64,000 nt of DNA. It comes from Patescibacteria group bacterium (GTDB taxonomy: Bacteria; Patescibacteriota; Doudnabacteria; UBA920). The position numbers and the translations under genes were made by a program. The notes below the pieces were generated by a model. That model was not told where the DNA came from. It did no database searches and worked only from the letters and a program-made list of their open reading frames with translations. This document shows, one piece after another, positions 1 to 64,000 of this stretch; within the stretch, counting starts at the first letter, position 1, and every line of letters begins with the position of its first letter. The stretch is from assembly GCA_023484515.1 (NCBI GenBank), contig JAMDAY010000028.1, positions 2,544-66,543 on the forward strand. Direction: 5' to 3'.

Positions 1-2118
1 TTCAATTTTAAAACAAGGGTTTTAGACCTGCTGATTAACCAGGAGGACGCGGCCAGGAAATCTTACATGCTGTCTGAGATTAAAATTGACGTGCCTATAG
101 AAATACATTTGCCCAAATACCAATTTGCCAAGGAAAATTTTGAAACTGCCTTTAAACTGTTCCAGGATTTGGAATTTAAAAGCTTAATTTCCAAATTGCC
201 CAAGACATATGGTTCTACCATTACGCCGGAAAGATTTATCATCGCCGGCGCTGACACCCTCTCTGCCTCGTCTGACTCGGCATCTCCCCCAGAGGGGGAG
301 AAAAATAATGTGCTTCGCGCTATTGGCGAACAAAAATATCAATTAGTGGACACTTTGGAAATGCTGGAAAAAGCCGTCAAGGATTTATCCAGGCAAAACG
401 AATTGTCGGTTGACACGGAAAGCAACAGCTTAAGCGCCGTAGAAGCGGACCTGGTAGGCTTGGGCTTGTGCTGCAACCAAGGCAGTGCGTTTTACATACC
501 CGCCCAAATAGTAAAGCAGAGCGGTCTGATAAAGAAATTATTGGAAAGCGACGTTAAGAAAATCGGGCATAATTTAAAATACGATCTGTTAGTTCTGCAA
601 AATGCCGGCATTAACCTGAAAAATTTGTCGTTTGACACCATGATCGCGTCTTATTTGCTCAATCCCGGCACCAGGCAGCACAACTTGTCGTCCCTGGCTT
701 TTTCCGAGCTTGGCTACCATATGCAGCCCATAGAAGAGCTGATCGGCAAGGGCAAAAAACAGATTACCATGGACCGGGTGGACGTGGAAAAAGTTTCGCG
801 CTATTGCTGCGAGGACGTGGATATGGCCATAAGGCTAAAAACCTTGTACGCGCCGCAGTTAAGGCGGGAAAAATTGGACAAGATTTTTTACGACATAGAA
901 ATGCCTTTGGTGGAAGTTTTGGCGGCCATGGAACGGCAGGGGATTCTACTGGATTCGGGGCTCTTGAACCGGCTGGCCGGCGAGGCGGAAGTGGAAATTA
1001 AGCAGTTGGAAACTGAAATCCACAAGCTTACCGGCGAAGAATTTAACGTTAATTCACCCAAGCAGCTTAAGGAAGTCCTGTTTGACAAGCTCGGGCTGGT
1101 GCCGGTGGACAACAAGAAAACCAAGACCGGCTTGTCCACCGCAGCCGGGGAACTGGAAAAGATGCTCGGCCAGCATCCGGTTATTGAAAAATTGCTGGAA
1201 TATCGCGAACTGGCAAAGCTATATTCCACTTATTTGCTTGCCTTGCCTGCCTTGGTTTCCAAAAAAACTGCAAGGCTGCATACCAGTTTTAACCAAACCG
1301 TCACTGCCACGGGCAGGCTGTCTTCCAGCGACCCGAATTTGCAGAATATTCCGGTGCGCGGGGCGGGTTTGGGCAGTAAAATCCGGCAGGGCTTTGTGGC
1401 CGAACATGGCTACAAGCTTTTGTCTTTGGATTATTCACAAATAGAACTGCGCATTGTGGCGCACTTGGCCCAGGACCAAAAAATGTTGGAAGTGTTCAAG
1501 CGGGGGGAAGACATCCATACCATGACGGCCATGGAAATTTTTGGCGTGCCAAAGGAGCAGGTGACCAAGGACATGCGGCGGGACGCCAAAACCATTAACT
1601 TCGGAATCCTTTACGGGCTGTCGTCTTTTGGGCTGTCGTCGCGCATTGGCCAGGTGTCGCGCGCGGAAGCCAAGGAATTCATAGGCAAATATTTTGCGGC
1701 GTATCCGCGCATTCAGGATTACATAGACAACATTGTCAAAATTGCGCACGACCAGGGTTTTGTGGCAAACGAGCTCGGGCGTATTAGGCGCTTTCCGGAA
1801 ATTTACGCGCGGCAATGGGCCGTGCGCGCCGCGGCCGAGCGGGCCGCCATAAATTTTCCCATCCAGTCATTGGCCGCCGACGTGATTAAGGTGGCCATGA
1901 TAAATATCTACAAAGAACTGAAAGGCAAGGAACAGGAAATAAGGATGCTGCTGCAAGTGCATGACGAACTGGTGTTTGAGGTCAGGGAGGGGAAAGAGCG
2001 GGAATGGGCAAAAATACTTATACCCATGATGGAAGGCGCCATTAAGCTGTCCGTCCCCGTGCGCGTGGAAGGCAAGGTGGGGAAAAATTGGGGGGAGATG
2101 GAAAAAATAGAATTATGA
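1..2118 (+). CDS. polA: DNA polymerase I, 5'-truncated at the window edge (3'-5' exo-like domain plus polymerase domain)
   Basis: The frame is open from nt 1. Exo I-like DTES is present. Pol A motifs DYSQIELR, RRDAKTINFGILYG and QVHDELVFE are present. Confidence 0.9.
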   Translation, partial: FNFKTRVLDLLINQEDAARKSYMLSEIKIDVPIEIHLPKYQFAKENFETAFKLFQDLEFKSLISKLPKTYGSTITPERFIIAGADTLSASSDSASPPEGEKNNVLRAIGEQKYQLVDTLEMLEKAVKDLSRQNELSVDTESNSLSAVEADLVGLGLCCNQGSAFYIPAQIVKQSGLIKKLLESDVKKIGHNLKYDLLVLQNAGINLKNLSFDTMIASYLLNPGTRQHNLSSLAFSELGYHMQPIEELIGKGKKQITMDRVDVEKVSRYCCEDVDMAIRLKTLYAPQLRREKLDKIFYDIEMPLVEVLAAMERQGILLDSGLLNRLAGEAEVEIKQLETEIHKLTGEEFNVNSPKQLKEVLFDKLGLVPVDNKKTKTGLSTAAGELEKMLGQHPVIEKLLEYRELAKLYSTYLLALPALVSKKTARLHTSFNQTVTATGRLSSSDPNLQNIPVRGAGLGSKIRQGFVAEHGYKLLSLDYSQIELRIVAHLAQDQKMLEVFKRGEDIHTMTAMEIFGVPKEQVTKDMRRDAKTINFGILYGLSSFGLSSRIGQVSRAEAKEFIGKYFAAYPRIQDYIDNIVKIAHDQGFVANELGRIRRFPEIYARQWAVRAAAERAAINFPIQSLAADVIKVAMINIYKELKGKEQEIRMLLQVHDELVFEVREGKEREWAKILIPMMEGAIKLSVPVRVEGKVGKNWGEMEKIEL

Positions 2119-2257
2119 ATTAAGAATTAGGAATTATGGAAAACTGCTTGCACCTGATTCCCATCAACCAAGGTAATGAACTTGATCCTCATCGCGCAAA
2201 ACATGCGGAATCTGAAGAGTTGGAGGTTATGGCGGGAAGAATTAAGAAAGAAATTAA

Positions 2258-2920
2258 ATGAAAATTTTGGAAATTTACCGAAAATACCAAATAATGCCGC
2301 AGCAGGCGGAACATCAGTTTAGGGTGGCTGCGGTTGCGGATTATATAGTAAAAAATATTGCCCGTTCCGTGCCTGTTGCTTTGGATAGCGAGGCAATTAT
2401 AAAAGCCTGCCTGCTGCATGACATGGGCAATCTGGTAAAATTTGATTTTAACTACACCAGGGAAAAATTTTTGGGATTGATTGACGTTAAGACTTTGCCC
2501 TATTGGGAACAAACGCAGCGGGAATTCCGGAAAAAATACGGGACAAACAGCCACCAGGCGACCATGAAAATAATTGAAGACCTGGGCATAGGCGGCCGGG
2601 TAAAGGAGCTGGTAAATTGCATTGGTTTTACTACCGGCAAGGCCAATGCCGAAAGCGGGGATTTTGGCAAGAAAATTTGCGCTTACAGCGACATGCGCGT
2701 GGAACCGCACGGGGTGGTATCTTTGGAAGAAAGGTTTAGGGGCTTGCGTGAGCGCTACCGGAACCACCCTACGGACACGGGAAGCAAAAGGGAAGAATTT
2801 GAACAGGCCTTGCGGGAAATTGAAAAGCAAATTTTTAACCAAGCCGAGATTAAGCCGGAGCAGGTTAAAAACCAGGCAATTGCCCCGCTTGCGGAAAAAC
2901 TAAGGGATTTTGAAATTTAA
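2258..2920 (+). CDS. HD-domain metal-dependent phosphohydrolase-like protein
   Basis: CLLHDMGN HD signature in the first third of the protein. Clean 220-aa ORF. Confidence 0.45.
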   Translation: MKILEIYRKYQIMPQQAEHQFRVAAVADYIVKNIARSVPVALDSEAIIKACLLHDMGNLVKFDFNYTREKFLGLIDVKTLPYWEQTQREFRKKYGTNSHQATMKIIEDLGIGGRVKELVNCIGFTTGKANAESGDFGKKICAYSDMRVEPHGVVSLEERFRGLRERYRNHPTDTGSKREEFEQALREIEKQIFNQAEIKPEQVKNQAIAPLAEKLRDFEI

Positions 2921-2981
2921 CTGAACAAATTTTAAATTTTCTGCTATCATAATAACAGAACAAATACAGTAAAAAATACAT

Positions 2982-3593
2982 ATGGCTTTATCTTTATACC
3001 ATCAACAATATGCCGCGCTTTCGGACGAGGAAATCCAGAAAAAATTGCAGCTTAAGGACATGGAGTTAAGGCAGGTTTTTTCCCAGATTTCCGTAAATTT
3101 TACCAATTCGCCCGTTACCGTGGCAGTATTCGGCTGCGGCGATCGGAGGCTTATTGCCGGGCATGAGGAAATTTTTGAAAAAATTTTGGGGCGGTCGGTG
3201 GAAATTACCACTTTTGACGTTACCACCGAACATTTACAAGGGGAAAAGAATATTGTCCAGCACGATTGCACCGAGCCTTTGTCCGAAGGCACGTTTAACA
3301 TAGTTTTTGCCCATTCCATGCTGAAGTTTGTGGAAGTGGAAAAGCAGTGGCGCATTATCCAAAATTCCTTCCAGGTGCTTACCGAAGGCGGGGTAGCCAT
3401 ACATATTTTGGACGACCGCGACCGCGCCGGGTCGGGCCAGGCCGGAGCGGATTATTTTTCCGTGCCCTGGGGCAGGTGGAAAGTAAATTTAATGACCGCC
3501 CAAATCCCTTTTTTAGACATACCTTTCCAGCCTGTGGAGGGGGTGGATTACGAAATTCCGGCCTCGGCCCTGGTATTGTTAAAGCAGATATAG
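2982..3593 (+). CDS. hypothetical protein (weak Rossmann/methyltransferase-like pattern VAVFGCGD)
   Basis: 203-aa ORF in the coding-dense polA-proximal block. No firm motif. Confidence 0.3.
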   Translation: MALSLYHQQYAALSDEEIQKKLQLKDMELRQVFSQISVNFTNSPVTVAVFGCGDRRLIAGHEEIFEKILGRSVEITTFDVTTEHLQGEKNIVQHDCTEPLSEGTFNIVFAHSMLKFVEVEKQWRIIQNSFQVLTEGGVAIHILDDRDRAGSGQAGADYFSVPWGRWKVNLMTAQIPFLDIPFQPVEGVDYEIPASALVLLKQI

Positions 3594-3638
3594 TAGTACT
3601 GCCCAGCGGGCATTAAAACAGCTTTATTTGCCAATCAT

Positions 3639-4652
3639 ATGAGCCAAGGAGAGCCTAAGGAAAAATTTCGGGGGGAAATAGTTATTTATCGCGACCAGGG
3701 CGGGCCGGAAATATCCATTAAGTTCCAGAATGGCGACCTTTGGGCCACGCAAAAAGAAATTGCCCAGCTTTTTGGCGTGCAGCGCGCGGCCATTACCAAA
3801 CATTTAAGCAATATCTTTAAGAGCGCGGAATTAAGCGAAAAAACAGTATGTTCCATTTTGGAACGGACTGCCGCTGACCTTAAAACTTACCAGACGAAGT
3901 ATTACAGCTTAGACGCGGTTATAGCCGTGGGCTACCGCGTCAATTCCAAAAAGGCTACTTTATTCCGCATTTGGGCAACGCAAAAATTAAAGGAATTGTT
4001 GTTAACGGGATATGCGCTGCAGGAACAGGCGTTAAAGGAGCAGCATAACCAAAAACTGGCGGAATTGCAGCAGGCTGTCCGGTTATTCCAGAATGTGATA
4101 GAAGCCAGGCGGGAAACGGGTTACGAAAAGGATCTGTTGAAATTAATTACGGACTACGCCAGTACCTGGGCTATCTTAAACGCCTTTGACCGGGGAACTT
4201 TGGAGGTGGGGGAAGTAAGCCACAGGGTTGCCCGCAGCCTGGAATTGGAAGAGGTAAGAAAAATTATCGGCAAGTTTAAAGCCAGGCTGGCCGGCAAAGG
4301 GCAGGCCGGTAATTTGTTCGGCAAAGAGAGTGGTGAAAGGCTGGCCGCCTTGCTGGCCGGCGTTTCCCAAACATACGGCGGGAAAGAATTGTACCCTTCC
4401 TTGGAAGAGAAAGCCGCGCATTTGCTGTATTTTACCATTAAGGACCATCCTTTTGCGGACGGCAACAAGCGCATCGGTTCCCTGCTGTTTTTGTTGTTCT
4501 TAATAGAAAACCACAGCCTTTACAATAGGAAGGGCGAACGCAAATTGAACGACAATGCCCTGGCTGCCCTGGCTTTGCTGGTTGCGGAAAGCAGACCGGA
4601 ACAAAAAAACGCGATGGTTAAGCTAGTTGCCAATTTAATTAGTAAAAAGTAG
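3639..4652 (+). CDS. Fic/Doc family protein with RhuM-like N-terminal domain
   Basis: N-terminus KEIAQLFGVQRAAITKHLSNIF resembles RhuM. C-terminus HPFADGNKRIG matches the Doc-type Fic motif HxFx(D/N)GNKR. Confidence 0.65.
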   Translation: MSQGEPKEKFRGEIVIYRDQGGPEISIKFQNGDLWATQKEIAQLFGVQRAAITKHLSNIFKSAELSEKTVCSILERTAADLKTYQTKYYSLDAVIAVGYRVNSKKATLFRIWATQKLKELLLTGYALQEQALKEQHNQKLAELQQAVRLFQNVIEARRETGYEKDLLKLITDYASTWAILNAFDRGTLEVGEVSHRVARSLELEEVRKIIGKFKARLAGKGQAGNLFGKESGERLAALLAGVSQTYGGKELYPSLEEKAAHLLYFTIKDHPFADGNKRIGSLLFLLFLIENHSLYNRKGERKLNDNALAALALLVAESRPEQKNAMVKLVANLISKK

Positions 4653-5131
4653 GGATTTTCGCTATAAATTAAAAATATTTTTTTCAAAATGCAGTGAAAA
4701 TTTGCATTGGCGGCGCATTCTAAAATAATTCTGGGGATAAGTTCAGCCAAAGAGAGTCAAATTAAAAAAAATCCTGATAATCATCGCTTAATTGGAAGCG
4801 GGCAAACTATTTGCCCGTTTGATATTTTAAAAATATAATAACTATAGTGTTAACACGGAAAAAGTTTAAACAAAACTTGGGGAACAAACACAAAATGCGG
4901 CCTCGCTTTTTCTTTTCGGTAAATGGGGAGAAAAGGCGAGGCTGGCAAAATATATCCGGCCGGCCGGATTTTATTTTTGAAATAACCGCGCCTTTTGGGC
5001 GTCTGCTTAAAAAGCATGTTGAAAATTATTTTTAAAAAAATTGAACTGGCGCTCTCCTGGCTAATTCATGTCCTGGCCGGATTGTTTTTATAGGCTGCAG
5101 CCAGGGTGAATATCCTCAAATATTAATTTTC

Positions 5132-5162
5132 CGCCTTAAGGCGGATTTTATTTTATGTATAT
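5132..5162 (+). terminator. hairpin ccgccttaaggcgg followed by a T-run, in the long AT-rich leader upstream of the repeat protein
   Basis: Perfect 5-bp GC stem with tetraloop, followed by attttatttt. No annotated gene ends here, so it may belong to a small RNA. Confidence 0.3.
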
Positions 5163-5344
5163 AACTTTGCGGACCGTGAGAAAAAGGGCAGTCTTGGTTT
5201 TGTCCTGGCTGGTTCATAGCATAGGGAAAATATTGGTAAAAAAATAACCGGTGCTTTTTAAGTTTAAAGGATGTTGTTAGTCTTATAATTTGGCAGTTTT
5301 ACCTTAAGGGGCAATATTTTTGGGGAGAAAGCAAAACAGCTTAT

Positions 5345-8300
5345 ATGAAAACAACAATTTTAAAATTAGGGCGTATTTCTGGGATAACTTTAGTGGCAGT
5401 TTTGCTCGCGTGGCCTTTTGGTTTTGTTAAGGCGGACGGGCCTTATTTGACCTTAAGCTCTTTCAGCGGAACGCCCCAAACCATACAGGCCAGCGGCGGC
5501 GGCTGGACTCCCGGCGAAACCATTTCCATTTATTTGGGCAGCGCTGTCGGTTCTCCGGTCGCGACCGCTAAGGCGGGGGCGGATTCATTTTTCGGTCCCG
5601 TGGGCATAACCATTCCGGCCAATACCCCCCAGGGAGCTTTGCCTATAATCGGGGTTGGTTCAAGCGGCGGACAAACGGCGTCTAATAGTTTTTATGTAAC
5701 CAATTTTTATCCGGGCATTAATATTATATCTTCCAATAATACGCCTGGAAGTTCGGTAACGGTTGATGGCAGCGGTTTTGCGCCGGCAGAAACGGTAACT
5801 TTTACCCTGGGCGGCCAAACCGTAGGCACAATTTCCGCAGGCGATAGCGGCAGTTTTACGGGATTTTCATTTATTGTGCCGAACCTGGCGCCGGACACTT
5901 ACCAGCTTCATGCAATTGGCAGCCTTTCCGGGGCGGAAGCGATTGCCTATTTTTATATTGGCGGATTTTATCCCAGCGCCGCGCCCTCCGTTTATTATTT
6001 AATGCCAGGCGGGACGTTGAGTTTTTCCGGCAACAATTTTTCTCCCAACGAGACAGTTGACGTGTCGGCGGGGAATAATCCCGATCCGGTCAGCACGATT
6101 ATAGTTTCCTCGGCTGGAGATTTTGCCAATGCCGGATCTTACGAAATTCCGGCAAGCGCTATTGGCGGCATTATGACTTTCCATCTAAAAAGTTCAAAAA
6201 CCGGAACCGACATTCCAATAATGGTTACCATTGGCCAATTTAACGCTTTGGTTTCGCCGGATAATTATTTTTTGGTTCCCGGCCAGGCCATAAAATTTTA
6301 CGGACAGGGTTTCGCGCCGAATGAAAAGGTGGATGTTTTCCAAAACCAGGACAGCGCGGCGGTTGCGGTAATTGCCGCTGACAAGGGCGGCGGCTTTGCG
6401 GACGCGGGCAATTTAATAATTCCGTTCTCGGACGCGGGCAGGGATGTTACTTTTCGCTTTGTGGGCCAGCAAAGCAATACCGCTTCGGCGTTTACGGTTT
6501 CCGTGGGCTCTTTTAACCCCCAAATTACCCCTTCGGAATATTATCTGATTCCGGGCAAGAGCTTTACTGTTTGGGGAACGGGATTTGCGCCGGAAGAAGA
6601 GGTGTCGGTCCAGGCGGGAGGGGAGTCGGATGTAGTGGTAACGGACAAATACGGGGTGTTTCAGACTTCGGGCCCGTTTGCCGCGCCTTATTCCGGCAGT
6701 GACAATATCCGGGTCAAGGCTGCCGGTTTAAACAGCGGCGTTTCCGCGGATTTGGACATTGGGATAGGCGGATTGTATCCCAACATTGTCCCGGACAATT
6801 ATTATATATTGTCAGGCGGGAAAATTAACTTTAGCGGTTACGGATTTGCTCCCAATGAAAATGTTACCATGTCTGACGGCCAAGACGCACTTGCCGTTAT
6901 TCCGACTGATGAATACGGCAATTTTACGGGACAGGCCGTAACCGCGCCTTTTGGGCCTGACCGTAACGTTACTTATAAATTTACGGGGGACAAAAGCGGG
7001 GCCAGCGCCGGCGCAGACATTGCCATTGCCGCCTTGCGCCCTTTGGTATCTTTGGATAGCTATTATGCCACGCCGGGTTCCACTATATACGTTTGGGGCA
7101 TAAATTTTTCTCCCGGAGAAACCGTTACCGTTACGGCCGGGTCTTCCACTGCCGCGTCCTTAGTGGACAAAAACGGCGTTGCCAGCACCACGCCCATTGT
7201 TTTGCCGTTTAATAATTCTTCCAATACCTTAGATGTGGTAATGACCGGCAACACCAGCAAGGCCAGCGGTTTTGCCGCTTTGTCCTTAGCCCCTTTCCTG
7301 GCCCAAGTTTACCCCAGCACTTATTACACCGCGCCGGGAACCGTTATAACTTTCAGCGGTTCCGGTTATGCAAAAAACGAAAAAGTCAACGTAAATTTTA
7401 ACAACAGCCCTTTGGGTTTTGTAAACGCTGACGCAAATGGCGGCTTTAATACCACCAAAATTACCATTCCCGTAACAGCTTCGGGCAGCGCCAATTTTGC
7501 GTTTGTGGGCGCGCAAAGCAACGCGTCGTCTTCGGTTGACATTGCCCTGGCGCCGTTTATGCCGCAGGTTTCACCCAGCGCGTATTACACGGTTCCCGGA
7601 ACGCCCGTAACGTTCACGGGCAGCGGGTTTGCTCCCGGCGAAGAGGTGAAGATATTTTTGAACAATTCTCCGGCAGCCGCCGTGACTGCGGATGCGGAAG
7701 GAAATATTGCGTCCGGCCCCGTTACTATTCCGTTTACCGCCGCTACCGCTAATTTCACGTTTAGCAGCTCGGTGACAAATTATAATACTGTATTAGATAT
7801 TGGAGTGGGTCAGTTGAATCCGGGTATTGTGTTAAGCGGTTATTATGGTTTTGGCGGGCAGCCGTTAAGCATTAACGGCCAGGGATTCGGCGGCAATGAA
7901 AAAGTGGACATAACTTTTGCGGGCGAGGCTTTGGGTAGCGCAAACACGGACGCGGCCGGGAACTTTACACTGAATACCGCTGTCCCTTATGCGGCAGCCG
8001 GGGACAAGGCGGTTAAAGCGATAGGGGAAAGCAGCGGGGCGCAAGCAAGCGCGACTTTTACCGAGCCGCAGGCTTACGTTAACGTCCAGCTCGGCTCCTA
8101 TGCCGGGGCGCCGGGCAGCGCGATAAATTTTATCGGTTCGGGATTCCTGCCTAACGAACCGGTGGAAATTACCACGGACCGGACAGGCAGCGCCGCTGTC
8201 CATACCATTGTAGCCGATGCCAAAGGCAGCTTTAACGACAGCGGCTATGTTGTCCCGCCTAATTTTGCCGAGGGAAATTTAAACCTGGCCATAACCGGCA

Positions 8301-8350
8301 CTTACAGCAAGTCTGTAACCGATATTGTTTATTACGTGGCCGGGAAGTAG
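5345..8350 (+). CDS. secreted repeat protein with about ten ~95-aa Ig-like repeats
   Basis: N-terminal signal peptide MKTTILKLGRISGITLVAVLLAWPFGFVKA. The unit YPxxxPxxYYxxPG...GxGFAPNExVxV recurs about 10 times. Confidence 0.7.
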   Translation: MKTTILKLGRISGITLVAVLLAWPFGFVKADGPYLTLSSFSGTPQTIQASGGGWTPGETISIYLGSAVGSPVATAKAGADSFFGPVGITIPANTPQGALPIIGVGSSGGQTASNSFYVTNFYPGINIISSNNTPGSSVTVDGSGFAPAETVTFTLGGQTVGTISAGDSGSFTGFSFIVPNLAPDTYQLHAIGSLSGAEAIAYFYIGGFYPSAAPSVYYLMPGGTLSFSGNNFSPNETVDVSAGNNPDPVSTIIVSSAGDFANAGSYEIPASAIGGIMTFHLKSSKTGTDIPIMVTIGQFNALVSPDNYFLVPGQAIKFYGQGFAPNEKVDVFQNQDSAAVAVIAADKGGGFADAGNLIIPFSDAGRDVTFRFVGQQSNTASAFTVSVGSFNPQITPSEYYLIPGKSFTVWGTGFAPEEEVSVQAGGESDVVVTDKYGVFQTSGPFAAPYSGSDNIRVKAAGLNSGVSADLDIGIGGLYPNIVPDNYYILSGGKINFSGYGFAPNENVTMSDGQDALAVIPTDEYGNFTGQAVTAPFGPDRNVTYKFTGDKSGASAGADIAIAALRPLVSLDSYYATPGSTIYVWGINFSPGETVTVTAGSSTAASLVDKNGVASTTPIVLPFNNSSNTLDVVMTGNTSKASGFAALSLAPFLAQVYPSTYYTAPGTVITFSGSGYAKNEKVNVNFNNSPLGFVNADANGGFNTTKITIPVTASGSANFAFVGAQSNASSSVDIALAPFMPQVSPSAYYTVPGTPVTFTGSGFAPGEEVKIFLNNSPAAAVTADAEGNIASGPVTIPFTAATANFTFSSSVTNYNTVLDIGVGQLNPGIVLSGYYGFGGQPLSINGQGFGGNEKVDITFAGEALGSANTDAAGNFTLNTAVPYAAAGDKAVKAIGESSGAQASATFTEPQAYVNVQLGSYAGAPGSAINFIGSGFLPNEPVEITTDRTGSAAVHTIVADAKGSFNDSGYVVPPNFAEGNLNLAITGTYSKSVTDIVYYVAGK

Positions 8351-8418
8351 CGCAATTGCCATCCTGTTTATGCGGGCAAAGATAAAAAAGTAAGCTGAAT
8401 AATTAAGCGCTTAAAACT

Positions 8419-8559
8419 ATGCTGGTAACTTTGGCAATCATATTTCTTATAATTTGGGTTCTGGGAATGTTTCTGCATTTTCTTGGAGGGTTAATTTATA
8501 TTTTTTTGGTTTTGGCCATAATATTTGCCATAATCCATTTTATCCGCCGCGCGGTATAG
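8419..8559 (+). CDS. small membrane protein, lmo0937-like (46 aa, not in the supplied ORF track)
   Basis: MLVTLAIIFLIIWVLGMFLHFLGGLIYIFLVLAIIFAIIHFIRRAV resembles the ~46-aa lmo0937 family. TAG stop at 8557-8559. Confidence 0.5.
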   Translation: MLVTLAIIFLIIWVLGMFLHFLGGLIYIFLVLAIIFAIIHFIRRAV

Positions 8560-8583
8560 GGCCTGCAGAATAAATTAAATTTT

Positions 8584-8617
8584 AACAGCCGTTTATGTTT
8601 ACGCATAAACGGCTGTT
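8584..8617. terminator. perfect 14-bp hairpin aacagccgtttatg/cataaacggctgtt
   Basis: Inverted repeat read directly from the sequence. It follows the small membrane gene. Flanks are A/T-rich. Confidence 0.45.
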
Positions 8618-8762
8618 AAAATTTGACAATAAGAATTTGCCAGTATATTCTTAAGGCAAGAATATCTCTTAATTAAGAAACAAAACCCAGCAGAGCTTCC
8701 TAGAAGGCCTCCGGTCCGGCGGCTAAAGAAAGCAAAACTGGGCATATTTTTTCTTAAAAAAT

Positions 8763-9146
8763 TTGGAAAAATTAACCGAGAAACCCAAACCAATGACCAA
8801 ACCTCAAAAAATCTGGCTGTCAGTATTTTTAGCAATGTTCCTAATTCCTGAACTATTATGGAGCCCGATAGGGAATTTTGCGTATGAATGGTTCCAAAAT
8901 ACAAACTCAGTCGTTCCTTTAAGAAATAACTTTTTAATGGATCTTAACAATATTAACTGGTTTAGCAGCGTAGTTTTTATCCAAATGGCGGGATTGCTAT
9001 TGCTGGTTGTGTATTTATTAATAATTAATAAAAATATTAAAAACAAATTGGCTTTATGGTCTGGCATAGTTTTGTCTTTTATATTGCTGGTTGCAGCGTT
9101 TTTTACTTTTGGCCTTTCGGTTTCCCTAAGGCATATAGGGTTTTAA
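8763..9146 (+). CDS. small integral membrane protein
   Basis: Three predicted hydrophobic helices. Its stop overlaps the start of the downstream hydrolase gene, suggesting an operon. Confidence 0.5.
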   Translation: MEKLTEKPKPMTKPQKIWLSVFLAMFLIPELLWSPIGNFAYEWFQNTNSVVPLRNNFLMDLNNINWFSSVVFIQMAGLLLLVVYLLIINKNIKNKLALWSGIVLSFILLVAAFFTFGLSVSLRHIGF

Positions 9147-9147
9147 T

Positions 9148-12030
9148 ATGAAAAAATATTTTATACTATTATTTTTTCTTTTATTGTTTTATTTCCCCAA
9201 AATAACCCATGCAGGAGTGGTTTTAGATACCACTTATGACCCTGTTTCCAACAACTATTGTTTAGACGACGACGGAAATAATATCCATTGCATTTTATAT
9301 GCTTACCGCTTTGATACTGGCCAAGGATACCCTATTCATTCCACCGGGAAACTGGAAAGCATTACCTTAAAGGTTGACTTAATCGGGTTTCCCCTTTTTG
9401 AACCGGAATACGCTAATCGTTATGTGGGAATTAGAATTGACGGTTCAAAAACGTTTTTTCACCGCTGCTATAGCAGGGACATGACTTATGGCGAGATATA
9501 TGCCCGTAATAATTCGTGGGTGGAAGTGACTTTTTATTGCGATCCCAATGACACAATAAATTTTGCCGAAGAAAAACTTGGGGTTATTTATGCCAACGAA
9601 GTTTCCCATCTTCATTTTGCCTTAACCACCCACGATTTAATTACTCCCACTACGCCTCCTTACGGAAATTGCCTTACTGACTATGCCAGCGAATATTACC
9701 ACGAGCCTCCAATTACGGACCGCGATCTTTGGATGAAAATTACTGACACGCCGCAGCAGCCTGCAAAAAACCCGGTATTGCTTATTCCGGGGATAATGGG
9801 CACGGAAATTTATAAAGGATCGGAAAAACTATGGCCAGATGTTAATAGGATGTTTTATTCATCTAGCGATGATTTTTTAAATCCTTTGTCTCTAAACGAT
9901 GGAGGTGTTCCTATATATACAGATGTGGTTTTAGGGGATATTGTAGGAAAGCCTAATACTCTTTTTGATTATAGTCAAGGGTTAATCAACGACCTCAAAT
10001 CCCAATCCTACACCGAAAACCAGACGCTTTTTACTTTTCCTTATGACTGGCGCAAGGAGTTGGGGAGCGTGGCGAACAATGAGCTAAAAAATAAGATTGA
10101 CGAAGTTTTAAATACTGCGTCATCGGCAAAGGTGGACGTTATTGCGCATAGCCAGGGCGGGCTGCTTATTAAGAAGCTGTTATACGACCACCCGGAATAT
10201 CAGGAAAAAATTAACAAAATCATTTTTGTGGGAGTGCCGAATTTGGGAGCGCCAAAAGCGGCCAAGGCCCTGCTTTACGGCGACAGCATGGACATTAGCT
10301 TTTTGGGGATGGGCTTAAACCCCGAAGAGATAAAATTTTTGGCGCACAATATGCCTTCGGTTTACGAATTGCTGCCAAGCGGGGAATATTTTAACCATTC
10401 CGGCGGCTACCTGGGAGCTGCCCAGCCGGCCTGGGTTTCTTTGCTGGATACGGGTAATGTATTTAATTACGAAGCCACCAACCAATATTTAACCGCCCAA
10501 AATTTGAATAACAATTTAATTGTCCAGGCGGCAAATTTTCACCAGCCCGATTACGACAACTTAAGTTTTTCCGGCAGCGGCATTAAAACTTACAATATTG
10601 TAGGCTGCCAGCAGCCGTCGCTGAGCGCGGTTTTGGACCGCGGCAAGGAAAGTCCCCTGTTAAGATACGGTCCGGGCGACGGCACGGTGCCGGTATTTTC
10701 GGCCAGCAATATTCCGGGCGCAACCACTTTTTATGCGTTAAATTCCAACCACGGGGAAATGCTTTCGCAAGAAGGCATCCGCCAGCAAATAGTAAGTTTA
10801 ATTGCCGGCAGCGGGTTGCCGGCCCAAAACGGCATTACAGCCGTCCAGACCGACTGCCGTTTTAACGGCCGCCAAATTTCCGTGCACAGCCCGGTAAATA
10901 TGCATATTTACGATGAAAGCCAAAACCACGTCGGGCTGGACAGCGAAGGGCAAATGGAAATTAACATTCCCGGCGTGCAGTTTGACGCTGTCGGCCACGA
11001 CCAGTATGCCTTTTTGCCCGAAGGCCATTCCTATACGGTAAAGTTGGCGGCTATTGGCAGCGGCAGCTTTGATTTTTATTCCACAATAATCCAAGACAGC
11101 CGGGAAGCTGGCACGGCTTTTTACCATAATATTCCGGTAGCAAGCTCTTCTTTGGCGGAAATTGCGCTGAATGCGGAAAATGACCAAAAAATTTTGTTGG
11201 ATGCAAGCGGCGACGGCGAGGCGAAAACGGAATACGGCCCTTCGGCCAGTTTGGACAGCGAACAAATGCTGGACATAACCGCGCCCGAAACAACCGTTTC
11301 CTTAAGCGGCCAGGCCGGCAAGGAGAACTATTTCCGGAGCAATGTTTCCGTAACTTTGTCCGCGGAAGACCCGGTTGTGTCCGGCAGGGCAAGCCAGGCG
11401 TCAGGGGTTTTGGAAACGGAATACAGCCTTGACTCCGGCCCGGGCTTCCAGGTTTACGCTGCCGGATCTCCCATAGTTGTGGGCAGCGAAGGCAAACACA
11501 AAATAGAATACTATTCCGTGGACAAGGCCGGCAACCGCGAAGAAACAAAAACTTTGGAATTTGTAATAGACAAGACCGCGCCCGAAGCGGTTATGCAATT
11601 TAATTACGACGCCAAAGATTTAATCGTATCCGGGCAAGACAGTCTTTCCTTGCCGGTTGACGCGGTTGACAGCGGCAACAGCGTTACTTTGTCCGACCAG
11701 GCGGGCAATGTTACTATTATTAAATTCAAAGAAAATGACAGGAAGCGCGCGCTTAGCGCGGAAATTGCGGCCATAACTTACAACGGCCGGCCTGCGGATA
11801 TAAGTAAAAACAAACTGGCCTTCTCCTGGAGCCTGGACAAGCAGGGGAATTTAAAACTGTTATCCCAGGACGCCAGGTCAATAAAAGATTTTAACGTGTC
11901 AGCAGTTTATAACGGCAAGCAGACAATAATTAAAGGCAGGGACGAAACCGGAAAAATTAACATTAAGTTTGGTTATCCTGTTTTCTTAAAGGTATTTACC
12001 CGGCAGGGCAGCCTGGGGTGGCAATATTAA
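9148..12030 (+). CDS. secreted alpha/beta-hydrolase (lipase/LCAT-like) with C-terminal beta-rich domains
   Basis: Signal peptide present. VLLIPGIMGTEIY motif and nucleophile elbow AHSQGG are present. Confidence 0.6.
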   Translation: MKKYFILLFFLLLFYFPKITHAGVVLDTTYDPVSNNYCLDDDGNNIHCILYAYRFDTGQGYPIHSTGKLESITLKVDLIGFPLFEPEYANRYVGIRIDGSKTFFHRCYSRDMTYGEIYARNNSWVEVTFYCDPNDTINFAEEKLGVIYANEVSHLHFALTTHDLITPTTPPYGNCLTDYASEYYHEPPITDRDLWMKITDTPQQPAKNPVLLIPGIMGTEIYKGSEKLWPDVNRMFYSSSDDFLNPLSLNDGGVPIYTDVVLGDIVGKPNTLFDYSQGLINDLKSQSYTENQTLFTFPYDWRKELGSVANNELKNKIDEVLNTASSAKVDVIAHSQGGLLIKKLLYDHPEYQEKINKIIFVGVPNLGAPKAAKALLYGDSMDISFLGMGLNPEEIKFLAHNMPSVYELLPSGEYFNHSGGYLGAAQPAWVSLLDTGNVFNYEATNQYLTAQNLNNNLIVQAANFHQPDYDNLSFSGSGIKTYNIVGCQQPSLSAVLDRGKESPLLRYGPGDGTVPVFSASNIPGATTFYALNSNHGEMLSQEGIRQQIVSLIAGSGLPAQNGITAVQTDCRFNGRQISVHSPVNMHIYDESQNHVGLDSEGQMEINIPGVQFDAVGHDQYAFLPEGHSYTVKLAAIGSGSFDFYSTIIQDSREAGTAFYHNIPVASSSLAEIALNAENDQKILLDASGDGEAKTEYGPSASLDSEQMLDITAPETTVSLSGQAGKENYFRSNVSVTLSAEDPVVSGRASQASGVLETEYSLDSGPGFQVYAAGSPIVVGSEGKHKIEYYSVDKAGNREETKTLEFVIDKTAPEAVMQFNYDAKDLIVSGQDSLSLPVDAVDSGNSVTLSDQAGNVTIIKFKENDRKRALSAEIAAITYNGRPADISKNKLAFSWSLDKQGNLKLLSQDARSIKDFNVSAVYNGKQTIIKGRDETGKINIKFGYPVFLKVFTRQGSLGWQY

Positions 12031-12060
12031 AATATTTCCAAGCGGTTTAAAAATAAATTT

Positions 12061-12085
12061 TCCCCTTTTACGGGGATTTTATTTT
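12061..12085 (+). terminator. short GC hairpin ccccttttacgggg followed by a T-run
   Basis: Lies directly after the hydrolase gene. Confidence 0.35.
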
Positions 12086-12256
12086 GGCTAAAGATAAAAA
12101 CCTTTTTACATAAGCGGGCAAGCTGTAAGTCCTAATGGCAAAAAAAGTCTTATACGTATGGAAAACAGAATGGTTTGGGCAGGCTGCGGCGGTTGTAAAT
12201 TAAAACCGTTTTTTAAAACGTCCGGAAACTAATAAATTAAAGGTCGAAACAATTTA

Positions 12257-12475
12257 TTGTCAATTAATATACAAAGGAGAAAATTTATTATGTGGCAACA
12301 ATGGTTAAACGGAATATTGGGCATCTGGGTAATTGTCGCGGCTTGGAGTTATATGTCATCCGGAACCGGTAGAACTTTGCTGATTATTACCGGAATAGTG
12401 GTGGCAATTTTGGGTTTCTGGGGCGCGTCTATGTCTCCAACCTATCGCGGCAGCAGCAGGCCGGGACAAATGTAA
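12257..12475 (+). CDS. small two-helix membrane protein
   Basis: 72 aa. Has a GxxxG-like hydrophobic segment. A terminator follows. Confidence 0.45.
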   Translation: MSINIQRRKFIMWQQWLNGILGIWVIVAAWSYMSSGTGRTLLIITGIVVAILGFWGASMSPTYRGSSRPGQM

Positions 12476-12493
12476 TTGGGTTTGCTTCTTAGT

Positions 12494-12528
12494 AACCGCT
12501 TCGGTTTTTGCCGAAGCGGTTATTTTGA
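12494..12528 (+). terminator. hairpin ccgcttcgg/ccgaagcgg followed by ttattttg
   Basis: 9-bp perfect stem with a T-run. Confidence 0.6.
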
Positions 12529-12536
12529 CGCAAATT

Positions 12537-12565
12537 TAAACAGCCCTTATTGCAAGGGCTGTTTG
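12537..12565 (-). terminator. hairpin acagccctt/aagggctgt terminating rpsT
   Basis: 9-bp stem. The minus strand is T-rich after it. It forms a convergent terminator pair with the previous hairpin. Confidence 0.6.
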
Positions 12566-12579
12566 GAAATTTTGATATA

Positions 12580-12843
12580 TTATGCCAATTTGGCAATAGC
12601 CTTGGCCAGGCGGGACTTTTTCCGGGATGCGGTATTTTTTTTGATGGTCTTGGTCTTGGTCGCTTTGTCCAGGGCGGACATGGCCGCCTTTAAGGCCTGG
12701 GCCGCTTCGCTCTTTTTGCCAGCGGTGATCAGCTTGCGCGTTTCTTTAATGGCGTCTTTGAACTTATTTTTAACTTTTAAGTTCCTGGCGCGGCGGCGCA
12801 GCGATTGCCTCATGGCCTTGGCCGCAGATTTAGTGTTGGGCAT
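12580..12843 (-). CDS. rpsT: 30S ribosomal protein S20
   Basis: MPNTKSAAKAMRQSLRRRARN...KKSRLAKAIAKLA matches the characteristic S20 sequence. Confidence 0.9.
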   Translation of the reverse strand: MPNTKSAAKAMRQSLRRRARNLKVKNKFKDAIKETRKLITAGKKSEAAQALKAAMSALDKATKTKTIKKNTASRKKSRLAKAIAKLA

Positions 12844-13022
12844 ACAGTAATTTAAGGATTTAATGATTGAAAATTGAAAGATTATGACACGGTTCCCGTA
12901 AAAATACAGCAGCCATTTTAGCGGGATAAGGTGATTTTACCAAAGATGGCGGAAAAGGGCAAGGGCCGCAAGTTTTAGTTCTATTTTTTAAAATTTGATT
13001 AATATCAAAATTTGGAAAAAAG

Positions 13023-13046
13023 AGGGGAGAGGTGCGAGTCTCCCCT
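13023..13046 (-). terminator. hairpin aggggaga/tctcccct overlapping the stop codon, followed by A6 on plus (T6 on minus)
   Basis: 8-bp stem read directly from the sequence. Confidence 0.5.
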
Positions 13047-13638
13047 AGAAGGTGCATGCAACACCTAGGCCCCCAGTTTGCACCTGTTTGCCGAAGTTGT
13101 ATTCGGCAAAGACAAGGAACTTGCCTTTGGGGATGGCAATACCAATTGGCCAGTTGTGCACCACGCCAGGCGGAGTGAACAGCTTATCCGCGGCATGCCC
13201 AAGCGGTACTGTGGCGCTATAGCCGCCGTAGAGCGTTGCCGCATGGAAATCGTGGCTGACAACTCCGGCCACAAACCAGATGGCCGCGGCTGCATCTTTC
13301 CGGCGGTTGAGCGGCGTACTCACCGTTTGGAACGTTGAGATATTCATCAGCTTGGTTTTAAGCAGATTAATGTTTGCTCCGCCGGAAATGGCCGTTTGCG
13401 CCTGGCCGAGCGCCGTGGTTTCGCTGACGCCGCCGAATACGTCGATCCGGTCGGTTACTCCACGCCACACCTGGGCCGTGGAAAACGTCTGCGTGGTGAA
13501 ATCTTTCACCATGAGCGCGTTAGCCGAAACGAAGGCCGCGGTTTTACCCTTACCCATGGTGTCTGCAGTTATCAGAGTTTGGGCGTTGGCTAACATCGTC
13601 AGAGCCAGAAGTACCATCGTCGCGGTAAAGGTTTTCAT
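13045..13638 (-). CDS. secreted beta-rich protein, possibly a small outer-membrane beta-barrel (ends in F)
   Basis: Signal peptide MKTFTATMVLLALTMLANAQ. Alternating hydrophobic pattern. C-terminal ...GVACTF. GC is higher than the surroundings. Confidence 0.4.
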   Translation of the reverse strand: MKTFTATMVLLALTMLANAQTLITADTMGKGKTAAFVSANALMVKDFTTQTFSTAQVWRGVTDRIDVFGGVSETTALGQAQTAISGGANINLLKTKLMNISTFQTVSTPLNRRKDAAAAIWFVAGVVSHDFHAATLYGGYSATVPLGHAADKLFTPPGVVHNWPIGIAIPKGKFLVFAEYNFGKQVQTGGLGVACTF

Positions 13639-13830
13639 AAGCCCCTCCTTTTAGAGACTGTTAAAACGTTGTTCGTTTTAACTGATAACTATACCATAAA
13701 TAATAAGGATAGTCAATAATTGTGACTAGGAAGTATGTGCAAATTAGCCTTTTTGTAGAGGAATTTAGCAGTAATACAATAATTTGTCAGAAAAATTGAC
13801 AAAATAGGAAAATAGGAATATAATTAGATT

Positions 13831-14598
13831 ATGGAAATAAGCGAAGTATTGAACCAAGTTGGCCTAAATAACAAAGAAACCCAAGTTTATTTGGGTTTAT
13901 TAGAACTGGGGACTGCCAGCGTGCAGTTAATCGCGCAAAAAGCGGGGATTAAGCGCCCAACTACATATTTGATATTGGACGATCTGCAGCGCAAAGGTTT
14001 GGTAAGTGTTGTGCCTCGCGCCAAGAAAGCTCTTTATACGGCTGAATCGCCACAGAAGATTTTGCACGACCTGCACCACAAACAAGAATTGGCAAAAAGA
14101 TTTTTACCGAACATGATGGCTTTGTATAATGCCAAGATAGACAAGCCGCAGGTGTTATTGTTTGAAGGCAGGGATGCGGTGCGCGAGGTCTACAAAAAAA
14201 TTTTAAAGGCCAAAGAAGTGGATTTTTTTTCCACTATCCGCGACATTATTTCCGCTTATCCCGATTACCCGAAACTTTTAAACCAAAAAGCCATGCAGGG
14301 TTCGGTCAAAGTGAGAGAGCTGCTGACAAGGAGCGAGGCGGATATTGTTTATGCTAATAGTATGGACCATGGCCAAAATTTTTTGCAAAGATTCACCCCG
14401 AGTCAAGGAGAATTTTTGACGGATAATTGCCTATATGATGGAAACGCGGTATTTTTTTCTTATCAACCTTACATTTTCGCGGTCCAAATCGCCAGCCAGG
14501 GGATATACAAGTCCTTAAGGAATCTTTTTGAATATGCCTGGCAGGCGGCGGAACCTTTTGAAAAACTTTTTTCTAAAGGTAAAACCGCCCTGGTATAG
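13831..14598 (+). CDS. TrmB-family transcriptional regulator
   Basis: N-terminal winged HTH: LNNKETQVYLGLLELGTASVQLIAQKAGIKRPTTYLILDDLQRKGLV. Confidence 0.7.
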   Translation: MEISEVLNQVGLNNKETQVYLGLLELGTASVQLIAQKAGIKRPTTYLILDDLQRKGLVSVVPRAKKALYTAESPQKILHDLHHKQELAKRFLPNMMALYNAKIDKPQVLLFEGRDAVREVYKKILKAKEVDFFSTIRDIISAYPDYPKLLNQKAMQGSVKVRELLTRSEADIVYANSMDHGQNFLQRFTPSQGEFLTDNCLYDGNAVFFSYQPYIFAVQIASQGIYKSLRNLFEYAWQAAEPFEKLFSKGKTALV

Positions 14599-14651
14599 GG
14601 CGGATAAGCCGGTTTTGGCTTTTACGTCAAAGGTTTTATAATAAGGACATT

Positions 14652-16766
14652 TTATTTTTTCCGTAGCTTTCGGATTTTTTTTACTTCGTTTAGACGGTCG
14701 CGAAGTTTGGCGGCCAGCTCAAATTCCAAATTTTTGGCGGCCAGGTCCATTTGTTCCCCCAGTTCTTCCAAGTAGAGCTTAAGTTCCTGGGCGTCCATTT
14801 TTAAAGGATCTATGCTGCCGGAAGACCGGACAGCATCCGCCTCCATACCCTTGGCTCCAGCCAGCCGGGTATCGGCAATGGCTTTTTTTATGGTTTGCGG
14901 AGTTATGCCGTGTTGTTTGTTATAAGCTTCCTGAAGCTTGCGGCGGCGGTTGGTTTCGTTTATGGCGCGATCCATGGAGCCGGTCTTTTTGTCCGCATAC
15001 ATAATAACGTGGCCGCGGACATGCCTGGCTGCGCGGCCCATCATTTGCATGAAAAAAGTTTCCGACCTTAAAAACCCTTCCTTGTCCGCATCCAAAATGG
15101 CCACCAGCGAAACCTCGGGCAAATCCAGGCCCTCGCGCAGCAAATTTATCCCCACCAGCACGTCGTAAACTCCCAAGCGCAAGTCGCGCAAGGTTTCCAA
15201 ACGTTCAAATGTGTCAACGTCGCTGTGCACGTAATGCACTTTTATGCCTTCTTCGTTCAGGTATTCGCTTAGTTCTTCGGCCATGCGCTTGGTCAGCGTG
15301 GCCGCTAATATCCTTTCATGGTTTTTTATCCGCCCGTTAATTTGTTCTATTAAGTCATCCACCTGGTTTTTAATGGGTTTGATTTCTATGGTCGGGTCAA
15401 GCAGGCCGGTAGGGCGGATAATCTGTTCTATGATGGAAGGGGGATTTAATGGTTTTGTAGGGGCCGCCTTTAGGCGCCCGCTATCATCGGACGGGCGGCT
15501 AAAGCTCGCCCCTACATTTTTCAACAATCGCTTTGGCCGAAAGTTCGCTTTTTGGGCAAGGGACGATTCAATTTCAAATTTGGCCGGCGTGGCGGAAACA
15601 AACACGGCTTGGGTTATTTTTTTTTCAAACTCGGCAAACTTTAACGGCCGGTTGTCCAGGGCGCTGGGCAGGCGGAAGCCGTAATCCACCAGCGTGGTTT
15701 TGCGCGACTTGTCGCCTTCGTACATGGCGCCAATCTGCGGCACGCTCTGGTGGGATTCGTCCAAAAACAGCAAAAAGTCGTCCGGAAAATAATCTATCAG
15801 GGTGGAAGGCGGTTCGCCCGGCGCGCGGCCGTCCAAATGCCGGGAATAATTTTCTATCCCCGCGACAAAACCGGTATTGGCCAGCATTTCCAAGTCAAAA
15901 TTCGTGCGCTGCTCCAGGCGCTGGGCTTCCAAAAGTTTGCCTTGGCTTTTAAGCTCCTTAAGCCTTTGGACCAGTTCCTGCCGAATGCTTTCCATTGCGG
16001 TTTGCAGTTTTTCTTCGGGCGTCACGAAATGCTTGGCCGGGAAAATGGTAAATTTTTCCAAGTCTTCCAGTTTCTCGTTGGTCAGGGCGTCCAGGCGCTC
16101 AATTTTCTCCACTTGGTCGCCAAAAAAATCCAGGCGGATAACCGTGTCCTCGGAAGACAAAATCAGCTCCACCACGTCGCCTTGGGCGCGGTAAGTTCCT
16201 CTTTGCAGATCCAGGTCATTGCGGTGGTATTGCAAGTCAGTCAGGCGGCGCAGCAGCTTGTCGCGCTTTACGGTTTCGCCGCGCTTAATTTCCATGGACA
16301 GGTCCAAATAGTCCGCCGGGTTGCCCAGGCCGTAAATGCAGGAAACGGACGCGCAAATTATCACGTCGCGCCGCGACAGCAGGGACTGCGTGGCCGCGTT
16401 GCGCAGGCGGTCAATTTCCTCGTTAATTTGCGTTTCCTTCTCTATATAAGTGTCGGTCCGGGGAATGTAAGCTTCGGGCTGGTAGTAATCGTAATACGAC
16501 ACAAAGTAGTGGACCGCGTTATTTGGGAAAAACTCCTGGAATTCGGCAGCGAGCTGCGCGGCCAAAGTCTTGTTGTGGGAAATAACCAAAGCCGGGCGCT
16601 GCAATTTTTGCACCACGTTGGCCATGGTAAAAGTCTTGCCTGAGCCGGTTACGCCCAAAAGCGTCTGGTATTTGCGGCCGGTTTGCAGGGATTTAATTAA
16701 GCCTTCTATCGCCCGGGGCTGGTCCCCGGCGGGTTGGAATTTGGATTTAAGCTTAAATTGGTTCAT
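14652..16766 (-). CDS. uvrB: excinuclease ABC subunit B, carrying an in-frame 60-bp REP-like insertion
   Basis: GVTGSGKTF Walker [11 protein letters not shown] and a C-terminal UvrB/UvrC interaction helix are present. The extra segment [23 protein letters not shown] is encoded by the palindrome at 15458-15517. Confidence 0.95.
15458..15517. repeat. REP-like GTAG-headed palindrome (TGTAGGGG...CCCCTACA), in frame inside uvrB
   Basis: tgtaggggccgcctttaggcgcccg...cgggcggctaaagctcgcccctaca. Closely similar to the copy at 21990-22046. Confidence 0.8.
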
Positions 16767-17122
16767 GTGTTATATTATAGGACGAATAGGGGGCATTGGG
16801 ACAAATAAGGCCTATGGGCCATCTTTTATCATAACAAAATTTTTTGGGTTTTGTCCACAATCTTAAAACTGCCCGCTTAACACGGATAGCAGGTTGTTTA
16901 AAATAAAAAAACGGGCCAGTCACGTTCTGGCCCAAGATCCAAGTGGAGGTAGGATGGGATAAGAGGGTCGGCAGGTTGGCCGGTTAAGGCCTGGCTACGA
17001 AATGCGTGAGACGAGCGTTGCTTTCCCGGTAAGGAAAGCCGTGTTCGTAATTTTCGTAGCACCCGGCGGGCTTTTATACCGCCAAGTTCCTGCCATAAAG
17101 TATAAATCCTCATTAAGATTGT

Positions 17123-17198
17123 TGGGGGAGCCGGAAGGAGTTGAACCTTCGACCTCCTGCTTGCAAAGCAGGCGCTCTGCCGTCTGAGCTACGGCCCC
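17123..17198 (-). tRNA. tRNA-Ala (anticodon UGC), CCA encoded
   Basis: The reverse complement folds as GGGGCCG-UA-GCUCAGACGG...CUGCUUUGCAAGCAG...GAAGGUUCAACUCCUUC-CGGCUCC-(N)CCA. G3:U70 is present. The anticodon loop is UUUGCAA. Confidence 0.85.
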
Positions 17199-17296
17199 AA
17201 CCGAATGAGCGGGCAAAAAGCGCCCGAGCGCAACCACAAAGGGCGCAAATTTTGCCCGCTCCCATGTGAAGAAAAGCTTACAGGATTTTTTTGCCT

Positions 17297-17325
17297 TTGT
17301 CAATAATCCGGGGAATTGGTAGAAT
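17297..17325 (+). promoter_or_regulatory. sigma70-like promoter TTGTCA-17-TAGAAT upstream of ruvA
   Basis: Hexamers and spacing read directly from the sequence. Confidence 0.45.
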
Positions 17326-17382
17326 ATAGCTACAGAGATGCTCCGGTGTAAAGTCGGAGCCGTCCGTAGTTTTAGCAGATTT

Positions 17383-17943
17383 ATGATCGCATACCTAAAA
17401 GGCACAATTTTAGAAAAAGGCCCGGCCTATATTATCCTGGAAACCAATGGGATAGGATATAAGGTTTTTGTGACGCCGGAAATTTTGGAGGCTAAAATAG
17501 GGGAGGCCGTGTCCGCTTATGTTTACCATAAAGTCAGCGAAGACGGGCAGGCCTTGTTTGGCGTGCCGGATTTTAACACTTTGCAGCTTTTTGAATTATT
17601 GGTTACGGTTTCCGGCGTGGGGCCGAAAGTCGCGCTGGCAATACTTTCGGCTACCAGGGCGGAAACAGTCAGGCAAGCCATTGCCAACCAGGACCCCGCC
17701 GTATTTACCCGCGTGTCCGGAGTGGGGACCAAAACCGCAGAGAGGATTATTTTGGAGTTAAAAAACAAGATGGGGGCGCTGGAAGTTTCCGGCGGCATAG
17801 CCGCGTCCGGCGACGTGTTTGACGCGCTTATCGCCCTGGGCTATTCGCAAAAGGAAGTGCGCGAAGCTTTAAAGAAAATAGACGCCAATTTGCCCAGCCA
17901 GCAGCAGCTTAAGGAAGCGCTAAAGATGCTGGGAAAAGCGTAA
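17383..17943 (+). CDS. ruvA: Holliday junction DNA helicase RuvA
   Basis: MIAYLKGTILEK...LVTVSGVGPKVALAILS...RVSGVGTKTAERII (two HhH motifs). The start was chosen at the conserved MIAYLKG. Confidence 0.9.
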   Translation: MIAYLKGTILEKGPAYIILETNGIGYKVFVTPEILEAKIGEAVSAYVYHKVSEDGQALFGVPDFNTLQLFELLVTVSGVGPKVALAILSATRAETVRQAIANQDPAVFTRVSGVGTKTAERIILELKNKMGALEVSGGIAASGDVFDALIALGYSQKEVREALKKIDANLPSQQQLKEALKMLGKA

Positions 17944-17947
17944 GATT

Positions 17948-18120
17948 ACGGAATACGGATTGATACGGATAAAGGGTGAAGACGGCCTTCCGGGACCGGC
18001 CTTCTATAGTTAGGATGATGATAAACAATATCCAATAATTTAAAATCTGTTTGTCCCGGAAGGCCGTCTTCACTGCCAGAAAGGATCAAGCATTTTTCCG
18101 ATTCGTAATCCGTAAAGTTT
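17948..18120. repeat. palindromic non-coding cassette: ACGGAT-type repeats x3, 21-bp IR gtgaagacggccttccgggac, 57-bp spacer, matching IR, ATCCGT-type repeats x2
   Basis: The perfect 21-bp inverted repeats sit at 17976-17996 and 18054-18074. The hexamer arrays lie at both ends in opposite orientation. Confidence 0.7.
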
Positions 18121-18132
18121 ATCTGCTCATAT

Positions 18133-19158
18133 ATGAACCTTGTCCAGGCAACAGAAGAATACAGGAAAGAATACAACCACTTTGTTGCAATGCAGCCGAG
18201 TGGCAGTTTTTTGCAGTCCTGGGAATGGGGGCAGTGGCAGGAAGAATTGGGGAGGAAGGCGTTTCGGTATTTTATAGCAGGCAGCGATAACGATCACCGG
18301 AAAGCGGCGGGGGCGGTCCAGTTAATAAAGATGCCGCTGCCAACGGGAAAATATTATCTTTACGCGCCCTATGGGCCGGTAGGTAATTTAAGATTTAAGA
18401 TTGGAGATTTAAGACCTGCTTTGCAGGAATTGCGCAGAAAATTTCCAGAAGCGATTTTTTTTAGATTTGAGCCAAAGTCTGGAATTTGCAATCTGGAATC
18501 TGCAATCCCGACGGCCCATATTCAGCCGAATAAAACTTTAATTTTAGATTTAACCAAATCCAAAGATCAATTACTAAAAGAGATGCGCCCCAAGACGCGC
18601 TATAATATCCGCCTGGCGCAAAGGCACGGCGTGCAGGTTAAAGCGGATTTGGCGGTTACGCCGGGGCACGGGCTGTATTTGCGGGAATCGCTGGAATTAA
18701 TTTTGCAGACCAGCCGCAGGCAAAAATTTAAGACTTTTCCGGAAAGCTATTACCAGAATTTTTTAAATTTTTTCGGAATAAGGAATGGCCAAAGCGCGGT
18801 AAAAGTATATGTTTATAAAGCCTTGTATAACAAGGATCTGCTGGCTGCGGCAATCATGGTGGATTTCGGAAGAGTGAGAACTTATTTATTTGGAGGATCT
18901 TCTTCCAGCCGGCGCGAAGTCATGGCCCCGCATTTGCTGCACTACCAGGCTTTGGTTGATGCCAAAGCGGCCGGCCTGGAGCGGTACGATTTTTGGGGCC
19001 TGGACACGGCGCGGGAAAAAGACCCGGGTTTTGCGCGGTTCAAATTGGGGTTTGGCGGCCAAGTTTTGCAGTATCCCGGGGCTTATGATATAGTGCAGCG
19101 TAAGCTGCAATACGGAATGTATGAATTTTTCAGGAAGGTGAACAGGGCGGTTCACTAG
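18133..19158 (+). CDS. FemAB-family peptidoglycan interpeptide-bridge transferase-like protein
   Basis: About 340 aa. N-terminus ...FLQSWEWGQWQEELGRK is typical of FemAB/Lipid II:amino acid transferases. Confidence 0.6.
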   Translation: MNLVQATEEYRKEYNHFVAMQPSGSFLQSWEWGQWQEELGRKAFRYFIAGSDNDHRKAAGAVQLIKMPLPTGKYYLYAPYGPVGNLRFKIGDLRPALQELRRKFPEAIFFRFEPKSGICNLESAIPTAHIQPNKTLILDLTKSKDQLLKEMRPKTRYNIRLAQRHGVQVKADLAVTPGHGLYLRESLELILQTSRRQKFKTFPESYYQNFLNFFGIRNGQSAVKVYVYKALYNKDLLAAAIMVDFGRVRTYLFGGSSSSRREVMAPHLLHYQALVDAKAAGLERYDFWGLDTAREKDPGFARFKLGFGGQVLQYPGAYDIVQRKLQYGMYEFFRKVNRAVH

Positions 19159-19177
19159 CCTGACGCAATAAAGGGGG

Positions 19178-20560
19178 TTGGCCAAGATTGATCATAACGC
19201 CCATAACATGCTTATGCAATATTTAAAAAAAATCATTCCCGAAAAGATACTGAAATTTTTACGCCCCTTTTACCACGGAGCTTTGGCTTTGGCCGGGCAT
19301 TTTTATTTTGGCCGGCCGTCCCGCCGGTTAATTGTTATTGGCGTGACCGGCACAAACGGCAAGTCCACCACCGTAAATTTAATCGCGCAAATCTTGCAGG
19401 AAGCCGGTTATAAAACCGGCTATACGTCTACCGTCACCATGAATGTCAACGGGAAGGAATATCTCAATAAAATAAAAATGACCATGCCTTCGGGCTGGGT
19501 GCTGCAAAAGCATATGCGGCAAATGTTAAAGTCCGGCTGCCAATATGCGGTGCTGGAAGTGTCCAGCGAAGGCTTGGCGCAGAACCGGCATTTGGGAATA
19601 AATTTTGACGCGGCTGTCTTTACCAATTTGACTCCCGAGCACTTGGAATCCCACGGCGGGTTTGAAAATTATAAGCTGGCAAAAAGCAAGCTTTTTGCTT
19701 CGCTTATAATGAATAAGATGTCCGCAGAAAAACGCAGGATAAACCGCAAATTGGGGAAGGCAATAGTTTTTAACGCAGATGACCAATATGGGAAATATTA
19801 CGCCAGTTTTAAGTCAGACCTATGCCTGTCATACGGTGTAAAGAACCGGCAAGCGGATTTAATCGCATCTGATATCAAATATTCGCCTGATGGATTGGAA
19901 TTCATAATTCATAATTCCAAATTCATAATTCATTTAAAGGGCCAGTTTGACGTTTACAATTCCCTGGCAGCCATAGCGGCCGCACAATCACAAAACATCA
20001 GTCTGGAAATTTGCAGATCGGCCTTGGAAAAAATTCCGGTGGTGCCGGGCAGGATGGAAATAATTCAGGGCAGTCCGTTTACGGTGCTGGTGGACTACGC
20101 CTACGAGCCGGAAGAAATGCGGCAGCTTTACGAAACCGTTTCCCGCTGGCCGCATGGCCGCATTATCCAGGTCTTAGGGCCGACCGGCGGCGGGCGGGAC
20201 AAGGCAAGAATTTTTACTTTGGGGGAAATGGCGGGAAAATTCGCGTCCGAAGCAATTATTACCACGGACGACCCTTATGACGAAGACCCTAAGGCCCTAA
20301 GCCGGCCCATGGTTGAAGGCGCGGCCGCCGGGGGCAAAACGGAAGGCCAGAATTTATTTTGCGAATACGACCGCCGCCTGGCAATCCGTCTCGCGCTGCG
20401 GCGCGCGCAAGCCGGCGACCTGGTGTTAATTACCGGCAAGGGCGCGGACCAGAAAATGGCGCTGGCCGCGGGAACCTACGCGGACTGGGACGACAGGGGA
20501 GTGGCAAGGGAGGAACTTAAAGAGTTACAAGTTCATCAAGTTATCAAGTTTATCAAGTAA
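19178..20560 (+). CDS. Mur ligase family protein (MurE/MurF-like), lacking the usual N-terminal domain
   Basis: GVTGTNGKSTT P-loop. MurE-like C-terminus TTDDPYDEDP...DRRLAIRLAL...ITGKGADQK. Confidence 0.7.
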   Translation: MAKIDHNAHNMLMQYLKKIIPEKILKFLRPFYHGALALAGHFYFGRPSRRLIVIGVTGTNGKSTTVNLIAQILQEAGYKTGYTSTVTMNVNGKEYLNKIKMTMPSGWVLQKHMRQMLKSGCQYAVLEVSSEGLAQNRHLGINFDAAVFTNLTPEHLESHGGFENYKLAKSKLFASLIMNKMSAEKRRINRKLGKAIVFNADDQYGKYYASFKSDLCLSYGVKNRQADLIASDIKYSPDGLEFIIHNSKFIIHLKGQFDVYNSLAAIAAAQSQNISLEICRSALEKIPVVPGRMEIIQGSPFTVLVDYAYEPEEMRQLYETVSRWPHGRIIQVLGPTGGGRDKARIFTLGEMAGKFASEAIITTDDPYDEDPKALSRPMVEGAAAGGKTEGQNLFCEYDRRLAIRLALRRAQAGDLVLITGKGADQKMALAAGTYADWDDRGVAREELKELQVHQVIKFIK

Positions 20561-20573
20561 AAACAATCAAGTA
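20528..20573. repeat. left inverted-repeat arm of CAAGTT-unit repeats, overlapping the 3' end of the Mur ligase gene
   Basis: caagttcatcaagttatcaagtttatcaagtaaaaacaatcaagta. The reverse complement recurs at 20926-20962. Confidence 0.7.
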
Positions 20574-20574
20574 T

Positions 20575-20919
20575 ATGAAAATAGAAAGATTCGAGGATAT
20601 TATTTCTTGGCAGAAAGGTATTGACCTTGCTATTATTGTTTATGGTGTTCTAAAAAGTAATAGGGATTTAAGTTTTAAAGATCAAATCCAAAGGGCAGTG
20701 GTAAGTATTTCAAACAACATTGCGGAAGGGTATGAAAGAAAAAGCAATAAGGAACTTGCACAATTTTTATATATTGCCAAGGGTTCTGCTGGAGAAGTCA
20801 GGTCCATGGTCCATATGGCTTTGAGGTTAAAATACATTACCCCATCTCAATTTGACGATATCTATCAAAGATGTTTGGAAATTTGTCGGCTACTTTCAGG
20901 TTTTATAAAAACTTTATAG
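20575..20919 (+). CDS. four-helix-bundle protein (23S rRNA IVS-protein / Avd-like, TIGR02436-type)
   Basis: ...AVVSISNNIAEGYERKSNKELAQFLYIAKGSAGEVRS... matches the family signature. 114 aa. Confidence 0.75.
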   Translation: MKIERFEDIISWQKGIDLAIIVYGVLKSNRDLSFKDQIQRAVVSISNNIAEGYERKSNKELAQFLYIAKGSAGEVRSMVHMALRLKYITPSQFDDIYQRCLEICRLLSGFIKTL

Positions 20920-20925
20920 ATTAGA

Positions 20926-20962
20926 AACTTGATAAACTTGACGAACTTGAAACTTGATAACT
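20926..20962. repeat. right inverted-repeat arm (AACTTG units), reverse complement of 20528-20573
   Basis: aaacttgataaacttgacgaacttgaaacttgataac. Confidence 0.7.
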
Positions 20963-20965
20963 TTT

Positions 20966-21268
20966 ATGGTTTTATACATTGACACAACTGATTTTGGCAA
21001 GATAACGTTTGCCGCAACGGACGGGAAAAAATTGTGGAAAAAATCCTGCAAAATTGACCCGCATAAATCGCATGAGACTTTGGGATGTCTGGAAAAATTT
21101 TTCAAGGCAGGAAAGTTTAGCCGTAGTCAGGTCAAAAAAATTGTGGTCAACAAAGGGCCGGGCAGTTATACAGGAACCAGGATTGGGGTAACAATTGCCC
21201 AGGCTTTGGGTTTTGCCTGGGGCGTGCCGGTTAAGTTTTTGCCCAAGGACAAGATGCCTGCCTTGTAA
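20966..21268 (+). CDS. tsaB: TsaB (YeaZ)-like N-terminal fragment, truncated after ~100 aa
   Basis: MVLYIDTTDF...GPGSYTGTRIGVTIAQALGFAWGVPV matches the TsaB N-domain. The ORF stops early and repeat-rich DNA follows. Confidence 0.55.
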   Translation: MVLYIDTTDFGKITFAATDGKKLWKKSCKIDPHKSHETLGCLEKFFKAGKFSRSQVKKIVVNKGPGSYTGTRIGVTIAQALGFAWGVPVKFLPKDKMPAL

Positions 21269-21428
21269 GGGAAGACTGGTGGTAACGGCTGCTTTGGCAA
21301 AATGCCAAGGCAGCTTTTTATGACGCGGATATTAACGCTGATCTTCTACGCCGATCCATCGCGAATCTAATAACCATAAGGAATGGGAAAGACGAAAACG
21401 TACTTCCGGGATAGAGTCAGTGATGACG

Positions 21429-21526
21429 CACATCTGGGATAATCTTGTTTAAGTTTGGTTGATGATGATTATTATCAGGTAATCTAAAGACCGCTTATCC
21501 CAGATGTGCGTCATCACCCAAAACAT
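21429..21526. repeat. perfect 23-bp inverted repeat gtgatgacgcacatctgggataa / ttatcccagatgtgcgtcatcac with a 52-nt loop
   Basis: Read directly from the sequence. Non-coding. Confidence 0.8.
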
Positions 21527-21719
21527 CTGTCTCCTTTGAACACCACAACACGTGTTGTGGTGTTCCCGCCATATAGGCCAGGCGGGTCTGTAGTTGCCTG
21601 ATTCATCAGGCTCTTTGCAAAGCTGAGTGAACTAAGCGACTACAGCTTAAGGGGGCAAGGCTTAAGGTTTATTGGAGGTTTTTTAAGGTTCTTTTCCCTA
21701 TGGCATTGCGTCCCCTTGG

Positions 21720-21889
21720 TGTCATTGCGAGGCACGTCGCTCGCGAACGACGTGCCGAGGAGCCAGGGCTTTAACTGGGCCGCGAAGCAATCTATCATAA
21801 GCACAAGAAAAAGATTGCTTCGCTCGGATGCACTCGCGATGACACGCGGGATAGATTGCTTCGCTCGGATGCACTCGCTCGCAATGACA
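21720..21889. mobile_element. MITE-like element with TGTCATTGCGAG terminal inverted repeats (copy 1, 170 bp)
   Basis: TIR tgtcattgcgag at 21720 and ctcgcaatgaca at 21878. The internal blocks agggctttaactgggccgcgaagcaatct and ttgcttcgctcggatgcactcg are shared with the copy at 40425-40662. Confidence 0.65.
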
Positions 21890-21989
21890 CCGCGCTTTAT
21901 GCCAGTAATGACACCGCATTTTGCATGCCCATTGCAAGCCAGGTACCAGGCGGCACTGTGGCAAGGGGAGTTAATTACAAATTATCCTT

Positions 21990-22046
21990 TGTAGGGGCTG
22001 CCCTTTGGGCGCCCGAACTTGCGGGCAGCTAAAGCTTGCCCCTACA
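21990..22046. repeat. REP-like GTAG-headed palindrome (intergenic copy)
   Basis: tgtaggggctgccctttgggcgcccgaacttgcgggcagctaaagcttgcccctaca. Confidence 0.8.
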
Positions 22047-22170
22047 TTCTTTATGGGTTTGTTGCCTGCTTTAGGGGGCAAGGTTTCCAAGTGTTCCGGT
22101 GTAACATTAAAATATGCGGAATAAGCAGCTTAATGAATTGGGCAACTGCAAGCTTAAGGAGGCTTTGCGC

Positions 22171-22206
22171 CTGTCCTTGTAGGGACAGGTCTAGACCTGT
22201 CCTTAC
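22171..22206. repeat. partial REP-like element containing the tgtaggg head and the gacaggtctagacctgtcc palindrome
   Basis: The same inner palindrome occurs in the valS-embedded copy at 48074-48131. Confidence 0.6.
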
Positions 22207-22665
22207 GTCCTTGACATCAATGACCAGCTTGGCAATGGCTTTATCCGGGACATTCTTGGGCCTGTTCCTACTGTCCGTGATATCTGTGATCAGTGATCTG
22301 CGCCTTGAACCGAAGACCTTCAGGCCAGCTGGAACAGAGGGTTTATCCGTAATCCGTGTTTATCTGTCTGCCTTGATCCGTGTTAATCTGTTTGCAGTCT
22401 AACACCGGTTTAGCCTTGACAAATGGCTGTTTTTTTGCTAATATATATATAGAAAAAGTATCGGATAGCCAATAGGCAATAGGCAAGCCAAAACTAGCTT
22501 GCTTAAACAAGCCTAAATAGGCTAGAGTGAAACAAAAAACTACAGAATATATGCGGATTAATACGCTGATTTAACGCTGAAAAATTACGGCGCGAATCAG
22601 TGTAAATTGGATATTTATATTCTATAGTAGTTAAAGAAACAAATATCAAATAACAATTTAATCCC

Positions 22666-22908
22666 TTGTCTTCCCAAGAACAGTTGTCAATGCTGACTTC
22701 GGGCAAGCTGATTTCCATCAGCCAGGCCGCGACTTTAACTCCGTATAGTGCGGAGTATTTGAGTTTATTGGCCCGCAAGGGGAGACTGAATGCGATAAAA
22801 ATTTCCCGCGACTGGCTGACTACGGAAGAGGCGGTTAAAAATTACGTGGCCAAGCAGGTCAAGAAGCACGAAAAAATGCTCAAGATGCTGGAAGGAGGAA
22901 AAATATGA
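22666..22908 (+). CDS. excisionase-like helix-turn-helix DNA-binding protein (paralog A)
   Basis: TPYSAEYLSLLARKGRLNAIKISRDWLTTEEAVKNYVAKQVKKHEKML is nearly identical to the 31916-32146 product. HTH_17-like pattern. Its stop overlaps the start of the giant gene (ATGA). Confidence 0.6.
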   Translation: MSSQEQLSMLTSGKLISISQAATLTPYSAEYLSLLARKGRLNAIKISRDWLTTEEAVKNYVAKQVKKHEKMLKMLEGGKI

Positions 22909-25900
22909 AATCCTTCCTGCAAAAAATTGGGAATGCCTTGGGGTTAAGGCAGCAGCCCGTGGTGATTAACGCGAAGTTTATTACTCCCCAAAGCCTGAAA
23001 GAAAATTCCAAACCGGCAGCTCCGGCCTTTGCGGCTGCGCCCCGCGTCCCGGAGTCCCGGATCCCGGACAAAAACAAAACTGCGCCGCTTGCCCGCCAAA
23101 CCGCCAAGAGCGCGCCTATGGCCAAATGGATCGGAAAAATTCCCAGGCCGAAATTCGTTTTGGCCGTGCCCAAGCCGCACCGCGCTTTGGCAGTTGTGCT
23201 GGCCAAAACGTCAGTCGTTCCGTTTAAGCTGCCGCAGTTGCCCGCGCCCCTAAAAAACAAAATGCTGGCTAAATTGCCTAACCGCGTTTTGGCGGGTTTG
23301 GCTGTGCTGCTGTTTGCCTTAAGCATGTCCTTGTGGGGCGCGGCCAAAGAGATACAGATAAAGCATGCGGTTCCCGCAGGGGTCAACTCCGGAATCCTGA
23401 AATCTTTGTCGTTCAGTATCCCTAATAATTTTTCAAACAACGGGCATTCAGGCAGCTCTGTTTCAGCGGCTGGCCAGCGCATTTATCAGCGCCCATTTGG
23501 CAAATACGAAAATTTGCCGGCCAAAGAAAAAGCAGTATTTTATCCAAGCAACGACAACCTTCATTTGCTGTCGTTGTTTACCGGCGGCATTGGCAACTGG
23601 TTCGGATATTTTGGAGGATTGCGGGCAGAGTATGCGCCGTATAAATACGCAGCGCAAAATAATTCAAAAGGCGAAGCGGTTAGCCGCCATGCGGATTTAG
23701 TAAAAGGCAGGGATTCTGAATTTGTTGGCCAGGCGGGCGGGGCCCCTAAGCTGCCAGTTGGGACAATAAATTTTTCAGCCAGGCTGCAAGCGGTTAAAAT
23801 TTCCGCCCGCACGCTGGCTTTGGTTTGGACGGATTTTCTGTTCCGCCATCCGGCCATAAATTTTGCAAGCCTGCAAAGCGCGGCCCAAAATTGGAAGACG
23901 GACATTAGCCGGTCGCTTAAGACAGGCGTTGCCGCTTTTGCCGGCGTGGGCAAATCGGACGCGCAAATTTGGGGGCAAGCTTTAACCTGGCAAATAAGCG
24001 TCCGGAAAAATTTGCCGGAAGCGGCAGACAGCCAACGCGTTGCCAGCCAGGATACAATTGCACGTTATTTTGTAACATTGCAAAACTTTAACTTAAAGGC
24101 GAAGCAGTCTTTTGCTGAAATAAAGACTGCCGCGGTTTCATATTTTAAAGTTAAAGATATTAATTTCCGCAATGACGCGGCAAGCGGCCGCGTCCAAAAG
24201 GGAGAAGTCTTGGGCGCGGTAGACTATCCCGCCGGCCAGGAATCAAAATTTATAAAAATTTTCACCAATGGAGTAGGGGAGTGGTTTAAAATTTTGCCCG
24301 ATGTAAAATATTCGGAGGCTAATCAACAGCAAAAAGCCGGCAAAGGCATGGTGCTGGGCTTGTCGTCCGCCAAGGAGAACAATTCTTCTACCGTGGGCAG
24401 TATTTCCTTAAATCGGCTGGCGCAAAAGAGCTTGCAAGGACTTAATAATGCGGCAGCCTGGGAAACAAGGCAGTTGGTAAAGTTGGCAAATTTTGGAAAA
24501 GTCGCAGCCAAAGGGGTGGGAAAAGTTTGGGGGCAGGTTGCCGGCGCGGGAAAAGGCGCCTGGAACCGCGCGGTGGCAACGGCAGGACATATTTTGCAGA
24601 CCGGCAGCGAAGAAAATGTTTTGCCTTTAATTACGCATGACAAGTTTGGGCAAATGGTGGGGAACAATGGGCCGGCAGGCAATGGCGAAGCCGCGAACTT
24701 AAATTCCCAAACGCCGCAAACCGGTCCAGAGGCCGGGCATTCGGCAGCCGCCATTTCCCAACCGGCAGGCGCGCCCAACGCGGGCAGCGGCAGGCCGGCG
24801 TCTGCAGCCGTTTTAACGGCCGTTGACCCCATGTTTGTTAACCGGCTAATTGACGCGCGGCTTAACCAGTATTTGGCCGAAGGCAAATTTAAAGGCGAAA
24901 AGGGCGAAAAAGGAGACAAGGGAGACAAGGGGGACACCGGCTTAATTACTAACCCCGCAACCAACCAGTCTTCCGCGGTTGTGGGCGGCTATCCCATTGT
25001 CACTTATGTTCCTCCGGTTCCCGCCCAGGGATTTGCCGGCACTTCTTTGGCGGGCTTTGGCAATTTGTCCGCTGCAATTTTGTCAGTCTCTGACCAGACA
25101 AGCTTAAACAATCTTACTGTTACCGGCAATGTCAGTTTGGCTACCACGACCGTTACCAGTTTGACTATTGCCAGGATAAATCCGCAATTCACCGCCGGCT
25201 CTGTTGTTTTTCAAGGATCTTCCGGCCTGGCCCAGGACAACAGCAACTTCTTTTACGATGAAACTAACCATAGATTGGGAATTGGCACCAGCACTCCGTT
25301 AACCGTGTTGGAAATTGACGCTACGGACGCTTTGCGCATTCCGGTGGGCAACACCGCGCAGAGGCCGGCCGTGGCTTTAACCGGCCAAATCCGCTATAAC
25401 CTGACCACGCACCAGTTTGAGGGTTACGGCAACAATAGCGTCTGGCAGGGTTTGGGCGGGGTTATTGATGCCGACCAGGACACTTACATTACGGCGGACA
25501 CGAGCAATGCCGACGAAGATACCTTGCGCCTGTTCACTTTGGGCAACGAGCGCTTGACCGTGACCAGCGCCGGCAATGTTGGCATTGGCACGACCACGCC
25601 GGGCTATGCCTTAACCGTGGTTGGCGACGGTTACTTTACGGGCAATGTTAACATTGGCCAAAACTTGACCGTAAATGACGGGGCGGTAATCATTGGCAGC
25701 GCTACCACGACCAGCCTGACCGTAAATGCGGCCATTGCTTCCAATTTAATTCCCGATGGCAACAATACCAGAAGCTTGGGGAGCGCTTCCTATTTCTGGA
25801 GCGATTTATACGTGGGCGAGTTGCATGCCAACTTGATTTCCGACGCCTCTTCCACTTTAAGCGGCACGCTTTCCGACAGCTTTACCATTAACAGCGACAA

Positions 25901-28900
25901 TGCCAGCGCCGATGCCGAAAACGCGGATTTAATCTTCTTCCGCGGCGCCTCCGGGGCAGACCCTAACGCCTTAATTTCCTGGAATTCTACAGCCAAGCGC
26001 TTTGACTTAAACCAGCCAACTTTTATCCAGAACGCCTCGCCTTCCACCACAACCATTCCAACTTTGCTGCTTCAAGGCTCTGTCAGCCAAACCGCGGATA
26101 TTTTCCTCGCAGCCTCTTCCTCCGGCACTTCCTTGTTTAATATCACTTCCTCCGGCAACGTCGGGATAGGGACGACGGCACCAAGCCAGTTGTTGACGGT
26201 TGGTAATAACAATCAGTTTACGGTTAGTAGTTCTGGTGCAGTTGTGGCCGCTGGGCAGATTCAAGCCAATTCACTTTATACTCTCGGAAATGTGTATGGG
26301 TACGGTTTCCAAAGTGTTAATGGACCCTCGCAATCTTACATTGACATGACAAGTTATAGTAAAGCTATAGCATTTTCAGCCAGTTCCACAGAGGTAATGA
26401 GGTTAACAGGAAACGGCAATATCGGCATCGGCACCACATCGCCAGCGAACAAGCTAACGGTGGTTGATGCGGATACAACCTCCCCGGCGGGGATAGGTTC
26501 GATTAAGCTTACCCAGAATATTTCAAATCCTTACGAATTATTTATGGGTGTCAACAGCACCTATGACAACAACGAAGGAAACGGAGCCGCGTATATACAG
26601 GCGCAGCATTCGGGGGTGAATGTTTCCGGTCTGCTGCTTAACCCGAACGGAGGCCGCGTGGGCATTGGGGTGCTTCATCCTCAATCCGCGTTGGATGTCA
26701 ATGGCGGAATGAGTATTGGTTCTTACGCCGGAACCAACACGGCTCCATCGAATGGATTAATAGTAAGCGGCAATGTGGGCATCGGGACAACAAGTCCGGC
26801 GGCGAAGTTGGATGTCGTTACTTCCAGTAATAATGAAATGAGGTTTTTGGACCAGATGACCTATGGTACTGCAAGCAGCAGCAATGCCACCGGATTGTTT
26901 CTGACCACTCCAACTTATAATAACGGCGGCGGACCGTCTATTGCTTTCGGCCGCGGCACAGGAATCAATGCTACGGAAATGTGGGAGACCGGCATAGACT
27001 ATCGCGGCGGCGGCAATTTGTGGAGCGGCGGCGGAGCGGGCGCATATATTTTAGCCTATCAATGGGAACCCAACGGCCAGTCGGCGGACCGCATCGCCGT
27101 CAAACCTTACGGCCAAACTTCTATTGGTCTGCCGGATGCCGGCTTGAGCCAGTTTACTGCCCAGTTAGAAATTAGAAATCAAATAGCTAGTTTGCCAGTG
27201 GAGATTCTTTACCCCAATTTGACCCAAAGCGGCGATGTCTGGCAGGTACGCACTACGAACAATGGTTCGTCGGCCATTTCTATACCTTCCGGCGCTGTGG
27301 ACGCTTCCAACGCTAACGCTATCGTTCCAATTTTAAGATTAATGCATCCCTCCGCTGCTAGCGGCGTCGGTAATGGCGCAGCCATTGATTTTGTCGCCTC
27401 TTCCGATGGCACGACCATTGGATCAGAAATCGCCGGGACGCGCGCGGCTTCAGGGGGCTGGGGTAACTTGCAGTTTTTGACTCGCAACGGTTCGGGTCTT
27501 TTGGAACGCATGAGGATAGATAATAACGGCAACGTCGGGATTGGGACAACAGGTCCCACATCGGCATTAGAGGTTACGTCTGGCTCTGGAAATGCTTCTG
27601 TAAAATTAAGTTCAAATGCTTATGGCGGAGTAATAAGTACTGCCTCGGGCAGCAATAGCGGATACTTGTATCTAACGCCAGTCGGACGGGTGGTTAGCTT
27701 GTACGATAATACCAACGCTTATAAATTGAATATTTATAACGGCAGTAATGCTGAGTTTTCGTTTGATTCAAACGGCAATAGCTGGTTAAACGCAACCACC
27801 GGCAACGTGGGCATCGGGACGACGAGTCCTGGGGCAAAGTTGCATGTATATGGGACAGATTATACCGGTGCCATTTTTCAAAACACCAATCCTGCCAATT
27901 TTGGGTATAACCAGTTTACTAACGCTGGTGCGGCCACTTCGTATCAATACTGGTTTGGTAATACGTATAGTTCTGCAACGAATAGGTATGTTCCATCATC
28001 ATTCTTGCTCGACGCAGCAGGGACAGGCGGTTTAGGTTTGGCCGCTTCAAATGCTTCTGGGGCTATTCGCTTTTATACTGGTGGGGATAATGAAAGGGTC
28101 AGGATAGATAATAACGGCAACGTCGGGATTGGGACGACGAGCCCAAGCACTAAGTTAGAAGTTTGGGATGGCAATGATGGTTCTGGCGGAGTTATTACTG
28201 CCAAGGACGGCGGAGCTATATTAATGGCCGCTGATAGTAGCTATCCGTTGCAAGTTGGAAATAACACCGGAGGCGCCAATAATATTAGATTCCGTATCGG
28301 ATCGGATGGCACTATTGATTGGAACAACAATAACAGTGCTATTCCCACGATAACTTTGCCGACAAACAAATATCTGGCAGTATCGGGTGGAAATGGAATG
28401 ACAATAGCTGGCAACGTCGGAATTGGGACGATAAATCCGGCGGAATTGCTTGATGTGGCAGGTAACATCCGGCTGACAAACTTTAGGACCCATAATGTTA
28501 CCAGGACTTTAAGTTCTGCTATTAACGGGGTGGTAGATATTGGCACCTTCAACTTCACGTTGGGCGCGGGGGAGTTGGACGTAACCATAGTCACGCAAGG
28601 CACAGGCTACTCTATTGCTAAAACTTACAGAATCCCGGTCAGATATGATGCTACAAGCAATGCTTGGAAAATTGTATTGCCTAATTACGATTCCGGAGTA
28701 TATTCTGGAAATAATTTCCAACTGGAGGTTAAAGTCGGCACTACGAATGCCTCTTTGCGTATTCGCTCGTTGACTGCCAATTCAGCGACCGCTTATATTA
28801 CCATCCAGCAAAATGGCTTGAATAGCGACAGTTTTACCGAATCCACAGCCACTTCCACCGAGGCGGCTATTACCCAGACTTATACTTACACCCCGGTTGC

Positions 28901-30632
28901 ATTTTATAACGGTAATCTGGGAGTGCAAGTTGCCGCGCCAGATGCTGAATTGCAGGTAAATTCAATGCCTGTAAACAAGGGTTCTTATTCATTGTCAAAC
29001 TGGAACAGTACCGGCTCCAGAGCCGCTGCGTTTTTTGCCACGCCGAATAACAACGGGGGCAACAGCTTGGCCAGCGCGGAACCGGCTTTGATCTTGGGCA
29101 GGGAGGGTGTAACAGGCCAATCTTATGCCAATTTTGCGGAATTTAAACTGGCACATTACGAAGTTTCGGGCACAGACGCCCGTACCAGGATGGATATTGC
29201 TTTGACACACGGAGCGGGCGATGCAGCCGGAACTAACGTTATGAGCTTGCTAAGCAACGGCAACGTCGGGATTGGCACTACCTCTCCTTCCCAAAAGCTG
29301 GATGTCTGGGGCAATTTGAACGTCGCTACGTCAACTACGCCTGCATTGTTTGTGAACACAGCCACGGGAATGGTGGGAATTGGAACCGCGACGCCTGGGC
29401 ATCTTATTACACTTTCCGGCGGCGCTTATAGCGACGGCGCGACTTGGGAAAACGCTTCGGACGTAAACTTAAAGGAAAACTTTATTGACCTTGACCCGGC
29501 GGAAATTTTAACCAAGATAAATTCCTTAAAAGTCAGCCAGTGGAATTATAAGACGGACAAGAGCATCTCCTATATTGGCCCGACCGCCCAGGACTTTTAT
29601 TCCACATTTAACGCCTTGCGCCCCAGCAGCTCGCCGACCTCCATTTCCACGGTGGACCCGGCAGGCGTTGCATTGTTGGGAATACAGGCTTTGGACAATA
29701 AATTCAACAATTTACAATTGACGATCAGTAATTTACAGGGAAGCCTGATGAATCAGGCAACTACGACTAATCTTGCTGTTTATAACCCTTCCAACTTCTC
29801 GGGCGACAGCGTGGGCCAGGCCAAAATTTTGTCCGGCGCGACCAGCACTTTGGTTTCCTTCCAAAACGCCTACCAATACCAGCCCATAGTTACCCTAACT
29901 CCGGCCGGCCCTTACACCGCCCGCTACTGGGTGGAAAACGCCAACGCAAACGGCTTTACCGTAGTTTTGGAACACGCGGAAGAATACGACGTTACCTTTA
30001 ACTGGCATTCGTTTGCCAGCCCCGAAGCGAAATTAACGGTCAGCGACGGCACCACGCTGGACATTGTTTTGGTTTTGCCGCCGGCCGACCCGCCGCCTCC
30101 GGCCGCGCCTTTGGTGGTGCAGCCTGCGGCGGGGGACGCTACAGGCGGCTCTGCCGGTAGCAATCTTACAGACACTAATCCTCCTGCCGGAGGCGCAGAT
30201 GGTTCTTCCGGCGACAACCTTTCTCCGGACGACTCTTCTAACAACAGCCTTTCCGGCGACAACCTTCCCGCAGGGGATCTCTCAGGAAATACTTCCGGCA
30301 ATAATCCTCCCGCAGACAGCCTTTCCGGCGGTAATCTTACAGACATTAATCCTCCGGCAGGGGATGGAACAGGGGAAGGCGATCCGTCCGCTGATGGGTC
30401 TGCTTCTTCCGGCCAGCAAGGCCAGGTTTCCGGCGCAACCACAATTTCGGGCGATTCCACTTCGGCAAGCACTGAAACTGCATCCGGCGGCGACAGTTCT
30501 GCCGCCGGCAGCGATTCGTTGTCCGGCAGCGGTTCGGGCCCTACAGATACCTCTGCCGGTGTAGATGCCTCCACCGGCGCCACAGACGCATCCGCCGGCA
30601 CTACGGACGCCTCTTCCGGAAGTACACCGTAA
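22905..30632 (+). CDS. giant cell-surface tail-fibre-like protein: TM anchor, collagen-like GEKGEKGDKGDKGDTG, ~11 NVGIGTT repeats, Peptidase-S74 intramolecular chaperone domain, P/S/G/D-rich tail
   Basis: GGAGG RBS upstream. Repeated GNVGIGTTSP..KL.V units. The C-terminal SDVNLKENFIDLDPAEIL...YIGPTAQDF matches the S74 autoprocessing-domain motifs (SDxxLKxNI, GxxAQ). Confidence 0.85.
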   Translation: MKSFLQKIGNALGLRQQPVVINAKFITPQSLKENSKPAAPAFAAAPRVPESRIPDKNKTAPLARQTAKSAPMAKWIGKIPRPKFVLAVPKPHRALAVVLAKTSVVPFKLPQLPAPLKNKMLAKLPNRVLAGLAVLLFALSMSLWGAAKEIQIKHAVPAGVNSGILKSLSFSIPNNFSNNGHSGSSVSAAGQRIYQRPFGKYENLPAKEKAVFYPSNDNLHLLSLFTGGIGNWFGYFGGLRAEYAPYKYAAQNNSKGEAVSRHADLVKGRDSEFVGQAGGAPKLPVGTINFSARLQAVKISARTLALVWTDFLFRHPAINFASLQSAAQNWKTDISRSLKTGVAAFAGVGKSDAQIWGQALTWQISVRKNLPEAADSQRVASQDTIARYFVTLQNFNLKAKQSFAEIKTAAVSYFKVKDINFRNDAASGRVQKGEVLGAVDYPAGQESKFIKIFTNGVGEWFKILPDVKYSEANQQQKAGKGMVLGLSSAKENNSSTVGSISLNRLAQKSLQGLNNAAAWETRQLVKLANFGKVAAKGVGKVWGQVAGAGKGAWNRAVATAGHILQTGSEENVLPLITHDKFGQMVGNNGPAGNGEAANLNSQTPQTGPEAGHSAAAISQPAGAPNAGSGRPASAAVLTAVDPMFVNRLIDARLNQYLAEGKFKGEKGEKGDKGDKGDTGLITNPATNQSSAVVGGYPIVTYVPPVPAQGFAGTSLAGFGNLSAAILSVSDQTSLNNLTVTGNVSLATTTVTSLTIARINPQFTAGSVVFQGSSGLAQDNSNFFYDETNHRLGIGTSTPLTVLEIDATDALRIPVGNTAQRPAVALTGQIRYNLTTHQFEGYGNNSVWQGLGGVIDADQDTYITADTSNADEDTLRLFTLGNERLTVTSAGNVGIGTTTPGYALTVVGDGYFTGNVNIGQNLTVNDGAVIIGSATTTSLTVNAAIASNLIPDGNNTRSLGSASYFWSDLYVGELHANLISDASSTLSGTLSDSFTINSDNASADAENADLIFFRGASGADPNALISWNSTAKRFDLNQPTFIQNASPSTTTIPTLLLQGSVSQTADIFLAASSSGTSLFNITSSGNVGIGTTAPSQLLTVGNNNQFTVSSSGAVVAAGQIQANSLYTLGNVYGYGFQSVNGPSQSYIDMTSYSKAIAFSASSTEVMRLTGNGNIGIGTTSPANKLTVVDADTTSPAGIGSIKLTQNISNPYELFMGVNSTYDNNEGNGAAYIQAQHSGVNVSGLLLNPNGGRVGIGVLHPQSALDVNGGMSIGSYAGTNTAPSNGLIVSGNVGIGTTSPAAKLDVVTSSNNEMRFLDQMTYGTASSSNATGLFLTTPTYNNGGGPSIAFGRGTGINATEMWETGIDYRGGGNLWSGGGAGAYILAYQWEPNGQSADRIAVKPYGQTSIGLPDAGLSQFTAQLEIRNQIASLPVEILYPNLTQSGDVWQVRTTNNGSSAISIPSGAVDASNANAIVPILRLMHPSAASGVGNGAAIDFVASSDGTTIGSEIAGTRAASGGWGNLQFLTRNGSGLLERMRIDNNGNVGIGTTGPTSALEVTSGSGNASVKLSSNAYGGVISTASGSNSGYLYLTPVGRVVSLYDNTNAYKLNIYNGSNAEFSFDSNGNSWLNATTGNVGIGTTSPGAKLHVYGTDYTGAIFQNTNPANFGYNQFTNAGAATSYQYWFGNTYSSATNRYVPSSFLLDAAGTGGLGLAASNASGAIRFYTGGDNERVRIDNNGNVGIGTTSPSTKLEVWDGNDGSGGVITAKDGGAILMAADSSYPLQVGNNTGGANNIRFRIGSDGTIDWNNNNSAIPTITLPTNKYLAVSGGNGMTIAGNVGIGTINPAELLDVAGNIRLTNFRTHNVTRTLSSAINGVVDIGTFNFTLGAGELDVTIVTQGTGYSIAKTYRIPVRYDATSNAWKIVLPNYDSGVYSGNNFQLEVKVGTTNASLRIRSLTANSATAYITIQQNGLNSDSFTESTATSTEAAITQTYTYTPVAFYNGNLGVQVAAPDAELQVNSMPVNKGSYSLSNWNSTGSRAAAFFATPNNNGGNSLASAEPALILGREGVTGQSYANFAEFKLAHYEVSGTDARTRMDIALTHGAGDAAGTNVMSLLSNGNVGIGTTSPSQKLDVWGNLNVATSTTPALFVNTATGMVGIGTATPGHLITLSGGAYSDGATWENASDVNLKENFIDLDPAEILTKINSLKVSQWNYKTDKSISYIGPTAQDFYSTFNALRPSSSPTSISTVDPAGVALLGIQALDNKFNNLQLTISNLQGSLMNQATTTNLAVYNPSNFSGDSVGQAKILSGATSTLVSFQNAYQYQPIVTLTPAGPYTARYWVENANANGFTVVLEHAEEYDVTFNWHSFASPEAKLTVSDGTTLDIVLVLPPADPPPPAAPLVVQPAAGDATGGSAGSNLTDTNPPAGGADGSSGDNLSPDDSSNNSLSGDNLPAGDLSGNTSGNNPPADSLSGGNLTDINPPAGDGTGEGDPSADGSASSGQQGQVSGATTISGDSTSASTETASGGDSSAAGSDSLSGSGSGPTDTSAGVDASTGATDASAGTTDASSGSTP

Positions 30633-30715
30633 GAAATAGGACATATAAGACAAATAAGACAAATAGGACATATAAGACCTATAGGACTAATAGGACTAAT
30701 AAAACCAATAAATTT
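30633..30715. repeat. 9-bp minisatellite (ATAGGACAA / ATAAGACAA units) upstream of the 208-aa Avd-like gene
   Basis: Tandem units read directly. Translates to SYL/SYM runs on the minus strand. Confidence 0.8.
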
Positions 30716-31342
30716 ATGACAGAATTAATCGCCAAGCACGGCGGCTACAAAAACTTAAAATCTTTCCAGGCGGCGGAAATTGTTTACGACTACACCTTTG
30801 AATTCATTAACCGCTATGTCCAATTTTACAAAGACAAGGAGCAAATGGAAGGCGCGGCGCGCGGCGGCAAGCAGAACATCGGCGAAGGCAGCCAGACCGG
30901 CGGCACCTCCAGGCAAAGCGAAATTAGGCTGACAGATGTCGCCCGCGCCTCGCTGGAAGAACTGAAGCTGGATTACGAAGATTTTTTGCGCAAACAAAGC
31001 CTGCCGCAATGGGGCAAAAACGACCCGCGCGCGCTAGCCGTGCGCAAGCTGGCATACGAAAAGAATAGGACATATGGGACTTATAGGACATATATGTCAG
31101 AGCCAGAAACAGCGGCCAACTGCGCCTTGTGCTTAATTAACCAGGCAACTTATTTACTGGACAAACAACTGGCGGCGTTAGACAAGCAGTTAGGGCGGGA
31201 GGAGGACTTTAAAGAGCGTTACAGGCAAGTCCGCAAGGAACAAATATTCGGAGCAAAAGACGACTATGATGAATTTTTAAAGCAGTTTGGCAAGAAACGG
31301 CTGGAAAACGGGAGGGTGGTGCCGCTGGATGCGCCGGATTGA
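30716..31342 (+). CDS. extended four-helix-bundle (Avd-like) family protein
   Basis: QNIGEGSQ...VARASLEELKLDYEDFL parallels the NIAEGxxR...IAKGSxxEL motifs of TIGR02436. Repeat units also lie inside the ORF at 31060-31095 (RTYGTYRTYM). Confidence 0.45.
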   Translation: MTELIAKHGGYKNLKSFQAAEIVYDYTFEFINRYVQFYKDKEQMEGAARGGKQNIGEGSQTGGTSRQSEIRLTDVARASLEELKLDYEDFLRKQSLPQWGKNDPRALAVRKLAYEKNRTYGTYRTYMSEPETAANCALCLINQATYLLDKQLAALDKQLGREEDFKERYRQVRKEQIFGAKDDYDEFLKQFGKKRLENGRVVPLDAPD

Positions 31343-31560
31343 ACAAGGTGAATAGGACAAATAGGACGCATAGGACAGATAGGGCAGAGGGGCAAGGCCT
31401 ATGCGACCAGTAAGACGAATAGGACGTATAAGAACAATAAGACAAATAGGACATATAGGACATATAAGACAAATAGGACAAATAGGACAAATAGGACATA
31501 TAAGTCCTATAAGACCTATAAGTCCTATAAAGACCTATAACCTATAAAACCAAAACAGCC
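31343..31560. repeat. 9-bp minisatellite array, forward units then inverted units (self-palindromic)
   Basis: ataggacaa... followed by gtcctataagacctataagtcctat. Confidence 0.8.
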
Positions 31561-31915
31561 AAGCCTAAAACCACTCCCCTGCCTTAAATAAGAGCTAAAA
31601 AGTATCGGATAAACAATATTTAATCGTTTAAACTAACATAGTTAGATTGACCAATATATATTTGGATAAACAATATAAGATTGGATAAACTATACAAGAT
31701 AGTTTAAATGATATATAATTGTTTTATCAATATAAGATCGTCAAAACAAACTAATATAGTTTAAAAAACCTTATATTGGTTAAACAGCTAAATATCGTTT
31801 AAAAAATAATAAATCGTTTAAACAATCAAAGTAGCTCTAGACGATACTAATTGCAAATAATCCCCAATAATTTTCCACAAATAAACAAACAGCAGTCACA
31901 AAATAAAGAAACAAA

Positions 31916-32146
31916 ATGGCCTCCCCTAACTTACAATTAATTTCCGGCGCGCTTATCTCCATGCATCAGGCAGCAAAAATGACCCCGTATTCGGCGGAGT
32001 ATTTAAGCTTGCTCGCGCGCAAGGGGAGGCTAAAGGCGGTAAAAATCGGCAGGGACTGGCTGACCAATGAAGAGGCAATTAAGGAATACGTGCAAAAGCA
32101 GGTCAAAAAGCACGAAAAAATGCTGGCGGCATTGGGAAAACTATAA
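31916..32146 (+). CDS. excisionase-like helix-turn-helix DNA-binding protein (paralog B)
   Basis: TPYSAEYLSLLARKGRLKAVKIGRDWLTNEEAIKEYVQKQVKKHEKML. Paralog of 22666-22908. Confidence 0.6.
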   Translation: MASPNLQLISGALISMHQAAKMTPYSAEYLSLLARKGRLKAVKIGRDWLTNEEAIKEYVQKQVKKHEKMLAALGKL

Positions 32147-32149
32147 AAA

Positions 32150-32197
32150 ACGGATTTACACGGATACCGTCAAACGGATGCTCACGGATCACGGATA
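32150..32197. repeat. array of 5 ACGGAT hexamers (left flank of the GxxExxY cassette)
   Basis: cggatttacacggataccgtcaaacggatgctcacggatcacggata. Confidence 0.75.
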
Positions 32198-32217
32198 AAA
32201 TACATATGTAAAAATAT

Positions 32218-32654
32218 ATGGACAGTAAAGAAAAAGGGAAATTATTAGAAGAAGGATTGTGTTCAAATATTATTCGGGCGTTTTATGATGTTGCAAATAA
32301 ATATGGCAGCGGTTTAAAGGAAATTGTTTACCAAAAAGCCTTGGTTGAAATTTTGGAAAAAATGGGGCTAAAAACTGAACAGCAAAAAAGATAAGCATTT
32401 ATTCCCTTGATTCAGGGAAAACACTGGGAACATATGTGCCGGATTTAATAGTAGAAGGCAAGGTTGTTGTAGAAATTAAGGCTACCGATTATACAATTGG
32501 CCGCAATATTAATCAACAAAGGTCTTATTTAAAAGCCAGTAAGTATGAAATTGGATACCTGGTAAACTTTGGAACCCCTAGATTATTTTTTAAGAGATCA
32601 ATTTATACCAACGACCGCAAACCGTTTATTATATTATTAACCAATCATCCGTGA
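32218..32654 (+). pseudogene. GxxExxY-family protein gene split by a frameshift in an A6 run (32384-32389)
   Basis: The N-terminal ORF 32218-32394 contains GLKEIVY. The C-terminal ORF has DLIVEGKVVVEIKA...YLVNFG. Adding one A restores a single ~145-aa ORF. Confidence 0.55.
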
Positions 32655-32693
32655 TCCGTGGAAATCCGTAAGCAGTATCCGTGTTTATCCGTT
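32646..32693. repeat. array of 5 ATCCGT hexamers (right flank, inverted relative to 32150-32197)
   Basis: catccgtgatccgtggaaatccgtaagcagtatccgtgtttatccgttt. Confidence 0.75.
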
Positions 32694-33935
32694 TAAATAT
32701 GTCATTTATCGCCAGAAACAAATTCCTAAACAAATATTTGCCCTTAATTCTTTCCGCCATATTGCTTGTTACCGCGTATGGGGCTTATTTTGTCGCACAA
32801 AAATCCAAAACCGCAGAGTCTGCCTGGTTTACTTCTTCTTCCACTGCCGGTACCTGGAACTACCGGCAAAGAATTGTCATTGACCACACCAAGGTCGGGT
32901 AATCGTTAAAACAAAATTTAACCGATTTTCCGGTTTTGGTTTCCACGACCAATGTGCTGTTTAAGTCCGTAAACAACGGGGGACATGTGGGGTTAGACAG
33001 CGGCTACGACATTGTCTTTACCTCCGCGGACGGCGCCACCAAACTAGCGCACGAAATAGAAAAATACGACCCCGCAACCGGCCAGCTAATTGCCTGGGTT
33101 AAAACCAATTTATCTTCGTCTTCCGACACCGTCTTGTATCTTTACTACGGCAACTCTTCCGCCCCCGACATGCAAACCGTAGATCCGGTTAAGACTGCGG
33201 TCTGGGACAGCAACTATAAAGGCGTCTGGCATCTTGGAGAAACCGGCAGGGGCATCAGGCGATTATAAAGACAGCACAACAAATAATAGTAATAGCATCA
33301 GTACTGCTAGCCAGCCTTCCGCGGCTGCCGGCAAAATAGGTAACGCGCAAAATTTTAACAATTCCTACATCCAATTTGACGGTTCAGGCTCCTTAAATAT
33401 TTATTCCAGCCCCATAACCATTGAGGCCTGGATTAAGCCGACAACGCTTGACGCCACGCTTAGGGCGGTAGTTGATAAAGGGAGTGCTACTTATTTAATG
33501 GGGGTCTCCAGTTATCCAAGCACGGGCCATGCCAATACTTTCAGTATTAGCGGAAGCGGGGGGAGTGGTAATTATGTCGCACCTCAAAATTCTATAAGTA
33601 CGGGGGTATGGTATCATTTAGTTGTACAAGGTATAAATAATCCAAAATGGTATGCCAACGGAGCGTATTTAGGGTACTACGATACCCTTATGACCTTGAT
33701 TTCTAATACCGATGTTCTTTCCATTGGCGATAACTCCTTGCATACCCGCAAGTTTAGCGGATTAATTGAGGAAGTCCGCATTTCCAACATAGCCCGCACC
33801 CCCGAATGGATTAAAACCGAATACAACAACCAGTCCGCGCCCTCTGCTTTTTACGCGATTTCCGCGTCCAACGCTTCCTCCCGCCCCGCTGACAAGCCCC
33901 TCATCAAAACCCGCTCCGGCGTGAAGTTCCGCTAA
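32681..33935 (+). pseudogene. DUF2341 + LamG/concanavalin-like surface protein gene, disrupted by an in-frame TAA (32903) and a frameshift (~33240)
   Basis: Signal/TM present. WNYRQRIVIDHTKVG*...FPVLVSTT...DIVFTSADG...YYGN...VWHL matches DUF2341. The third ORF has GKIGNAQNFNNSYIQFDGS...EAWIKP (LamG). Confidence 0.55.
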
Positions 33936-33948
33936 TGAAAACAAAAAA

Positions 33949-33985
33949 CAATGGGCACCATTGTGCTGCACAATGGTGCCCATTG
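33949..33985. repeat. REP hairpin caatgggcaccattgtg-ctg-cacaatggtgcccattg, immediately upstream of RAYT-1
   Basis: 17-bp perfect arms. Confidence 0.8.
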
Positions 33986-33998
33986 TAACCAGCTTAAT

Positions 33999-34652
33999 AT
34001 GAATAACCGGGATTATAAATTTTTTGCGCCCAATACAATCCATCATGTATACAACCGCGGAAATGGTAAAATGGATATTTTTAGGGACGGACAGGATTTT
34101 GCAAATCTGATTAAAAGAATAGCTTTAACTTTAGGCAAGGCGAAAGAGACCGCAACGGTGCCCATTGGCTGCCAATGGGCACCGTTGCGTATTGCGCCTT
34201 TTCCAAAGAACGCTTTTACCATACTGTGTTATTGCCTTATGCCTAACCATTTTCACTTCCTTATCAGGCAGAATACTGAAATTGCGATAAGTGATTTTAT
34301 TTCAAAACTTTGCAGTAGCTATGGTAAATTTTTTAATAAAAAATACGAACACGCTGGCGGCTTGTTCCAAGATCAGTTTAAAGCTGTGCGCGTTGAAAAT
34401 GATTCCCAGTTACTGTGGGCATCCGCCTACATCCACAACAACCCCAAAACCGCCGGACTTGTCCAAAAGTTGGAAGATTATGCCTGGAGCAGTTATTTGG
34501 ATTATATCGGCAAGCGGCAGGGAACTTTGTGCGACAAGGAATTTATTTTAAAGATGATCGGCGGCGCGGAAAAGTATAAAAGATTTACGGAAGGCGGCTT
34601 TGAAAAAATCAAGGGGAGAAAAGAATTGGAACATTTGCTGCTGGATAATTAA
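33999..34652 (+). CDS. REP-associated tyrosine transposase (RAYT, IS200/Y1 HuH family), copy 1
   Basis: HHVYNRGN and YCLMPNHFHFLI (HuH) motifs. The start was chosen at MNNRDYK by alignment to copy 2. An internal REP hairpin at 34151-34189 is translated as TATVPIGCQWAPLRIAP. Confidence 0.8.
   Translation: MNNRDYKFFAPNTIHHVYNRGNGKMDIFRDGQDFANLIKRIALTLGKAKETATVPIGCQWAPLRIAPFPKNAFTILCYCLMPNHFHFLIRQNTEIAISDFISKLCSSYGKFFNKKYEHAGGLFQDQFKAVRVENDSQLLWASAYIHNNPKTAGLVQKLEDYAWSSYLDYIGKRQGTLCDKEFILKMIGGAEKYKRFTEGGFEKIKGRKELEHLLLDN
34151..34189. repeat. REP hairpin cgcaacggtgcccattgg-ctg-ccaatgggcaccgttgcg, inside the RAYT-1 ORF
   Basis: 18-bp perfect arms. Shares the ggtgcccattg core with the upstream hairpin. 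Confidence 0.8.
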
Positions 34653-34655
34653 AAT

Positions 34656-34677
34656 CCCCAGAGGCCGGCCTCTGGGG
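34656..34677. terminator. perfect palindrome ccccagaggcc/ggcctctgggg between convergent genes
   Basis: 11-bp arms with no loop spacer. Lies between the RAYT-1 stop and the ABC permease stop. Confidence 0.5.
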
Positions 34678-34687
34678 AAGATGGACG

Positions 34688-35431
34688 TTATTCTTTTAGT
34701 TTGAATACTTTAACCGTTATCAGCAGCAGCGCTGCCAGCCAAATGCCTAAGATCGCCAGGTCAAAGGCGATTTTTTTTAAGTCAAACGCGGACAAGTAGG
34801 CGGTGCGCAGGCCCTCGGCCAAATAAGTAATGGGCAAAATTTTGGCAATTTTTTGCAAGGCCTCCGGCAGCACGCTTAGCGGATAAAACACGCTGCTTAA
34901 AAAAGTCAGGGGCAGGCCCACGGCCGAGGTGATGGGCGCGGCCGAATCGTAGCTGTTGGCATAATTGGCTATGAGCAGGCCAACTAGCAGGAAAATTGCC
35001 CCACCGGCCACAATTAGCAGGAACGAGGAAATAATATTGCCGGCAAATTGGGCGCGGAACGCCAAAACTCCCAGCAAGGTTAGAATGACCGCCTGCATTA
35101 CCACTATTACCAGGCGCGCGCAAACCAGGCTGACTACCAGTTGCCATTGCTTGAGCGGCGTGGCCAGCAAACGCTTGGTAACGCCGCGCGCCTTTAAGTC
35201 CACCATCCAATAGGCCAGGCTGTATATACCTCCCTGCATAATGGTCATGGCAATAATTCCGGGCAGGACAAAACTGGAGTAAACGGTCTGGGAATTTATA
35301 ATCTTGCCGATGGGAATAATCGACAGCGCGGTATAAATAAAAGCCGGCATCAGCACCGTCCAGTAAAAACCCTCCTTTTCGCGGTAGAACATTTTAAAAT
35401 TGGCGAGGAATAGTTGGTAGAAGCTGGACAT
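34688..35431 (-). CDS. ABC-2 type transporter permease
   Basis: Six hydrophobic segments. Adjacent to the ABC ATPase. Confidence 0.7.
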   Translation of the reverse strand: MSSFYQLFLANFKMFYREKEGFYWTVLMPAFIYTALSIIPIGKIINSQTVYSSFVLPGIIAMTIMQGGIYSLAYWMVDLKARGVTKRLLATPLKQWQLVVSLVCARLVIVVMQAVILTLLGVLAFRAQFAGNIISSFLLIVAGGAIFLLVGLLIANYANSYDSAAPITSAVGLPLTFLSSVFYPLSVLPEALQKIAKILPITYLAEGLRTAYLSAFDLKKIAFDLAILGIWLAALLLITVKVFKLKE

Positions 35432-35610
35432 ACGATTTTAGGGTTTTTCTAAAATTAAAAACCTGTAAATTATTCTAATTTTTAATTGACCTAATTATTT
35501 TAAACAATATCCAATTCCTAATTCCCAATATCCAACTACTGCAGTTCATTGGGAATTGGATATTGGGTATTGGAAATTATTTAGGGTACTTAGGAATTAG
35601 GTTAATTTTG

Positions 35611-36606
35611 TCACTCTTCCCCATACTCTTTCCCCGTCAGTTCCAAATACACGTCTTCCAAGGTGGCGGTTTTCACCATGAAGCCGTAAAAGGCGATACC
35701 TTCCTTTTTTAGCAAATTTACAATGGCGGAAATTTTGTCCAAACTGGAAATCTCCAAAATGACCTTAGGATAACTGGCGTGGATTTTTTTAACTTCCGGC
35801 AGGGCAGTGAATAATTCGGGAGTAATTCGCCCCTCCGTGAAAAAGGAAACCTGGGTCGTTTCGGAAAGCCGGTCAATAAGTTTTTTGGGCTGGTCAATTT
35901 CCAAAATTTTTCCCTGGTCCATAATGGCCACATGGTGGCAAAGGAATTCCGCCTCTTCCATGTAATGGGTAGTCAGGACAATGGTAATGCCTTCGGCATT
36001 GATTTTTTTAATAAGCCCCCAAAGGCTCCGGCGTGCGGCCGGGTCCAAACCAGTGGTTGGTTCGTCTAAAAACAAAATTTCCGGCCGGTTAACCAGGGAA
36101 ACGGCAATGGCAAAGCGCTGTTTTTGTCCGCCGGAAAGGCTGGCGAATTCTTCACTGGCCTTGTCTTCCAGGTTCACCACCTGTAACGGGCTTGTGCTAT
36201 TTGTCCCTGCGCCTTTGGGCTGCTTATAAAAAGAGGAAAACAAATCCAACAACTCTTTTAGCGACAAGTGGTGCAAATACTGGCTGGATTGCAATTGCAC
36301 GCCTATGCGCTTTTTAACTTCTTCTGCGTCTGCAATGTTATCCAGTCCCAATATAGCTACTTTCCCGCTGGTTTGCCGCTTTAAGCCTTCAATAATTTCC
36401 AGGGTGGTGGTCTTTCCTGCGCCATTGGGACCGAGCAATCCGAAAATTTCCCCTTTTTCCACGGAAAAAGAAATGCCGTTAACCGCGGTTAAAAATTTGT
36501 TCCCTTGCCGGCCCAGCTTTTTGGCAAGGGGATAAGTTTTTGTTAAATTTTGGATCTCAATTACTTTTTCCATATTTTCCTGCTTTATTATATCACATTG
36601 TGTCAA
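35611..36606 (-). CDS. ABC transporter ATP-binding protein
   Basis: GLLGPNGAGKTTT Walker A, LSGGQKQRFAIAVSL signature and LFLDEPTTGLD Walker B are present. Confidence 0.85.
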   Translation of the reverse strand: MTQCDIIKQENMEKVIEIQNLTKTYPLAKKLGRQGNKFLTAVNGISFSVEKGEIFGLLGPNGAGKTTTLEIIEGLKRQTSGKVAILGLDNIADAEEVKKRIGVQLQSSQYLHHLSLKELLDLFSSFYKQPKGAGTNSTSPLQVVNLEDKASEEFASLSGGQKQRFAIAVSLVNRPEILFLDEPTTGLDPAARRSLWGLIKKINAEGITIVLTTHYMEEAEFLCHHVAIMDQGKILEIDQPKKLIDRLSETTQVSFFTEGRITPELFTALPEVKKIHASYPKVILEISSLDKISAIVNLLKKEGIAFYGFMVKTATLEDVYLELTGKEYGEE

Positions 36607-36713
36607 CTGTTTTTTTATGCTATCATATAAGTGTACATTTCCATTGCGGAGGGTAAAAATGGCATTCCTAAGATCCCGCCGGCTTTAGGCCGGGGAATTG
36701 GGGAAGCTGTCAC

Positions 36714-36741
36714 TTGACAAATTAGTCTTGACAGGTATAAT
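36714..36741 (+). promoter_or_regulatory. consensus sigma70 promoter TTGACA-16-TATAAT upstream of rpoB
   Basis: Read directly from the sequence. Confidence 0.5.
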
Positions 36742-36792
36742 GCCAATATGCACAATTTCATAAGATTTTAAGCCTTAACGCCACGGCCTTTT

Positions 36793-39700
36793 TTGCATAT
36801 GCAAAAAAGGAAATGTTTTATGCACTCCAAATCTAAAACTCCTCAAGAACAAGCCATTTTTAAAGCGCAGGCGGACAAAACTTTGCCCAGGAAATTTTTT
36901 AACCACGGGCACGAAACTTCCCTGTTGCCGAATTTAATAGAAGTCCAGTTGGATTCTTACCGCTGGTTTTTGGAAAAAGGCTTAAAGGAACTGCTCGGGG
37001 AAATTAATCCCATCCGCGACTTTACCGGCAAAAATTTGGAACTTTTTTTCGGCGATTATTTTTTGGACAAGCCCAAATACGACGAATTCACTTCCCGCGA
37101 ACGCAATACCACTTTTGAAGCCCCGCTGTATGTAAGCGCGAAATTGGCAAACAAGGTTAACGGCAAGACCAAGACCCAGGACGTTTACTTCGGCGACTTT
37201 CCCTTAATGACCCCCCGCGGCACGTTTATCATCAACGGCGTGGAGCGCGTGGTGGTAAACCAGCTCATTAAGTCTCCCGGCGTGTTCTTTACCGCAGAAG
37301 GCCTGCGCGGCAAGAATTTTTACGGGGCCAAGATTATCCCCAACCGCGGCGCCTGGCTGGAGCTGGATACGGACGCAGCCGGCGTCATTGGCGTCAAAAT
37401 TGACCGCAAGCGCAGAATACCCATTACCGCTTTGCTGCGCGTTTTCGGCTTGTCTTCCAATGAAGAAATTTTGCAGGCGTTCCGCGACGTTGACACCGAT
37501 CCCGATACCAAATATATCCAGGCCACTTTGGAAAAGGACGCAAGCACTAACAGCGACGAAGGCTATAAGGAAGTTTACAAAAGGATCCGCCCGGGCGACC
37601 TGGCCACGGTGGACAACGCCAAGTCCTTAATTTCCGGGATGTTCTTTAATGCCGAGCGCTATGACTTGTCCGAAGTCGGTCGCTACAAGTTTAACCAGCG
37701 GCTGAATGTGGAAGAAAACAAAGGGCAAATTTTAACTAAAGAAGATCTAGTAACCGTAATCCGCGAAATTATCCGCCTGAACAATACCCAGCAGCCGGCC
37801 GACGACATTGACCATTTGGCCAACCGCCGCGTGCGCGCGGTGGGGGAATTAATCCAGACCCGCTTCCGCGTAGGGCTGGCCCGCATGGCCAGAATCGCCA
37901 AAGACCGCATGAGCCTGGCCGACCTGGACACCGTGACCCCGGCCCAGCTTATCCATGTGCGCCCGATTGTCGCCACCATGCAGGAATTTTTCTCTTCTTC
38001 CCAATTGTCCCAGTTTATGGACCAGACCAACCCCTTGGCCGAACTGGAGCACAAGCGCAGGCTTTCCGCCATGGGTCCGGGCGGGCTTTCCCGCGAGCGG
38101 GCCGGTTTTGAAGTCCGCGACGTGCACCACAGCCACTACGGCCGGTTGTGCCCCATTACCACTCCCGAAGGGCCGAACATCGGGCTGGTGGCCCATTTGG
38201 CCACCTACGCCCGCGTGAACGATTTCGGGTTCATAGAAACCCCTTACCGGGTGGTCAAAAAATTTGCCAAGAACGACGGCAAGGACGCGGCAGGCGAAAT
38301 TGCCTTGTTTGACGTTAAGTCCCAGGAAGGCGGAATTTTAGCCGCCGCCGGCCAGGCGGTGAGCGAAAAGCAGGCCAAGGACTTGGCCAAGCACGGGGAG
38401 ATTTTGGAAATCCGCATCAAGCCCCGCCTGACGGACAAGGTTGTCTATTTGGACGCTTACGAAGAAGAAAAATTGACCATTGGCCAGGCGAACATTGAGG
38501 TGGACGGGAAAGGGTATTTTACCGCGCCCCGCGCTTCGGTCCGCGTGCATACCGTGCCGAGCATTGCTTCCACCGACGACATTGACTGCATAGACGTTTC
38601 GCCCAAGCAGATTATTTCCATAACTACTTCATTAATTCCGTTTTTGGAACACGATGACGCTAACCGCGCCCTTATGGGCAGCAACATGCAACGCCAGGCC
38701 GTGTCCTGCATCCGTCCCGAAGCCCCCTTGGTGGGCACGGGTATGGAAAGCAAGGCCGCCCACGACAGCGGCACCGTGGTTTTGGCCGAAGAAGACGGGG
38801 AAGTGCTTTCCGTTACCGGCGACAAAATTATAGTGGCAGGGGACAAAGGCAAGAAAAACGAATATCAGTTGCTTAAATTCTTGCGCACCAATTCGGCCAC
38901 GGCCATTAACCAGATTGCCCGCGTCACCAAAGGCCAAAAGGTGAAAAAAGGCGACCTGCTGGCAGACGGCGCTTCCACGGAAAACGGGGAGCTGGCCTTG
39001 GGTCAGAACGTGCTGGTGGCCTTTATGTCCTGGGAAGGCGGCAACTACGAAGACGCGGTGCTGCTTTCGGAGCGCGTAGTGCAGCAGGACCGTTATTCCT
39101 CCATTCATATTGACGACTTTAAGATAGACGTGCGCGACACCAAGCTCGGTCCGGAACAGATTACCCGCGACATCCCCAATGTCGGGGAAGAAAAATTGAA
39201 GGATTTGGACGAGAACGGCATTATCCGCATTGGCGCGCAAGTAAAAGCAGGGGATATTTTGGTGGGTAAGATTACCCCCAAAGGCGAAACTGACCTGACT
39301 GCGGAAGAAAAATTGCTGCGCGTCATTTTCGGGGAAAAATCCCGCGACGTAAAAGATACCTCCTTAACTTTGCCGCACGGCGAATACGGCAAGGTTGTGA
39401 ATATTCGCCAGTTTACCCGTGAAGCCGGGGACAAATTGCCTTCCGGCGTGGTGCGCTCCATTCAGGTGTCCGTGGCCGTGCTCCGCAAGGTCCAGGTCGG
39501 CGACAAAATGGCCGGCCGCCATGGCAACAAGGGCGTTATTTCCAAAATTATTCCGGTGGAAGACTTGCCTTTCATGGAAGACGGCCGCGCCGTGGACGTG
39601 GTGCTGAACCCCTTGGGCGTGGTGTCCCGTATGAACTTGGGACAGATTTTGGAGACGCACTTGGGCATGGCCGCTTATCGTCTTGGCTACAAGGCGGCTA

Positions 39701-40317
39701 CTCCGGTCCTGGAAGGGGTAGTAGAGCGGCAAATTAAGGAAGAACTGGCCAAGTCCGGCATTCCGGAAGACGGCAAAGTGGTATTGTATGACGGCAAGAC
39801 CGGCGAGCGATTTGACGAAAAAGTCACGGTCGGCGTGATGTATTTCTTAAAGCTCCATCACTTGGTAGACGACAAGATGCACGCCCGGTCCACGGGTCCC
39901 TATTCGCTAATTACCCAGCAGCCGTTGGGCGGCAAGGCCCAGTTTGGCGGCCAGCGTTTCGGAGAAATGGAAGTGTGGGCCCTGGAAGGATACGGCGCCG
40001 CCCATACTTTGCAGGAAATGCTTACTATAAAATCGGACGACGTAGTCGGAAGGTCCAAGACTTACGAAGCTATTGTGAAGGGCGAGCCCATTAAGAAGCC
40101 GAACATTCCGGAAAGCTTCCGCGTGCTGGTCAAGGAATTGCAAAGCTTGTGCATGGACGTGGAACTGCTTGGCGCGGACGGGGCAATAATGTCCGCCTCG
40201 GAAGAGAGCGAAGTGGTGGTTCCCGGCCCAATACAGCAGCCCGTAACCGTGCCCGAAGTTTCGCTGTTTGAGGAAGAAAAGCCTAAGGAAAAGAAAAGCA
40301 AGAAAAAGGCGAAGTAA
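36793..40317 (+). CDS. rpoB: DNA-directed RNA polymerase subunit beta
   Basis: 1174 aa with conserved beta-subunit blocks (GDKMAGRHGNKGV, NMQRQAVS and others). Confidence 0.95.
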   Translation: MHMQKRKCFMHSKSKTPQEQAIFKAQADKTLPRKFFNHGHETSLLPNLIEVQLDSYRWFLEKGLKELLGEINPIRDFTGKNLELFFGDYFLDKPKYDEFTSRERNTTFEAPLYVSAKLANKVNGKTKTQDVYFGDFPLMTPRGTFIINGVERVVVNQLIKSPGVFFTAEGLRGKNFYGAKIIPNRGAWLELDTDAAGVIGVKIDRKRRIPITALLRVFGLSSNEEILQAFRDVDTDPDTKYIQATLEKDASTNSDEGYKEVYKRIRPGDLATVDNAKSLISGMFFNAERYDLSEVGRYKFNQRLNVEENKGQILTKEDLVTVIREIIRLNNTQQPADDIDHLANRRVRAVGELIQTRFRVGLARMARIAKDRMSLADLDTVTPAQLIHVRPIVATMQEFFSSSQLSQFMDQTNPLAELEHKRRLSAMGPGGLSRERAGFEVRDVHHSHYGRLCPITTPEGPNIGLVAHLATYARVNDFGFIETPYRVVKKFAKNDGKDAAGEIALFDVKSQEGGILAAAGQAVSEKQAKDLAKHGEILEIRIKPRLTDKVVYLDAYEEEKLTIGQANIEVDGKGYFTAPRASVRVHTVPSIASTDDIDCIDVSPKQIISITTSLIPFLEHDDANRALMGSNMQRQAVSCIRPEAPLVGTGMESKAAHDSGTVVLAEEDGEVLSVTGDKIIVAGDKGKKNEYQLLKFLRTNSATAINQIARVTKGQKVKKGDLLADGASTENGELALGQNVLVAFMSWEGGNYEDAVLLSERVVQQDRYSSIHIDDFKIDVRDTKLGPEQITRDIPNVGEEKLKDLDENGIIRIGAQVKAGDILVGKITPKGETDLTAEEKLLRVIFGEKSRDVKDTSLTLPHGEYGKVVNIRQFTREAGDKLPSGVVRSIQVSVAVLRKVQVGDKMAGRHGNKGVISKIIPVEDLPFMEDGRAVDVVLNPLGVVSRMNLGQILETHLGMAAYRLGYKAATPVLEGVVERQIKEELAKSGIPEDGKVVLYDGKTGERFDEKVTVGVMYFLKLHHLVDDKMHARSTGPYSLITQQPLGGKAQFGGQRFGEMEVWALEGYGAAHTLQEMLTIKSDDVVGRSKTYEAIVKGEPIKKPNIPESFRVLVKELQSLCMDVELLGADGAIMSASEESEVVVPGPIQQPVTVPEVSLFEEEKPKEKKSKKKAK

Positions 40318-40347
40318 CAATAACTAATAACTATAACAATATATAGA

Positions 40348-40405
40348 TGTAGGGGCGGGCATTGCCCGCCCGCCACAGAACGGGCGGCCGATGGCCGCCC
40401 CTACA
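40348..40405. repeat. REP-like GTAG-headed palindrome in the rpoB-rpoC spacer
   Basis: tgtaggggcgggcattgcccgcccgccacagaacgggcggccgatggccgcccctaca. Confidence 0.8.
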
Positions 40406-40424
40406 GGAACCTAAAAAAATTTGT

Positions 40425-40662
40425 GTCATTGCGAGGTCAGGGCTTTATCTGGCCGAAGCAATCTTTTCCTTATGATATAGTAAGTAAAATAATTTTTTAG
40501 CCTTCAATAGCGACAGCCAAATACGAGTGCATTGTAGTTGCCTGATTTATCAGGCTCAAAGGGCCCCATAAATGGGGCAACTACGCAAGGGGCGGCTAAA
40601 AATTTATTTGATTCACTATAGTTTGCTTCGCCCCTCGGATGCACTCGGGGCTCGCAATGACA
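40425..40662. mobile_element. MITE-like element with TGTCATTGCGAG terminal inverted repeats (copy 2, 238 bp)
   Basis: TIRs at 40425-40436 and 40651-40662. The internal blocks match copy 1. It also contains gtagttgcctgatttatcaggctc, which has a related sequence at 21590. Confidence 0.65.
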
Positions 40663-40857
40663 TAAAAAAAGCGCCGCGTCCGTCCTTGCCCGAAGGCAAA
40701 TCGGATTTTCAATAATGTTGAAATTTAAAAAATTTAAGAATTGGGCATTTATTGGAAATTAGAAATTGGGAATTTGAAATTTTTAACTACAAATTATCAA
40801 ATAGCCACTAAAGTGGCAAAGCCATCAAGTATTAATTTTTAAGAAGAACGTTAATTT

Positions 40858-43800
40858 ATGTTCACCCAAACCGAAGACTTCAAGGGAGTACGCTTGAAAC
40901 TGGCCAGCCCGGATACCATTTTGCAATGGTCCCACGGCGAAGTCACCAAGCCGGAAACCATCAACTACCGCACCCAGCGTCCGGAAAAGGACGGGCTTTT
41001 CGACGAGAAAATTTTCGGGCCCATTAAGGACTGGGAATGCTACTGCGGCAAATACAAAAGGATCCGCTACAAAGGGATAGTGTGCGACAAGTGCGGCGTG
41101 GAAGTCACCAAGTCCTCGGTGCGGCGCGAGCGCATGGGGCACATTAAGCTGGCCGTGCCCGTGGCCCATATTTGGTTTTTGCGCGGCGTGCCTTCGCGCC
41201 TCGGCTTAATATTGGATTTGGGCGTGCAGGAACTGGAAAAAGTGGTATACTTTGCCGCTTACATTATTACTAACGTGGACGAAGAAGTCCGCATGTCCAC
41301 CCTGGATCAGATTGAACGGGAATTCAAGGCCAAGAAAAAGAACATAGAAGAAAAATATGAAACCTTGATCGGAAAAGCGCGCAGCGGCATCCAGCAGCAC
41401 GGCGGCAGCAAGGACCAGGACGTGGTGCAGGCCGAAATAGACGCGGAAGTTACCAGGCTTAAAGACGCCTGGGCCAAGGAAGTGGACGGCCTGGAATCTA
41501 TCCGCGACCAGGCGCGCAGCGAACTAAAATCCATCAAAAAATACCAGATTATCAGCGAACTGCAATATCGCGACCTGTCCTTAAAATACGGCCCCGTGTT
41601 TTCCGCAGGCATTGGCGCGGAAGCGTTAAAGGGCTTATTGGAAGAGACTAATCTGGAGAATTTGGCGCAGGAACTGCAGACCGAACTGCCCAATTTGGAG
41701 GGCCAGGCTAACCGTAAAGTTTTAAAGCGGCTCAAACTGGTCAAGTCCTTAATTTTGTCGGGCCTAAGGCCGGAATGGATGCTGGTGACCATGCTGCCGG
41801 TTATTCCGCCGGACCTGCGGCCCATGGTGCAGTTGGACGGCGGCCGGTTTGCCGCGTCCGACTTGAATGACTTATACCGCCGCGTCATTAACCGCAATAA
41901 CCGTTTAAAGAAACTTTTGGAAATTAAGGCGCCGGAAGTTATAACCCGCAACGAAAAGCGCATGTTGCAGGAAGCCGTGGACGCGCTTATAGACAATTCC
42001 ATCCGCCACGGCAAGGAAGTTACAGCTTCCACAGGGCAAAAGCGCAAGCTGCGCTCTTTGGCCGACATGCTTAAAGGCAAGCAGGGGCGGTTCCGCCAAA
42101 ACTTACTTGGTAAGCGCGTGGACTACTCCGGCCGCAGCGTTATTGTGGTCGGCCCGCACTTGAAATTGCACCAGTGCGGCCTGCCGAAATTTATGGCCCT
42201 GGAATTGTTTAAGCCGTTTGTCATTTCCAAGCTGATTGCCCGCGAATATGCGCACAACGTGCGCAGCGCCAACCGCTTAATAGAGCAGGGGCGCACCGAA
42301 GTTTACGACATCCTGGAAGAAGTGACCAGCGACCATTATGTGCTGCTTAACCGCGCGCCGACTTTGCATCGTTTGGGTTTTCAGGCATTCCAGCCGGTAT
42401 TGATAGAAGGTAAGGCCATCCAGTTGCACCCTATGGTGTGTGCCGCGTTCAACGCGGATTTTGACGGCGACCAGATGGCCGTGCACGTGCCTTTGACCGA
42501 ACTGGCGCAAAAGGAAGCCAAGGAAATTATGGTTTCCGCGCATAACCTGCTCAAACCGGCTTCCGGCGACCCGGTGATGACCCCGGACAAGGACGTGGTA
42601 GTCGGCTGCTACTATATAACCAAGACCCGCGAAGGCTTAAAGGGCGAAGGTAAATATTTTTCCAATCCGCAGGAAGCCATTTTGGCTTACAATAATCATT
42701 TCGTGCACATCCAGGCAAAAATCAAAGTAAGGATGCCTGCGGAAGACGGCGCCGCAGAGGAGATGGTAGAAACGTCCGTGGGCCGCCTTATCTTTAACAA
42801 AATTATCCCCAAGGAATTGGGTTTTAAGAACGACGCCTTTGACAAGAAAAAATTGCAGGCTTTGGTCCGCGAAGCGCACCGCCAGTTGGGCAACGAGCGC
42901 ACTGCGGAATTGATTGACGAAATTAAGCGCACCGGCTTTACCTATATGAAACAGTCGGGATTGTCCTGGGGCATGGACGATTTGCGCGTGCCGCAAAACA
43001 AGTATGAACTGTTCGGCACGGCCGATACGGAAGTGGAATCCACTTACCAGCAGTACCGCGAAGGCTTGCTGACCGAGGAAGAGCGCAAGAACCGCGTGGT
43101 GGAAATTTGGGCTGACACCAGCGAACGCATTGCCAAGAGCGTAACCCAGACCGTGGACGAGCACAGCACGGTTAATTACATGGTCAGCAGCGGAGCCAGG
43201 GGGTCGTTTTCCCAAATTACGCAGATGTCAGGCATGAAAGGACTGGTGGTCAACCCGGCCGGCGACGTTATTGAATTGCCGGTCCGCGGCAGCTTTAAGG
43301 AAGGCCTGGCCGTATTGGAATATTTTATTTCCACGCACGGCTCGCGGAAAGGCATGTCGGACACGGCTTTAAGGACCGCGGACGCCGGCTACCTGACCAG
43401 GAGGCTGGTGGACGTGGCGCAGGATATTGTGATTAACGCGGAAGACTGCGGCACTGAAGAATATGACTTAATAACTTTGGCTGACAGCCAGAGAATGGGC
43501 AAGCCTTTGGATCGCCGCTTGTTCGGCCGCGTAGTCGCCGAAGACCTCAAGGACAAGGAAGGCAATATTATAGTGGCCAAAAACCAGGGCATTGACGATT
43601 TCCTGGCCAAACAAATTGTGGAACTGGGCATAACCGAAGTCAAGTGCCGCAGCGTGCTCAAGTGCAAGCTGACCCGCGGCATTTGCCGCCTGTGTTACGG
43701 GTTTGACCTGGGCTTTAACAAGATGGTCCAGCCCGGCGCGGCCGCCGGCATTGTGGCCGCCCAGGCCATTGGCGAACCGGGCACGCAGCTGACCATGAGA

Positions 43801-44757
43801 ACTTTCCATACCGGCGGTTCGGCCAGCGTAAAAGACATTACCCAAGGTTTGCCTCGCGTGGAAGAACTGTTTGAAGCGCGTGAACCAAAAGGGGAAGCCA
43901 CGGTTTCGGAAATTGACGGGCAGGCATATATTAGCAAGCCTAACAACAAGGAATACATAGTGCGCGTGCAGGGCGCGGACGTGGAAACCGACGTTTACGA
44001 ATTAGGGGGCGCCCATGCCGCAGTCAAGGACGGCAGCAAGGTGTCCGCTGGCGAAACTTTGTATCTGGACGAGGCAGGCAAGCCTGTCCGGTCCAAGGAC
44101 GCGGGCTTTGTGCGCGTGGAAAAAGGGCGGATTGCGGTAGTGCACGAGAGCGACGACGTTAAGGAATACGTTATTCCGGCTTCGTTCAGCCTTTTAATCA
44201 AGGACGGCGACCTGGTAACCAAAGGACAGCAGTTGACCGAAGGCAACTTAAATCCCAACTTAATTATGAAATTGCGCGGCGTGGAAGAAGCGCAAAAATA
44301 CATTACCAGGGAAGTCCAGGACATTTACGTGTCCCAGGGACAGAACATCCACGACAAGCACATTGAAGTGATTGTCCGGCAGATGTTCTCCAAGATGCGC
44401 ATTGCCGATTCCGGGGACAGTGAATTCGTGGTGGGGGAGATAGTGGACAAATCCAAGCTGAATTATATTAACGAAGGCCTGCTGAAAAACGGGCAGCGCC
44501 CGGCCCAGGCCGAACAGTTGCTGATGGGAATTACCAAAGTATCCCTTAATACCGATTCGTTTCTGGCAGCCGCTTCTTTCCAGGAAACTACTCGCGTTTT
44601 GATTGAAGCCGCGGTGACCGGCAAGACCGACTACTTGCGCGGGCTTAAGGAAAACGTGATTATTGGCAAGCTCATTCCGGCCGGCACCGGCTTTAGCAAA
44701 GAAATCGCCAAGGAAAACCTGCAGGCCGAAGAGGCGGTATCGCTGGCTTCGGAGTAG
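40858..44757 (+). CDS. rpoC: DNA-directed RNA polymerase subunit beta' (with a lineage-specific insertion after the zinc-binding region)
   Basis: N-terminal Cys-ligand spacing C..C..(x12)..C..C within ...[28 protein letters not shown]. The catalytic loop reads [15 protein letters not shown]. Confidence 0.95.
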
Positions 44758-44856
44758 CATCCAAACGGATTTACGCGAATGCAAAAACGAATAATTACGA
44801 ATACGTGAATATACGGACGGATACCATCCGCTCCTGCAAATTGATTAATTTAGAAA

Positions 44857-44884
44857 GGGACGGCCAAACGCCGCCCCTTTTTCG
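44857..44884 (+). terminator. GC-rich hairpin gggacggc/gccgcccc followed by T5, downstream of rpoC
   Basis: Seven of 8 bp pair in the stem, followed by a T-run. Confidence 0.45.
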
Positions 44885-45001
44885 CGCTTGGATAAATTTT
44901 AAAAGGTTGGTTGCGGACCAGTTTTTTGAATTCGGTCCCTAATTTTGTGTTTGACTTGGAACCTGCAATCGTCTAATATTAATATGAAAAGACGGAGACG
45001 C

Positions 45002-45226
45002 ATGAAAACATTATTTTTAGAATCAGCGGTCTGGAAAGAGGGCAAATTTTACGTTGCCCAGTGTTTAAACGTGGATGTTTCCAGTTTTGGCAAAACCAAA
45101 AAAGAAGCTTTAAAAAACTTGCAGGAAGCCTTGGAACTTTATTTTGAGGACGAAAGCATAAAGCCTTCAAAAATAGCTTCCGTGGAAAAACCGGAACTGA
45201 CCAGGCTGCCCATAGCTTATGCCTAA
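45002..45226 (+). CDS. hicB: HicB-family antitoxin
   Basis: KFYVAQCLNVDVSSFGKTKKEALKNLQEALELYFE matches the HicB/UPF0150 pattern. A TTGACT-17-TAATAT promoter lies at 44950-44978. Confidence 0.6.
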   Translation: MKTLFLESAVWKEGKFYVAQCLNVDVSSFGKTKKEALKNLQEALELYFEDESIKPSKIASVEKPELTRLPIAYA

Positions 45227-45431
45227 ATTATATTCTTCAAGCCAAATTATCAAAGTCCTGGAAAGCCGGGGCTTTGTTTTTGTTTCCCAAAAAGGCAGCC
45301 ATGTCAAATATCGCAAATATGGTAATCCTACCTTGACCGTAATAGTTACGGCGAATAAAAGACAGATTCCTTTAGGAACTTTTAAGTCTATTTTAAGGCA
45401 GTCCGGGTTAATGGAAGAAGATTTTAGTTGA
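45219..45431 (+). CDS. hicA: HicA-family mRNA interferase toxin
   Basis: IKVLESRGFVFVSQKGSHVKYRK matches the HicA/YcfA pattern. Overlaps hicB by 8 nt. Confidence 0.65.
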   Translation: MPKLYSSSQIIKVLESRGFVFVSQKGSHVKYRKYGNPTLTVIVTANKRQIPLGTFKSILRQSGLMEEDFS

Positions 45432-45483
45432 TGTATTTTGGGTATCACTATAGTTTGGAGGCAAAATCTGTTACAATAAAACC

Positions 45484-46713
45484 ATGAATAAACTCCAAAT
45501 TTCCCAACGCGCGCAAAAGATAATTGCTTCTCCCATAAGGAAGTTTTTGCCATTGATGCTGGAAGCGGAAAAACGGGGGATTAAAATATATAAGATCAAC
45601 GTGGGCGACCCGGATTTATTGCCACCGCCGGAATTTTACCGGGAAATAAAACGGCATTTGGCCGGCAATTTGGGTTATGCTCCTTCTCCCGGCATTGCCA
45701 GCCATGTGGCAGCCTGGCAGGAATATTACAGTCAAATGGGCGTAAATTTGCAGCCGGGAAATATTATCCCCACGCAGGGCGGCGCAGAAGCTATTTTACT
45801 GGCCATGCAGGCCGTGGCAGACCAGGGCGACGAGGTGGTAGTGTTTGAGCCTTTGTATGTCAGTTACCGGTCCTTTGCCGCCATGGCCGGCATTAAGCTG
45901 GTGCCCGTAACGTTGTCTATTGCCAACAACTTTAGCCTGCCTTCCGTTTCAGTTTTGAAAAATAAAATCACTAGCAGAACAAAGGCAATTGTAATTGTGA
46001 ATCCTGACAACCCCACAGGCAAGCTATGGAGCAAAAAAGAACTGGACCAGATAATCCAGGTTGCCAAAAAACATAACCTCTATATTATTTCCGACGAAAC
46101 TTACCGCGAAATTAGGTTTGACGGCAAAAAATTTTCCTGTCTTTTGACGCGCAAGGATGCCGCGGAAAATATAATATTATGCGACAGCGTGTCTAAGCGT
46201 TTTTCCATGCCCGGCGCGCGCATTGGCTGCGTGGCCAGTTTTAACAAAGAGATAATGTCAAGCGTGCTCAAGTTTGCCCAGGCCAGGCTTTCCGCCGGAA
46301 CTTTGGAACAGTTGGCCCTAGTTCCGCTGATAAAAAATAGCCGCTCCTATACCCGGAAAGTCCAAAAAGAATATTTGCGGCGGCGCAACGCGGTGGCAGC
46401 GGGCTTAAAAAATATTCCCGGCGCCGTATTCCGGCCGGCCCAGGGCGCATTTTACCAGGCCGTAAAACTGCCGGTTAAGTCCGCTGAGGATTTCGTAAAA
46501 TTTATGATCAGCGAATTCCAATACAAAGGCGCTACCGTCATGGTCACGCCCATGAAAGATTTCTACCTGACGCTGGGTTTAGGCGAAAATGAAGTCCGCA
46601 TAGCTTATGTGCTGAATGTTAAAGATTTGTCCGCAGCCATGGATGTTTTGCACAGAGGACTAATAGCATATAAAACGAGTCCCTTGAAGAGACCCTTCAA
46701 GGGGACCACATGA
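45484..46713 (+). CDS. class I/II PLP-dependent aminotransferase
   Basis: SKRFSMPGARIG (PLP-lysine region). About 409 aa. The last codons run into the REP hairpin at 46681-46704. Confidence 0.75.
   Translation: MNKLQISQRAQKIIASPIRKFLPLMLEAEKRGIKIYKINVGDPDLLPPPEFYREIKRHLAGNLGYAPSPGIASHVAAWQEYYSQMGVNLQPGNIIPTQGGAEAILLAMQAVADQGDEVVVFEPLYVSYRSFAAMAGIKLVPVTLSIANNFSLPSVSVLKNKITSRTKAIVIVNPDNPTGKLWSKKELDQIIQVAKKHNLYIISDETYREIRFDGKKFSCLLTRKDAAENIILCDSVSKRFSMPGARIGCVASFNKEIMSSVLKFAQARLSAGTLEQLALVPLIKNSRSYTRKVQKEYLRRRNAVAAGLKNIPGAVFRPAQGAFYQAVKLPVKSAEDFVKFMISEFQYKGATVMVTPMKDFYLTLGLGENEVRIAYVLNVKDLSAAMDVLHRGLIAYKTSPLKRPFKGTT
46681..46704. repeat. REP hairpin cccttgaagagacccttcaagggg (upstream flank of RAYT-2, within the aminotransferase 3' end)
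   Basis: Arms cccttgaag / cttcaaggg. Confidence 0.8.
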
Positions 46714-47390
46714 AATATAGAGATTACAAGGTGTTTGCACCGGGAGGATATTATCATGTATATAATCGCGGTGTAGCTAAAACTGATATCTTTTTAGACG
46801 ATGACGACCGCAAATTTTTTCTATTTCGCCTTAAAGAATATTTGTTTCCCTTGAAGGGTCTCTTCAAGGGAAAAAGGCAGAATTTACCTGGAGGGGCGGC
46901 AATTGTGGCCGAAACCCATACCCCTTATAAAAGAAAAATGTTGCCTCCAGACAGTTTTTCCTTGCTTTGTTATTGCCTTATGCCTAACCACTTCCATTTT
47001 CTTATTAGGCAGGAAGGTGTGTTGGAGGTCCGGAAGCTGTTGGCTAAAGTTTGCACCAGTTATTCTAAATTTTTTAACCAAAAATATGGAAGAGTTGGAA
47101 GCTTATTTCAGGATGCCTTTAAAGCCATTTCTGTAGAAAATGATCCGCAACTCCTTTGGGTTTCATCATACATCCATAATAATCCAAAAACAGCTAACCT
47201 TGTCGATAACCTAACTGATTATCCTTGGAGCAGCTATTTGGATTATATCGGCAAGCGGCAGGGAACTTTGTGCGACAAGGAATTTATTTTAAAGATGATC
47301 GGGGGCGCGGAAAAGTATAAAAGATTTGCGGAAGACAGCTTTGCGAAAATAAAGGAAAGGAAAGATTGTGAAGGATTATTTTTAGATTAA
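46710..47390 (+). CDS. REP-associated tyrosine transposase (RAYT), copy 2
   Basis: YHVYNRG and YCLMPNHFHFLI motifs. The 3' ~100 bp are about 95% identical in DNA to RAYT-1. An internal REP copy at 46848-46870 encodes LFPLKGLFKGK. Confidence 0.8.
   Translation: MKYRDYKVFAPGGYYHVYNRGVAKTDIFLDDDDRKFFLFRLKEYLFPLKGLFKGKRQNLPGGAAIVAETHTPYKRKMLPPDSFSLLCYCLMPNHFHFLIRQEGVLEVRKLLAKVCTSYSKFFNQKYGRVGSLFQDAFKAISVENDPQLLWVSSYIHNNPKTANLVDNLTDYPWSSYLDYIGKRQGTLCDKEFILKMIGGAEKYKRFAEDSFAKIKERKDCEGLFLD
46848..46870. repeat. REP hairpin cccttgaagggtctcttcaaggg inside the RAYT-2 ORF
   Basis: Same arms as the flanking copies. Confidence 0.8.
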
Positions 47391-47392
47391 AT

Positions 47393-47417
47393 CCCCTTGA
47401 AGGGTCTCTTCAAGGGG
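47393..47417. repeat. REP hairpin ccccttgaagggtctcttcaagggg (downstream flank of RAYT-2, inverted loop relative to the upstream copy)
   Basis: Loop gggtctct versus agagaccc upstream. Confidence 0.8.
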
Positions 47418-47423
47418 ATATTT

Positions 47424-47681
47424 TTAAGCGCTTTTTGACTTTTGGACAACCATCCAGCCGCCAAGGGCCGGCGGGGAAATTTCCAGCTTGTCTTTTTGCA
47501 GATAATATTTGGACGCGGATTTTCCATCAATCAGAACGGCGTATACATTCCCATTTTTGTCCTTTTTGTAAACTTTCCATTCGGCGCCTCCGCTGCCGTC
47601 GTTAAGGCAGGTGATTATATCGCCTTCCGAAAATTCATTGCCGTTTGGAATCTCCCTAAATTCATTTTTATTGTTTCGCAT
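47424..47681 (-). CDS. hypothetical small protein
   Basis: 85-aa ORF between RAYT-2 and valS. No recognisable motif. Confidence 0.3.
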   Translation of the reverse strand: MRNNKNEFREIPNGNEFSEGDIITCLNDGSGGAEWKVYKKDKNGNVYAVLIDGKSASKYYLQKDKLEISPPALGGWMVVQKSKSA

Positions 47682-47725
47682 AAAATTATGTTTTAAGCCG
47701 TTAAGGCTATGTTAATTAATTTTGA

Positions 47726-50182
47726 TTATTTATGCGGTTGCGGCCACTTGGAAACCATCAGCATGGGGTCGTTGCCTAGTAATTTTGCCTCATGCATTAT
47801 TGACCACAGCTCTTCTGTAATAAACGGCATAAAGGGGTGCAGGAGCTTTATGGAATTAATAAGCACGTGAAGCAGGAGTTTTTGGGTGCTTTCTTTCAAG
47901 TTTTCGTCGGCCAGTTGTTTTTTGGAAGCTTCAATATAAATGTCCGCGAATTCGTGCCAGACAAACTGGTAAATTTCCTGCGCGGCTTCGTGCAGGCGGA
48001 AGTTTTCGAGATGGTTAGTGGCCGAAATTTTTAGCGCTTCCAGCTTGCCGTTGATTTCCTTGTCCGCATCGGTTGTAGGGGAGGGTCTTGACCCTCCCTC
48101 CTTGGAGGACAGGTCTAGACCTGTCCCTACAGCCGCGCTATCTATATTTGCCAGCACGAACCTTGCAATATTCCACAGTTTGTTGCCAAAGTGCTTCATG
48201 CCTTTTATTTTGTCTTCGGACAAGGGAATGTCGTTGCCAGCCGCAGTAGAGAAGACAAGCGCAAACCGAAGCGCGTCCGTTCCATAGGTGTCAATTACGC
48301 CCAAAGGGTCTATTACGTTGCCTTTGCTTTTGCTCATCTTCTGCCGGTCCTTGTCGCGCACCAGGCCGTGCAAAAAGACACGTTCAAAAGGCGGTTTGCC
48401 AACGCGGTAATAGGAAAACATAATCATTCGCGCGACCCAGAAGAACAAAATATCCCAGGCGGTTTCCATGACTTGGGTCGGATAGTAGTTTTCCAAAGTC
48501 TTGGTGCCATGCTTGGCGTCGTTGGCCATCATAGTGGCATACGGCCATTGGCCGGATGAAAACCAGGTATCGAAAGTATCAGGATCCTGATACCAACCTA
48601 TTTCTTGTGGAGGTTTCTCCCCAATAAACCTTTCGGCTTCTCGTTGTGGTCTTGGAACCTTGTTTTTTTCTATCCAGGAGTCTTCCAAAATTCCTTTTTG
48701 CTTTAGTAAATCAACATAACCTATATACATTTGTATAATTCCGTCTTGGAAAGAAGCCCATGATATATTTTTATCTTTCCACCTACTTTCTTGTTTCAAG
48801 TCCCAGGAAAATTTATTGAATTCTTTTTCATCGGTCAAGCCTAACTTTTTACAGATGACCTCGCTTTTGAAATGAAATGCTTCTTTATCAGAACCCACCT
48901 CAGTTTTATACCAGACCGGGATCGGAATGCCCCACCAGATTTGGCGGGAAATTGGCCAGTCGCGGATGTTTTCCATCCAATGCCGGAAGATTTTTTCAAA
49001 GCGCTCGGTTACAATTTTAACCTCGCCTTTGTCCAAAGCCTGCAAAGCCATATCGCGCAAAGAAGGCCTGTCGTCCTTCAGCGGTTCGGTCATTTTCACG
49101 AACCACTGCGGAATTATTTGCGGCTCTATGAGCGTGCCGCATTTATAGCAAAGCTGGACATTGTGCTTGTAGTTTTCGTCTATATGGTCAACTAAACTTT
49201 TAGCCTTGAGCTTTTCAATAATTTTCGGCCGCGCTTCCAGAATTTTCATTCCCGCAAATTCGCCGGCAATGGGAAGCAACCGTCCGCGATGGTCAATAAT
49301 TTGCTCTTTGTCCAGCTTGAGGCGTTCGGCCATTTCAAAGTCAACCGGGTCATGCCAGGGAGTTATGGTCATTACGCCGGTACCGAATTCCATATCCACC
49401 GCTTTGTCCTTAATTACCGTTGCGGTTATGGGGCCGTTTATCCATTCCAATTCTATTTTTTGCCCGTTTTTGTATTGCCCGTATCTTTTGTCGTCAGGAT
49501 GCATAACCACGTATTTGTCACCGAATTTGGTTTCTGGACGAGAAGTTGAGATAATGAACGGACCATATTTAAGATAGTAGAAAGGTTCTTGCCGTTCTTC
49601 GTATTTAGTTTCCAAATCGGACAGTGCGGTCTGGTGTTTGGGACACCAGTTGCCCAGGCGGTCGCCGCGGTAAATAAGGCCGTCTTTATACATCATTTCA
49701 AACGTTCGGTAAACAACTTTGACAATTTCCGGGTCAAGCGTAAAAATATTGCGGCTCCAGTCGCACGAGGCTCCAAGGCGGCGTATGCTTTCTTCGGTAA
49801 TATGCTTGTTGGCCTGCACGTAATCCCAGCATTCTTTGTAAAATTCGTCGCGTTGCATCTTAAAGCGCGATTTGCCTTCCTTTTCCAGTTTTTTTTCAAA
49901 CACCACTTGGGTTTCAAACCCGGCATGATCGGTTCCGGGCAGCCATAAAGTTTTTTTACCGCGCATCCGGTTAAAACGGATTAAAATATCCTGGATGGTA
50001 AAACCCAAGGCATGGCCGACGTGCGCCGGCGCGTTGGCGTTGGACGGCGGCATAATAATGGCGTAGGGCTCCCGGTTTTCCGCATCGGGAAGATTGTCAG
50101 GATTAAAATACCCCGACTCCAGCCATTTTTGGTAAATTTTGCCTTCCACTGTCGCGTGGTTGTATGCTTTGTCTAGTTCCAT
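47726..50182 (-). CDS. valS: valine--tRNA ligase, carrying an in-frame REP-like insertion
   Basis: PYAIIMPP...HVGHA (HIGH) and KMSKSKGN (KMSKS) motifs are present. The extra segment SKEGGSRPSPTT is encoded by the palindrome at 48074-48131. Confidence 0.8.
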   Translation of the reverse strand: MELDKAYNHATVEGKIYQKWLESGYFNPDNLPDAENREPYAIIMPPSNANAPAHVGHALGFTIQDILIRFNRMRGKKTLWLPGTDHAGFETQVVFEKKLEKEGKSRFKMQRDEFYKECWDYVQANKHITEESIRRLGASCDWSRNIFTLDPEIVKVVYRTFEMMYKDGLIYRGDRLGNWCPKHQTALSDLETKYEERQEPFYYLKYGPFIISTSRPETKFGDKYVVMHPDDKRYGQYKNGQKIELEWINGPITATVIKDKAVDMEFGTGVMTITPWHDPVDFEMAERLKLDKEQIIDHRGRLLPIAGEFAGMKILEARPKIIEKLKAKSLVDHIDENYKHNVQLCYKCGTLIEPQIIPQWFVKMTEPLKDDRPSLRDMALQALDKGEVKIVTERFEKIFRHWMENIRDWPISRQIWWGIPIPVWYKTEVGSDKEAFHFKSEVICKKLGLTDEKEFNKFSWDLKQESRWKDKNISWASFQDGIIQMYIGYVDLLKQKGILEDSWIEKNKVPRPQREAERFIGEKPPQEIGWYQDPDTFDTWFSSGQWPYATMMANDAKHGTKTLENYYPTQVMETAWDILFFWVARMIMFSYYRVGKPPFERVFLHGLVRDKDRQKMSKSKGNVIDPLGVIDTYGTDALRFALVFSTAAGNDIPLSEDKIKGMKHFGNKLWNIARFVLANIDSAAVGTGLDLSSKEGGSRPSPTTDADKEINGKLEALKISATNHLENFRLHEAAQEIYQFVWHEFADIYIEASKKQLADENLKESTQKLLLHVLINSIKLLHPFMPFITEELWSIMHEAKLLGNDPMLMVSKWPQPHK
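48074..48131. repeat. REP-like GTAG-headed palindrome, in frame inside valS
   Basis: tgtaggggagggtcttgaccctccctccttggaggacaggtctagacctgtccctaca. Confidence 0.8.
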
Positions 50183-50186
50183 ATTC

Positions 50187-50275
50187 CGCTGATTTCTCGC
50201 TGATGGTTACGCTGATCTAACGCTGATCAGCGTTAGATCAGCGCTGGTGTTAAAATCAGCGTCCGTTCGGCGGTA
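50187..50275. repeat. seven CGCTGAT/ATCAGCG heptamers, including the perfect palindrome ctaacgctgatcagcgttag, in the valS 5'UTR
   Basis: Read directly from the sequence. Confidence 0.7.
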
Positions 50276-50276
50276 T

Positions 50277-50345
50277 TAAAAATAAAAACACTCCCAAAGA
50301 GTGCTCAAGAGCCTGTCGGGCGACGGGCGGTACCATCTTGATTTA
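50277..50345 (-). promoter_or_regulatory. possible T-box riboswitch core (AAGAUGGUACCGCCCG) plus terminator hairpin in the valS leader
   Basis: The minus-strand RNA reads ...aucaagAUGGUACCGCCcg...gagCACUCuuuggGAGUGuuuuuauuuuu. The T-box consensus is AGGGUGGNACCGCG. Confidence 0.35.
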
Positions 50346-50541
50346 TCTGCTTAGATAATTACCTGGATTTCCAGGCAGATATCTAACCAGATCTTAATTT
50401 AACCGCTTTAACGGGCGGCCTCCGGATGGGTCTAATGGTGCAGTTGCCCAATTATTGAGCTGAGGGCCTCATAAATGAGGCAACTACAGGTTCTTCCATC
50501 GCCTGCCGTTCCGGCGACATCCGGAACATAAGCTTTATAAC

Positions 50542-50570
50542 ATTATACTTATTTTAAAATAGCATGTAAA
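50542..50570 (-). promoter_or_regulatory. sigma70-like promoter TTTACA-17-TATAAT for the valS leader (minus strand)
   Basis: Hexamers read on the reverse complement. Confidence 0.4.
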
Positions 50571-50586
50571 GTGGGAGAGGTAAACC

Positions 50587-51714
50587 TTAAAGCTCCAAGT
50601 TCGGGTCTGCCTTTACAGCCTTGTAGCTTTTTGGTTTATAACCGTTAAACAGCATGAAAGCCGCGGCCATGCCTATTATTTCCGCGTTGTCGCCGGTTAG
50701 GGACAAGGGAGGGGCGAAAAATTTTAAATTGAAGGTTTTAGATTTTAGATTTAAAGATTTTCGGAGCGCAAGGTTTGCCGAAACGCCGCCGGACAGGCTT
50801 ATGGACCTGGCTTTAAATTCATTGGCTGCGCGCAGGGTTTTGGCAGCCAGCACGTCAACCACGGCCTGCTGGAAGGAAGCGCATACATTAGTTTTTAGCT
50901 TATAGCTTTTAGCTGTTGGGGGATTATCGCGTAAATAGTAAAGCACTGCGGTTTTCAGGCCGGCAAACGAAAAGTTGTAATCTTTGGAATTAATCATGGG
51001 CCGCGGGAAATTTATGGCTGCAGGGTTTCCTTTGGCGGCCAATTTGCCAATTTGCGGACCGCCCGGATAAGGGAGGCCTAAAAGTTTTGCCACTTTATCA
51101 AAAGCCTCGCCTGCCGCGTCGTCCACGGTCTGGCCCAGGACTTTGTAATGTTTAATATCTTCCATTAATACTAAAATCGTATGGCCGCCGCTTACGATGA
51201 GGCTGATCATGGGGAAAAAATTAGCTTTTAGCTTATAGCTTTTAGCTGTTAGTCGGCCAAAAGGCGAATAGAGGTGGCCGGACAAATGATTAACCGGAAT
51301 AACAGGTTTGCCCGTAGCCAGCGACAGCGCCTTGGCGAACTCCACGCCTACGATTAGCGAAGGAATAAGGCCAGGACCGGCCGTGACCGCAATATAATCA
51401 ATTTGGCTTAAAACGTCCTCGCCGTTTTTGCAACTCAATTTTTGACGGCCGTCAAAAATTGAGTTGCAGGCGCCGGTTAAAGCTTTTTTTACGACCGGCA
51501 AAATATTTTTCACGTGCGCGCGGGCCGCCGCTTCGGGCACCACGCCGCCCATTTTGCTGTGCAGGCTAATTTGTGATTTTACCACCGAAGACAGGGTTTT
51601 AATCTTGGGGAAGCCCGCTGCAGAGCCTGAATTTTCCAGGCGCAAGACCGCCGCGGCTGTTTCGTCGCAACTGCTTTCTATGGCAAGGATGGTTTTACGG
51701 TTTTGTACGGTCAT
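50587..51714 (-). CDS. tsaD: tRNA N6-adenosine threonylcarbamoyltransferase TsaD, with in-frame lysine-rich repeat insertions
   Basis: ILAIESSCDETAAAV and the HLSGH metal site are present. The repeat ttagcttatagcttttagctgtt occurs twice (50892-50916 and 51220-51244) and encodes TAKSYKLK. Confidence 0.85.
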   Translation of the reverse strand: MTVQNRKTILAIESSCDETAAAVLRLENSGSAAGFPKIKTLSSVVKSQISLHSKMGGVVPEAAARAHVKNILPVVKKALTGACNSIFDGRQKLSCKNGEDVLSQIDYIAVTAGPGLIPSLIVGVEFAKALSLATGKPVIPVNHLSGHLYSPFGRLTAKSYKLKANFFPMISLIVSGGHTILVLMEDIKHYKVLGQTVDDAAGEAFDKVAKLLGLPYPGGPQIGKLAAKGNPAAINFPRPMINSKDYNFSFAGLKTAVLYYLRDNPPTAKSYKLKTNVCASFQQAVVDVLAAKTLRAANEFKARSISLSGGVSANLALRKSLNLKSKTFNLKFFAPPLSLTGDNAEIIGMAAAFMLFNGYKPKSYKAVKADPNLEL

Positions 51715-51730
51715 AAAATGCCTTTAACGT

Positions 51731-52438
51731 TCAGGCGTTTATCCTAAACGGATTAAAATTAGTGCCAATATCATAGGTATCGGAATTCTCCGTAATTTTT
51801 AAATAGCCGATAACCGCGTAAGTCAGGGGAGTGGCTACCACCTCTATCAAAACTTTAAAAACATAGATGGTTGCCATTAAATTTATAACCGCTGGCAGGG
51901 GCATGGTTCCGTAAAAAGCGCAAAGGCCGAAGACCAGGGAGTCAAGCGCCTCGCCGGCAATGGTGGAGCCAATGGTGCGCGTCCATAAATATCTTCCCTT
52001 GGTCCATATTTTCATTTTGGCCAGCACGAACGAATTGGTAAATTCGCCGGCCCAGTAGCCGGCAATGCTGGCTAAGACCAAGCGAGGGACAAAACCCAAA
52101 ATGGTTTCGTAAGCCGCCTGGTTTTGCCAATCCCTAGCAGGAGGCAAGTATTGGACAATGGCGAAAGTAATGGCCATAAGAACTAGGCAGGCAAAGCCAA
52201 GCCAAATGACCCGCCGTGATTTGCGGTAGCCGTAAACTTCGGTCAAAACGTCGCCAAAAATGTAGGAAACGGGGAATAAAATAGTCCCGGCGTCGTAATT
52301 AAACGGACCCAGGCTTGCCACTTTGGCCGAGGCAATGTTGGAAATTATTAAAATTGCCACGAACAGCCCGGTAATCACGTCAAAATATTTTAACCCCTTG
52401 GTCTCTAAATCCATATTGGTTATAATATCAGATTTCAA
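51731..52438 (-). CDS. queuosine-precursor transporter (YhhQ/VUT family)
   Basis: Multi-TM protein. ...FPVSYIFGDVLTEVYGYRKSRRVIWLGF matches the COG1738 pattern. Confidence 0.6.
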   Translation of the reverse strand: MKSDIITNMDLETKGLKYFDVITGLFVAILIISNIASAKVASLGPFNYDAGTILFPVSYIFGDVLTEVYGYRKSRRVIWLGFACLVLMAITFAIVQYLPPARDWQNQAAYETILGFVPRLVLASIAGYWAGEFTNSFVLAKMKIWTKGRYLWTRTIGSTIAGEALDSLVFGLCAFYGTMPLPAVINLMATIYVFKVLIEVVATPLTYAVIGYLKITENSDTYDIGTNFNPFRINA

Positions 52439-52620
52439 GCAGGGGAGGAATGGGAGATTTTAAACAGATAAATATTGGTGGGTTTTTCGTCATATATTTA
52501 GGCTTTAAACCAAAGCAGATTTAAGGAGGAAACTGTTTGTCTTGCGCATGGCAGGAACGCCATCCTGTTCGGATTGGAATTTTTGCCAGGTATTTTAAAA
52601 GCAGCGAAGGAGTAGGAAAG

Positions 52621-53169
52621 ATGGCAGTAAGGAAAAATGCAAAAAAGGACGTCCGCGGGCGGTTGTCCAAGACGGACATTATCCGTTCAAATTGGGGCAA
52701 AGACAAGGCGGCAATGCTGGAGGCTTTAAGGAGGCATTATCCCAGCGCAAACATGCATGACGTGCATGCGAACTGGACTCGCGTAAAAAAAGAGATGCTG
52801 CACAAGGCACAGAGCGACAGTTTGGCAAAGGCCAGAGCGGCAAAAAGAGCCAAGGCCGTCGGAGAGCCAGAAAGGACTCTTTCACCCAAAGAGGCAGGAC
52901 CGGCAATCGTTTCCGCAGGACCGGCAGCCAAGGAAATTTTTGCCGTTGCGCCTGCTAAAGCTGTTCCCGCAGAAAAGCGCGATATAGTGTTTCGGATGCG
53001 CGAATTCAAGCAGGACATAGACGGCAATCTGGAAGAAATACGCAAAGAAAAGGAAAGGCTGCAAAAACAGCTTGCCGAGCTGGAAGAACTGGAAGGCATG
53101 CTGCAGCGGGCCAGGCAAGCGGAGTCGGTAAAGGCCGGCAAGTCTGGGGGGGAAGACAAATCTTCCTGA
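52621..53169 (+). CDS. hypothetical Lys/Ala-rich protein with C-terminal coiled coil
   Basis: A GGAGG-like RBS lies upstream of the chosen ATG. Confidence 0.4.
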   Translation: MAVRKNAKKDVRGRLSKTDIIRSNWGKDKAAMLEALRRHYPSANMHDVHANWTRVKKEMLHKAQSDSLAKARAAKRAKAVGEPERTLSPKEAGPAIVSAGPAAKEIFAVAPAKAVPAEKRDIVFRMREFKQDIDGNLEEIRKEKERLQKQLAELEELEGMLQRARQAESVKAGKSGGEDKSS

Positions 53170-53271
53170 TTTTTTCCGGTTGGTCACAAAAACCCTTGTC
53201 GGCTGCCTGACAAAGGCAGTTTGGCAAGGGTTTTTTAAAGCTATTTTTTTGCGAAGCTTATTAAATTTCCA

Positions 53272-53670
53272 TTAGGCGACTTGGGGAATTTCTTCAAATA
53301 TCCGCTTGACGCGATTCGTTAACACGCCCACTGTTACGTCCGCCTTGGTGAAATAGGCTTCTATGCCCTGGCTTTGCGCGCGGTTAATGCTTTCCTGGTC
53401 GGCAAGGTTGCTGACTACCAGGACCGGAATTTTGGCAACTGCCGGGTCAGGATTGGCGCGCAGTTTTTCCAGAATATCAAAGCCGCTAACCTTGGGCAGG
53501 AGCAGGTCTAGAATGATCAAATTCGGCCTTTCTTTTTCTATTTCCCGCAAGGCCTCTTCCCCGTCCTTGGCCGGGAAGGTGGTGTATTGTTTGGTAAATT
53601 GGTCCATTAAAATGCCCCGCAGCATGTCGTCATCTTCTATTATTAGGACTTTTTTATTGTGGTCGTCCAT
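53272..53670 (-). CDS. stand-alone response-regulator receiver domain protein
   Basis: VLIIEDDDMLRG...LIILDLLLP matches the CheY-like fold pattern. Confidence 0.75.
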   Translation of the reverse strand: MDDHNKKVLIIEDDDMLRGILMDQFTKQYTTFPAKDGEEALREIEKERPNLIILDLLLPKVSGFDILEKLRANPDPAVAKIPVLVVSNLADQESINRAQSQGIEAYFTKADVTVGVLTNRVKRIFEEIPQVA

Positions 53671-53781
53671 ATGTTTGGTAGATTATTTGCTGTCTTAATA
53701 ATTATACCACTTTTTTTCCGCTGTCAAAATATTGGGCAAGAGTGGGGATTGACAGATATAGGTATTTGATATATAGTTGAT

Positions 53782-54219
53782 TTGTTAATTATTAATCAAG
53801 TATTTATGGTAACCATAAGCAATAAGTTAAAATTATTAATGAAAGTGGTTAAGGCGGGGACAATAATTTCGCGCAAATTCGGCAGCCAAGGCCTGGGTTT
53901 CGGGGATTTAGCGGTGCTTTACGCCATCAACCAGGCTCCGGAAGGGAAAATCCGCAGGATTGACCTGGCTGACGCGGTAGGGCTTACCCCTTCCGGCGTG
54001 ACCAGGATGCTTATTCCTTTGGAGAAAATCGGCGTAATAAAAAGGGAAGCGCACGAACGCGATGCCCGCGCCAGTTACGTGGCCATGACCGAATCAGGCC
54101 GGGAAATGTTCCAGAACGCCCTAAGGCACATAGACGACAAATGCGGCGATTTGCTGTTAAACGAACCGGAAAAAAAGCTAAAAGACGCGGCCTTGCTTTT
54201 GGACAAAATTTCCCAGTAA
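53782..54219 (+). CDS. MarR-family transcriptional regulator
   Basis: Winged HTH IRRIDLADAVGLTPSGVTRMLIPLEKIGVIKREAHERDARASYV. Confidence 0.7.
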   Translation: MLIINQVFMVTISNKLKLLMKVVKAGTIISRKFGSQGLGFGDLAVLYAINQAPEGKIRRIDLADAVGLTPSGVTRMLIPLEKIGVIKREAHERDARASYVAMTESGREMFQNALRHIDDKCGDLLLNEPEKKLKDAALLLDKISQ

Positions 54220-54436
54220 GGGGTCTTTCCAATCTTTATCCCACATAAATTTTCCCTATGCCGGAAGGCGCGCCTTCCGGCATAGGGAAGCATTGCTGTC
54301 TTGCGCAAATTCCGAGGCGTAACTCCCCACAACTCCCCAAAGCCTTGATAAATTAAGGGAAATATGTTAAACTGACAAAGCTGTTGAGGTTGCGGAAATT
54401 TTTAAATTTTAAATTTTCAATCTTTAAATTTATCTT

Positions 54437-54511
54437 GGCGCATTCGTCTAGTGGCTAGGACATCAGGTTTTCAGCCTGAGAACAAGGGTTCGATTCCCTT
54501 ATGCGCTACCA
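54437..54511 (+). tRNA. tRNA-Glu (anticodon UUC), CCA encoded
   Basis: GGCGCAU-UC-GUCUAGUGGCUAGGAC...UCAGGUUUUCAGCCUGA...AAGGGUUCGAUUCCCUU-AUGCGCU-A-CCA. Confidence 0.85.
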
Positions 54512-54666
54512 CGAACATTCAAAGCGCCCGAAAGGGTGTTTTTGATTTGGTTTTATTGGTGCAAAATAAGTTTTCCAAAATTTTGGTATGATGGAAGTAC
54601 TTATCAAATAAGCGTATAATTAAAGTAAATTAGTTTTCAATCATCTTTGGTATCCAACATCACAAC

Positions 54667-55533
54667 ATGACCCACAAAACTCCACTTGATAATTTAATAA
54701 GACAAATCCATTTTGATATATGGTCAAATCATAAAAGTGATGAACGTTTAGTATTTTGTAATGAACAACTTCGTTCTTTAAAAGTAACTTATAATCTGAT
54801 GAGGCAGTTTGATTTCAGTAGGGTCAAAGAAAAGATCAGAAATGAAGGTAAAAATACCCTATTAGTTAAAATGAATGATCTAGCGGATCAAAAAATAGTA
54901 TCGGCCTATTTAGGATTTTACTTTTTTGTAATGTTACTGAAAAAGTTTGCTGACAATTTAGATAAAAGGAAAATTGTAAGTTTGGATGAATTTCCAAATT
55001 ATCTTTTTGTTAAACTGTTTAGAAATAAAGTAACTCAACATTGGGATGAATACACAAAAACTATGGGTCTTGGCAGATTAGCCCATCTTTCCGAGTGTCC
55101 CATATCAGTTCCCCTTATACATGAAATAACTATTTCTGCGGAACGCATAAAATTTTTAGTAAATAAAATAATAGAAACCTTTCAATCTTATGGTATTTCA
55201 ATAAGTAAAGATAAATTTCCATCAGAACCAGGTATAAAGCATTTTCTTTTCATTTCAAAATCTAATTATCATAGCACTTTATACACTTCTTTAAGTATAT
55301 TAGCTATGAAAAATAAAGGTAAAATACCAGATTCAATTACAGAATCTTTATTTGAATTGGGTTTCCCTTTACCCATGGCTAATGTAGATGAATATTTAGA
55401 AATTTTGGCACAATTATTAGAAGGTAAATTAAAATCATTAGGATCACTTAGTGACAAAATCAATACCAGAAAAGCAATTTACCATCATGGTTTCCTTGGT
55501 TTTTACAAATCAGATGGTGATATAGTCGTATAG
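54667..55533 (+). CDS. AT-rich orphan protein (288 aa), island cargo next to the tRNA
   Basis: About 30% GC against ~48% in the surroundings. No motif recognised. Confidence 0.5.
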   Translation: MTHKTPLDNLIRQIHFDIWSNHKSDERLVFCNEQLRSLKVTYNLMRQFDFSRVKEKIRNEGKNTLLVKMNDLADQKIVSAYLGFYFFVMLLKKFADNLDKRKIVSLDEFPNYLFVKLFRNKVTQHWDEYTKTMGLGRLAHLSECPISVPLIHEITISAERIKFLVNKIIETFQSYGISISKDKFPSEPGIKHFLFISKSNYHSTLYTSLSILAMKNKGKIPDSITESLFELGFPLPMANVDEYLEILAQLLEGKLKSLGSLSDKINTRKAIYHHGFLGFYKSDGDIVV

Positions 55534-55808
55534 TTCTTTTACTAACACTAAATAAGTTTTCCAGTCATTCAGACGACCTCTACCACGAGTTTCCGTTATC
55601 GAGGGATGCTGAAGCCTCAAGTTGCTTAGAAAAGTTTTAGACACTGATGCTTAAAAAAATAAATTTGATAGTGTGAACTCGCAAAATCACGACTTAAAAT
55701 AGGTCGTGATTTTGTATTAAAACAAAAAAGCGTACATCCCGGGCAATGTTTCCAGGCGGACGCTTTTTGCTTTTTGCTAAGATTTTCCCTCCTTGATTAT
55801 AAACGTGT

Positions 55809-56033
55809 TTACTGCACCTTGAGCTTTTGCTGTTCCCAAGCCTCAAAGAACAATATGATACAGCCGACGGAAACCTTGCTGCTACTGCCTAACTCAGGTC
55901 CGTCGAGTTCATCCAGAACTGCTCGCCGTACGCCAGGGTCAAGATACATCCGCTCCGTAACCTGGTTAGGCTGCAGATTATGGTGTTTGGCAACCACGAG
56001 AATCACTTTTTCTCGTATGGTTTCTCTTTGCAT
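55809..56033 (-). CDS. small hypothetical protein (weak carrier-protein-like helical pattern)
   Basis: Lies 5 nt downstream of the DUF62 gene on the same strand. Confidence 0.3.
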   Translation of the reverse strand: MQRETIREKVILVVAKHHNLQPNQVTERMYLDPGVRRAVLDELDGPELGSSSKVSVGCIILFFEAWEQQKLKVQ

Positions 56034-56038
56034 TTCCG

Positions 56039-56917
56039 TTACTCCTCTATGACAACCTTGGCTCCGATCGGCGGGTAGCCAAATAAAGCCTGGGCGCTGG
56101 AACCAACGACAACCAGATAGTGAACCGGCTGACCGTTAAGCTTGAGGCTACCTGTGGTAAGCGTAGGTTCTCCGGTCTGGCCGGCGAAAATACCGTCAAC
56201 GTGACGAAGCCGGGCAATCTTTTCGCCGACGCGAAACACGCGATATTCGCCAAGGGCAGGAACCCACCCCTCAGATCCGATTGAAACGACGTAGAGGTTT
56301 CCGTGTTCATCCCAATCGGCGACGAAAATTCCCTGTTCCGGCTCGGGAACTATTAACGGTTTGGTCGTAAGTTCGATATTTTTATGATCCCGCGCGCCCA
56401 GAACTTTGGCTAGCGTCGGCACCATGACTTCCATTGAGCGGAAAGGCGTGGTCATTCCGGAAGTATCGGTGACCAAATAGGACTCGCGAATGCGTGACTG
56501 AATGAAGTAAAAATTCAAGCCCGCATTCGGACCGACTACCCACACATTATTGTCGAGCAGTAATGCGTAAATTTCTTCCCCTTCGCCTTTGCGGCCATCT
56601 CCCCTCAATTTTTTTCCGTTTTCGGTGCCATGTCTAGGCGCGGCATTGTCGAGGATGCCGATTTTCTCGTCAATGGTGAAGAACGGAGCATCGTCCCTCT
56701 CTTCAATGGGACCGAAATGGTCGATTGTGGAGAGTGCATGGGCTGCGGTGGTGAACCCTGCATGCAAAGTGTTCATACTTTGAGTTCCGAAAAAAGTCAA
56801 TTGTGGCTCTTTCGGCCAAAAACTGCGCCGGGCAGCGATTTCGTAACGGCCGCGATCGCTTCCGCCGCAGTCCGTTACCAAAACCAAATGAAAGCTTCTT
56901 AGAATGTTTTTCGACAT
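56039..56917 (-). CDS. SAM hydroxide adenosyltransferase / fluorinase-chlorinase family (DUF62) protein
   Basis: N-terminus LVLVTDCGGSDRGRY follows the family L(V/T)DFG..D pattern. The PEPEQ segment resembles fluorinase PEQPEP. About 290 aa. Confidence 0.5.
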   Translation of the reverse strand: MSKNILRSFHLVLVTDCGGSDRGRYEIAARRSFWPKEPQLTFFGTQSMNTLHAGFTTAAHALSTIDHFGPIEERDDAPFFTIDEKIGILDNAAPRHGTENGKKLRGDGRKGEGEEIYALLLDNNVWVVGPNAGLNFYFIQSRIRESYLVTDTSGMTTPFRSMEVMVPTLAKVLGARDHKNIELTTKPLIVPEPEQGIFVADWDEHGNLYVVSIGSEGWVPALGEYRVFRVGEKIARLRHVDGIFAGQTGEPTLTTGSLKLNGQPVHYLVVVGSSAQALFGYPPIGAKVVIEE

Positions 56918-57147
56918 TGGGTCCTCCTGTTATTTTTGTTCTGCGTTAGTTCGCATGGCTGGCGGGATTGCCAGAACCACGACCTCCGCACAAAACAAAG
57001 CCGCCTCAATCTTTTCGTGAAAGAGGCGGTGTCAGGAATGAATATTATCATACCCAAGACGGCCGCTTCCACAGAGGCTCGGCCATCATCATATTTATAT
57101 TTTTTGGAATAAATTGCATAAATATCTATTACAGGCTGTAAATAAAA

Positions 57148-57477
57148 TTAATCTCCTTTGCTGTCTAAAACCTTTGGTTCAAACATTAAAACGTATGCTC
57201 CTTTTTCGCTTTTTGGACAATGCCTGACACCCTTTGGGACAACCGCCATTTTACCCTCTTGTAAGATTATAGCGGGTTGATTTTCTAACTGTATAACAAT
57301 AGTGCCTTTTACCACATAGAAAAATTCATCTTCATCTCTATGTTCGTGCCAATGATATTCTCCTTGCATCAAAGCCAAACGGACTACCTGATTATTAACT
57401 ATTGCGATGTTAATCAGAAACCACGGCTTACCGTTAATTTTTTTGATTTGTTCTTCTAAGTTGACTGGCTCAATCAT
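57148..57477 (-). CDS. cupin-domain protein
   Basis: HWHEHRDEDEFFYVVKG...VPKGVRH is the two-motif cupin signature. Confidence 0.65.
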   Translation of the reverse strand: MIEPVNLEEQIKKINGKPWFLINIAIVNNQVVRLALMQGEYHWHEHRDEDEFFYVVKGTIVIQLENQPAIILQEGKMAVVPKGVRHCPKSEKGAYVLMFEPKVLDSKGD

Positions 57478-57680
57478 AAAGTTAAGTTTAATAATAAAAG
57501 CCCTCTTGCAAGGGCTTTGAAATGTTGAAGAAAATTTCGGGTAACTTAAATCCAGCCCTTGCGATTAAGGTTCATCAGTTGCATCATCATTTCGGTTTTG
57601 GCAAATTTAAGCTGGTTCATATGCTTCAATTATACGCTATCTAAGAAAAGTGTCAAGGATACGAGTGTCAAGGATACGAG

Positions 57681-59015
57681 TTATTTTCCTAAAACTACTA
57701 TTTTATTTTCCAGTATTAATTTGCTTTTTAGGCTACTCAGCAATTCTCGTTTTTCAATCGCACTTCCTGACTTTAGTAAATATTTGGCGTAAGATTTGGG
57801 GTCTATGGCTGGCGGATTCTTGACATCAACTTTTTCTCCGCCCAACATCCCCTGAAATTTATTGTACCGTTCAAATTCCTGGTCAATCTGATGCCGCACG
57901 CTCAGCCCGTTTACATCCATTTGGTCTATTAAATTTATTAGCTGCGCGATTAATTCTTCTTCCCGCAAATACCCGCCCTTGCATTTTAAGTCCCTCGCCC
58001 GGGTACAGCCGTAGTAAATATACCTAGCGGTCGTGCCATCTTTGAGCTGCTTAAGCTTGTCCTGGGCGGTTATGCCAGAACCGCAATGACCGCAGGTGAT
58101 CAGTTTGATAAAAGCAAATTCCTTAATATTATATGGATGACCTTCTTTGTTCAGTTGCTCCTGGACTTTTTGGAATAACTCCTGGGTTATGATGGGAGTA
58201 AATTTTCCAGTATACCATTGGCCGCTCTTTTCCGGCCATTCGTGGACGCCGTAGTACATAGTGCGGCGTAAAATTCGGTAAATGTTTCCTAGCGCCAGGT
58301 GTTTGCCGTTTTTGGTCGTAAATTTTATTTTGTCTTTCAGCCAGAAGTATAGTTCCCTGCCACTGCTGTGCTGGTAAGCCACTCGCTCAAACATTTTTTT
58401 AATAATTGGCGCTCGCTTGGGGTCGATTATTAAACTTCCTTTGCGATCGGAACGATTTTCGTTAAGATAGCCAGTCGGGGCCTGCCCCGGCCACATGCCC
58501 ATTTCTACTCTGGCTCGCAGTCCCCGTTTGACGTTTACGCTCTTGTTATCGTTCTCCAATTTGGCCTGGCTACACAAAATCATTAGCAGGAATTTTTCAC
58601 TTGGCGAGTTGGTAAATTTTTGGCCATAGGTACGGATTTCCAGCAGTAGCTTTTGGTCCATCAAATCTACCAGACTGCCTAAATCCCCGGCATTGCGGGA
58701 AAGCCTGTCCGGCGCCCAGGTCAGGATAGCATTAAATTTCCCCGACCTGATTTCCGAAACAATCTCGTTAAAAGTTTCCCGTCCACCTGATGCTTTAGCC
58801 GAGTGGCTTTCTCGTTTTGTCTCTACTATATTAAGTCCCTCCCGCTCCGCAATCTGCAGCATTTCTTTAATTTGGCTGTCTATAGAAAGGATCTGTTTTT
58901 CCTCCTGCTCCGTGCTTTTACGGGCATAGAGGCAGTACTTAATTGGCACGGCCGCTGCGGTCGGGTTGGCCGCTTTAGTCCTCTCCAAAACTCTCTGTAA
59001 TACTTGATCATTCAT
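57681..59015 (-). CDS. large serine recombinase (resolvase catalytic domain, recombinase domain, zinc ribbon)
   Basis: CLYARKSTEQEE (catalytic Ser), ...DRLSRN and C-terminal CGHCG...YYGCTRARDLKCK are present. Confidence 0.85.
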   Translation of the reverse strand: MNDQVLQRVLERTKAANPTAAAVPIKYCLYARKSTEQEEKQILSIDSQIKEMLQIAEREGLNIVETKRESHSAKASGGRETFNEIVSEIRSGKFNAILTWAPDRLSRNAGDLGSLVDLMDQKLLLEIRTYGQKFTNSPSEKFLLMILCSQAKLENDNKSVNVKRGLRARVEMGMWPGQAPTGYLNENRSDRKGSLIIDPKRAPIIKKMFERVAYQHSSGRELYFWLKDKIKFTTKNGKHLALGNIYRILRRTMYYGVHEWPEKSGQWYTGKFTPIITQELFQKVQEQLNKEGHPYNIKEFAFIKLITCGHCGSGITAQDKLKQLKDGTTARYIYYGCTRARDLKCKGGYLREEELIAQLINLIDQMDVNGLSVRHQIDQEFERYNKFQGMLGGEKVDVKNPPAIDPKSYAKYLLKSGSAIEKRELLSSLKSKLILENKIVVLGK

Positions 59016-59166
59016 GGCTTATGTTATTAATGATTACAACACATTAATGACGCGACCCTGGTGAGTAGTCTAGACGCAGAAGTAGATAAACTGTAGGTAA
59101 CCAACATTTCCAAAAACCCCACAAAAATGCTAAGATTAGTGGGTACTTTACTTCTTAAATCGCCTT

Positions 59167-60807
59167 ATGAACAAAGCTGAATCAATACCGGATATCTTAT
59201 CCCGGCGCAAGGAAATTGAACAGGAAATAGAAGGCTTGCTGCGGCAAACCGGCAGCAATTTTAATTTGAGAGACATAAAAGAAGCAATCTATAACGAAAC
59301 TGAGCAAAATGATCTTGCTAAAATGCTTCGGATGTTCGACACCGGCCAAGAAGGCATCGAATTAAATAATATTATGGAAACGCTTATGGATGCCTGGAAC
59401 TATTTTCCTCATAAATCCTTGGGCGGCATCTCGCCAGCCGAGAAATCTTTGGAATCACCAAAGGGCAGCCGCCCGACCACCGGCTTCGTCCCTTTTGAAA
59501 TCCGTTTTCCCAAGCTGGCCGAAAAATATCTGATTAATTTTACCATCCCGCCGGGACATGCAACTTTGCCTGGCGGAGTATACACCGTCAAACCCAGCTT
59601 TTGCCTGGAAATCTACGACGGCTGTGACTGCCGCAAGTCAATTTTGAATGTTTACGACAAAAAGAGCGAACATCTGGCCTCGGTACATTACGGATGGGAA
59701 GATCCAAGTTACTATGTCCGCAAATTTCCTGATGTCCCCGGCGTGGACGAAATGTCTGGCCTATATCTGGAACCGATGTGCTATCAAAGCAAGCTTGCTC
59801 CAGCTATACTTGATGAACTTAAAAATGGTTTTAATAATTTGCAATGGGATAAAATCATTGAGCTGCAATACAAAGTCTGGTATCAGTGCCTGACCGGAGA
59901 AAATGTCGCGGAAGTCAAGGACAATGAAACTGCCTATGCATTATTAGACCAGCAGCTTTATGGCATCCCCTATAATGCCATCAAATTTTTAAGGCAGCAG
60001 CCGACCACGACACAATTATTCGATCAGATTATTTTTTCTTCAATCCACGCCTACGATGACACCTATTATGACGAGCAGTTTGACTGGAACCACGCCACGC
60101 CCTTGTGGTATGCGATAGTGGCCGAAAATCACTTAACCGAAAAGTTGATTGATCCGGTGCTCGCTTTGTTTGCCGAAGATTCTAATGAAACCTGGGATTT
60201 TTTGGATGAGCAGGGAGAAAAACTTTTAGGCTTGCTGGTAGATAAATTTCCAGGAAAAACCATTGCCAAAACCAAAACCTTTTTGGATAAGCTGCTCAAG
60301 AAAAACATCAAGTCACCGTATCTGCATACTGCCGCAGTTTTTGAACATAAAGCCGCCAGAGCTGAAATTCCCTGGCTACTGAAATTTATCAGCCACCCCA
60401 ATAATCAGTGGCAGGGATACTATGCTTACTTGCTTGCCAAACAAGGTATTACGGAAGCCATACCAACCTTAAAGGCCATGCATGCAAAAATCAAAAATGA
60501 CCTGGAGCGGCGAGAGATTGAGACTGCGATTGAAGACTTGGAATATTTGAAGACTACCGGCAAAAAAAGATCGGATGAGGATATTCTCGAATACAACGAA
60601 GATTACAATTGGGAAACTCATTTTAAAAAATTTGAAGACCGCTTTTACCCCGATGAAGAGGATAATGAAGATGACGCAGGTGAGATATTTGATGAAGAAT
60701 TTGAGGAACGCACTGGCAAATACTTATATGCCAAGCCGGGCACGCCCAGGAACGCGCCTTGCCCCTGCGGCAGCGGTAAAAAATATCGCAAATGCCATGG
60801 AAAATAA
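59167..60807 (+). CDS. SEC-C motif protein with helical-repeat body
   Basis: The C-terminal PCPCGSGKKYRKCHGK is the SEC-C metal-binding motif. Confidence 0.55.
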   Translation: MNKAESIPDILSRRKEIEQEIEGLLRQTGSNFNLRDIKEAIYNETEQNDLAKMLRMFDTGQEGIELNNIMETLMDAWNYFPHKSLGGISPAEKSLESPKGSRPTTGFVPFEIRFPKLAEKYLINFTIPPGHATLPGGVYTVKPSFCLEIYDGCDCRKSILNVYDKKSEHLASVHYGWEDPSYYVRKFPDVPGVDEMSGLYLEPMCYQSKLAPAILDELKNGFNNLQWDKIIELQYKVWYQCLTGENVAEVKDNETAYALLDQQLYGIPYNAIKFLRQQPTTTQLFDQIIFSSIHAYDDTYYDEQFDWNHATPLWYAIVAENHLTEKLIDPVLALFAEDSNETWDFLDEQGEKLLGLLVDKFPGKTIAKTKTFLDKLLKKNIKSPYLHTAAVFEHKAARAEIPWLLKFISHPNNQWQGYYAYLLAKQGITEAIPTLKAMHAKIKNDLERREIETAIEDLEYLKTTGKKRSDEDILEYNEDYNWETHFKKFEDRFYPDEEDNEDDAGEIFDEEFEERTGKYLYAKPGTPRNAPCPCGSGKKYRKCHGK

Positions 60808-61104
60808 TTTTTAGCTCTTGCGGATTATCCATGAGGTTTTGCGCCCATGCGCTCAGTTGCCACGTATTGCGTTTAGGGCAGGTGGTTCTTACCGCCGTCT
60901 ATCCGCTGTTTTGTGTAATTGTCAGCGGCCTTACCGCAAGATATAAATTTTTCTGCGGGGACATTAATGCCGGACTGGCAACTGTTCGTCAAGTTGGTAA
61001 CTTTTCGCTTAAAAACCTTGTAAAATTATGTTTCCTCACGCGTTAAATAAAATGGACAAAACAATGGTATTCGTGATAATATTTAACTACAAAGGATTAA
61101 TCAT

Positions 61105-61305
61105 ATGGCTATAGACTGGTCCAAAATCTATAAAAAATACAAAGGTCTCTGGGTGGCATTAAAGGATGATGAGCAGACCGTGGTTGCCAGTGGCAAGACC
61201 GCCAAGCAGGCTTTGGATATGGCAAAAGAAAAAGGTTTTAAGGAACCCATTTTGCACCGCGTACCGACCGAGGTTATGCCGTATGTCGGCAGCGCTTGGC
61301 TATGA
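61105..61305 (+). CDS. small DUF5678-like protein, partner of the retropepsin-like gene
   Basis: 66 aa. Overlaps the next ORF by 10 nt. Confidence 0.4.
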   Translation: MAIDWSKIYKKYKGLWVALKDDEQTVVASGKTAKQALDMAKEKGFKEPILHRVPTEVMPYVGSAWL

Positions 61306-61730
61306 CCATAAAGTTCAAATATAAAAAGATCCCCTTAACCGTAAAAGCCCCGCTTTTCGGTTTTTCTATTTTACGGCCAATTATACCGGTTCAGTTATTT
61401 GGCAATGGAGAAAAAATCAGCTACGAAGTCCTGCTGGATTCCGGAGCAGACACTTGCGTGTTTGACGGAAGCATTGGCGAGCTGTTAGGGCTTGATGTTA
61501 CCGCGGGAACGCCCGTGCAATTTAGCGGGGTGCAAAATGCAGCGGCTGCCAAAGCTTATTTGCATACGGTAGACTTAAGTTTAGGCGGACACAAACTATC
61601 CATTCCGGCCATTTTTTCTTTTGACCTCTCCGATAGAGGTTATGGGATTTTAGGACAAAAAGGATTTTTTGATTTGTTCTGTGTTAAATTTGATTATCAA
61701 AAAGAAGAAATTGAACTTAAGCAAAAATAA
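61296..61730 (+). CDS. retropepsin-like (clan AA) aspartic protease
   Basis: VLLDSGADTCVF contains the DSGA active-site motif. About 144 aa. Confidence 0.5.
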   Translation: MAMTIKFKYKKIPLTVKAPLFGFSILRPIIPVQLFGNGEKISYEVLLDSGADTCVFDGSIGELLGLDVTAGTPVQFSGVQNAAAAKAYLHTVDLSLGGHKLSIPAIFSFDLSDRGYGILGQKGFFDLFCVKFDYQKEEIELKQK

Positions 61731-61734
61731 TTTT

Positions 61735-62331
61735 ATGATTACCAATCCACACCGAAAAAAACAAATTGAAGAATTTACCGACAAAGACCATGCTGTCATG
61801 AGCAAGTTTTATGATGTCACAGAAGAGATAGCAGACCGCAAAAAATTAAAAAAAGAAATGCGCCAACTTATTGAGGAAGATCCGCTATTCTTTGATCCAT
61901 ACATAACTTTAGCCGACTTGCTTCTGGACGAAGGAAAGGAAACAGAAGCGAAGAAGTTAATCAACGACGCATATCAAAAGGCCATGCTACTGATTGCGGA
62001 TAAAGACGGAAACTGGCCAAAGGAAATGGCTTGGGGCTGGCTGGAAAATCGCCATATTATGAGAGCCATAGAGCATTATGCCTACCAAGTATGGGAAGAA
62101 GGTAAGGCTGAAGAGGCTCTGGATATTTTCCGCAGGCTGCTTAAAACAAATCCAGGAGATAACCAGGGCGCAAGGCATAGCATTTTAGCCATTCGTTTAG
62201 GTCTGAACACCGATTGGGAAGAACAGTTCATGGTCAAAGACGGCCCCATGGCGGGCCAGGCTTTGGAAGCAGGCCCTTTACACGAATGGTTCGATAAAAA
62301 TGCCAAGAAATTTCCGGAAGAATTTGATTGA
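61735..62331 (+). CDS. helical-repeat (TPR-like) hypothetical protein
   Basis: The start was chosen at MITNPHRK after the preceding stop. The ORF is clean. Confidence 0.45.
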   Translation: MITNPHRKKQIEEFTDKDHAVMSKFYDVTEEIADRKKLKKEMRQLIEEDPLFFDPYITLADLLLDEGKETEAKKLINDAYQKAMLLIADKDGNWPKEMAWGWLENRHIMRAIEHYAYQVWEEGKAEEALDIFRRLLKTNPGDNQGARHSILAIRLGLNTDWEEQFMVKDGPMAGQALEAGPLHEWFDKNAKKFPEEFD

Positions 62332-62719
62332 AAAAAGCGGCTAACCCGGCCGCCGGTTGTGTCTACTAAACGGGGTACGCATCACCATAGACTGTCTCAT
62401 ACTGTCCCATTTTCCGGTTTTAGACCAGCGACGCGGGTGCTTCGAGTAGCTACGGAAAAGACACCCCAAAACCCTTTGAAAGACTGCCCAAGACTTGTTT
62501 ATACACGCCAGTGCACTACCAAATTAAAATAGCCAAAATTTTGGCTATTTTAATTTGTTCCGAGCGAAGGCCACATAGCGGGAGGAGAAGAGAGGTGTGT
62601 AATTAAAGGGCGTGCAAAATAGAAATTTTATATTTGGCTCCTCTTTATGAGTTGGGTTTGGTTTTTGTTTTTTAAGAATAAAGGAAGTTTTGCGTTTTAT
62701 TATATTGTCGGGAAATAGT

Positions 62720-62748
62720 TTGACATACAAAATATTTGAGAGTAGAAT
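62720..62748 (+). promoter_or_regulatory. sigma70 promoter TTGACA-17-TAGAAT upstream of marR
   Basis: Read directly from the sequence. Confidence 0.5.
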
Positions 62749-62770
62749 GAACTTACTTAAGCTGATAAAT

Positions 62771-63220
62771 ATGCCCCAAGAGATAAAACGTTCCATTTTA
62801 AGCCATTTGCACCATGTGGGCCGGTATATGCGGCAGCAGGGGGAAATGGGCATGGGCGTGGAGCATCTCACCATGCACCAGGTCCAGGCCTTGTTTTTCG
62901 TAAAAAAACGCCAGCCCGTGCGGATGCGCGATTTGGCGGAAAATTTGCGCATTTCCCCGGGTTCTACTTCGCTGTTTTCCGACCGCCTGGTCGAATCCGG
63001 CTGGCTATCGCGCTGCCAGGACAAAAACGACCGGCGCGCAGTTTGCCTGAAGCTTTCATTGGCGGCGGAAAAAAAACTGGACCGGATGTTCAAAGAGAGG
63101 TTTGAGCGCGTCGGCCGCATGCTGGACGCGCTAAGTCCCAAGGACCAGCGCGAACTTGACCGCATATTGGGGCAGCTTGAGGATTTTGCATCCCGCAATA
63201 TCGCAAAGGCGAGAGAATAA
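62771..63220 (+). CDS. MarR-family transcriptional regulator
   Basis: LTMHQVQALFFVKKRQPVRMRDLAENLRISPGSTSLFSDRLVESGWLSRCQDKNDRRAVCL. The start was chosen downstream of the predicted promoter. Confidence 0.65.
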   Translation: MPQEIKRSILSHLHHVGRYMRQQGEMGMGVEHLTMHQVQALFFVKKRQPVRMRDLAENLRISPGSTSLFSDRLVESGWLSRCQDKNDRRAVCLKLSLAAEKKLDRMFKERFERVGRMLDALSPKDQRELDRILGQLEDFASRNIAKARE

Positions 63221-63410
63221 AGGCGTCCGGCAGGATGGTTTTACGGTCACCGCCAAGGACACAGCCAATCAAGAGGTTGTTGAAAAATATTATCAGGCCA
63301 TACTAAAGGATAAATCCTTCTTGGCGAATATCAAGAAAGCATTGGGACTAAATTTTTGTATTGCAGCCAGGCAATGTTGTTGGCCTGTTTTTATAATCAT
63401 AAAAAACATC

Positions 63411-64000
63411 CATGAGAAAACTTTTTAAATACCTTATTCCTTATGCCGGACCGTTAATTTTGCTGGTTGCCTTAACCTATGGACAGGTTGCGGCCAATTT
63501 GGCCCTGCCCGATTATATGGCCAGCATAGTGAACCGGGGAATTGTGGGGCAAAGTTCCGGCATTATTTACCATTACGGGTGGTTGATGCTTTTGGTCACC
63601 CTGGCCGGCGGCTTGTGCATGGTCGCGGTCGGCTATATTGCTTCCCGAATTGCCGCCGGGTTCGCACAGCGCGTGCGCGACCTGGCTTTTTCCAAAGTGG
63701 AAGATTTTTCCCTGGTGGAATTCAATAAATTTTCCACTGCTTCGCTCATTACCAGGAATACTAACGATATCCAGCAAATCCAAACCATTTTGGTTATGCT
63801 GCTCAGGCTGGCTTTAAGGGCGCCGCTCATGGGCGCCTTGTCCATTTGGAAGGCCTACCAACTGGCCCCTTCCATGACCTGGATTATGGCAGCGGCGGTT
63901 ACGGCCTTGATAGTGTTGGTTTCCGTCCTGTTTGCCATAGCAATGCCGCGATTTACCAAACTGCAGAAATTGGTGGACAAGCTTAACCTGGTGACCCGCG
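63411..64000 (+). CDS. ABC multidrug-exporter-type permease/ATPase, N-terminal TM domain (3'-truncated at the window edge)
   Basis: MRKLFKYLIPYAGPLILLVALTYGQVAANLALPDYMASIVNRGI... is typical of the MsbA/LmrA-type TMD N-terminus. The frame is open to nt 64000. It is not in the supplied ORF track because it has no stop. Confidence 0.6.

Follow-up and report, generated by a model that had tools for sequence, protein, structure and literature searches.

A candidate cell-surface adhesin resembling phage tail fibres, with an extended S74 module and an HTH-like partner gene, in a patescibacterial chromosome

A giant gene in a 64,000-nucleotide stretch of a contig from a patescibacterial metagenome-assembled genome (64 kb; hereafter, the window) probably encodes a homotrimeric, phage-tail-fibre-like adhesin on the cell surface of a Patescibacteria (CPR) bacterium, a cellular relative of the S74-class mosaic adhesive trimers (MATs), from a two-gene cassette shared with a helix-turn-helix (HTH)-like protein. 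Its distinguishing features are the extension of the S74 module by a lectin-like domain and an acidic tail, and the HTH-like partner. The bacterium is tiny and uncultured, and its chromosomally encoded phage-like fibre, with the small DNA-binding-type partner, is a candidate host-recognition device.

The open reading frame of the giant gene is intact, running from an ATG start to a TAA stop, and specifies a repeat-rich protein without cysteine (2,575 residues, 265.9 kDa) that is identical to NCBI entry MCL5667077.1, "tail fiber domain-containing protein". By our own calculation, the probability that 2,575 codons stay open by chance is ~(61/64)^2575, or ~1e-54. A GGAGGA Shine–Dalgarno site and the identical NCBI gene call support the ATG at 22905 as the start. 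The features assigned along the cassette are collected in Table 1.

Table 1. Features of the two-gene cassette, in window coordinates (residue numbers refer to the giant protein)
Feature	Residues	Position	Strand	Basis
HTH_17-like gene (excisionase/MerR-type winged helix), 80 aa, TTG start		22666..22908	+	translation, weak Pfam match
Shine–Dalgarno site GGAGGA		22894..22899	+	5 nt before the ATG at 22905; read off the sequence
Giant fibre gene	1-2575	22905..30632	+	ORF call, NCBI-identical protein
N-terminal segment, predicted cytoplasmic	1-127	22905..23285	+	composition, charge
Predicted single transmembrane (TM)/signal-anchor helix (VLAGLAVLLFALSMSLWGAA)	128-147	23286..23345	+	hydropathy
Membrane-proximal ectodomain, orphan, ~490 aa	148-640	23346..24824	+	without homologues
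Conserved neck: short helix/coiled coil, collagen-like run, first beta-helical segment	641-810	24825..25334	+	relatives
Collagen-like run, six G-X-Y triplets	664-681	24894-24947	+	read from the sequence
Beta-helical shaft and tip, ~1,400 aa	792-2184	25278..29456	+	motifs, homology
Peptidase_S74 intramolecular chaperone	2185-2287	29457..29765	+	Pfam, profile matches
Putative catalytic Ser2185 codon	2185	29457-29459	+	SDVNLK motif
Lys2190 codon	2190	29472-29474	+	SDVNLK motif
Post-S74 domain, 106 aa, predicted beta-sandwich, H-type-lectin-like fold	2288-2393	29766..30083	+	alignment, AF2, Foldseek
Acidic low-complexity tail, 182 aa	2394-2575	30084..30629	+	composition

The N-terminal 127 residues are rich in proline, alanine and lysine and strongly basic (pI 11.9; 24 Lys + Arg versus 3 Asp + Glu). 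The segment that follows holds the highest-scoring Kyte–Doolittle 19-residue window of the protein (2.09), and the positive-inside charge distribution supports an N-in orientation for it. Membrane anchoring at the N-terminus had been proposed in a first-pass annotation of this DNA, and hydropathy agrees, with one strong segment predicted behind the basic stretch. Equivalent hydrophobic segments are found at the N-terminus of 66 of 82 full-length members of the family described below. Searches with the N-terminal ~660 residues, including the basic segment, returned no homologue at E ≤ 1e-3 among 5.8 billion proteins, and residues 148–640 gave no Pfam or NCBIfam match and no HSP to any of nine relatives. 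The neck, by comparison, is one of only two blocks kept across these relatives, at 28–47% identity. Its collagen-like run, also named in the first-pass annotation, is present and holds the same position in relatives (the helix-plus-collagen layout recurs in loci L001, L002 and L009), but it is short, and the Pfam Collagen model (PF01391) scores 13.5 bits on the giant protein, under the cut-off of 27.2.

Twelve GIGT/GIGV motifs span residues 792–2158, 11 of which fit the pattern G[NMR][VI]GIG[TV]; these 12 are the capping-loop motifs of the shaft, with the form (G)NVGIGTTxPxxKL. Tail-fibre families of PHROGs match the giant protein with E = 3.5e-36 and 1.2e-27, and a PDB sequence search pairs the shaft with Bdellovibrio MAT fibres (8ond, E = 2.5e-7; also 8ojn, 8oml and 8ol4), which are solved MATs without S74, 8ond being Bd2133 (PMC10769870). 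The reading of the NVGIGTT repeats as tail-fibre repeats is borne out by these motifs and matches. Comparison with the nine relatives shows a mosaic protein in which conservation is confined to the neck and the C-terminal module, whereas the shaft inserts (residues 811–1040, 1305–1515 and 1892–1996) are lineage specific and unique. A constant assembly module combined with unique inserts would be the pattern typical of recognition and receptor-binding proteins.

Pfam places Peptidase_S74 (PF13884) at residues 2185–2235 (E = 1.2e-7; model positions 1–53 of 58) with 32.4 bits, above the curated gathering score of 22, so that the S74 domain first recognised from the sequence alone is also found by profile search. 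In the PDB, the profile of the C-terminal module matches the MYRF ICA (7dc3) as well as 3gud, 7y5s and 6f45, among which are phi29 gp12 and phage tail-fibre chaperones. The Ser and Lys of the SDxxxK motif align to the MYRF motif in columns conserved among relatives, and 98 of 127 family members retain both, with the distance to the post-S74 domain fixed at ~107 residues. The S74 region lies directly C-terminal to capping-loop repeats homologous to those of solved trimeric MAT fibres. A chaperone fold is the likely assignment from these sequence matches; in the AF2 monomer model the S74 part has pLDDT <50, and the expected long C-terminal helix is predicted at residues ~2249–2280. Self-cleavage is inferred from the intact Ser2185/Lys2190 dyad, with the predicted scissile bond between Ala2184 and Ser2185 and predicted products of 226.9 kDa and 39.0 kDa (391 aa). 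The original comparison with a phage tail fibre bearing a C-terminal chaperone of the autoproteolytic type holds in its core, with a chromosomal gene for a fibre-like protein that has a predicted N-terminal anchor, an S74 domain and an intact Ser/Lys dyad.

Beyond the Pfam S74 match the protein continues for 340 residues, which comprise the rest of the chaperone (~50 aa), a folded domain and the tail. This region had been described as ~300 residues rich in P/S/G/D; the low-complexity tail is real (S/G/A/D-rich, no Lys or Arg, 23 Asp + Glu, pI 4.05), but the chaperone remainder and a predicted 106-residue folded beta-sandwich are included in the span. The post-S74 domain is the best-conserved part of the giant protein, with 20 invariant alignment columns and 61% mean column identity, and such strong conservation suggests a function of its own. 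Its AF2 model has a pLDDT of 77.9, with a core above 90. When this model was compared with the PDB using Foldseek, Helix agglutinins and SLL-2 were retrieved at TM 0.49–0.55 with modest E values (~3e-3), followed by tailspike and pyocin-fibre heads; fold matches overall have TM scores of about 0.5–0.59 across 72–99 residues. A structure search of the BFVD viral library gave seven matches at E ≤ 1e-3, some of them named "H-type lectin domain". As modelled, the fold would resemble trimer-forming heads found on phage receptor-binding proteins. Pfam H_lectin gave no match at E ≤ 5 for residues 2285–2415, the PDB sequence profile search was likewise empty, and the domain is covered by no Pfam or NCBIfam model.

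An exhaustive search with the post-S74 module collected 2,793 clusters, a large, previously unannotated family. The domain follows S74 in ~77% of members, and since the other ~23% contain no recognisable S74, its role is not strictly S74-dependent. It is conserved at 33–59% identity from Saccharibacteria to Acidobacteriota, including free-living Acidobacteriota. Tails of at least 40 residues occur in 136 of 150 members and every one of these is net-negative, so an acidic tail is typical of the family. The tail that the first-pass annotation had called unusual is so in comparison with canonical chaperones, but within its own family it is the rule. The same applies to the predicted released fragment, which is large beside the ~140–155 residues of phage and Bdellovibrio chaperones but, at 391 aa against a family median of 299 aa, lies at the long end of a family range.

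These features can be combined into a proposed route from synthesis to adhesion. Hydropathy and charge suggest that the chain would be inserted in an N-in orientation by its single N-terminal signal-anchor, leaving ~2,430 residues to be exported. The C-terminal module (S74, beta-sandwich and acidic disordered tail) would emerge last, trimerise and template the folding of the triple beta-helix from the C- to the N-terminus, a step that is established for S74 chaperones. The Ser2185/Lys2190 dyad would then cut between Ala2184 and Ser2185 and free an acidic fragment of 391 aa (39 kDa) per chain, while the 2,184-residue fibre would remain membrane-anchored, its tip now uncovered. Scaling by the residues-per-angstrom ratio of Bd2133, should it apply here, gives a mature fibre on the order of 60 nm. 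Through its lineage-specific inserts and its tip, the fibre may attach to some structure on the surface of a second cell, and the host of this presumed episymbiont is the most plausible target; for host adhesion we infer from ecology, namely from the CPR lifestyle, and the presence of the family in free-living Acidobacteriota counts against it. The weakest step is the proposal that the post-S74 sandwich and the acidic tail would be an extended trimerisation and solubility part of a disposable folding module. If this part were simply thrown away, a lectin-like head beyond the cleavage site would be surprising.

It is conceivable, if doubtful, that the post-S74 domain is instead a real functional head. 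S74 would then be only a trimerisation clamp with the head kept at the tip of the fibre, or cleavage would free a soluble trimeric lectin (3 x 39 kDa) with an acidic tail that binds, for example, a glycan on the host or on the bacterium's own wall. The modelled fold, which is similar to that of carbohydrate-binding H-type lectins and to the distal heads of phage tailspikes, tail fibres and the R2 pyocin fibre, favours such a role, as do the invariant columns of this most conserved segment and its occurrence without S74 in part of the family; the lectin-like heads of phage fibres are receptor-binding tips (PMC12143355). However, wherever there is an S74 domain the Ser/Lys dyad is retained, which argues for cleavage, and the level of identity retained from Saccharibacteria to Acidobacteriota is unlike that of a host-specific receptor binder. 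The empty H_lectin search and the modest E values of the PDB fold matches also speak against a functional head.

The second gene of the cassette was missed when the giant open reading frame was first delimited as the unit. The frame itself stands, but the HTH-like gene also belongs to the unit: its stop codon, TGA, shares bases with the ATG of the giant gene (ATGA), and at every locus sampled (7 of 7) an HTH-like gene immediately precedes a giant TM-anchored gene. The functional unit is a two-gene cassette that begins at 22666 with the translationally coupled HTH-like gene. Analogous arrangements, with GGAGG-type Shine–Dalgarno sites and TAATG overlaps, are seen at loci L016 and L017, and in two genomes (L002 and L005) the HTH-like domain is fused to the N-terminus of the giant homologue. 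The same contig has an NCBI entry, "helix-turn-helix domain-containing protein", with exactly the sequence of the HTH-like protein. Scores against HTH_17 (PF12728) are 19.1 bits for this HTH-like protein, 26.1 for L002 and 19.0 for L005, all below the gathering score of 27, with the matches covering 49 of 51 model positions, nearly the whole model and the C-terminal 37 positions, respectively. Precomputed PF12728 matches exist for five family members, and a PDB profile search with the partner protein gave no match. One improbable extension of these observations is that the HTH–TM–fibre unit, whether split or fused, acts as a contact-sensing device, in which a ToxR-like membrane-associated winged-helix regulator would use the ~60-nm phage-type fibre as its sensor, and host engagement or S74 maturation would be relayed through the TM segment and the basic tail to the HTH, switching gene expression of the episymbiont.

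A recognition adhesin also has to be weighed against a structural part of the envelope, such as an S-layer-associated fibre, spacer or matrix protein that sets surface architecture or cell-to-cell spacing. A giant, cysteine-free, repeat-rich protein anchored at its N-terminus would suit such a role, nothing identifies a ligand, and the family extends to Acidobacteriota, which are not known as episymbionts. We nevertheless regard a structural role as rather unlikely, since lineage-specific inserts on a constant assembly module are typical of receptor-binding proteins. Among relatives that have been characterised, the Bdellovibrio MATs are the closest, and they are prey-recognition adhesins (PMC10769870).

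The chromosomal location given in the first-pass annotation is supported by the neighbours of the giant gene, which are UvrB, tRNA-Ala, RuvA, FemAB and a Mur ligase upstream and an ABC transporter, RpoB and RpoC downstream; in related loci the giant gene likewise sits amid housekeeping genes. A Pfam survey of 40 ORFs, which took in the substantial reading frames of the 64-kb window, found only housekeeping and mobile-element genes and no capsid, portal, terminase, tail-tube, tape-measure or baseplate gene, which answers the earlier suggestion that phage structural genes be looked for nearby. Two IS200-like genes (33951-34652, 46710-47390) and a serine recombinase gene (57681-59015) are present, all at a distance from the giant gene. 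That the gene belongs to a prophage, integrated or decayed, as its tail fibre, or that it reached the cell recently from a phage and has no cellular role, is hardly credible: the strong PHROGs matches, the NCBI name and these distant mobile elements favour it, but it is opposed by the housekeeping neighbourhood free of phage structural genes, by an N-terminal TM anchor and 127-residue cytoplasmic tail that would be useless to a phage fibre, by the cassette's position between housekeeping genes in seven other loci, and by the searches for phage relatives, in which tblastn against 50,697 phage genomes gave no match and no IMG/VR contig carried the post-S74 domain.

With the MATs, which are surface-located fibres in Bdellovibrio (PMC10769870), the giant protein shares chromosomal phage-like beta-helical fibres (shaft homology, E = 2.5e-7), with trimeric state and surface location predicted here, and a mosaic of swappable parts. 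Bdellovibrio lives on other bacteria, as is presumed for this episymbiont. Both proteins have the same capping-loop motif, for which the MAT consensus is V-G-G/N-pi-x-x-P-x-x-x-L (PMC10769870), and an SDxxxK S74 near the C-terminus. The S74 MAT Bd3182 of Bdellovibrio bacteriovorus self-cleaves at the Ser of this motif, and S782A blocks the cleavage (Caulton et al. 2024, PMC10769870). The MATs described there begin with a cleavable signal peptide and a conserved, beta-rich N-domain of ~130 residues, whereas the giant protein has a predicted cytoplasmic tail of 127 residues, a TM anchor, an orphan region of 490 residues and a collagen neck. S74 is the last domain of MATs (the fragment is ~140 aa in Bd3182), and beta-sandwich tips take its place and do not come after it; the passages of the same paper that were consulted describe no HTH partner gene (PMC10769870). 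Strict membership of the MATs is unlikely because the N-terminal 660 residues have no homologue and the layout differs.

Phage fibres and tailspikes (K1F endosialidase, T5 pb1, phi29 gp12; MEROPS S74) are alike in their triple beta-helix shaft and collagen-like or coiled-coil segments, and their C-terminal chaperone has a Ser-Lys dyad, starts the folding of the trimer and afterwards frees itself by self-cleavage, as is predicted here. Unlike them, the giant protein lies outside any virion or prophage context, carries a predicted membrane anchor where phage fibres have a baseplate-attachment domain, and extends for a further 288 residues after its chaperone (folded domain plus acidic tail). The MYRF ICA (7dc3), which ranks first among the PDB matches of the S74 module (E = 6.5e-6), likewise comes from a membrane protein in which S74 is not the C-terminal end, and the fusions in L002 and L005 also carry a DNA-binding-type domain in the same chain. 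In MYRF, however, the DNA-binding domain and S74 are on one side of the membrane and cleavage frees a transcription factor; cleavage of the giant protein could not release the HTH, because the HTH would be cytoplasmic and S74 outside, ~2,000 residues away. H-type lectins (Helix pomatia and Helix aspersa agglutinins, SLL-2, the discoidin C-domain), phage receptor-binding protein heads and the R2 pyocin fibre are trimer-forming domains, and the post-S74 domain is modelled with the same six-strand beta-sandwich. It differs from the H-type lectins in having no sequence match to H_lectin and in sitting between a predicted self-cleavage site and an acidic disordered tail, whereas in phage fibres and in the MATs so described the C-terminus is formed either by S74 or by a lectin-like or beta-sandwich head (PMC10769870, PMC12143355).

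The giant surface-protein ORF described in the first-pass annotation is real, and its core interpretation proved right. By our own estimate, a frame of this length would stay open by chance with a probability of about 1e-54, and the product is identical to NCBI MCL5667077.1, a singleton at 90% identity encoded on a 78,048-bp MAG contig. The start was placed at 22905 because a GGAGGA Shine–Dalgarno sequence lies 5 nt upstream of this ATG, which forms an ATGA overlap with the stop of the preceding small HTH gene, and because NCBI calls the same start. A start at Met120 would make the anchor a classical signal peptide; this alternative was judged unlikely, as Met120 lacks a Shine–Dalgarno sequence whereas the upstream ATG has all three features, including the conserved HTH-gene overlap. 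The gene had also been called chromosomal, with no phage structural genes seen nearby, and this was borne out: its neighbours are housekeeping genes (upstream TrmB, UvrB, tRNA-Ala, RuvA, FemAB and Mur ligase; downstream an ABC transporter, RpoB, RpoC, an aminoacyl-tRNA synthetase and TsaD), phage structural genes are absent throughout the 64-kb window, and searches of INPHARED and IMG/VR gave no sequence match that would indicate a phage origin. The context of the gene is cellular and not that of a prophage. Its internal DNA repeats are old and diverged (60-88% identity), with no sign of recent duplication or of a phase-variation cassette, and promoter and terminator scans gave results no better than chance.

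Positions of features in the window (nucleotides) and in the giant protein (aa)
Feature	Position	Strand	Remarks
Giant (fibre) gene	22905-30632	+	2,575 codons without interruption; ATG start, TAA stop
HTH gene	22666-22908	+	80 aa; TGA stop overlaps giant gene's ATG
Basic N-terminal segment	aa 1-127		pI 11.9; K+R 24, D+E 3
TM segment	aa 128-147		Sole strong hydrophobic segment
Neck	aa 641-810		Short helix, collagen-like run, first beta-helical repeats
G-X-Y run	aa 664-681		Six triplets
Shaft	aa ~792-2184
S74 chaperone	aa 2185-2287
Post-S74 folded domain	aa 2288-2393		106 aa
Acidic tail	aa 2394-2575
RhuM/Fic-domain gene	3639-4652
ORF with weak IPT/TIG match	5345-8350		1,001 aa
ORF with LCAT-like lipase domain	9148-12030		960 aa
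23S_rRNA_IVP gene	20575-20919
TsaD-matching ORF	20954-21268		104 aa; TsaD profile positions 31-84 only
9-bp tandem-repeat array	30634-30711		8.7 copies
Four helix bundle suffix domain gene	30716-31342
9-bp tandem-repeat array	31411-31551		14.3 copies
HTH paralog no. 2	31916-32146	+	76 aa
Small inserted gene	32218-32394, 32436-32654		Two fragments, differing frames
Laminin_G_3 gene	32681-32902, 32936-33268, 33234-33935		Three pieces
IS200-like Y1 transposase genes	33951-34652, 46710-47390		Pfam Y1_Tnp
Full-length TsaD gene	50587-51714
Large serine recombinase gene	57681-59015		Resolvase + Recombinase + Zn_ribbon_recom

The N-terminal membrane anchor proposed from sequence corresponds to the single hydrophobic segment, and the segment ahead of it is predicted to be cytoplasmic because it is very basic. 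For aa 148-640, no relative was detectable in 5.8 billion proteins and neither Pfam nor NCBIfam gave a match; the N-terminal 660 aa as a whole had no homologs, and Pfam and NCBIfam searches on its sub-regions were empty. The collagen-like run is present in the neck but is limited to its six triplets, scoring under the Pfam collagen threshold. Counted as GIGT/GIGV motifs, the NVGIGTT tail-fibre repeats number twelve and lie within aa 792-2158. When the shaft was searched by sequence against the PDB, fibres of Bdellovibrio bacteriovorus were matched (8ond/Bd2133 at E=2.5e-7; also 8ojn, 8oml and 8ol4). They belong to the mosaic adhesive trimer (MAT) fibres, which Caulton et al. 2024 (PMC10769870) describe as phage-like trimers that are chromosomal and surface-exposed, with an S74 domain bearing an SDxxxK motif terminal in 13 of 21. 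The capping-loop consensus given there, V-G-G/N-pi-x-x-P-x-x-x-L, is that of the NVGIGTT repeat, which reads NVGIGTTxPxxKL in the giant protein. Homology between the giant protein and MAT fibres is strongly supported. Scaling from Bd2133, in which 370 aa cover about 142-150 Angstrom according to the same paper, a shaft of roughly 1,485 aa would have a length of the order of 60 nm.

When BLASTP was run against nine reference-genome relatives, either full or partial, just two conserved blocks emerged: the neck, at 28-47% identity, and the C-terminal module spanning aa ~2105-2414, at 33-59% identity. The N-terminal 630 aa, the tail and the shaft inserts at aa 811-1040, 1305-1515 and 1892-1996 had no counterpart in these relatives, a pattern that strongly supports a mosaic protein.

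The Peptidase S74 domain was recovered by domain search, with a Pfam match at aa 2185-2235 scoring 32.4 bits against a gathering score of 22. A profile of the C-terminal module also matched the MYRF ICA domain in the PDB (7dc3 at E=6.5e-6), phage tail fibre 7y5s, phi29 gp12 (3gud) and 6f45. Ser2185 and Lys2190 are both present and are conserved in relatives, and the identity of the domain as an S74 chaperone with an intact dyad is strongly supported. The Pfam model spans just the first ~50 residues of the chaperone, the remainder of which includes a long helix predicted at aa ~2249-2280. The protein would be inserted by a Sec-type route with its N-terminus inside, and trimer folding would be nucleated from the C-terminus. 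A cut at Ala2184|Ser2185 would then leave an anchored 226.9-kDa fibre and a 39.0-kDa fragment, and the tip and inserts of the fibre may bind the host cell. Self-cleavage at the motif serine has been demonstrated for the MAT protein Bd3182, in which S782A abolishes cleavage (PMC10769870).

Beyond the S74 domain, the first-pass annotation described an unusual low-complexity region. A tail rich in S, G, A and D, with zero basic residues, is indeed present, but it is preceded by the chaperone remainder and by a folded domain with the pattern TNLAVYNPSNFSGDSVGQAKI...YQYQPIV...GFTV...FNWHSFA...LTVSDGT..IVLVLPP. This post-S74 domain is the best-conserved part of the giant protein (over 13 sequences, 20 columns are invariant and column identity averages 61%) and is not covered by any Pfam or NCBIfam model. 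Its invariant residues include S12, D14, Y36, Q39, W80 and H81, numbered within the domain. It was modelled by AlphaFold2 as a confident six-strand beta-sandwich (pLDDT 77.9, core >90). H-type lectins (SLL-2 and the agglutinins of Helix aspersa and Helix pomatia) took the top Foldseek ranks against the PDB, with E about 3e-3 and a TM of 0.49-0.55 whichever of the two normalisations is used, followed by C-terminal tailspike heads (cyanophage Pam1, phi297 and Sf6), discoidin II and the R2 pyocin fibre. A search of the viral BFVD library gave 7 matches at E<=1e-3 as well as many with TM 0.5-0.59, without exception tail-fibre or tailspike heads, and several slightly weaker matches (E about 1e-3 to 4e-3) bear the name "H-type lectin domain". 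The model therefore resembles H-type lectins consistently at the level of fold; as Pfam H_lectin gave no match, the domain is not counted as a member of that family.

C-terminal domains of tailspikes, such as that of P22, are important in trimer assembly. The reading favoured here is that the lectin-like domain and the acidic tail form an extended trimerisation and solubility module that would be discarded with the chaperone; this is the least secure step of the proposed scheme. A rival reading, in our view less likely, is that the domain serves in binding in its own right, whether it stays attached or is set free; this is kept alive by its high conservation and by its presence without S74 in about 23% of family members.

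To place the module in a wider context, an exhaustive HMMER search with a post-S74 profile was carried out against 1.84 billion cluster representatives, giving 2,793 matches at E<=1e-3, 637 at <=1e-10 and 83 at <=1e-30. The best 150 of these 2,793 proteins, together with 16 loci, were inspected. In these 150, which reach 5,397 aa, the post-S74 domain lies near the C-terminus. Of these, 127 extend far enough upstream to be scored, and 98 of the 127 carry an S74-type motif (SDxxLK, STRxTK or SSxRYK) at a median distance of 107 aa ahead of the domain; three variant-motif examples were confirmed as S74 by Pfam (26.7-42.2 bits). In 136 of the best 150, the domain is followed by 40 aa or more of low-complexity tail, and all of these tails are net-negative (median charge -13). 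For the 98 motif-bearing members, the fragment predicted to be released ranges from 181 to 465 aa, with a median of 299 aa; that of the giant protein (391 aa, pI 4.05) is among the five longest. An N-terminal hydrophobic segment occurs in 66 of 82 apparently full-length members and a collagen run in 18. That the C-terminal module is a family-wide arrangement is strongly supported. Because it belongs to so large a family, the tail of the giant protein is not unusual, and the claim that tail and fragment size stand out was not upheld.

By genome scan, the module was found in Saccharibacteria, Doudnabacteria and Acidobacteriota (Bryobacterales and Terracidiphilus), at CPR loci L001, L002, L004 and L007 and Acidobacteriota loci L003, L005, L006, L008 and L009. 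The S74, post-S74 and acidic-tail module is common to Patescibacteria and Acidobacteriota at 33-59% identity, and L005 shares a fused HTH domain as well. One Acidobacteriota copy lies on a 4.37-Mb Bryobacterales contig, which makes mis-binning unlikely for that copy. This distribution points to horizontal exchange between unrelated phyla. No phage copy turned up: tblastn gave zero matches in 50,697 phage genomes, and the post-S74 domain was found on no IMG/VR contig. A minority of the family carries, in place of S74 and upstream of the post-S74 domain, a conserved region 'GRVPVKV..G.I..GD.L..S..PG.AMKA....GQALE' (carriers of the region are P0242, P0230, P0263, P0157 and P0256, and the loci L010, 8225-14266, and L018, 7374-10523). 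At L010 it terminates an HTH-coupled giant from which the post-S74 domain is absent. Peptidase_G2, the other auto-cleaving chaperone family, was considered for this region and dropped, as a Pfam search gave no match.

The product of the HTH gene (…ISISQAATLTPYSAEYLSLLARKGRLNAIKISRDWLTTEEAVKNYV…) matches Pfam HTH_17 over nearly its full length at 19.1 bits, below the gathering score of 27, and is annotated as an HTH protein by NCBI; a profile of its family found nothing significant in the PDB. Its 83 detected relatives are mainly free-standing proteins of ~82 aa with 15 invariant columns. At seven of seven independent sampled loci, a large gene begins right next to the small HTH gene or overlaps it, and encodes an N-terminally anchored protein of 1,049 to >2,347 aa; the genes around these pairs are housekeeping ones (L19/TrmD, NusA/ClpP, IMPDH, DnaK/J and RpoC). 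Three of these giants (L014, L016 and L017) end in S74, post-S74 domain and acidic tail, and the one at L018 carries the post-S74 domain in a divergent form. At L002 (Saccharibacteria) and L005 (Terracidiphilus), the HTH domain is fused N-terminally to the giant homolog, ahead of the TM helix, which places it in the cytoplasm and tethered to the membrane in the fused proteins. Coupling between HTH gene and fibre is strongly supported. It is not universal, as the N-termini at L001 and L009 are complete without an HTH domain and the fused motif occurs in merely 4 of 82 full-length family members. A conservative guess is that the HTH protein acts as a transcriptional autoregulator. Release of the HTH domain by S74 cleavage, as in MYRF, was rejected on topology, since the two domains lie on opposite sides of the membrane (HTH cytoplasmic, S74 extracellular) and ~2,000 aa apart.

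Downstream of the giant gene, a second HTH paralog is followed by a small inserted gene and then by a TM-bearing Laminin_G_3 surface-protein gene, broken into three open reading frames by one in-frame stop and one frameshift. Together these features (31916-33935) look like a decaying second cassette of HTH and anchored surface protein. Of the two Y1 transposase genes, one directly follows this broken gene and the other follows an aminotransferase gene. The 9-bp arrays (AAATAAGAC / TAAGACATA) yield 'MSYLSYLSY' shadow ORFs on the minus strand. Between the arrays lies the four helix bundle suffix domain gene, with a product related to the 23S rRNA-IVS protein; a further 23S_rRNA_IVP gene lies upstream of the HTH gene. 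The 1,001-aa and 960-aa ORFs may encode secreted or surface proteins. The 104-aa ORF, 30 kb from the full-length TsaD gene, may be a truncated TsaB/TsaD-like gene or a fragment. The RhuM/Fic-domain and serine recombinase genes, both far from the fibre gene, are possibly mobile-element remnants.

How ultra-small CPR/Patescibacteria recognise and attach to hosts is largely unknown, with type IV pili and a few adhesins bearing VCBS, dockerin or FN3 domains implicated in attachment. At least some CPR lineages have membrane-anchored relatives of the phage-like prey-recognition fibres of Bdellovibrio, which are therefore concrete candidates for host-range determinants. This CPR homolog of a predator's recognition fibres is one of three points of real interest. 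The second is the HTH-fibre cassette, a conserved coupling, occasionally a fusion, uncovered here. The third is the tandem of S74, head and acidic tail, which belongs to a C-terminal module, large and previously unannotated, that comprises at least 2,793 sequence clusters and for which the supposedly unusual tail and fragment size are the norm. The current S74 model treats the chaperone as a disposable terminal piece and does not account for a self-cleaving chaperone that is followed by a lectin-like head and by a tail that is acidic in every case. No description of this order was found in the literature searched. In phage fibres, S74 and lectin-like or beta-sandwich heads occur as alternatives at the C-terminus (RBPseg atlas, PMC12143355), as they likewise do in MATs (PMC10769870); from both, the present family is distinguished by carrying S74, head and acidic tail in tandem.

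What the first reader, a model, noticed from the sequence alone, without database searches (positions are those of the whole stretch)
30633..31560. Second Avd-like gene embedded in a 9-bp minisatellite that also runs through its coding sequence
The 208-aa protein (QNIGEGSQ...VARASLEEL motifs) is bracketed by tandem ATAGGACAA/ATAAGACAA units. The downstream array switches to the inverted unit (GTCCTATAA), so the whole locus can fold back. The same unit occurs inside the ORF at 31060-31095, encoding RTYGTYRTYM. It sits immediately after the giant tail-fibre-like gene. Target gene followed by avd is the DGR layout, but template repeat and RT are absent.
Basis: partly seen in the sequence, partly recalled or inferred. 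Interest (0 to 1): 0.6.

Follow-up and report, generated by a model that had tools for sequence, protein, structure and literature searches.

The report
Four-helix-bundle gene embedded in nonamer repeats
A small, already-catalogued gene of unknown function (a relative of the proteins found in ribosomal-RNA intervening sequences) sits after a giant surface-protein gene wrapped in arrays of a 9-base palindromic repeat; it is not a diversity-generating retroelement, but the gene–repeat pairing holds across many bacterial phyla and looks like a small selfish module.

Summary
A 208-aa ORF (30716-31342) is bracketed by 9-bp arrays (30634-30711; 31352-31388; 31411-31551) and carries an in-frame copy (31065-31094).

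The DGR reading fails. The window has no reverse transcriptase and no template repeat. The arrays are identical in every independent assembly examined.

The protein is an ordinary member of NCBIfam TIGR04258 ("four helix bundle suffix"). Its fold is that of IVS-encoded S23p proteins (2gsc, 2rld).

New here: the nonamer (consensus ATAGGWCCT, built on the palindrome CCTATAGG) is a hallmark of the family.
- It borders the gene in 42 of 73 species-level homologue loci from many phyla, about 150-fold enriched.
- It lies in-frame in the helix 3-4 loop in 57 of 73 loci, under nucleotide-level constraint (Tyr TAT 92% against 51% elsewhere; Arg AGG 85% against 10%).
- The same arrays also occur as dispersed solo hairpins. 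Only 6 of 120 array loci carry the gene.

Homologues sit inside type I-C cas operons (cas7-[gene]-cas4), inside type I R-M operons and, in Patescibacteria, between giant genes.

Best reading (inferred): a selfish gene-plus-repeat module, akin to S23p/IVS and to RAYT/REP. Function is untested.

The parts
22905..30632 (+). Giant (2575 aa) surface/tail-fibre-like gene. It is the upstream neighbour (context), and the cassette begins 2 nt after its stop codon.
   Evidence: ORF. Peptidase_S74 domain at aa 2185-2235. Orthologous giant genes precede the homologous cassette in L083-L099.
30634..30711 (+). Upstream nonamer array: 8.7 units of ATAGGACAT/ATAAGACAA, all in forward orientation, ending 4 nt before the ATG. 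It has no Shine-Dalgarno sequence and no promoter-like site.
   Evidence: Largely unstructured as RNA (-6.2 kcal/mol, z = -2.1). No promoter-like match.
30716..31342 (+). 208-aa gene of the TIGR04258 'four helix bundle suffix' family (IVS-protein/S23p-like four-helix bundle).
   Evidence: TIGR04258 43.1 bits, above the cut-off of 40. Identical protein annotated in NCBI. AF2 model pLDDT 87. Foldseek top hits are 2gsc (TM 0.70 normalised by target length) and 2rld.
31065..31094 (+). In-frame nonamer array (AAT AGG ACA TAT GGG ACT TAT AGG ACA TAT = NRTYGTYRTY). It lies in a ~35-aa insertion between bundle helices 3 and 4.
   Evidence: Family-wide codon-level constraint at these positions.
31352..31388 (+). 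Downstream array, part 1 (4 forward units ATAGGACAA-like).
31411..31498 (+). Downstream array, part 2 (about 10 forward units). Its last units form the 5' arm of the hairpin.
   Evidence: (I14).
31499..31551 (+). Inverted units (ATAAGTCCTAT...) forming the 3' arm of a local hairpin. The hairpin core is 31473-31528 and the outer pairs reach 31446-31545.
   Evidence: Arms 31473-31500 / 31501-31528. MFE -31.8 kcal/mol, z = -7.07, 0 of 200 shuffles as stable. The same hairpin appears in the fold of the whole cassette.

Best explanation
**SHOWN**
- The locus is an ordinary member of the large TIGR04258 'four helix bundle suffix' family. The protein is an S23p/IVS-protein-like four-helix bundle. Helix 4 lies in the 'suffix' region, and a ~35-aa loop carries an in-frame copy of a 9-bp repeat.
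- It is not a DGR.
- The nonamer (consensus ATAGGWCCT; tandem copies make the palindrome CCTATAGG with a 1-nt spacer; here degenerated to ATARGACAW) is the family's signature. It abuts the gene's start and stop codons in most homologues across many phyla. Inside the ORF it is held at the nucleotide level.
- The unit type follows the gene clade rather than the host phylum. The same arrays occur as dispersed solo hairpins in genomes that carry the gene.
- The gene has no promoter-like site of its own. It rides inside foreign transcription units: after a giant gene here, between cas7 and cas4 of type I-C systems, and inside type I R-M operons.

**INFERRED**
- Gene and repeat form a self-contained selfish module. 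It is comparable with the S23p ORF and the repeat-built stem of a 23S rRNA intervening sequence, and with a RAYT gene and its REP sequences.
- The basic, probably ring-forming, bundle protein recognises the palindromic nonamers, either as duplex DNA or as hairpins. This would keep all copies, including the one in its own ORF, homogeneous, and would leave or seed solo arrays.
- In the transcript the arrays act as hairpin boundaries (here a -31.8 kcal/mol 3' hairpin). These would delimit or stabilise the inserted message without harming the host operon.
For: **Identity**
- Family and fold.

**Repeats as a family property**
- 53 of 80 loci have period-9 arrays.
- Paired units occur at 5.1 per kb within 150 nt of the gene, against 0.033 per kb elsewhere. 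Flank arrays are present in 42 of 73 loci and internal arrays in 57 of 73.
- The top flank 7-mers are ATAAGTC, ATAGGAC, GTCCTAT and GACCTAT. They are found in 11-14 of 70 upstream flanks and in 0-3 of 131 control segments.

**Nucleotide-level constraint inside the ORF**
- Tyr codons: TAT 163 of 178 in the motif, against 224 of 438 elsewhere in the same genes.
- Arg118: AGG 47 of 55, against 130 of 1263 elsewhere.
- Asn117: AAT 35 of 35.

**Unit type follows the gene clade**
- The clade L053/L060/L061/L062/L071/L075/L077 comes from Geobacter, Armatimonadota, Acidobacteria and Patescibacteria. It uses GATCGGWCC (palindrome CCGATCGG) both in the flanks and inside the ORF.

**Arrays are kept over long divergence**
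- Syntenic Patescibacteria loci with 62-64% identical proteins keep arrays at both gene borders.

**Dispersed solo arrays**
- More than 120 metagenome loci carry ATAGGWCC x3. A family gene was found in only 6 of them, in every case within 1 kb of the array.
- Prevotella nigrescens has a different unit (CTAGGAAYN) next to its TIGR04258 gene. Three more solo hairpin arrays of that same unit lie in the 300 kb read.

**Precedent and parallels**
- The Coxiella 23S IVS has tandem heptamers before the S23p ORF, inside the RNase III stem (PMC4990558).
- Two other array-bounded small-gene cassettes in this window fold with closing stems.

**Other**
- Family median pI is 9.4.
- No promoter-like site lies in or before the cassette.
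Against: - No binding, processing or mobility was tested. The protein has no recognised DNA- or RNA-binding or catalytic motif.
- In the 64-kb window the nonamer occurs only at this locus, so this genome shows no dispersal.
- Conserved synteny in Patescibacteria, and tight translational packing inside I-C cas operons, fit a domesticated or functional operon member as well as a selfish one.
- Long-range pairing of the two flanks is only marginally better than controls across the family (-42.9 against -40.0 kcal/mol; p = 0.009 against shuffles, 0.086 against other loci). The window's own fold does not predict it. The IVS-type excision stem is therefore not demonstrated for this subfamily.
- Linked inheritance alone explains why the unit type follows the gene clade.
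- Flank arrays are absent in about 40% of loci. Upstream arrays are mostly absent in the cas operons.
Confidence: 0.45

Rival explanations
1. Degenerate or split DGR. The giant gene is the variable target, the 208-aa protein is its Avd, and the RT and template repeat lie elsewhere in the genome or have been lost.
For: - The protein shares the Avd/S23p superfamily fold.
- It lies directly 3' of a large surface-protein gene.
- DGRs are common in Patescibacteria (own knowledge).
Against: - No RT domain in any ORF of at least 100 aa in 64 kb.
- No DGR-RT motif in 2,624 ORFs of the window and 80 homologue loci.
- No repeat of the giant gene's 3' end.
- The recurrent neighbours of homologues are cas I-C, hsdM/S/R and DUF2341/LamG genes, never an RT.
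- The model's best structural matches are 2gsc and 2rld, not bAvd.
Confidence: 0.03
2. The arrays are generic extragenic repeats of the host genomes (REP- or STRR-like hairpins or terminators) with no functional tie to the gene. The gene merely sits in, or preferentially inserts into, array-prone spacers. The internal RTY motif is conserved for protein reasons only.
For: - 114 of 120 perfect ATAGGWCC x3 arrays have no family gene nearby. They lie next to unrelated genes, and some are in-frame in NRPS A-domain loops.
- This window holds many other short intergenic arrays.
- Y-x-T-Y persists at the protein level in homologues that have lost the DNA unit (L069, L079, L080).
Against: - About 150-fold enrichment at the gene borders.
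- Synonymous-codon constraint inside the ORF cannot be a protein-level effect.
- The same unit is seen with the gene across unrelated phyla, and the variant unit follows the gene clade.
- All 6 family genes found in 605 kb of array-seeded DNA lie within 1 kb of the array.
Confidence: 0.2
3. Pure RNA-level IVS-type element. The flanking arrays pair in the transcript into a stem that RNase III cuts, excising the ORF-bearing RNA from the host operon. The protein is irrelevant or decaying, as proposed for Coxiella.
For: - The Coxiella IVS has tandem heptamers within its RNase III stem.
- Cassettes A (20514-20967) and C (32143-32710) in this window fold with 45-50-bp closing stems made of their arrays (z = -3.8 and -4.3).
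- An ORF-less copy of the C-type element exists at 17946-18117.
- The 4HB gene lacks a Shine-Dalgarno sequence here and in L085 and L093.
Against: - For this cassette the minimum-free-energy and centroid folds pair the downstream array with itself, not with the upstream array.
- Family-wide flank-to-flank duplex energy barely exceeds controls.
- The units are mostly in direct orientation on both sides here.
- RNase III needs no particular sequence, yet the unit is conserved across phyla.
- The ORF is intact and conserved in thousands of homologues.
Confidence: 0.15
4. A domesticated accessory or regulatory subunit of the neighbouring systems (type I-C CRISPR-Cas, type I R-M, giant surface-protein clusters). 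The repeats are incidental.
For: - In 16 of 80 loci the gene sits within a type I-C cas operon directly upstream of cas4, following cas7 (or cas3 in three loci). Spacers are often 0-52 nt, and start and stop codons overlap or are array-encoded.
- About 8 loci lie in hsdM/S/R operons.
- Synteny with giant genes is conserved in at least 3 Patescibacteria lineages plus 6 genome loci.
Against: - The three contexts share no known biochemistry.
- I-C-linked copies fall into several clades interleaved with non-I-C copies, and R-M-linked copies are scattered over the tree.
- No PADLOC model matches.
- Many loci have unrelated neighbours such as secA and housekeeping genes.
Confidence: 0.14
5. Contingency (phase-variation) locus. 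Changes in repeat number switch expression of the gene or of its neighbours.
For: Tandem short repeats lie at a gene's 5' end and inside its ORF. The Coxiella IVS heptamers vary in number between strains.
Against: - A unit of 9 bp keeps the reading frame.
- The arrays are identical in 2 assemblies of this genome.
- They are also identical in 10 and in 6 independent metagenome assemblies of two related lineages whose neighbouring genes differ.
Confidence: 0.03

Closest known systems
23S rRNA intervening sequences carrying an S23p (PF05635/TIGR02436) ORF (Leptospira, Coxiella burnetii)
   Same: - A small four-helix-bundle ORF of the same superfamily, with no promoter of its own, is embedded in a host transcript.
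- Short tandem repeats lie directly before the ORF (Coxiella: GACAGAT x2-3), and complementary termini are present (PMC4990558).
- Poor or absent Shine-Dalgarno sequence.
- Selfish-element interpretation.
   Different: - Not in rRNA.
- The flanks are mostly direct arrays with a local 3' hairpin rather than a closing stem.
- The repeat is 9 bp and palindromic, is conserved across phyla, is also present in-frame in the ORF, and is dispersed as solo arrays.
- The protein carries a 35-aa loop insertion and a C-terminal extension (TIGR04258 subfamily).
Avd of diversity-generating retroelements (bAvd)
   Same: Same four-helix-bundle superfamily, basic protein, position 3' of a large surface-protein gene.
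   Different: No RT, no TR/VR pair, and no association with an RT in any of 80 homologue loci. The sequence models for the general family are below cut-off. The model's best structural matches are 2gsc and 2rld.
REP sequences and their RAYT (Y1 transposase) genes
   Same: A single gene is flanked by copies of a palindromic repeat that is also dispersed through the genome as solo hairpins. The repeat type is specific to the gene lineage (the comparison rests on own knowledge of Nunvar 2010 and Bertels & Rainey 2011).
   Different: - The gene is a helical bundle with no known catalytic motif, not a Y1 transposase.
- The repeat is a tandem array of 9-bp units.
- Density is low (about 1 per 40-100 kb).
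- A copy sits in-frame inside the gene.
- No dispersal is seen in this window.
STRR (short tandemly repeated repetitive) heptamer arrays of cyanobacteria, and Rickettsia palindromic elements (RPE)
   Same: - STRR: intergenic tandem arrays of 7-bp units of unknown function.
- RPE: palindromic selfish repeats tolerated in-frame inside protein-coding genes. Here such in-frame copies occur in the 4HB loop and in NRPS A-domain loops.
- Both comparisons come from own knowledge.
   Different: Different unit length and sequence. Neither is known to be tied to a specific gene family.

Membership tests
NCBIfam TIGR04258 (four helix bundle suffix domain-containing protein) | HMM score at or above the curated cut-off (40 bits) | tested here: met
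   43.1 bits, E = 3e-11, aa 130-175 matching profile positions 1-46 of 49. The identical protein carries this name in NCBI.
TIGR02436 / Pfam PF05635 (four helix bundle protein; 23S rRNA-intervening sequence protein) | HMM score at or above the curated cut-off (24 and 33.8 bits) | tested here: not met
   18.1 and 18.6 bits. Only helices 1-3 (aa 15-84) align. Many close homologues do carry a precomputed PF05635 hit.
IVS-encoded protein-like four-helix bundle (structural superfamily of 2gsc, 2rld, bAvd) | Up-down four-helix bundle superposable on solved members | tested here: met
   AF2 model pLDDT 87. Foldseek top hits are 2gsc (probability 1.00; TM 0.70 normalised by target length) and 2rld (0.62). 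The alignment spans helices 1-3 plus helix 130-162. The profile hits 2gsc at E = 0.02.
Diversity-generating retroelement | Reverse transcriptase gene adjacent to avd | tested here: not met
   No RVT domain in any ORF of at least 100 aa in the window. No DGR-RT motif in the window or in 80 homologue loci.
Diversity-generating retroelement | Template repeat / variable repeat pair with adenine-specific differences at the 3' end of the target gene | tested here: not met
   A self-comparison of the window finds no repeat of the 3' end of 22905-30632 outside the gene.
23S rRNA intervening sequence (IVS) element | Insertion in helix 25 or 45 of a 23S rRNA gene | tested here: not met
   Rfam finds only two tRNAs in the window and no rRNA. 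The cassette lies between protein-coding genes.
23S rRNA intervening sequence (IVS) element | Complementary termini forming a closing stem around the ORF (RNase III substrate) | tested here: inconclusive
   Complementary arms exist (39 nt at 74%, 31 nt at 84%). However, the minimum-free-energy and centroid folds use a local 3' hairpin instead. The family-wide flank-to-flank duplex is only marginally better than controls. The feature is met for cassettes A and C of the same window.
23S rRNA intervening sequence (IVS) element | Excision from the host transcript by RNase III | not testable with these tools
REP/RAYT-type gene-repeat pair | The gene is flanked by the repeat, and the same repeat is dispersed in the same genome | tested here: inconclusive
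   Flanked: yes. Dispersed: not in this 64-kb window. Dispersal was seen in Prevotella nigrescens (3 solo arrays in 300 kb) and, at the level of metagenomes. Whole-genome co-occurrence could not be computed.
REP/RAYT-type gene-repeat pair | The gene encodes a Y1 (HUH) transposase | tested here: not met
   The gene is a four-helix bundle. The two Y1_Tnp genes of the window (33951-34652, 46710-47390) are separate and are not adjacent to nonamer arrays.

The most novel reading that the evidence does not exclude
The TIGR04258 protein, and by extension the S23p/IVS four-helix-bundle proteins and the GxxExxY nucleases that share the same array-bounded architecture, would be the trans-acting partner of its own short palindromic tandem repeat. 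It would recognise the nonamer arrays and be responsible for maintaining, homogenising and dispersing them. That would make a RAYT/REP-like system built on a non-HUH protein. It would explain how ORF-carrying intervening sequences spread into rRNA genes, cas operons and R-M operons.
Probability: 0.15. Interest if true: 0.8.

Novelty: new variant of a known kind. Interest (0 to 1): 0.45.

Why it matters
- S23p/IVS-type four-helix-bundle proteins have had no assigned function since the rRNA intervening sequences were described in the early 1990s. Avd is the only relative with a known role.
- A lineage-specific palindromic repeat that travels with the gene, is held at synonymous sites inside its ORF, and is scattered as solo hairpins gives a concrete, testable ligand for the protein. 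It also gives a handle on how these cassettes move.
- The recurrent placement between cas7 and cas4 of type I-C systems and inside type I R-M operons matters for annotating defence loci. It also bears on whether such passengers affect those systems.
- For this particular window the practical message is negative: there is no DGR and no hypervariable locus.

Tried and rejected
1. **DGR.** Searched all ORFs for RT domains and motifs and looked for a TR. Nothing found.
2. **Whole-locus fold-back.** The 936-nt fold pairs the downstream array locally.
3. **Variable minisatellite.** The arrays are identical in all independent assemblies.
4. **Arrays as promoters.** No sigma-70-like match lies in the arrays.
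5. **The 'suffix' as an extra domain gained by read-through of a former downstream array.** The model rejects this for the helix 3-4 motif, because helix 130-162 is helix 4 of the bundle. Read-through remains possible for the C-terminal tail: short forms end at about aa 176, and P0088 has IGPIGPIG at that junction.
6. **Arrays exclusive to the gene.** Rejected by the metagenome scan, where 114 of 120 arrays have no gene nearby.
7. **Flank units re-seeded from the internal copy.** L071 and L077 keep flank arrays although the internal copy has decayed.
8. **Known defence protein.** No PADLOC hit.
9. **Phage or plasmid origin.** No phage hits and one large secondary replicon. Only 5 viral contigs carry the array.
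10. **Literature.** Searches for TIGR02436, 'four helix bundle suffix', PF05635, GxxExxY and IVS+CRISPR found no description of the gene-repeat link. Absence from this library is not proof of novelty.
11. **Compensatory change CCTATAGG to CCGATCGG as evidence for a palindrome.** Suggestive only. Counts were 27 and 7, against 8 half-changed forms, some of which are forced by coding.
Full report
**1. The observation**

The sequence is as described. ORF 30716-31342 (+) encodes 208 aa with KQNIGEGSQ and VARASLEEL.

Tandem Repeats Finder reports these period-9 arrays:
- 30634-30711, 8.7 copies
- 31065-31094, 3.3 copies
- 31352-31388, 4.1 copies
- 31411-31540, 14.3 copies
- period-18 rows at 31491-31551, where the unit turns into its inverse (ATAAGTCCTAT)

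ATARGACAW occurs 15 times in the window against 1.47 expected (0 of 100 shuffles reach 15). Fourteen of the 15 lie at this locus.

The internal copy reads AAT AGG ACA TAT GGG ACT TAT AGG ACA TAT, which is NRTYGTYRTY. The upstream array starts 2 nt after the stop codon of the 2575-aa ORF 22905-30632, which carries a Peptidase_S74 domain. The 'first' Avd-like gene of the window is 20575-20919 (PF05635, 108.6 bits).

**2. What the protein is**

- NCBIfam TIGR04258 ('four helix bundle suffix domain') scores 43.1 bits against a cut-off of 40.
- The general models TIGR02436 and PF05635 align only to aa 15-84 and stay below their cut-offs.
- The identical protein is already in NCBI under that name, from a Patescibacteria MAG. 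The protein search returned 5,741 hits among the 8,000 candidates it scored.

An AlphaFold model (pLDDT 87) has helices at 15-34, 38-61, 66-93 and 130-162. A ~35-aa insertion between the third and fourth helix contains the RTY motif (short helix 120-127). The C-terminal tail has two short helices and a beta-hairpin.

Foldseek's best PDB matches are Xcc0516 (2gsc; TM 0.70 normalised by target length) and BT_0352 (2rld, 'S23 ribosomal protein family'). A family profile finds 2gsc at E = 0.02.

So the protein is an S23p/IVS-protein-like four-helix bundle, of the same superfamily as Avd. The so-called suffix contains helix 4. I first thought the suffix was gained by reading through a downstream array. 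The model rejects that for the helix 3-4 motif.

**3. Not a DGR, not a variable locus**

- The window is ordinary Patescibacteria chromosome. It carries polA, uvrB, ruvA, a Mur ligase, rpoB, rpoC, a class I aminoacyl-tRNA synthetase and tsaD.
- No ORF of at least 100 aa has an RT domain.
- A crude DGR-RT motif search over 2,624 ORFs of the window and 80 homologue loci found nothing.
- No repeat of the giant gene's 3' end exists.
- Two independent assemblies from other sequencing runs are 100% identical to the window over the locus, arrays included.
- For two related lineages, the arrays are identical in 10 and in 6 independent metagenome assemblies, although the neighbouring giant genes differ.

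**4. The repeat is a property of the family**

*Distribution.* GTDB species genomes gave 591 confirmed relatives among the first 600 pattern matches. The best 80 come from Patescibacteria, Acidobacteriota, Desulfobacterota, Nitrospirota, Planctomycetota, Verrucomicrobiota, Chloroflexota and others.
- 53 of 80 loci have period-9 arrays in or beside the gene.
- Two unit cores spaced by exactly 9 bp occur at 5.1 per kb within 150 nt of the gene, against 0.033 per kb in the rest of the loci.
- 42 of 73 loci have flank arrays and 57 of 73 have the internal one.
- The most over-represented flank 7-mers are ATAAGTC, ATAGGAC, GTCCTAT and GACCTAT.
- The consensus ATAGGWCCT makes tandem CCTATAGG palindromes separated by one base. 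This explains why 'forward' and 'inverted' units differ only at the central base, and why both orientations occur on either side.

*Patescibacteria.* In Patescibacteria loci whose proteins are 62-64% identical to the window's, the layout is the same: giant gene, array, gene, array, then a DUF2341/LamG giant gene. The stop codons of both genes fall inside or next to the first unit.

*Constraint inside the ORF.* The in-frame copy is held at the nucleotide level.

| Position | Codon use in the motif | Same genes, elsewhere |
|---|---|---|
| Tyr (three motif tyrosines) | TAT 163 of 178 | TAT 224 of 438 |
| Arg118 | AGG 47 of 55 | AGG 130 of 1263 |
| Asn117 | AAT 35 of 35 | AAT 226 of 484 |

*Insertions and variant unit.*
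- Some homologues carry extra array-encoded insertions. These lie in the same loop, in the helix 1-2 loop, at the N-terminus and near the C-terminus.
- One clade uses GATCGGWCC (palindrome CCGATCGG) both in the flanks and in the ORF. Its members come from Geobacter, Armatimonadota, Acidobacteriota and Patescibacteria.
- Other Acidobacteriota and Desulfobacterota copies use ATAGGWCC. The unit type therefore follows the gene clade, not the host.

**5. The repeat is not exclusive to the gene**

A family gene was found in only 6 of them, in every case within 1 kb of the array.
- The others are solo arrays in spacers next to unrelated genes, often forming perfect hairpins. A few are in-frame insertions, for example YRSYRSYRTY in the same loop of NRPS adenylation domains (L113, L104).
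- Secondary arrays occur about once per 40-90 kb.
- In the one complete replicon available, Prevotella nigrescens (33% identical protein, annotated as TIGR04258), the gene is followed by palindromic arrays of a different 9-bp unit (CTAGGAAYN).
- Three further solo arrays of that same unit lie in intergenic spacers of the 300 kb I read. Together with the array next to the gene, these four arrays hold 24 of the 30 CTAGG/CCTAG pentamers.
- In the 64-kb window itself the nonamer is confined to this locus.

**6. Where the gene lives**

Clustering neighbours of the 80 loci shows the following.
- In 16 loci the gene sits within a type I-C cas operon directly upstream of cas4. It follows cas7, or in three loci cas3. 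The Cas5c, Cas8c, Cas7/Csd2, Cas4, Cas1c and Cas2 annotations were confirmed with NCBIfam.
- In these operons spacers are often 0-52 nt, and short downstream arrays sometimes supply the cas4 start codon.
- About 8 loci lie beside hsdM, hsdS or hsdR.
- Six Patescibacteria genome loci, the window and L083-L099 lie beside DUF2341/LamG giant genes.
- On a neighbour-joining tree the I-C copies form several clades interleaved with other contexts. The R-M copies are scattered.
- No PADLOC model matches. There are no phage hits and one plasmid-collection hit.

**7. Structure of this cassette and of its neighbours**

- The whole cassette does not fold back. The downstream array forms a local hairpin (core 31473-31528; -31.8 kcal/mol, z = -7.1). 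The upstream array is nearly unstructured.
- Across the family, flank-to-flank duplexes are only marginally more stable than controls. Local structure is modestly in excess.
- No promoter-like site and no Shine-Dalgarno sequence precede the gene.

Two other small-gene cassettes in the window have the classical IVS design, with an array of short units upstream and the same units inverted downstream:
- A canonical PF05635 gene, 20514-20967, with unit ATCAAGTT. It fills the whole Mur-ligase/tsaB spacer.
- A broken GxxExxY/PDDEXK_3 gene, 32143-32710, with unit ACGGAT.

Both fold with closing stems of about 45-50 bp. An ORF-less copy of the ACGGAT-bounded element lies at 17946-18117.

The published Coxiella IVS has the same ingredients: tandem GACAGAT heptamers before the S23p ORF, inside the RNase III stem, with copy number varying between strains (PMC4990558).

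**8. Interpretation**

*Shown.* The locus is an ordinary member of a known, functionally uncharacterised family. The DGR and variable-minisatellite readings fail. The gene-nonamer association is family-wide and is constrained at the nucleotide level. The arrays also exist as dispersed solo hairpins. The gene rides inside foreign operons.

*Inferred.* Gene and repeat form a selfish module related in logic to S23p/IVS elements and to RAYT/REP pairs.
- The basic protein (family median pI 9.4) would be the factor that recognises the palindromic nonamers.
- The arrays would serve as hairpin boundaries of the inserted message.

I put 0.45 on this composite. The identity part is near-certain and the recognition part is untested.

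*Main rivals.*
- The arrays are generic host repeats with no tie to the gene (0.2).
- A purely RNA-level IVS-type excision element (0.15).
- A domesticated accessory of the host operons (0.14).
- DGR remnant and phase variation (0.03 each).

**9. Novelty and score**

The gene is already annotated. Short repeats around S23p ORFs have a precedent in Coxiella. I found no description of three things in the searchable literature:
- the cross-phylum nonamer signature with synonymous-site constraint inside the ORF
- its dispersed solo copies
- the recurrent cas7-cas4 placement

That library is incomplete, so absence is not proof of novelty. I rate it a new variant of a known kind, interest 0.45. For this window the finding is largely a clarification. 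For the family it offers a testable handle on a protein class that has lacked a function for three decades.

Noticed in passing
window 20514-20967: A canonical four-helix-bundle gene (20575-20919; PF05635, 108.6 bits) fills the whole spacer between a Mur ligase gene and a TsaB-like gene. It is bounded by ATCAAGTT(T) x4 upstream (read into the ligase's C-terminal tail) and AAACTTGAT x4 downstream. The RNA fold closes the two arrays into a long stem (z = -3.8), the design of a 23S rRNA IVS outside rRNA.
   Followed up: partly
window 32143-32710: A GxxExxY/PDDEXK_3 gene is broken into two ORFs (32218-32394, 32436-32654). It is bounded by ACGGAT x5 upstream and ATCCGT x5 downstream. The RNA fold gives a closing stem (z = -4.3). 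A GxxExxY homologue in L059 (2509-2883) is likewise bounded by GCGAAA / TTTCGC arrays, just after a tRNA gene.
   Followed up: partly
window 17946-18117; 21408-21520; 22343-22385: An ORF-less element in the ruvA/femAB spacer has TACGGA arrays and their inverse enclosing a 22-bp perfect hairpin (-73.3 kcal/mol, z = -6.3). A related 23-bp perfect hairpin lies at 21408-21520 (z = -8.6), and a further ATCCGT x4 array at 22343-22385. The ACGGAT unit is thus dispersed in this genome with and without an ORF (MITE-like).
   Followed up: partly
L013, L019, L021-L024, L028-L031, L038, L042, L044, L046, L063, L073 (gene at about 4001-4550 of each): In 16 of 80 species genomes the TIGR04258 gene sits within a type I-C CRISPR-Cas operon directly upstream of cas4. 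It follows cas7, or in three loci cas3. It is often translationally coupled. In several loci the short downstream array (TAGGTCTTATATGACC...) supplies the stop codon of the gene and the ATG and first codons of cas4.
   Followed up: partly
L007, L010, L039, L057, L066, L068, L069, L076: Homologues lie next to hsdM-like methyltransferase, hsdS and hsdR genes (type I R-M operons). RhuM-like genes recur nearby (L010, L021, L023, L029). The window itself has a RhuM-Fic gene at 3639-4652.
   Followed up: no
L113 (array at 2727-2755), L104, L132: ATAGGWCC arrays are inserted in-frame in the same loop of NRPS adenylation domains (…TAEKF-YRSYRSYRTY-INYKTGDLARW…), inside a 4354-aa ORF in L113. The repeat is therefore tolerated in coding sequence, as Rickettsia palindromic elements are.
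   Followed up: partly
L226-L231 (Prevotella nigrescens NZ_CP082843.1, record positions 36084-36112, 201851-201897, 227745-227762, 260404-260432): Four palindromic arrays of a CTAGGAAYN 9-bp unit hold 24 of the 30 CTAGG/CCTAG pentamers in 300 kb. One abuts the replicon's TIGR04258 gene. The other three are solo intergenic hairpins (down to -44 kcal/mol), two of them followed by AAAACCACC(A/C)CCC.
   Followed up: partly
window 33951-34652 and 46710-47390: Two IS200-like Y1 transposase genes are 76% identical over 411 nt. The second is flanked by perfect 25-nt inverted repeats (46681-46705 / 47392-47416), as RAYT genes are by REPs.
   Followed up: no
window 22698-22880 and 31942-32124: Two paralogous HTH_17 genes (75% identical DNA) each precede a large surface-protein gene: the 2575-aa gene, and the DUF2341/LamG gene. 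The spacer before the second (31560-31900) is AT-rich. It holds 19-bp repeats (TTGGATAAACAATAyAAGA, 31652-31700) and all the promoter-like matches of the region.
   Followed up: no
window 32681-33935: The DUF2341/Laminin_G_3 gene downstream is split into three ORFs (32681-32902, 32936-33268, 33234-33935). Its counterparts in L083-L099 are intact genes of 700 to more than 1800 aa. Together with the broken GxxExxY gene and a Y1 transposase, this suggests that 31.9-34.7 kb is a decaying region.
   Followed up: no
window 35548-35578 and 40751-40781; also 2110-2138, 18386-18414, 18478-18507, 19899-19933, 50887-50917 / 51220-51250: Many short (mostly 7-bp) tandem arrays are present. ATTGGAA arrays occur both between two ABC-transporter genes and in the rpoB-rpoC spacer. 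A 31-nt direct repeat (97% identical) lies inside the tsaD ORF.
   Followed up: no
alignment A1 (P0046, P0064, P0088, P0075, P0076, P0092, P0006, P0045): Homologues carry array-encoded low-complexity insertions at several loop positions. Examples are DRMNRTNETDRTDKTNRTY in the helix 1-2 loop, TDRTDRTNRTD in the helix 3-4 loop, IGPIGPIG before the C-terminal tail, and MTYMTYMTY N-terminal extensions. Short forms of the protein end at about aa 176, exactly where P0088 has IGPIGPIG. The C-terminal tail may therefore have been gained by reading through an array.
   Followed up: partly

Follow-up and report, generated by a model that had tools for sequence, protein, structure and literature searches.

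In the 64-kb stretch of DNA analysed here (the window), which belongs to a metagenome-assembled genome of Patescibacteria (CPR, candidate-phyla bacteria), positions 32150-32692 hold an ordinary, decaying member of a widespread but scarcely described class of small gene cassettes that are enclosed by mirrored arrays of short repeats and lie between the genes of operons. We consider that this locus is probably a decaying copy of an IVS-type gene cassette, one that would be removed or insulated at the RNA level when the operon in which it sits is transcribed. The arms of these cassettes are complementary and covary, and the same anatomy recurs across CPR and in other phyla. Moreover, four-helix genes occur in equivalent arrays, empty hairpins exist, the arrays are copied together with the ORF and the cargo often decays.

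The cassette and its mirrored arrays

The left arm of the cassette (32147..32196, forward strand) consists of five ACGGAT units, starting at 32150, 32160, 32174, 32184 and 32191, with AAA in front of them. The right arm (32647..32695, same strand) consists of five ATCCGT units, starting at 32647, 32654, 32664, 32677 and 32687, and is followed by TTT. The gaps between the units are mirror images, being 4, 8, 4 and 1 nt in the left arm and 1, 4, 7 and 4 nt in the right arm. Counting both strands of the window, 32 ACGGAT sites are present against 23 expected from shuffles, and 10 of these 32 fall within the two 47-nt stretches of the arms. By our own arithmetic, based on the density of the site in the window, the Poisson expectation for five ACGGAT in 47 nt is about 1e-12 per position. 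This clustering excludes chance as an explanation of the arms, and the five ACGGAT repeats to the left and five ATCCGT repeats to the right, which had been noticed around the gene in an earlier reading made from the sequence only, are both confirmed.

The left arm starts one base past the stop codon of the upstream neighbour, a 76-aa HTH_17/excisionase-like gene (31916..32146, +). The right arm overlaps the final codons and the stop of the cargo gene and finishes 3 nt before the ATG of the downstream neighbour, a DUF2341/Laminin_G_3 gene (32699..33935, +). The cassette therefore makes up the entire intergenic spacer, about 550 bp with one small ORF, between two co-oriented genes. An HTH_17 paralogue at 22666-22908 abuts its own downstream gene with no cassette between them. 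When positions 32130-32715 were folded with RNAfold, the array stem closed the cassette in both the MFE and the centroid structure (z = -4.0), and the predicted arm duplex reached -72 kcal/mol, compared with -25 for shuffles. No sigma-70-type promoter was found between the left arm and the ATG of the cargo, as would be expected of a promoterless gene, although promoters in CPR are poorly known, and no direct repeat of the target-site duplication kind was seen at the edges of the cassette.

The split GxxExxY gene

The cargo of the cassette is divided between two reading frames. The N-terminal fragment (32218..32394, +, frame 1 of the ORF listing) encodes 58 aa, includes GLKEIVY and ends in ...EQQKR followed by TAA. 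The C-terminal part (32392..32654, +, frame 0) reads from ISIYS through PDLIVEGKVVVEIKA and YLVNFG to TNHP and carries a PD...ExK motif. Frame 0 is open from 32377 and its TGA stop (32652-32654) lies inside the right arm, while the ORF listing starts this frame at a GTG at 32436, giving an ORF of 72 aa. With one added base a single ORF of 145 aa is obtained. This repaired ORF matches the GxxExxY model TIGR04256 with 101 bits (cut-off 35) over model positions 3-115 of 116, and the PDDEXK_3 model PF13366 with 98.4 bits (cut-off 22). The proposal that the two ORFs, in frames 1 and 0, are the halves of one GxxExxY gene of about 145 aa separated by a single-base frameshift is thus upheld, as is the family similarity expected of the fused translation.

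Both GLKEIVY and PDLIVEGKVVVEIK are present in the repaired ORF, corresponding to the GxxExxY motif and to the PD...(D/E)xK residues. E35, D76, E86 and K88 fall in columns that are invariant among 33 aligned sequences, and all of the invariant family columns (30/30) are intact. An AF2 model of the repaired protein (pLDDT 82) adopts a Cas4/RecB-like nuclease fold. A search of PDB by sequence with the protein gave no match, nor did the PADLOC defence models, and no homologue was found in phage records. Among 5.8 billion proteins we obtained 320 relatives, and those with a named source were labelled Patescibacteria. The best of them is 72% identical, no closer intact relative that would give the ancestral sequence at the lesion being present in this set, and the best 120 of the 320 matches are 122-188 aa long. 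Members of the GxxExxY family have an uninterrupted frame, in place of which the window presents ORFs of 58 and 72 aa; the window copy is a pseudogene of this family.

Position and cause of the frameshift

The sequence-only reading had located the frameshift in a run of six A (32384..32389, +), where one added A fuses the two frames. The window letters across the site, within 32380-32395 of the forward strand, are AAAAAAGATAAG. The first ORF ends as CAA AAA AGA TAA (Q-K-R-stop), and the Arg codon AGA begins with the last A of the A6 run. The alignment of the relatives across the junction reads E-Q-Q-K-R-I-N-I-Y-S, and the family column after K holds R in 31 of 32 relatives and K in none (0/32), so that an A added to the A6 run would place K where 31 of the 32 show R. 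Since R is conserved at this column, the frame is still correct through AGA, and since this conserved Arg is encoded in the first frame the lesion probably lies after the A6 run, contrary to the earlier assignment. Family conservation makes AGATAA (32389..32394, +) the likelier site of a one-base loss, from an ancestral AGA ATA A... (R I ...). Most likely, then, the lost base is one A of an ancestral AGA ATA AGC (32391/32392) and the event was not a contraction from A7 to A6. The two repairs, both full-length, score alike on the profile of the relatives (237.8 versus 236.0 bits), and AGA|ATA is probably the site as a matter of preference over the A6 run, not of proof.

Contigs from SRR10267473 and SRR10278331 match the window, split included, at 100% identity across 5.6 and 2.3 kb. 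These are Logan assemblies of different sequencing runs that were assembled separately, and the three assemblies may share one population, in which case they represent replicate sequencing and not independent lineages. The aligned relatives, on the other hand, are all single ORFs (32/32). A uniform A6 and a split shared by relatives had been named beforehand as signs against the frameshift claim; the A6 is indeed uniform across the assemblies, but none of the 32 relatives has the split. A run on which the assemblies agree, together with a split that is absent from the relatives, is the pattern of a recent, lineage-specific pseudogene.

It is very improbable that the gene is intact and its frameshift an error of sequencing or assembly. 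An error would explain a single-base difference beside a homopolymer and the fact that every other family-invariant residue is intact, but both Logan contigs are identical to the window across the site, and a second gene only 250 bp away has suffered a nonsense codon and a frameshift, which argues for real local decay. This second gene is the downstream DUF2341/LamG gene, broken by an in-frame TAA at 32900-32902 and by a frameshift near 33234-33268.

We find it extremely improbable that the split is functional, be it through phase variation of the A6 or through programmed -1 slippage, ribosomal or transcriptional, that would yield the full-length protein. The string AAAAAAG is slippery, and a -1 shift of tRNA-Lys on AAA, before a rare AGA and a stop, would lead into the full-length frame. 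However, the zero frame reads CAA AAA AGA and not A AAA AAG, the tract is merely six bases long and the Arg in the first frame puts the lesion beyond it. None of the aligned relatives (0/32) is split, the sequence agrees in the three assemblies and the adjacent gene is broken too. Phase-variable contingency genes have long homopolymers of varying length, which is not what an A6 identical in three assemblies represents, and programmed -1 frameshifts have an in-frame X XXY YYZ site and are conserved in homologues, neither of which was found here.

Given the same split in the assemblies, the unsplit relatives, the broken downstream gene and the lack of a slippery arrangement, we infer that the frameshift is a real and recent one-base deletion which inactivated the cargo in a locally decaying region. 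Sequencing error, decay and phase variation had all been proposed for it; decay is the best fit, while the three identical assemblies and the unsplit relatives speak against the other two.

Other cassettes and repeats in the window

The cassette had been described as the third of its kind in the window, that is, a small IVS-type gene inside an inverted-repeat cassette, and we could recognize the other two with equivalent flanks. One, at 20536-20957, has a four-helix gene between ATCAAGT and ACTTGAT arrays, and the other, at 30625-31545, has a four-helix plus suffix gene among ATAGGAC and GTCCTAT arrays. Two array hairpins that are empty and simpler in layout lie at 35484-35607 and 50187-50261. 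The cassettes of the window genome use units that are unrelated to each other: ACGGAT, ATCAAGT, ATAGGAC and CGCTGAT.

No rRNA was detected in the window at Rfam gathering thresholds, and for this reason the cassette is not an IVS in the strict sense. The Rfam searches (gathering threshold for the window, E-value threshold for 17000-23000) returned only tRNAs and chance miRNA-like matches.

The window also contains RAYT-like genes at 33951-34652 and 46710-47390. The palindromes associated with them are of the GGTGCCCATTG type and the CCCTTGAAG type and are unrelated to ACGGAT. We rejected a link of the cassette to the nearby RAYT transposase, as the RAYT genes own these different palindromes and tblastn found RAYT near none of 49 related loci (0/49). 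An integron attC site or a CRISPR array was likewise discarded: the cassette has two inverted arms of sub-repeats and no spacers, and neither integrase nor cas genes are found in the window.

The same anatomy around CPR relatives

A scan of one genome per species yielded 49 loci encoding relatives with 36-70% identity, of which 42 were analysable. Most of the 49 were labelled as CPR (Staskawicz-, Morani-, Falkow-, Doudna-, Roizman-, Gottesman- and Nealsonbacteria and "Saccharibacteria"). In most of the 42 loci (C)AC[GA][GA]AT units were found upstream and AT[CT][CT]GT(G) units downstream, and with the strict ACRRAT pattern at least three units were present on both arms in 20 of the 42. Within arms, ACRRAT occurred at 25.6 per kb when correctly oriented and at 3.0 when oriented the wrong way, against 0.86 inside genes. 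The commonest layout has five units on both arms with gaps of 4, 5, 4 and 1 nt from outer to inner, so that unit starts are spaced 10, 11, 10 and 7 nt; a pattern like that of the left arm in the window, with gaps of 4, 5-8, 4 and 1 nt from the outermost inwards, recurs in the relatives. The search for further cassettes flanked by ACGGAT arrays, which the sequence-only reading had suggested, gave matching arrays in CPR loci, as well as empty hairpins with the identical five-unit layout (L053, L055 and L059).

Across the 42 loci the duplexes between left and right arm had a mean energy of -46.5 kcal/mol, against -27.1 for shuffled sequences (Wilcoxon p = 2e-12). The two arms change together, the two variable purines of a unit along with the pyrimidines opposite: L005 and L028 have five ACAGAT facing five ATCTGT, L020 and L051 have ACGAAT facing ATTCGT, and L025 and the window have ACGGAT facing ATCCGT. 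When the inner three units of 9 loci were aligned, 96.7% of cells paired, compared with 18-42% in slid controls, and double changes were seen in 6 pairs. The units of one cassette are homogenised, as the variable dinucleotide is common to units in 76% of comparisons within a cassette and in 26% between cassettes.

This covariation carries no strand-specific G-U signature, either over the arms as a whole or in the unit cores. Pairing-compatible transitions numbered 152 in sense and 141 in antisense (15 versus 12 within unit cores), and duplex energies did not differ between sense and antisense (p = 0.46). It follows that the complementarity of the arms fits a constraint at the DNA level equally well. 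In addition, ACRRAT is still conserved between loci whose proteins are only 36-50% identical, a divergence at which neutral sequence could no longer be recognised. This conservation and the 10-11 nt phasing suggest that the units may have a sequence-specific reader and would not serve as a mere stem.

Four-helix cargos, empty hairpins and other phyla

A generic scan for inverted hexamer arrays recovered the four-helix cassette of the window at 20536-20957 (as TCAAGT units) and, among the fetched loci, another four cassettes, whose units are CTAATT, ATCAAA, CATAAC and AATTTC. The cargos of all cassettes found in this way are PF05635 23S_rRNA_IVP proteins. Four-helix cargos lie between other arrays in L012, L014, L015 and L051, and arrays enclosing nothing were found by the generic scan in L016, L022, L040 and L043. 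A metagenome scan for the left arm, with its five ACGGAT units exactly as in the window, matched mostly empty hairpins of the same layout, which lie beside start codons.

The examples outside CPR come from plasmids of cultured bacteria. GxxExxY genes are enclosed by inverted arrays in Gemmatirosa, with 11-nt units, and in Sphingomonas, with CGCGAAG units and a position between fabD and fabG, and in Treponema the gene, a homologue of 36% identity, has a single inverted repeat containing CACGGAT. Four-helix genes lie within inverted arrays in Nostoc (unit GGGAAAA), Riemerella, Geminocystis and Anabaena 90 (unit AGGTGAC, between cas6 and cas4). In about a third of the non-CPR examples the arrays are direct rather than inverted on both sides; these are the GxxExxY genes of Prevotella, Persicobacter and Fusobacteria and a four-helix gene of Gemmatirosa.

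Gain, loss, duplication and decay

The junction between geneA (ending ...PELLK) and a TraG/VirB4-like geneB, in a conserved operon of secretion type, could be compared in several loci. In L005 it is empty, with a spacer of 18 nt. In L012 and L020 it is occupied by a GxxExxY cassette, L014 and L051 have a four-helix cassette there, built from quite different units, and the L023 junction shows only a solo left arm, at 5 nt from the ATG. Cassettes therefore come and go in the DNA of orthologous operon junctions, a presence/absence polymorphism that belongs to the cassette class and not to the window copy in particular. Neither this solo arm nor the direct arrays described above can be explained by pairing.

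The cassettes of L023 and L026, which lie 7.6 kb apart on one Doudnabacteria contig, have 485 nt in common with 79.6% identity. The common stretch runs from the first left-arm unit through the last right-arm unit, and outside it the sequences are unrelated. As the similarity ends at the outer edges of the arrays, the arrays travel with the ORF. Decay of the cargo is also seen outside the window: the gene of L023 is frameshifted, that of L051 is truncated by an internal deletion, and those of L042, L047 and L050 are partial. Once a cassette is established, its cargo seems to be dispensable.

In 17 of 21 crude calls where both neighbours agree with each other the cargo is co-oriented with them; this analysis is noisy from spurious ORFs and indicates a tendency only. 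In the annotated plasmid cases co-orientation was complete (4/4; H1, H2, H5 and H6). The orientation of the cargo, together with the lack of a promoter-like site before its ATG, fits read-through transcription. The next gene typically has its ATG a few nucleotides past the right arm.

Proposed mechanism and alternatives

We are inclined to read the cassette as an element of the Coxiella IVS kind placed in an operon, on account of the Coxiella precedent and of the ACAGAT unit that this IVS has in common with L005 and L028. In a read-through transcript the two arms would pair into a long interrupted stem, and by analogy with the 23S IVSs of Coxiella and Leptospira the host RNase III probably cuts this stem. 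Removal or insulation of the insertion in the RNA would follow, and operons could then tolerate it; any benefit of the cassette to the host would be a further, presumed step. The Coxiella IVS is the only experimental precedent that we found. In Coxiella burnetii, the 23S IVS contains an S23p (four-helix) ORF behind 2-3 tandem GACAGAT heptamers and one GACAGAA, and its terminal stem of 28 bp is cleaved by RNase III where the first repeat begins (PMC4990558). The number of repeats varies among strains and the ORF is decaying (PMC4990558).

A different possibility, to which we give limited credence, is that the cassette is a mobile element acting at the DNA level. The arrays might be subterminal protein-binding repeats comparable with those of foldback, Ac/Ds or Tn7-type ends, the GxxExxY nuclease might recognise phased CACRRAT units and cut the cassette ends, the empty hairpins might be non-autonomous, MITE-like derivatives, and the complementarity of the arms might come from two ends that bind the same protein and not from pairing in RNA; each of these statements we hold to be possible but doubtful. 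Gain and loss at one junction, a duplicated unit that stops exactly at the outer array edges, empty copies of the same layout and a predicted nuclease fold with its catalytic motif intact would all be accounted for in this manner. The same is true of the conservation of the unit far beyond the needs of pairing, of unit starts 10-11 nt apart, about one helical turn, of the absence of a G-U strand bias and of the CACGGAT core that flanks the Treponema homologue of only 36% identity. Nevertheless, four-helix-bundle cargos have equivalent arrays and are no nucleases, and the Coxiella four-helix IVS has an ACAGAT-type unit, from which it follows that the unit is not cargo-specific, while the units of Gemmatirosa and Sphingomonas are completely different. 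Near-identical copies within a genome are absent, the best pair being 79.6% identical, and no target-site duplication was seen. The mostly co-oriented cargo (17/21 and 4/4) is also unlike a symmetric transposon, unless the cargo depends on read-through. The mobile element and the RNA stem are not exclusive and both could hold.

We judge it improbable that the arrays are host regulatory repeats bound by an RNA- or DNA-binding factor, with their inverted arrangement incidental. Some homologues do have direct arrays on both sides, the solo arm of L023 lies just before the VirB4-like ATG, right arms end a few nucleotides short of the next ATG, and TAACTGA sets end 1 nt before start codons (PMC4679880). 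However, the arms covary with mirrored spacing, the arrays are duplicated along with the cargo, and no single host factor fits unrelated units in one genome.

We may also speculate, as a rather unlikely case, that all array-flanked cassettes form one phylum-spanning and undescribed family of mobile elements whose arrays of short phased repeats, with five CACRRAT units per arm in CPR, are read by the cargo protein. The reader would be, again as a speculation of the same low standing, the GxxExxY nuclease or the pentameric four-helix protein. Precise insertion into operon spacers, with paired arms that render the insertion harmless in RNA, would be the equally tentative third part of this proposal. 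If it were true, empty hairpins and the classical rRNA IVSs would be special cases of one element.

Significance

GxxExxY and four-helix "IVS" proteins belong to the most frequent small genes of bacteria that lack an explanation, and the origin of the rRNA IVSs has been a question since the early 1990s. The gene family and its link to IVSs are already known, heptamer repeats have been noted here and there, and 23S_rRNA_IVP genes have been reported inside cas operons (PMC3936711). In the literature we found no description of inverted, covarying arrays of short units that surround IVS-type ORFs at operon junctions and have empty counterparts; the papers listed for GxxExxY do not deal with its flanks, and heptamers were noted only for Coxiella. 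The cassette and about sixty comparison loci show that such genes are usually packaged between short-repeat arrays, that operon junctions gain and lose this package, that empty packages exist and that the repeat type is common to the Coxiella IVS. A vague annotation is thereby turned into a testable element with defined ends, and this suggests that the rRNA IVSs may be one of the places where a much broader class has landed. For the window gene itself the practical message is modest: it should be annotated as a pseudogene.

Comparison with known systems

REP and REPIN sequences are, like the cassettes, short palindromic elements in intergenic positions, and RAYT-like genes are present in the window. 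Unlike in a REP/RAYT system, the palindromes of the cassettes differ from those that flank the RAYT genes.

MITEs and foldback elements, such as Correia of Neisseria and ERIC of enterobacteria, are palindromic, lie in operon spacers, are co-transcribed and form hairpins in mRNA. Elements of the Correia/ERIC type have unique terminal inverted repeats, target-site duplications and many near-identical copies. The cassettes resemble them in being present or absent at orthologous sites and in having empty copies much like the filled ones. They differ in having arms built from arrays of 6-11-nt units and copies that have diverged (79.6% identity at best); of the features of this class we thus found the presence/absence polymorphism, but neither target-site duplications nor near-identical copies.

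The TAACTGA direct repeats of Beggiatoaceae and Cyanobacteria are sets of heptamers placed just upstream of start codons (PMC4679880), and heptamer direct repeats (STRR) in the same position are also named for Bacteroidetes. The cassettes have in common with STRR/TAACTGA repeats the 2-6 heptamer units in spacers, the proximity to a start codon and the patchy distribution across phyla, and the arrays around the four-helix genes of Anabaena 90 and Nostoc are of this kind. STRR/TAACTGA repeats are described as direct and with no link to a cargo, whereas the arrays of the cassettes are inverted, covary and enclose an IVS-type ORF.

The 23S IVSs are the remaining comparison. Unlike these, the window cassette lies between protein-coding genes and not in rRNA, and none of 40 related loci is in rRNA (0/40). 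Its cargo is a PD-(D/E)xK protein and not a four-helix protein as in the Coxiella IVS, and its arms are spaced units (gaps of 4, 8, 4 and 1 nt), unlike the near-perfect 28-bp stem of Coxiella. Thus, of the two features of an IVS, insertion in a 23S helix is not seen, but complementary termini with a predicted stem are. As in the IVSs of Coxiella and Leptospira, it is between such termini that the small IVS-type ORF of the window is enclosed, and the Coxiella heptamer GACAGAT has the same ACAGAT core as the units of L005 and L028.

Putative hairpin cargo and the tsaB region

The window contains two hairpins, at 17976-18073 and 21420-21517, which are homologous to each other and each about 100 nt long. 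Their stem comprises 21 bp, in which six compensatory double changes separate the two copies, and a seventh such double change is found in a short inner helix; the loop motif GTT.GG.TGATGAT...TATC is common to both. The hairpin at 17976-18073 is bracketed by the arrays TACGGA x3 (17947-17969) and TCCGTA (18100-18118) and, because these arrays enclose it, resembles a non-coding cargo of a cassette. No Rfam family was found for either hairpin, the sole matches being chance, miRNA-like ones.

The second hairpin lies in a stretch of about 1.1 kb that follows the tsaB ORF and has no recognisable ORF. In this region (20954-22400) the tsaB ORF meets a stop after 104 aa, and of the 212 positions of the model it spans no more than 1-88. 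Nested insertions may have truncated the gene. The stretch that follows it also holds ACGCNGAT-type units at 21320-21370, repeated cattgcgag / tcgcaatgac motifs at 21690-21910 and ATCCGT / ATCTGT arrays at 22270-22400.

Four-helix cassettes and empty hairpins

A cassette carrying the alternative cargo, a four-helix-bundle gene (TIGR02436, 109 bits), is located at 20536-20957 between arrays of ATCAAGT x4 and ACTTGA(T) x4, and fills the junction where the ORF 19178-20560 ends and tsaB begins. A further ORF (30716-31342), which encodes a four-helix domain together with a suffix domain, was found within the array region 30625-31545 with 9-nt ATAGGACNN / ATAAGACNN arrays on either side. Its four-helix domain scores under the profile cut-off (18 against 24 bits), and therefore this gene may also have been rearranged. 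The same ORF contains three ATAGGAC/ATGGGAC-type units at 31065-31098, translated as NRTYGTYRTY; their pairing partner is a GTCCTAT array in inverted orientation at 31495-31528.

Array hairpins that enclose no cargo are present at two places. At 50187-50261, directly upstream of the minus-strand gene 47726-50182, CGCTGAT x4 abuts ATCAGCG x3, and at 35484-35607 a AATATCCAA / AATTCCTAA-type palindrome is flanked by two minus-strand genes.

Solo and compound arms in other loci

In the Doudnabacteria contig PLYC01000007.1 a solo left arm (locus L023, 3546-3585) was found 5 nt before the ATG of a VirB4-like gene, with neither cargo nor right arm. Over 40 nt this arm matches the left arm of the L026 cassette with 100% identity. 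That cassette is at ~72.5 kb of the contig and the solo arm at ~81.2 kb, so that the cassette lies upstream by about 8.7 kb. Compound arrangements were seen in two other loci. In L016 (2387-2945) a GxxExxY ORF with a right arm only comes immediately after an empty ACGGAT / ATCCGT hairpin, and in L011 (2300-3100) a second array pair, TCAAGA / TCTTGA, surrounds or adjoins the GxxExxY cassette.

Neighbouring genes and RAYT-like transposases

Downstream of the GxxExxY cassette of the window, the DUF2341 / Laminin_G_3 gene (32699-33935) is broken twice, by an in-frame TAA (32900-32902) and by a frameshift near 33234-33268. For the HTH partner of this gene, a paralogous pair, intact, lies at 22666-30632.

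Two paralogous genes encode RAYT-like transposases of the IS200 type (Y1), at 33951-34652 and 46710-47390. A palindrome particular to each gene is found at its 5' end and recurs within the ORF at an equal relative position: the former carries one of GGTGCCCATTG type at 33948-33986 and again at 34151-34189, the latter one of CCCTTGAAG type (46680-46705, 46846-46871 and 47392-47420). As the palindrome also occurs inside these ORFs, a REP-like hairpin is translated as part of the transposase.
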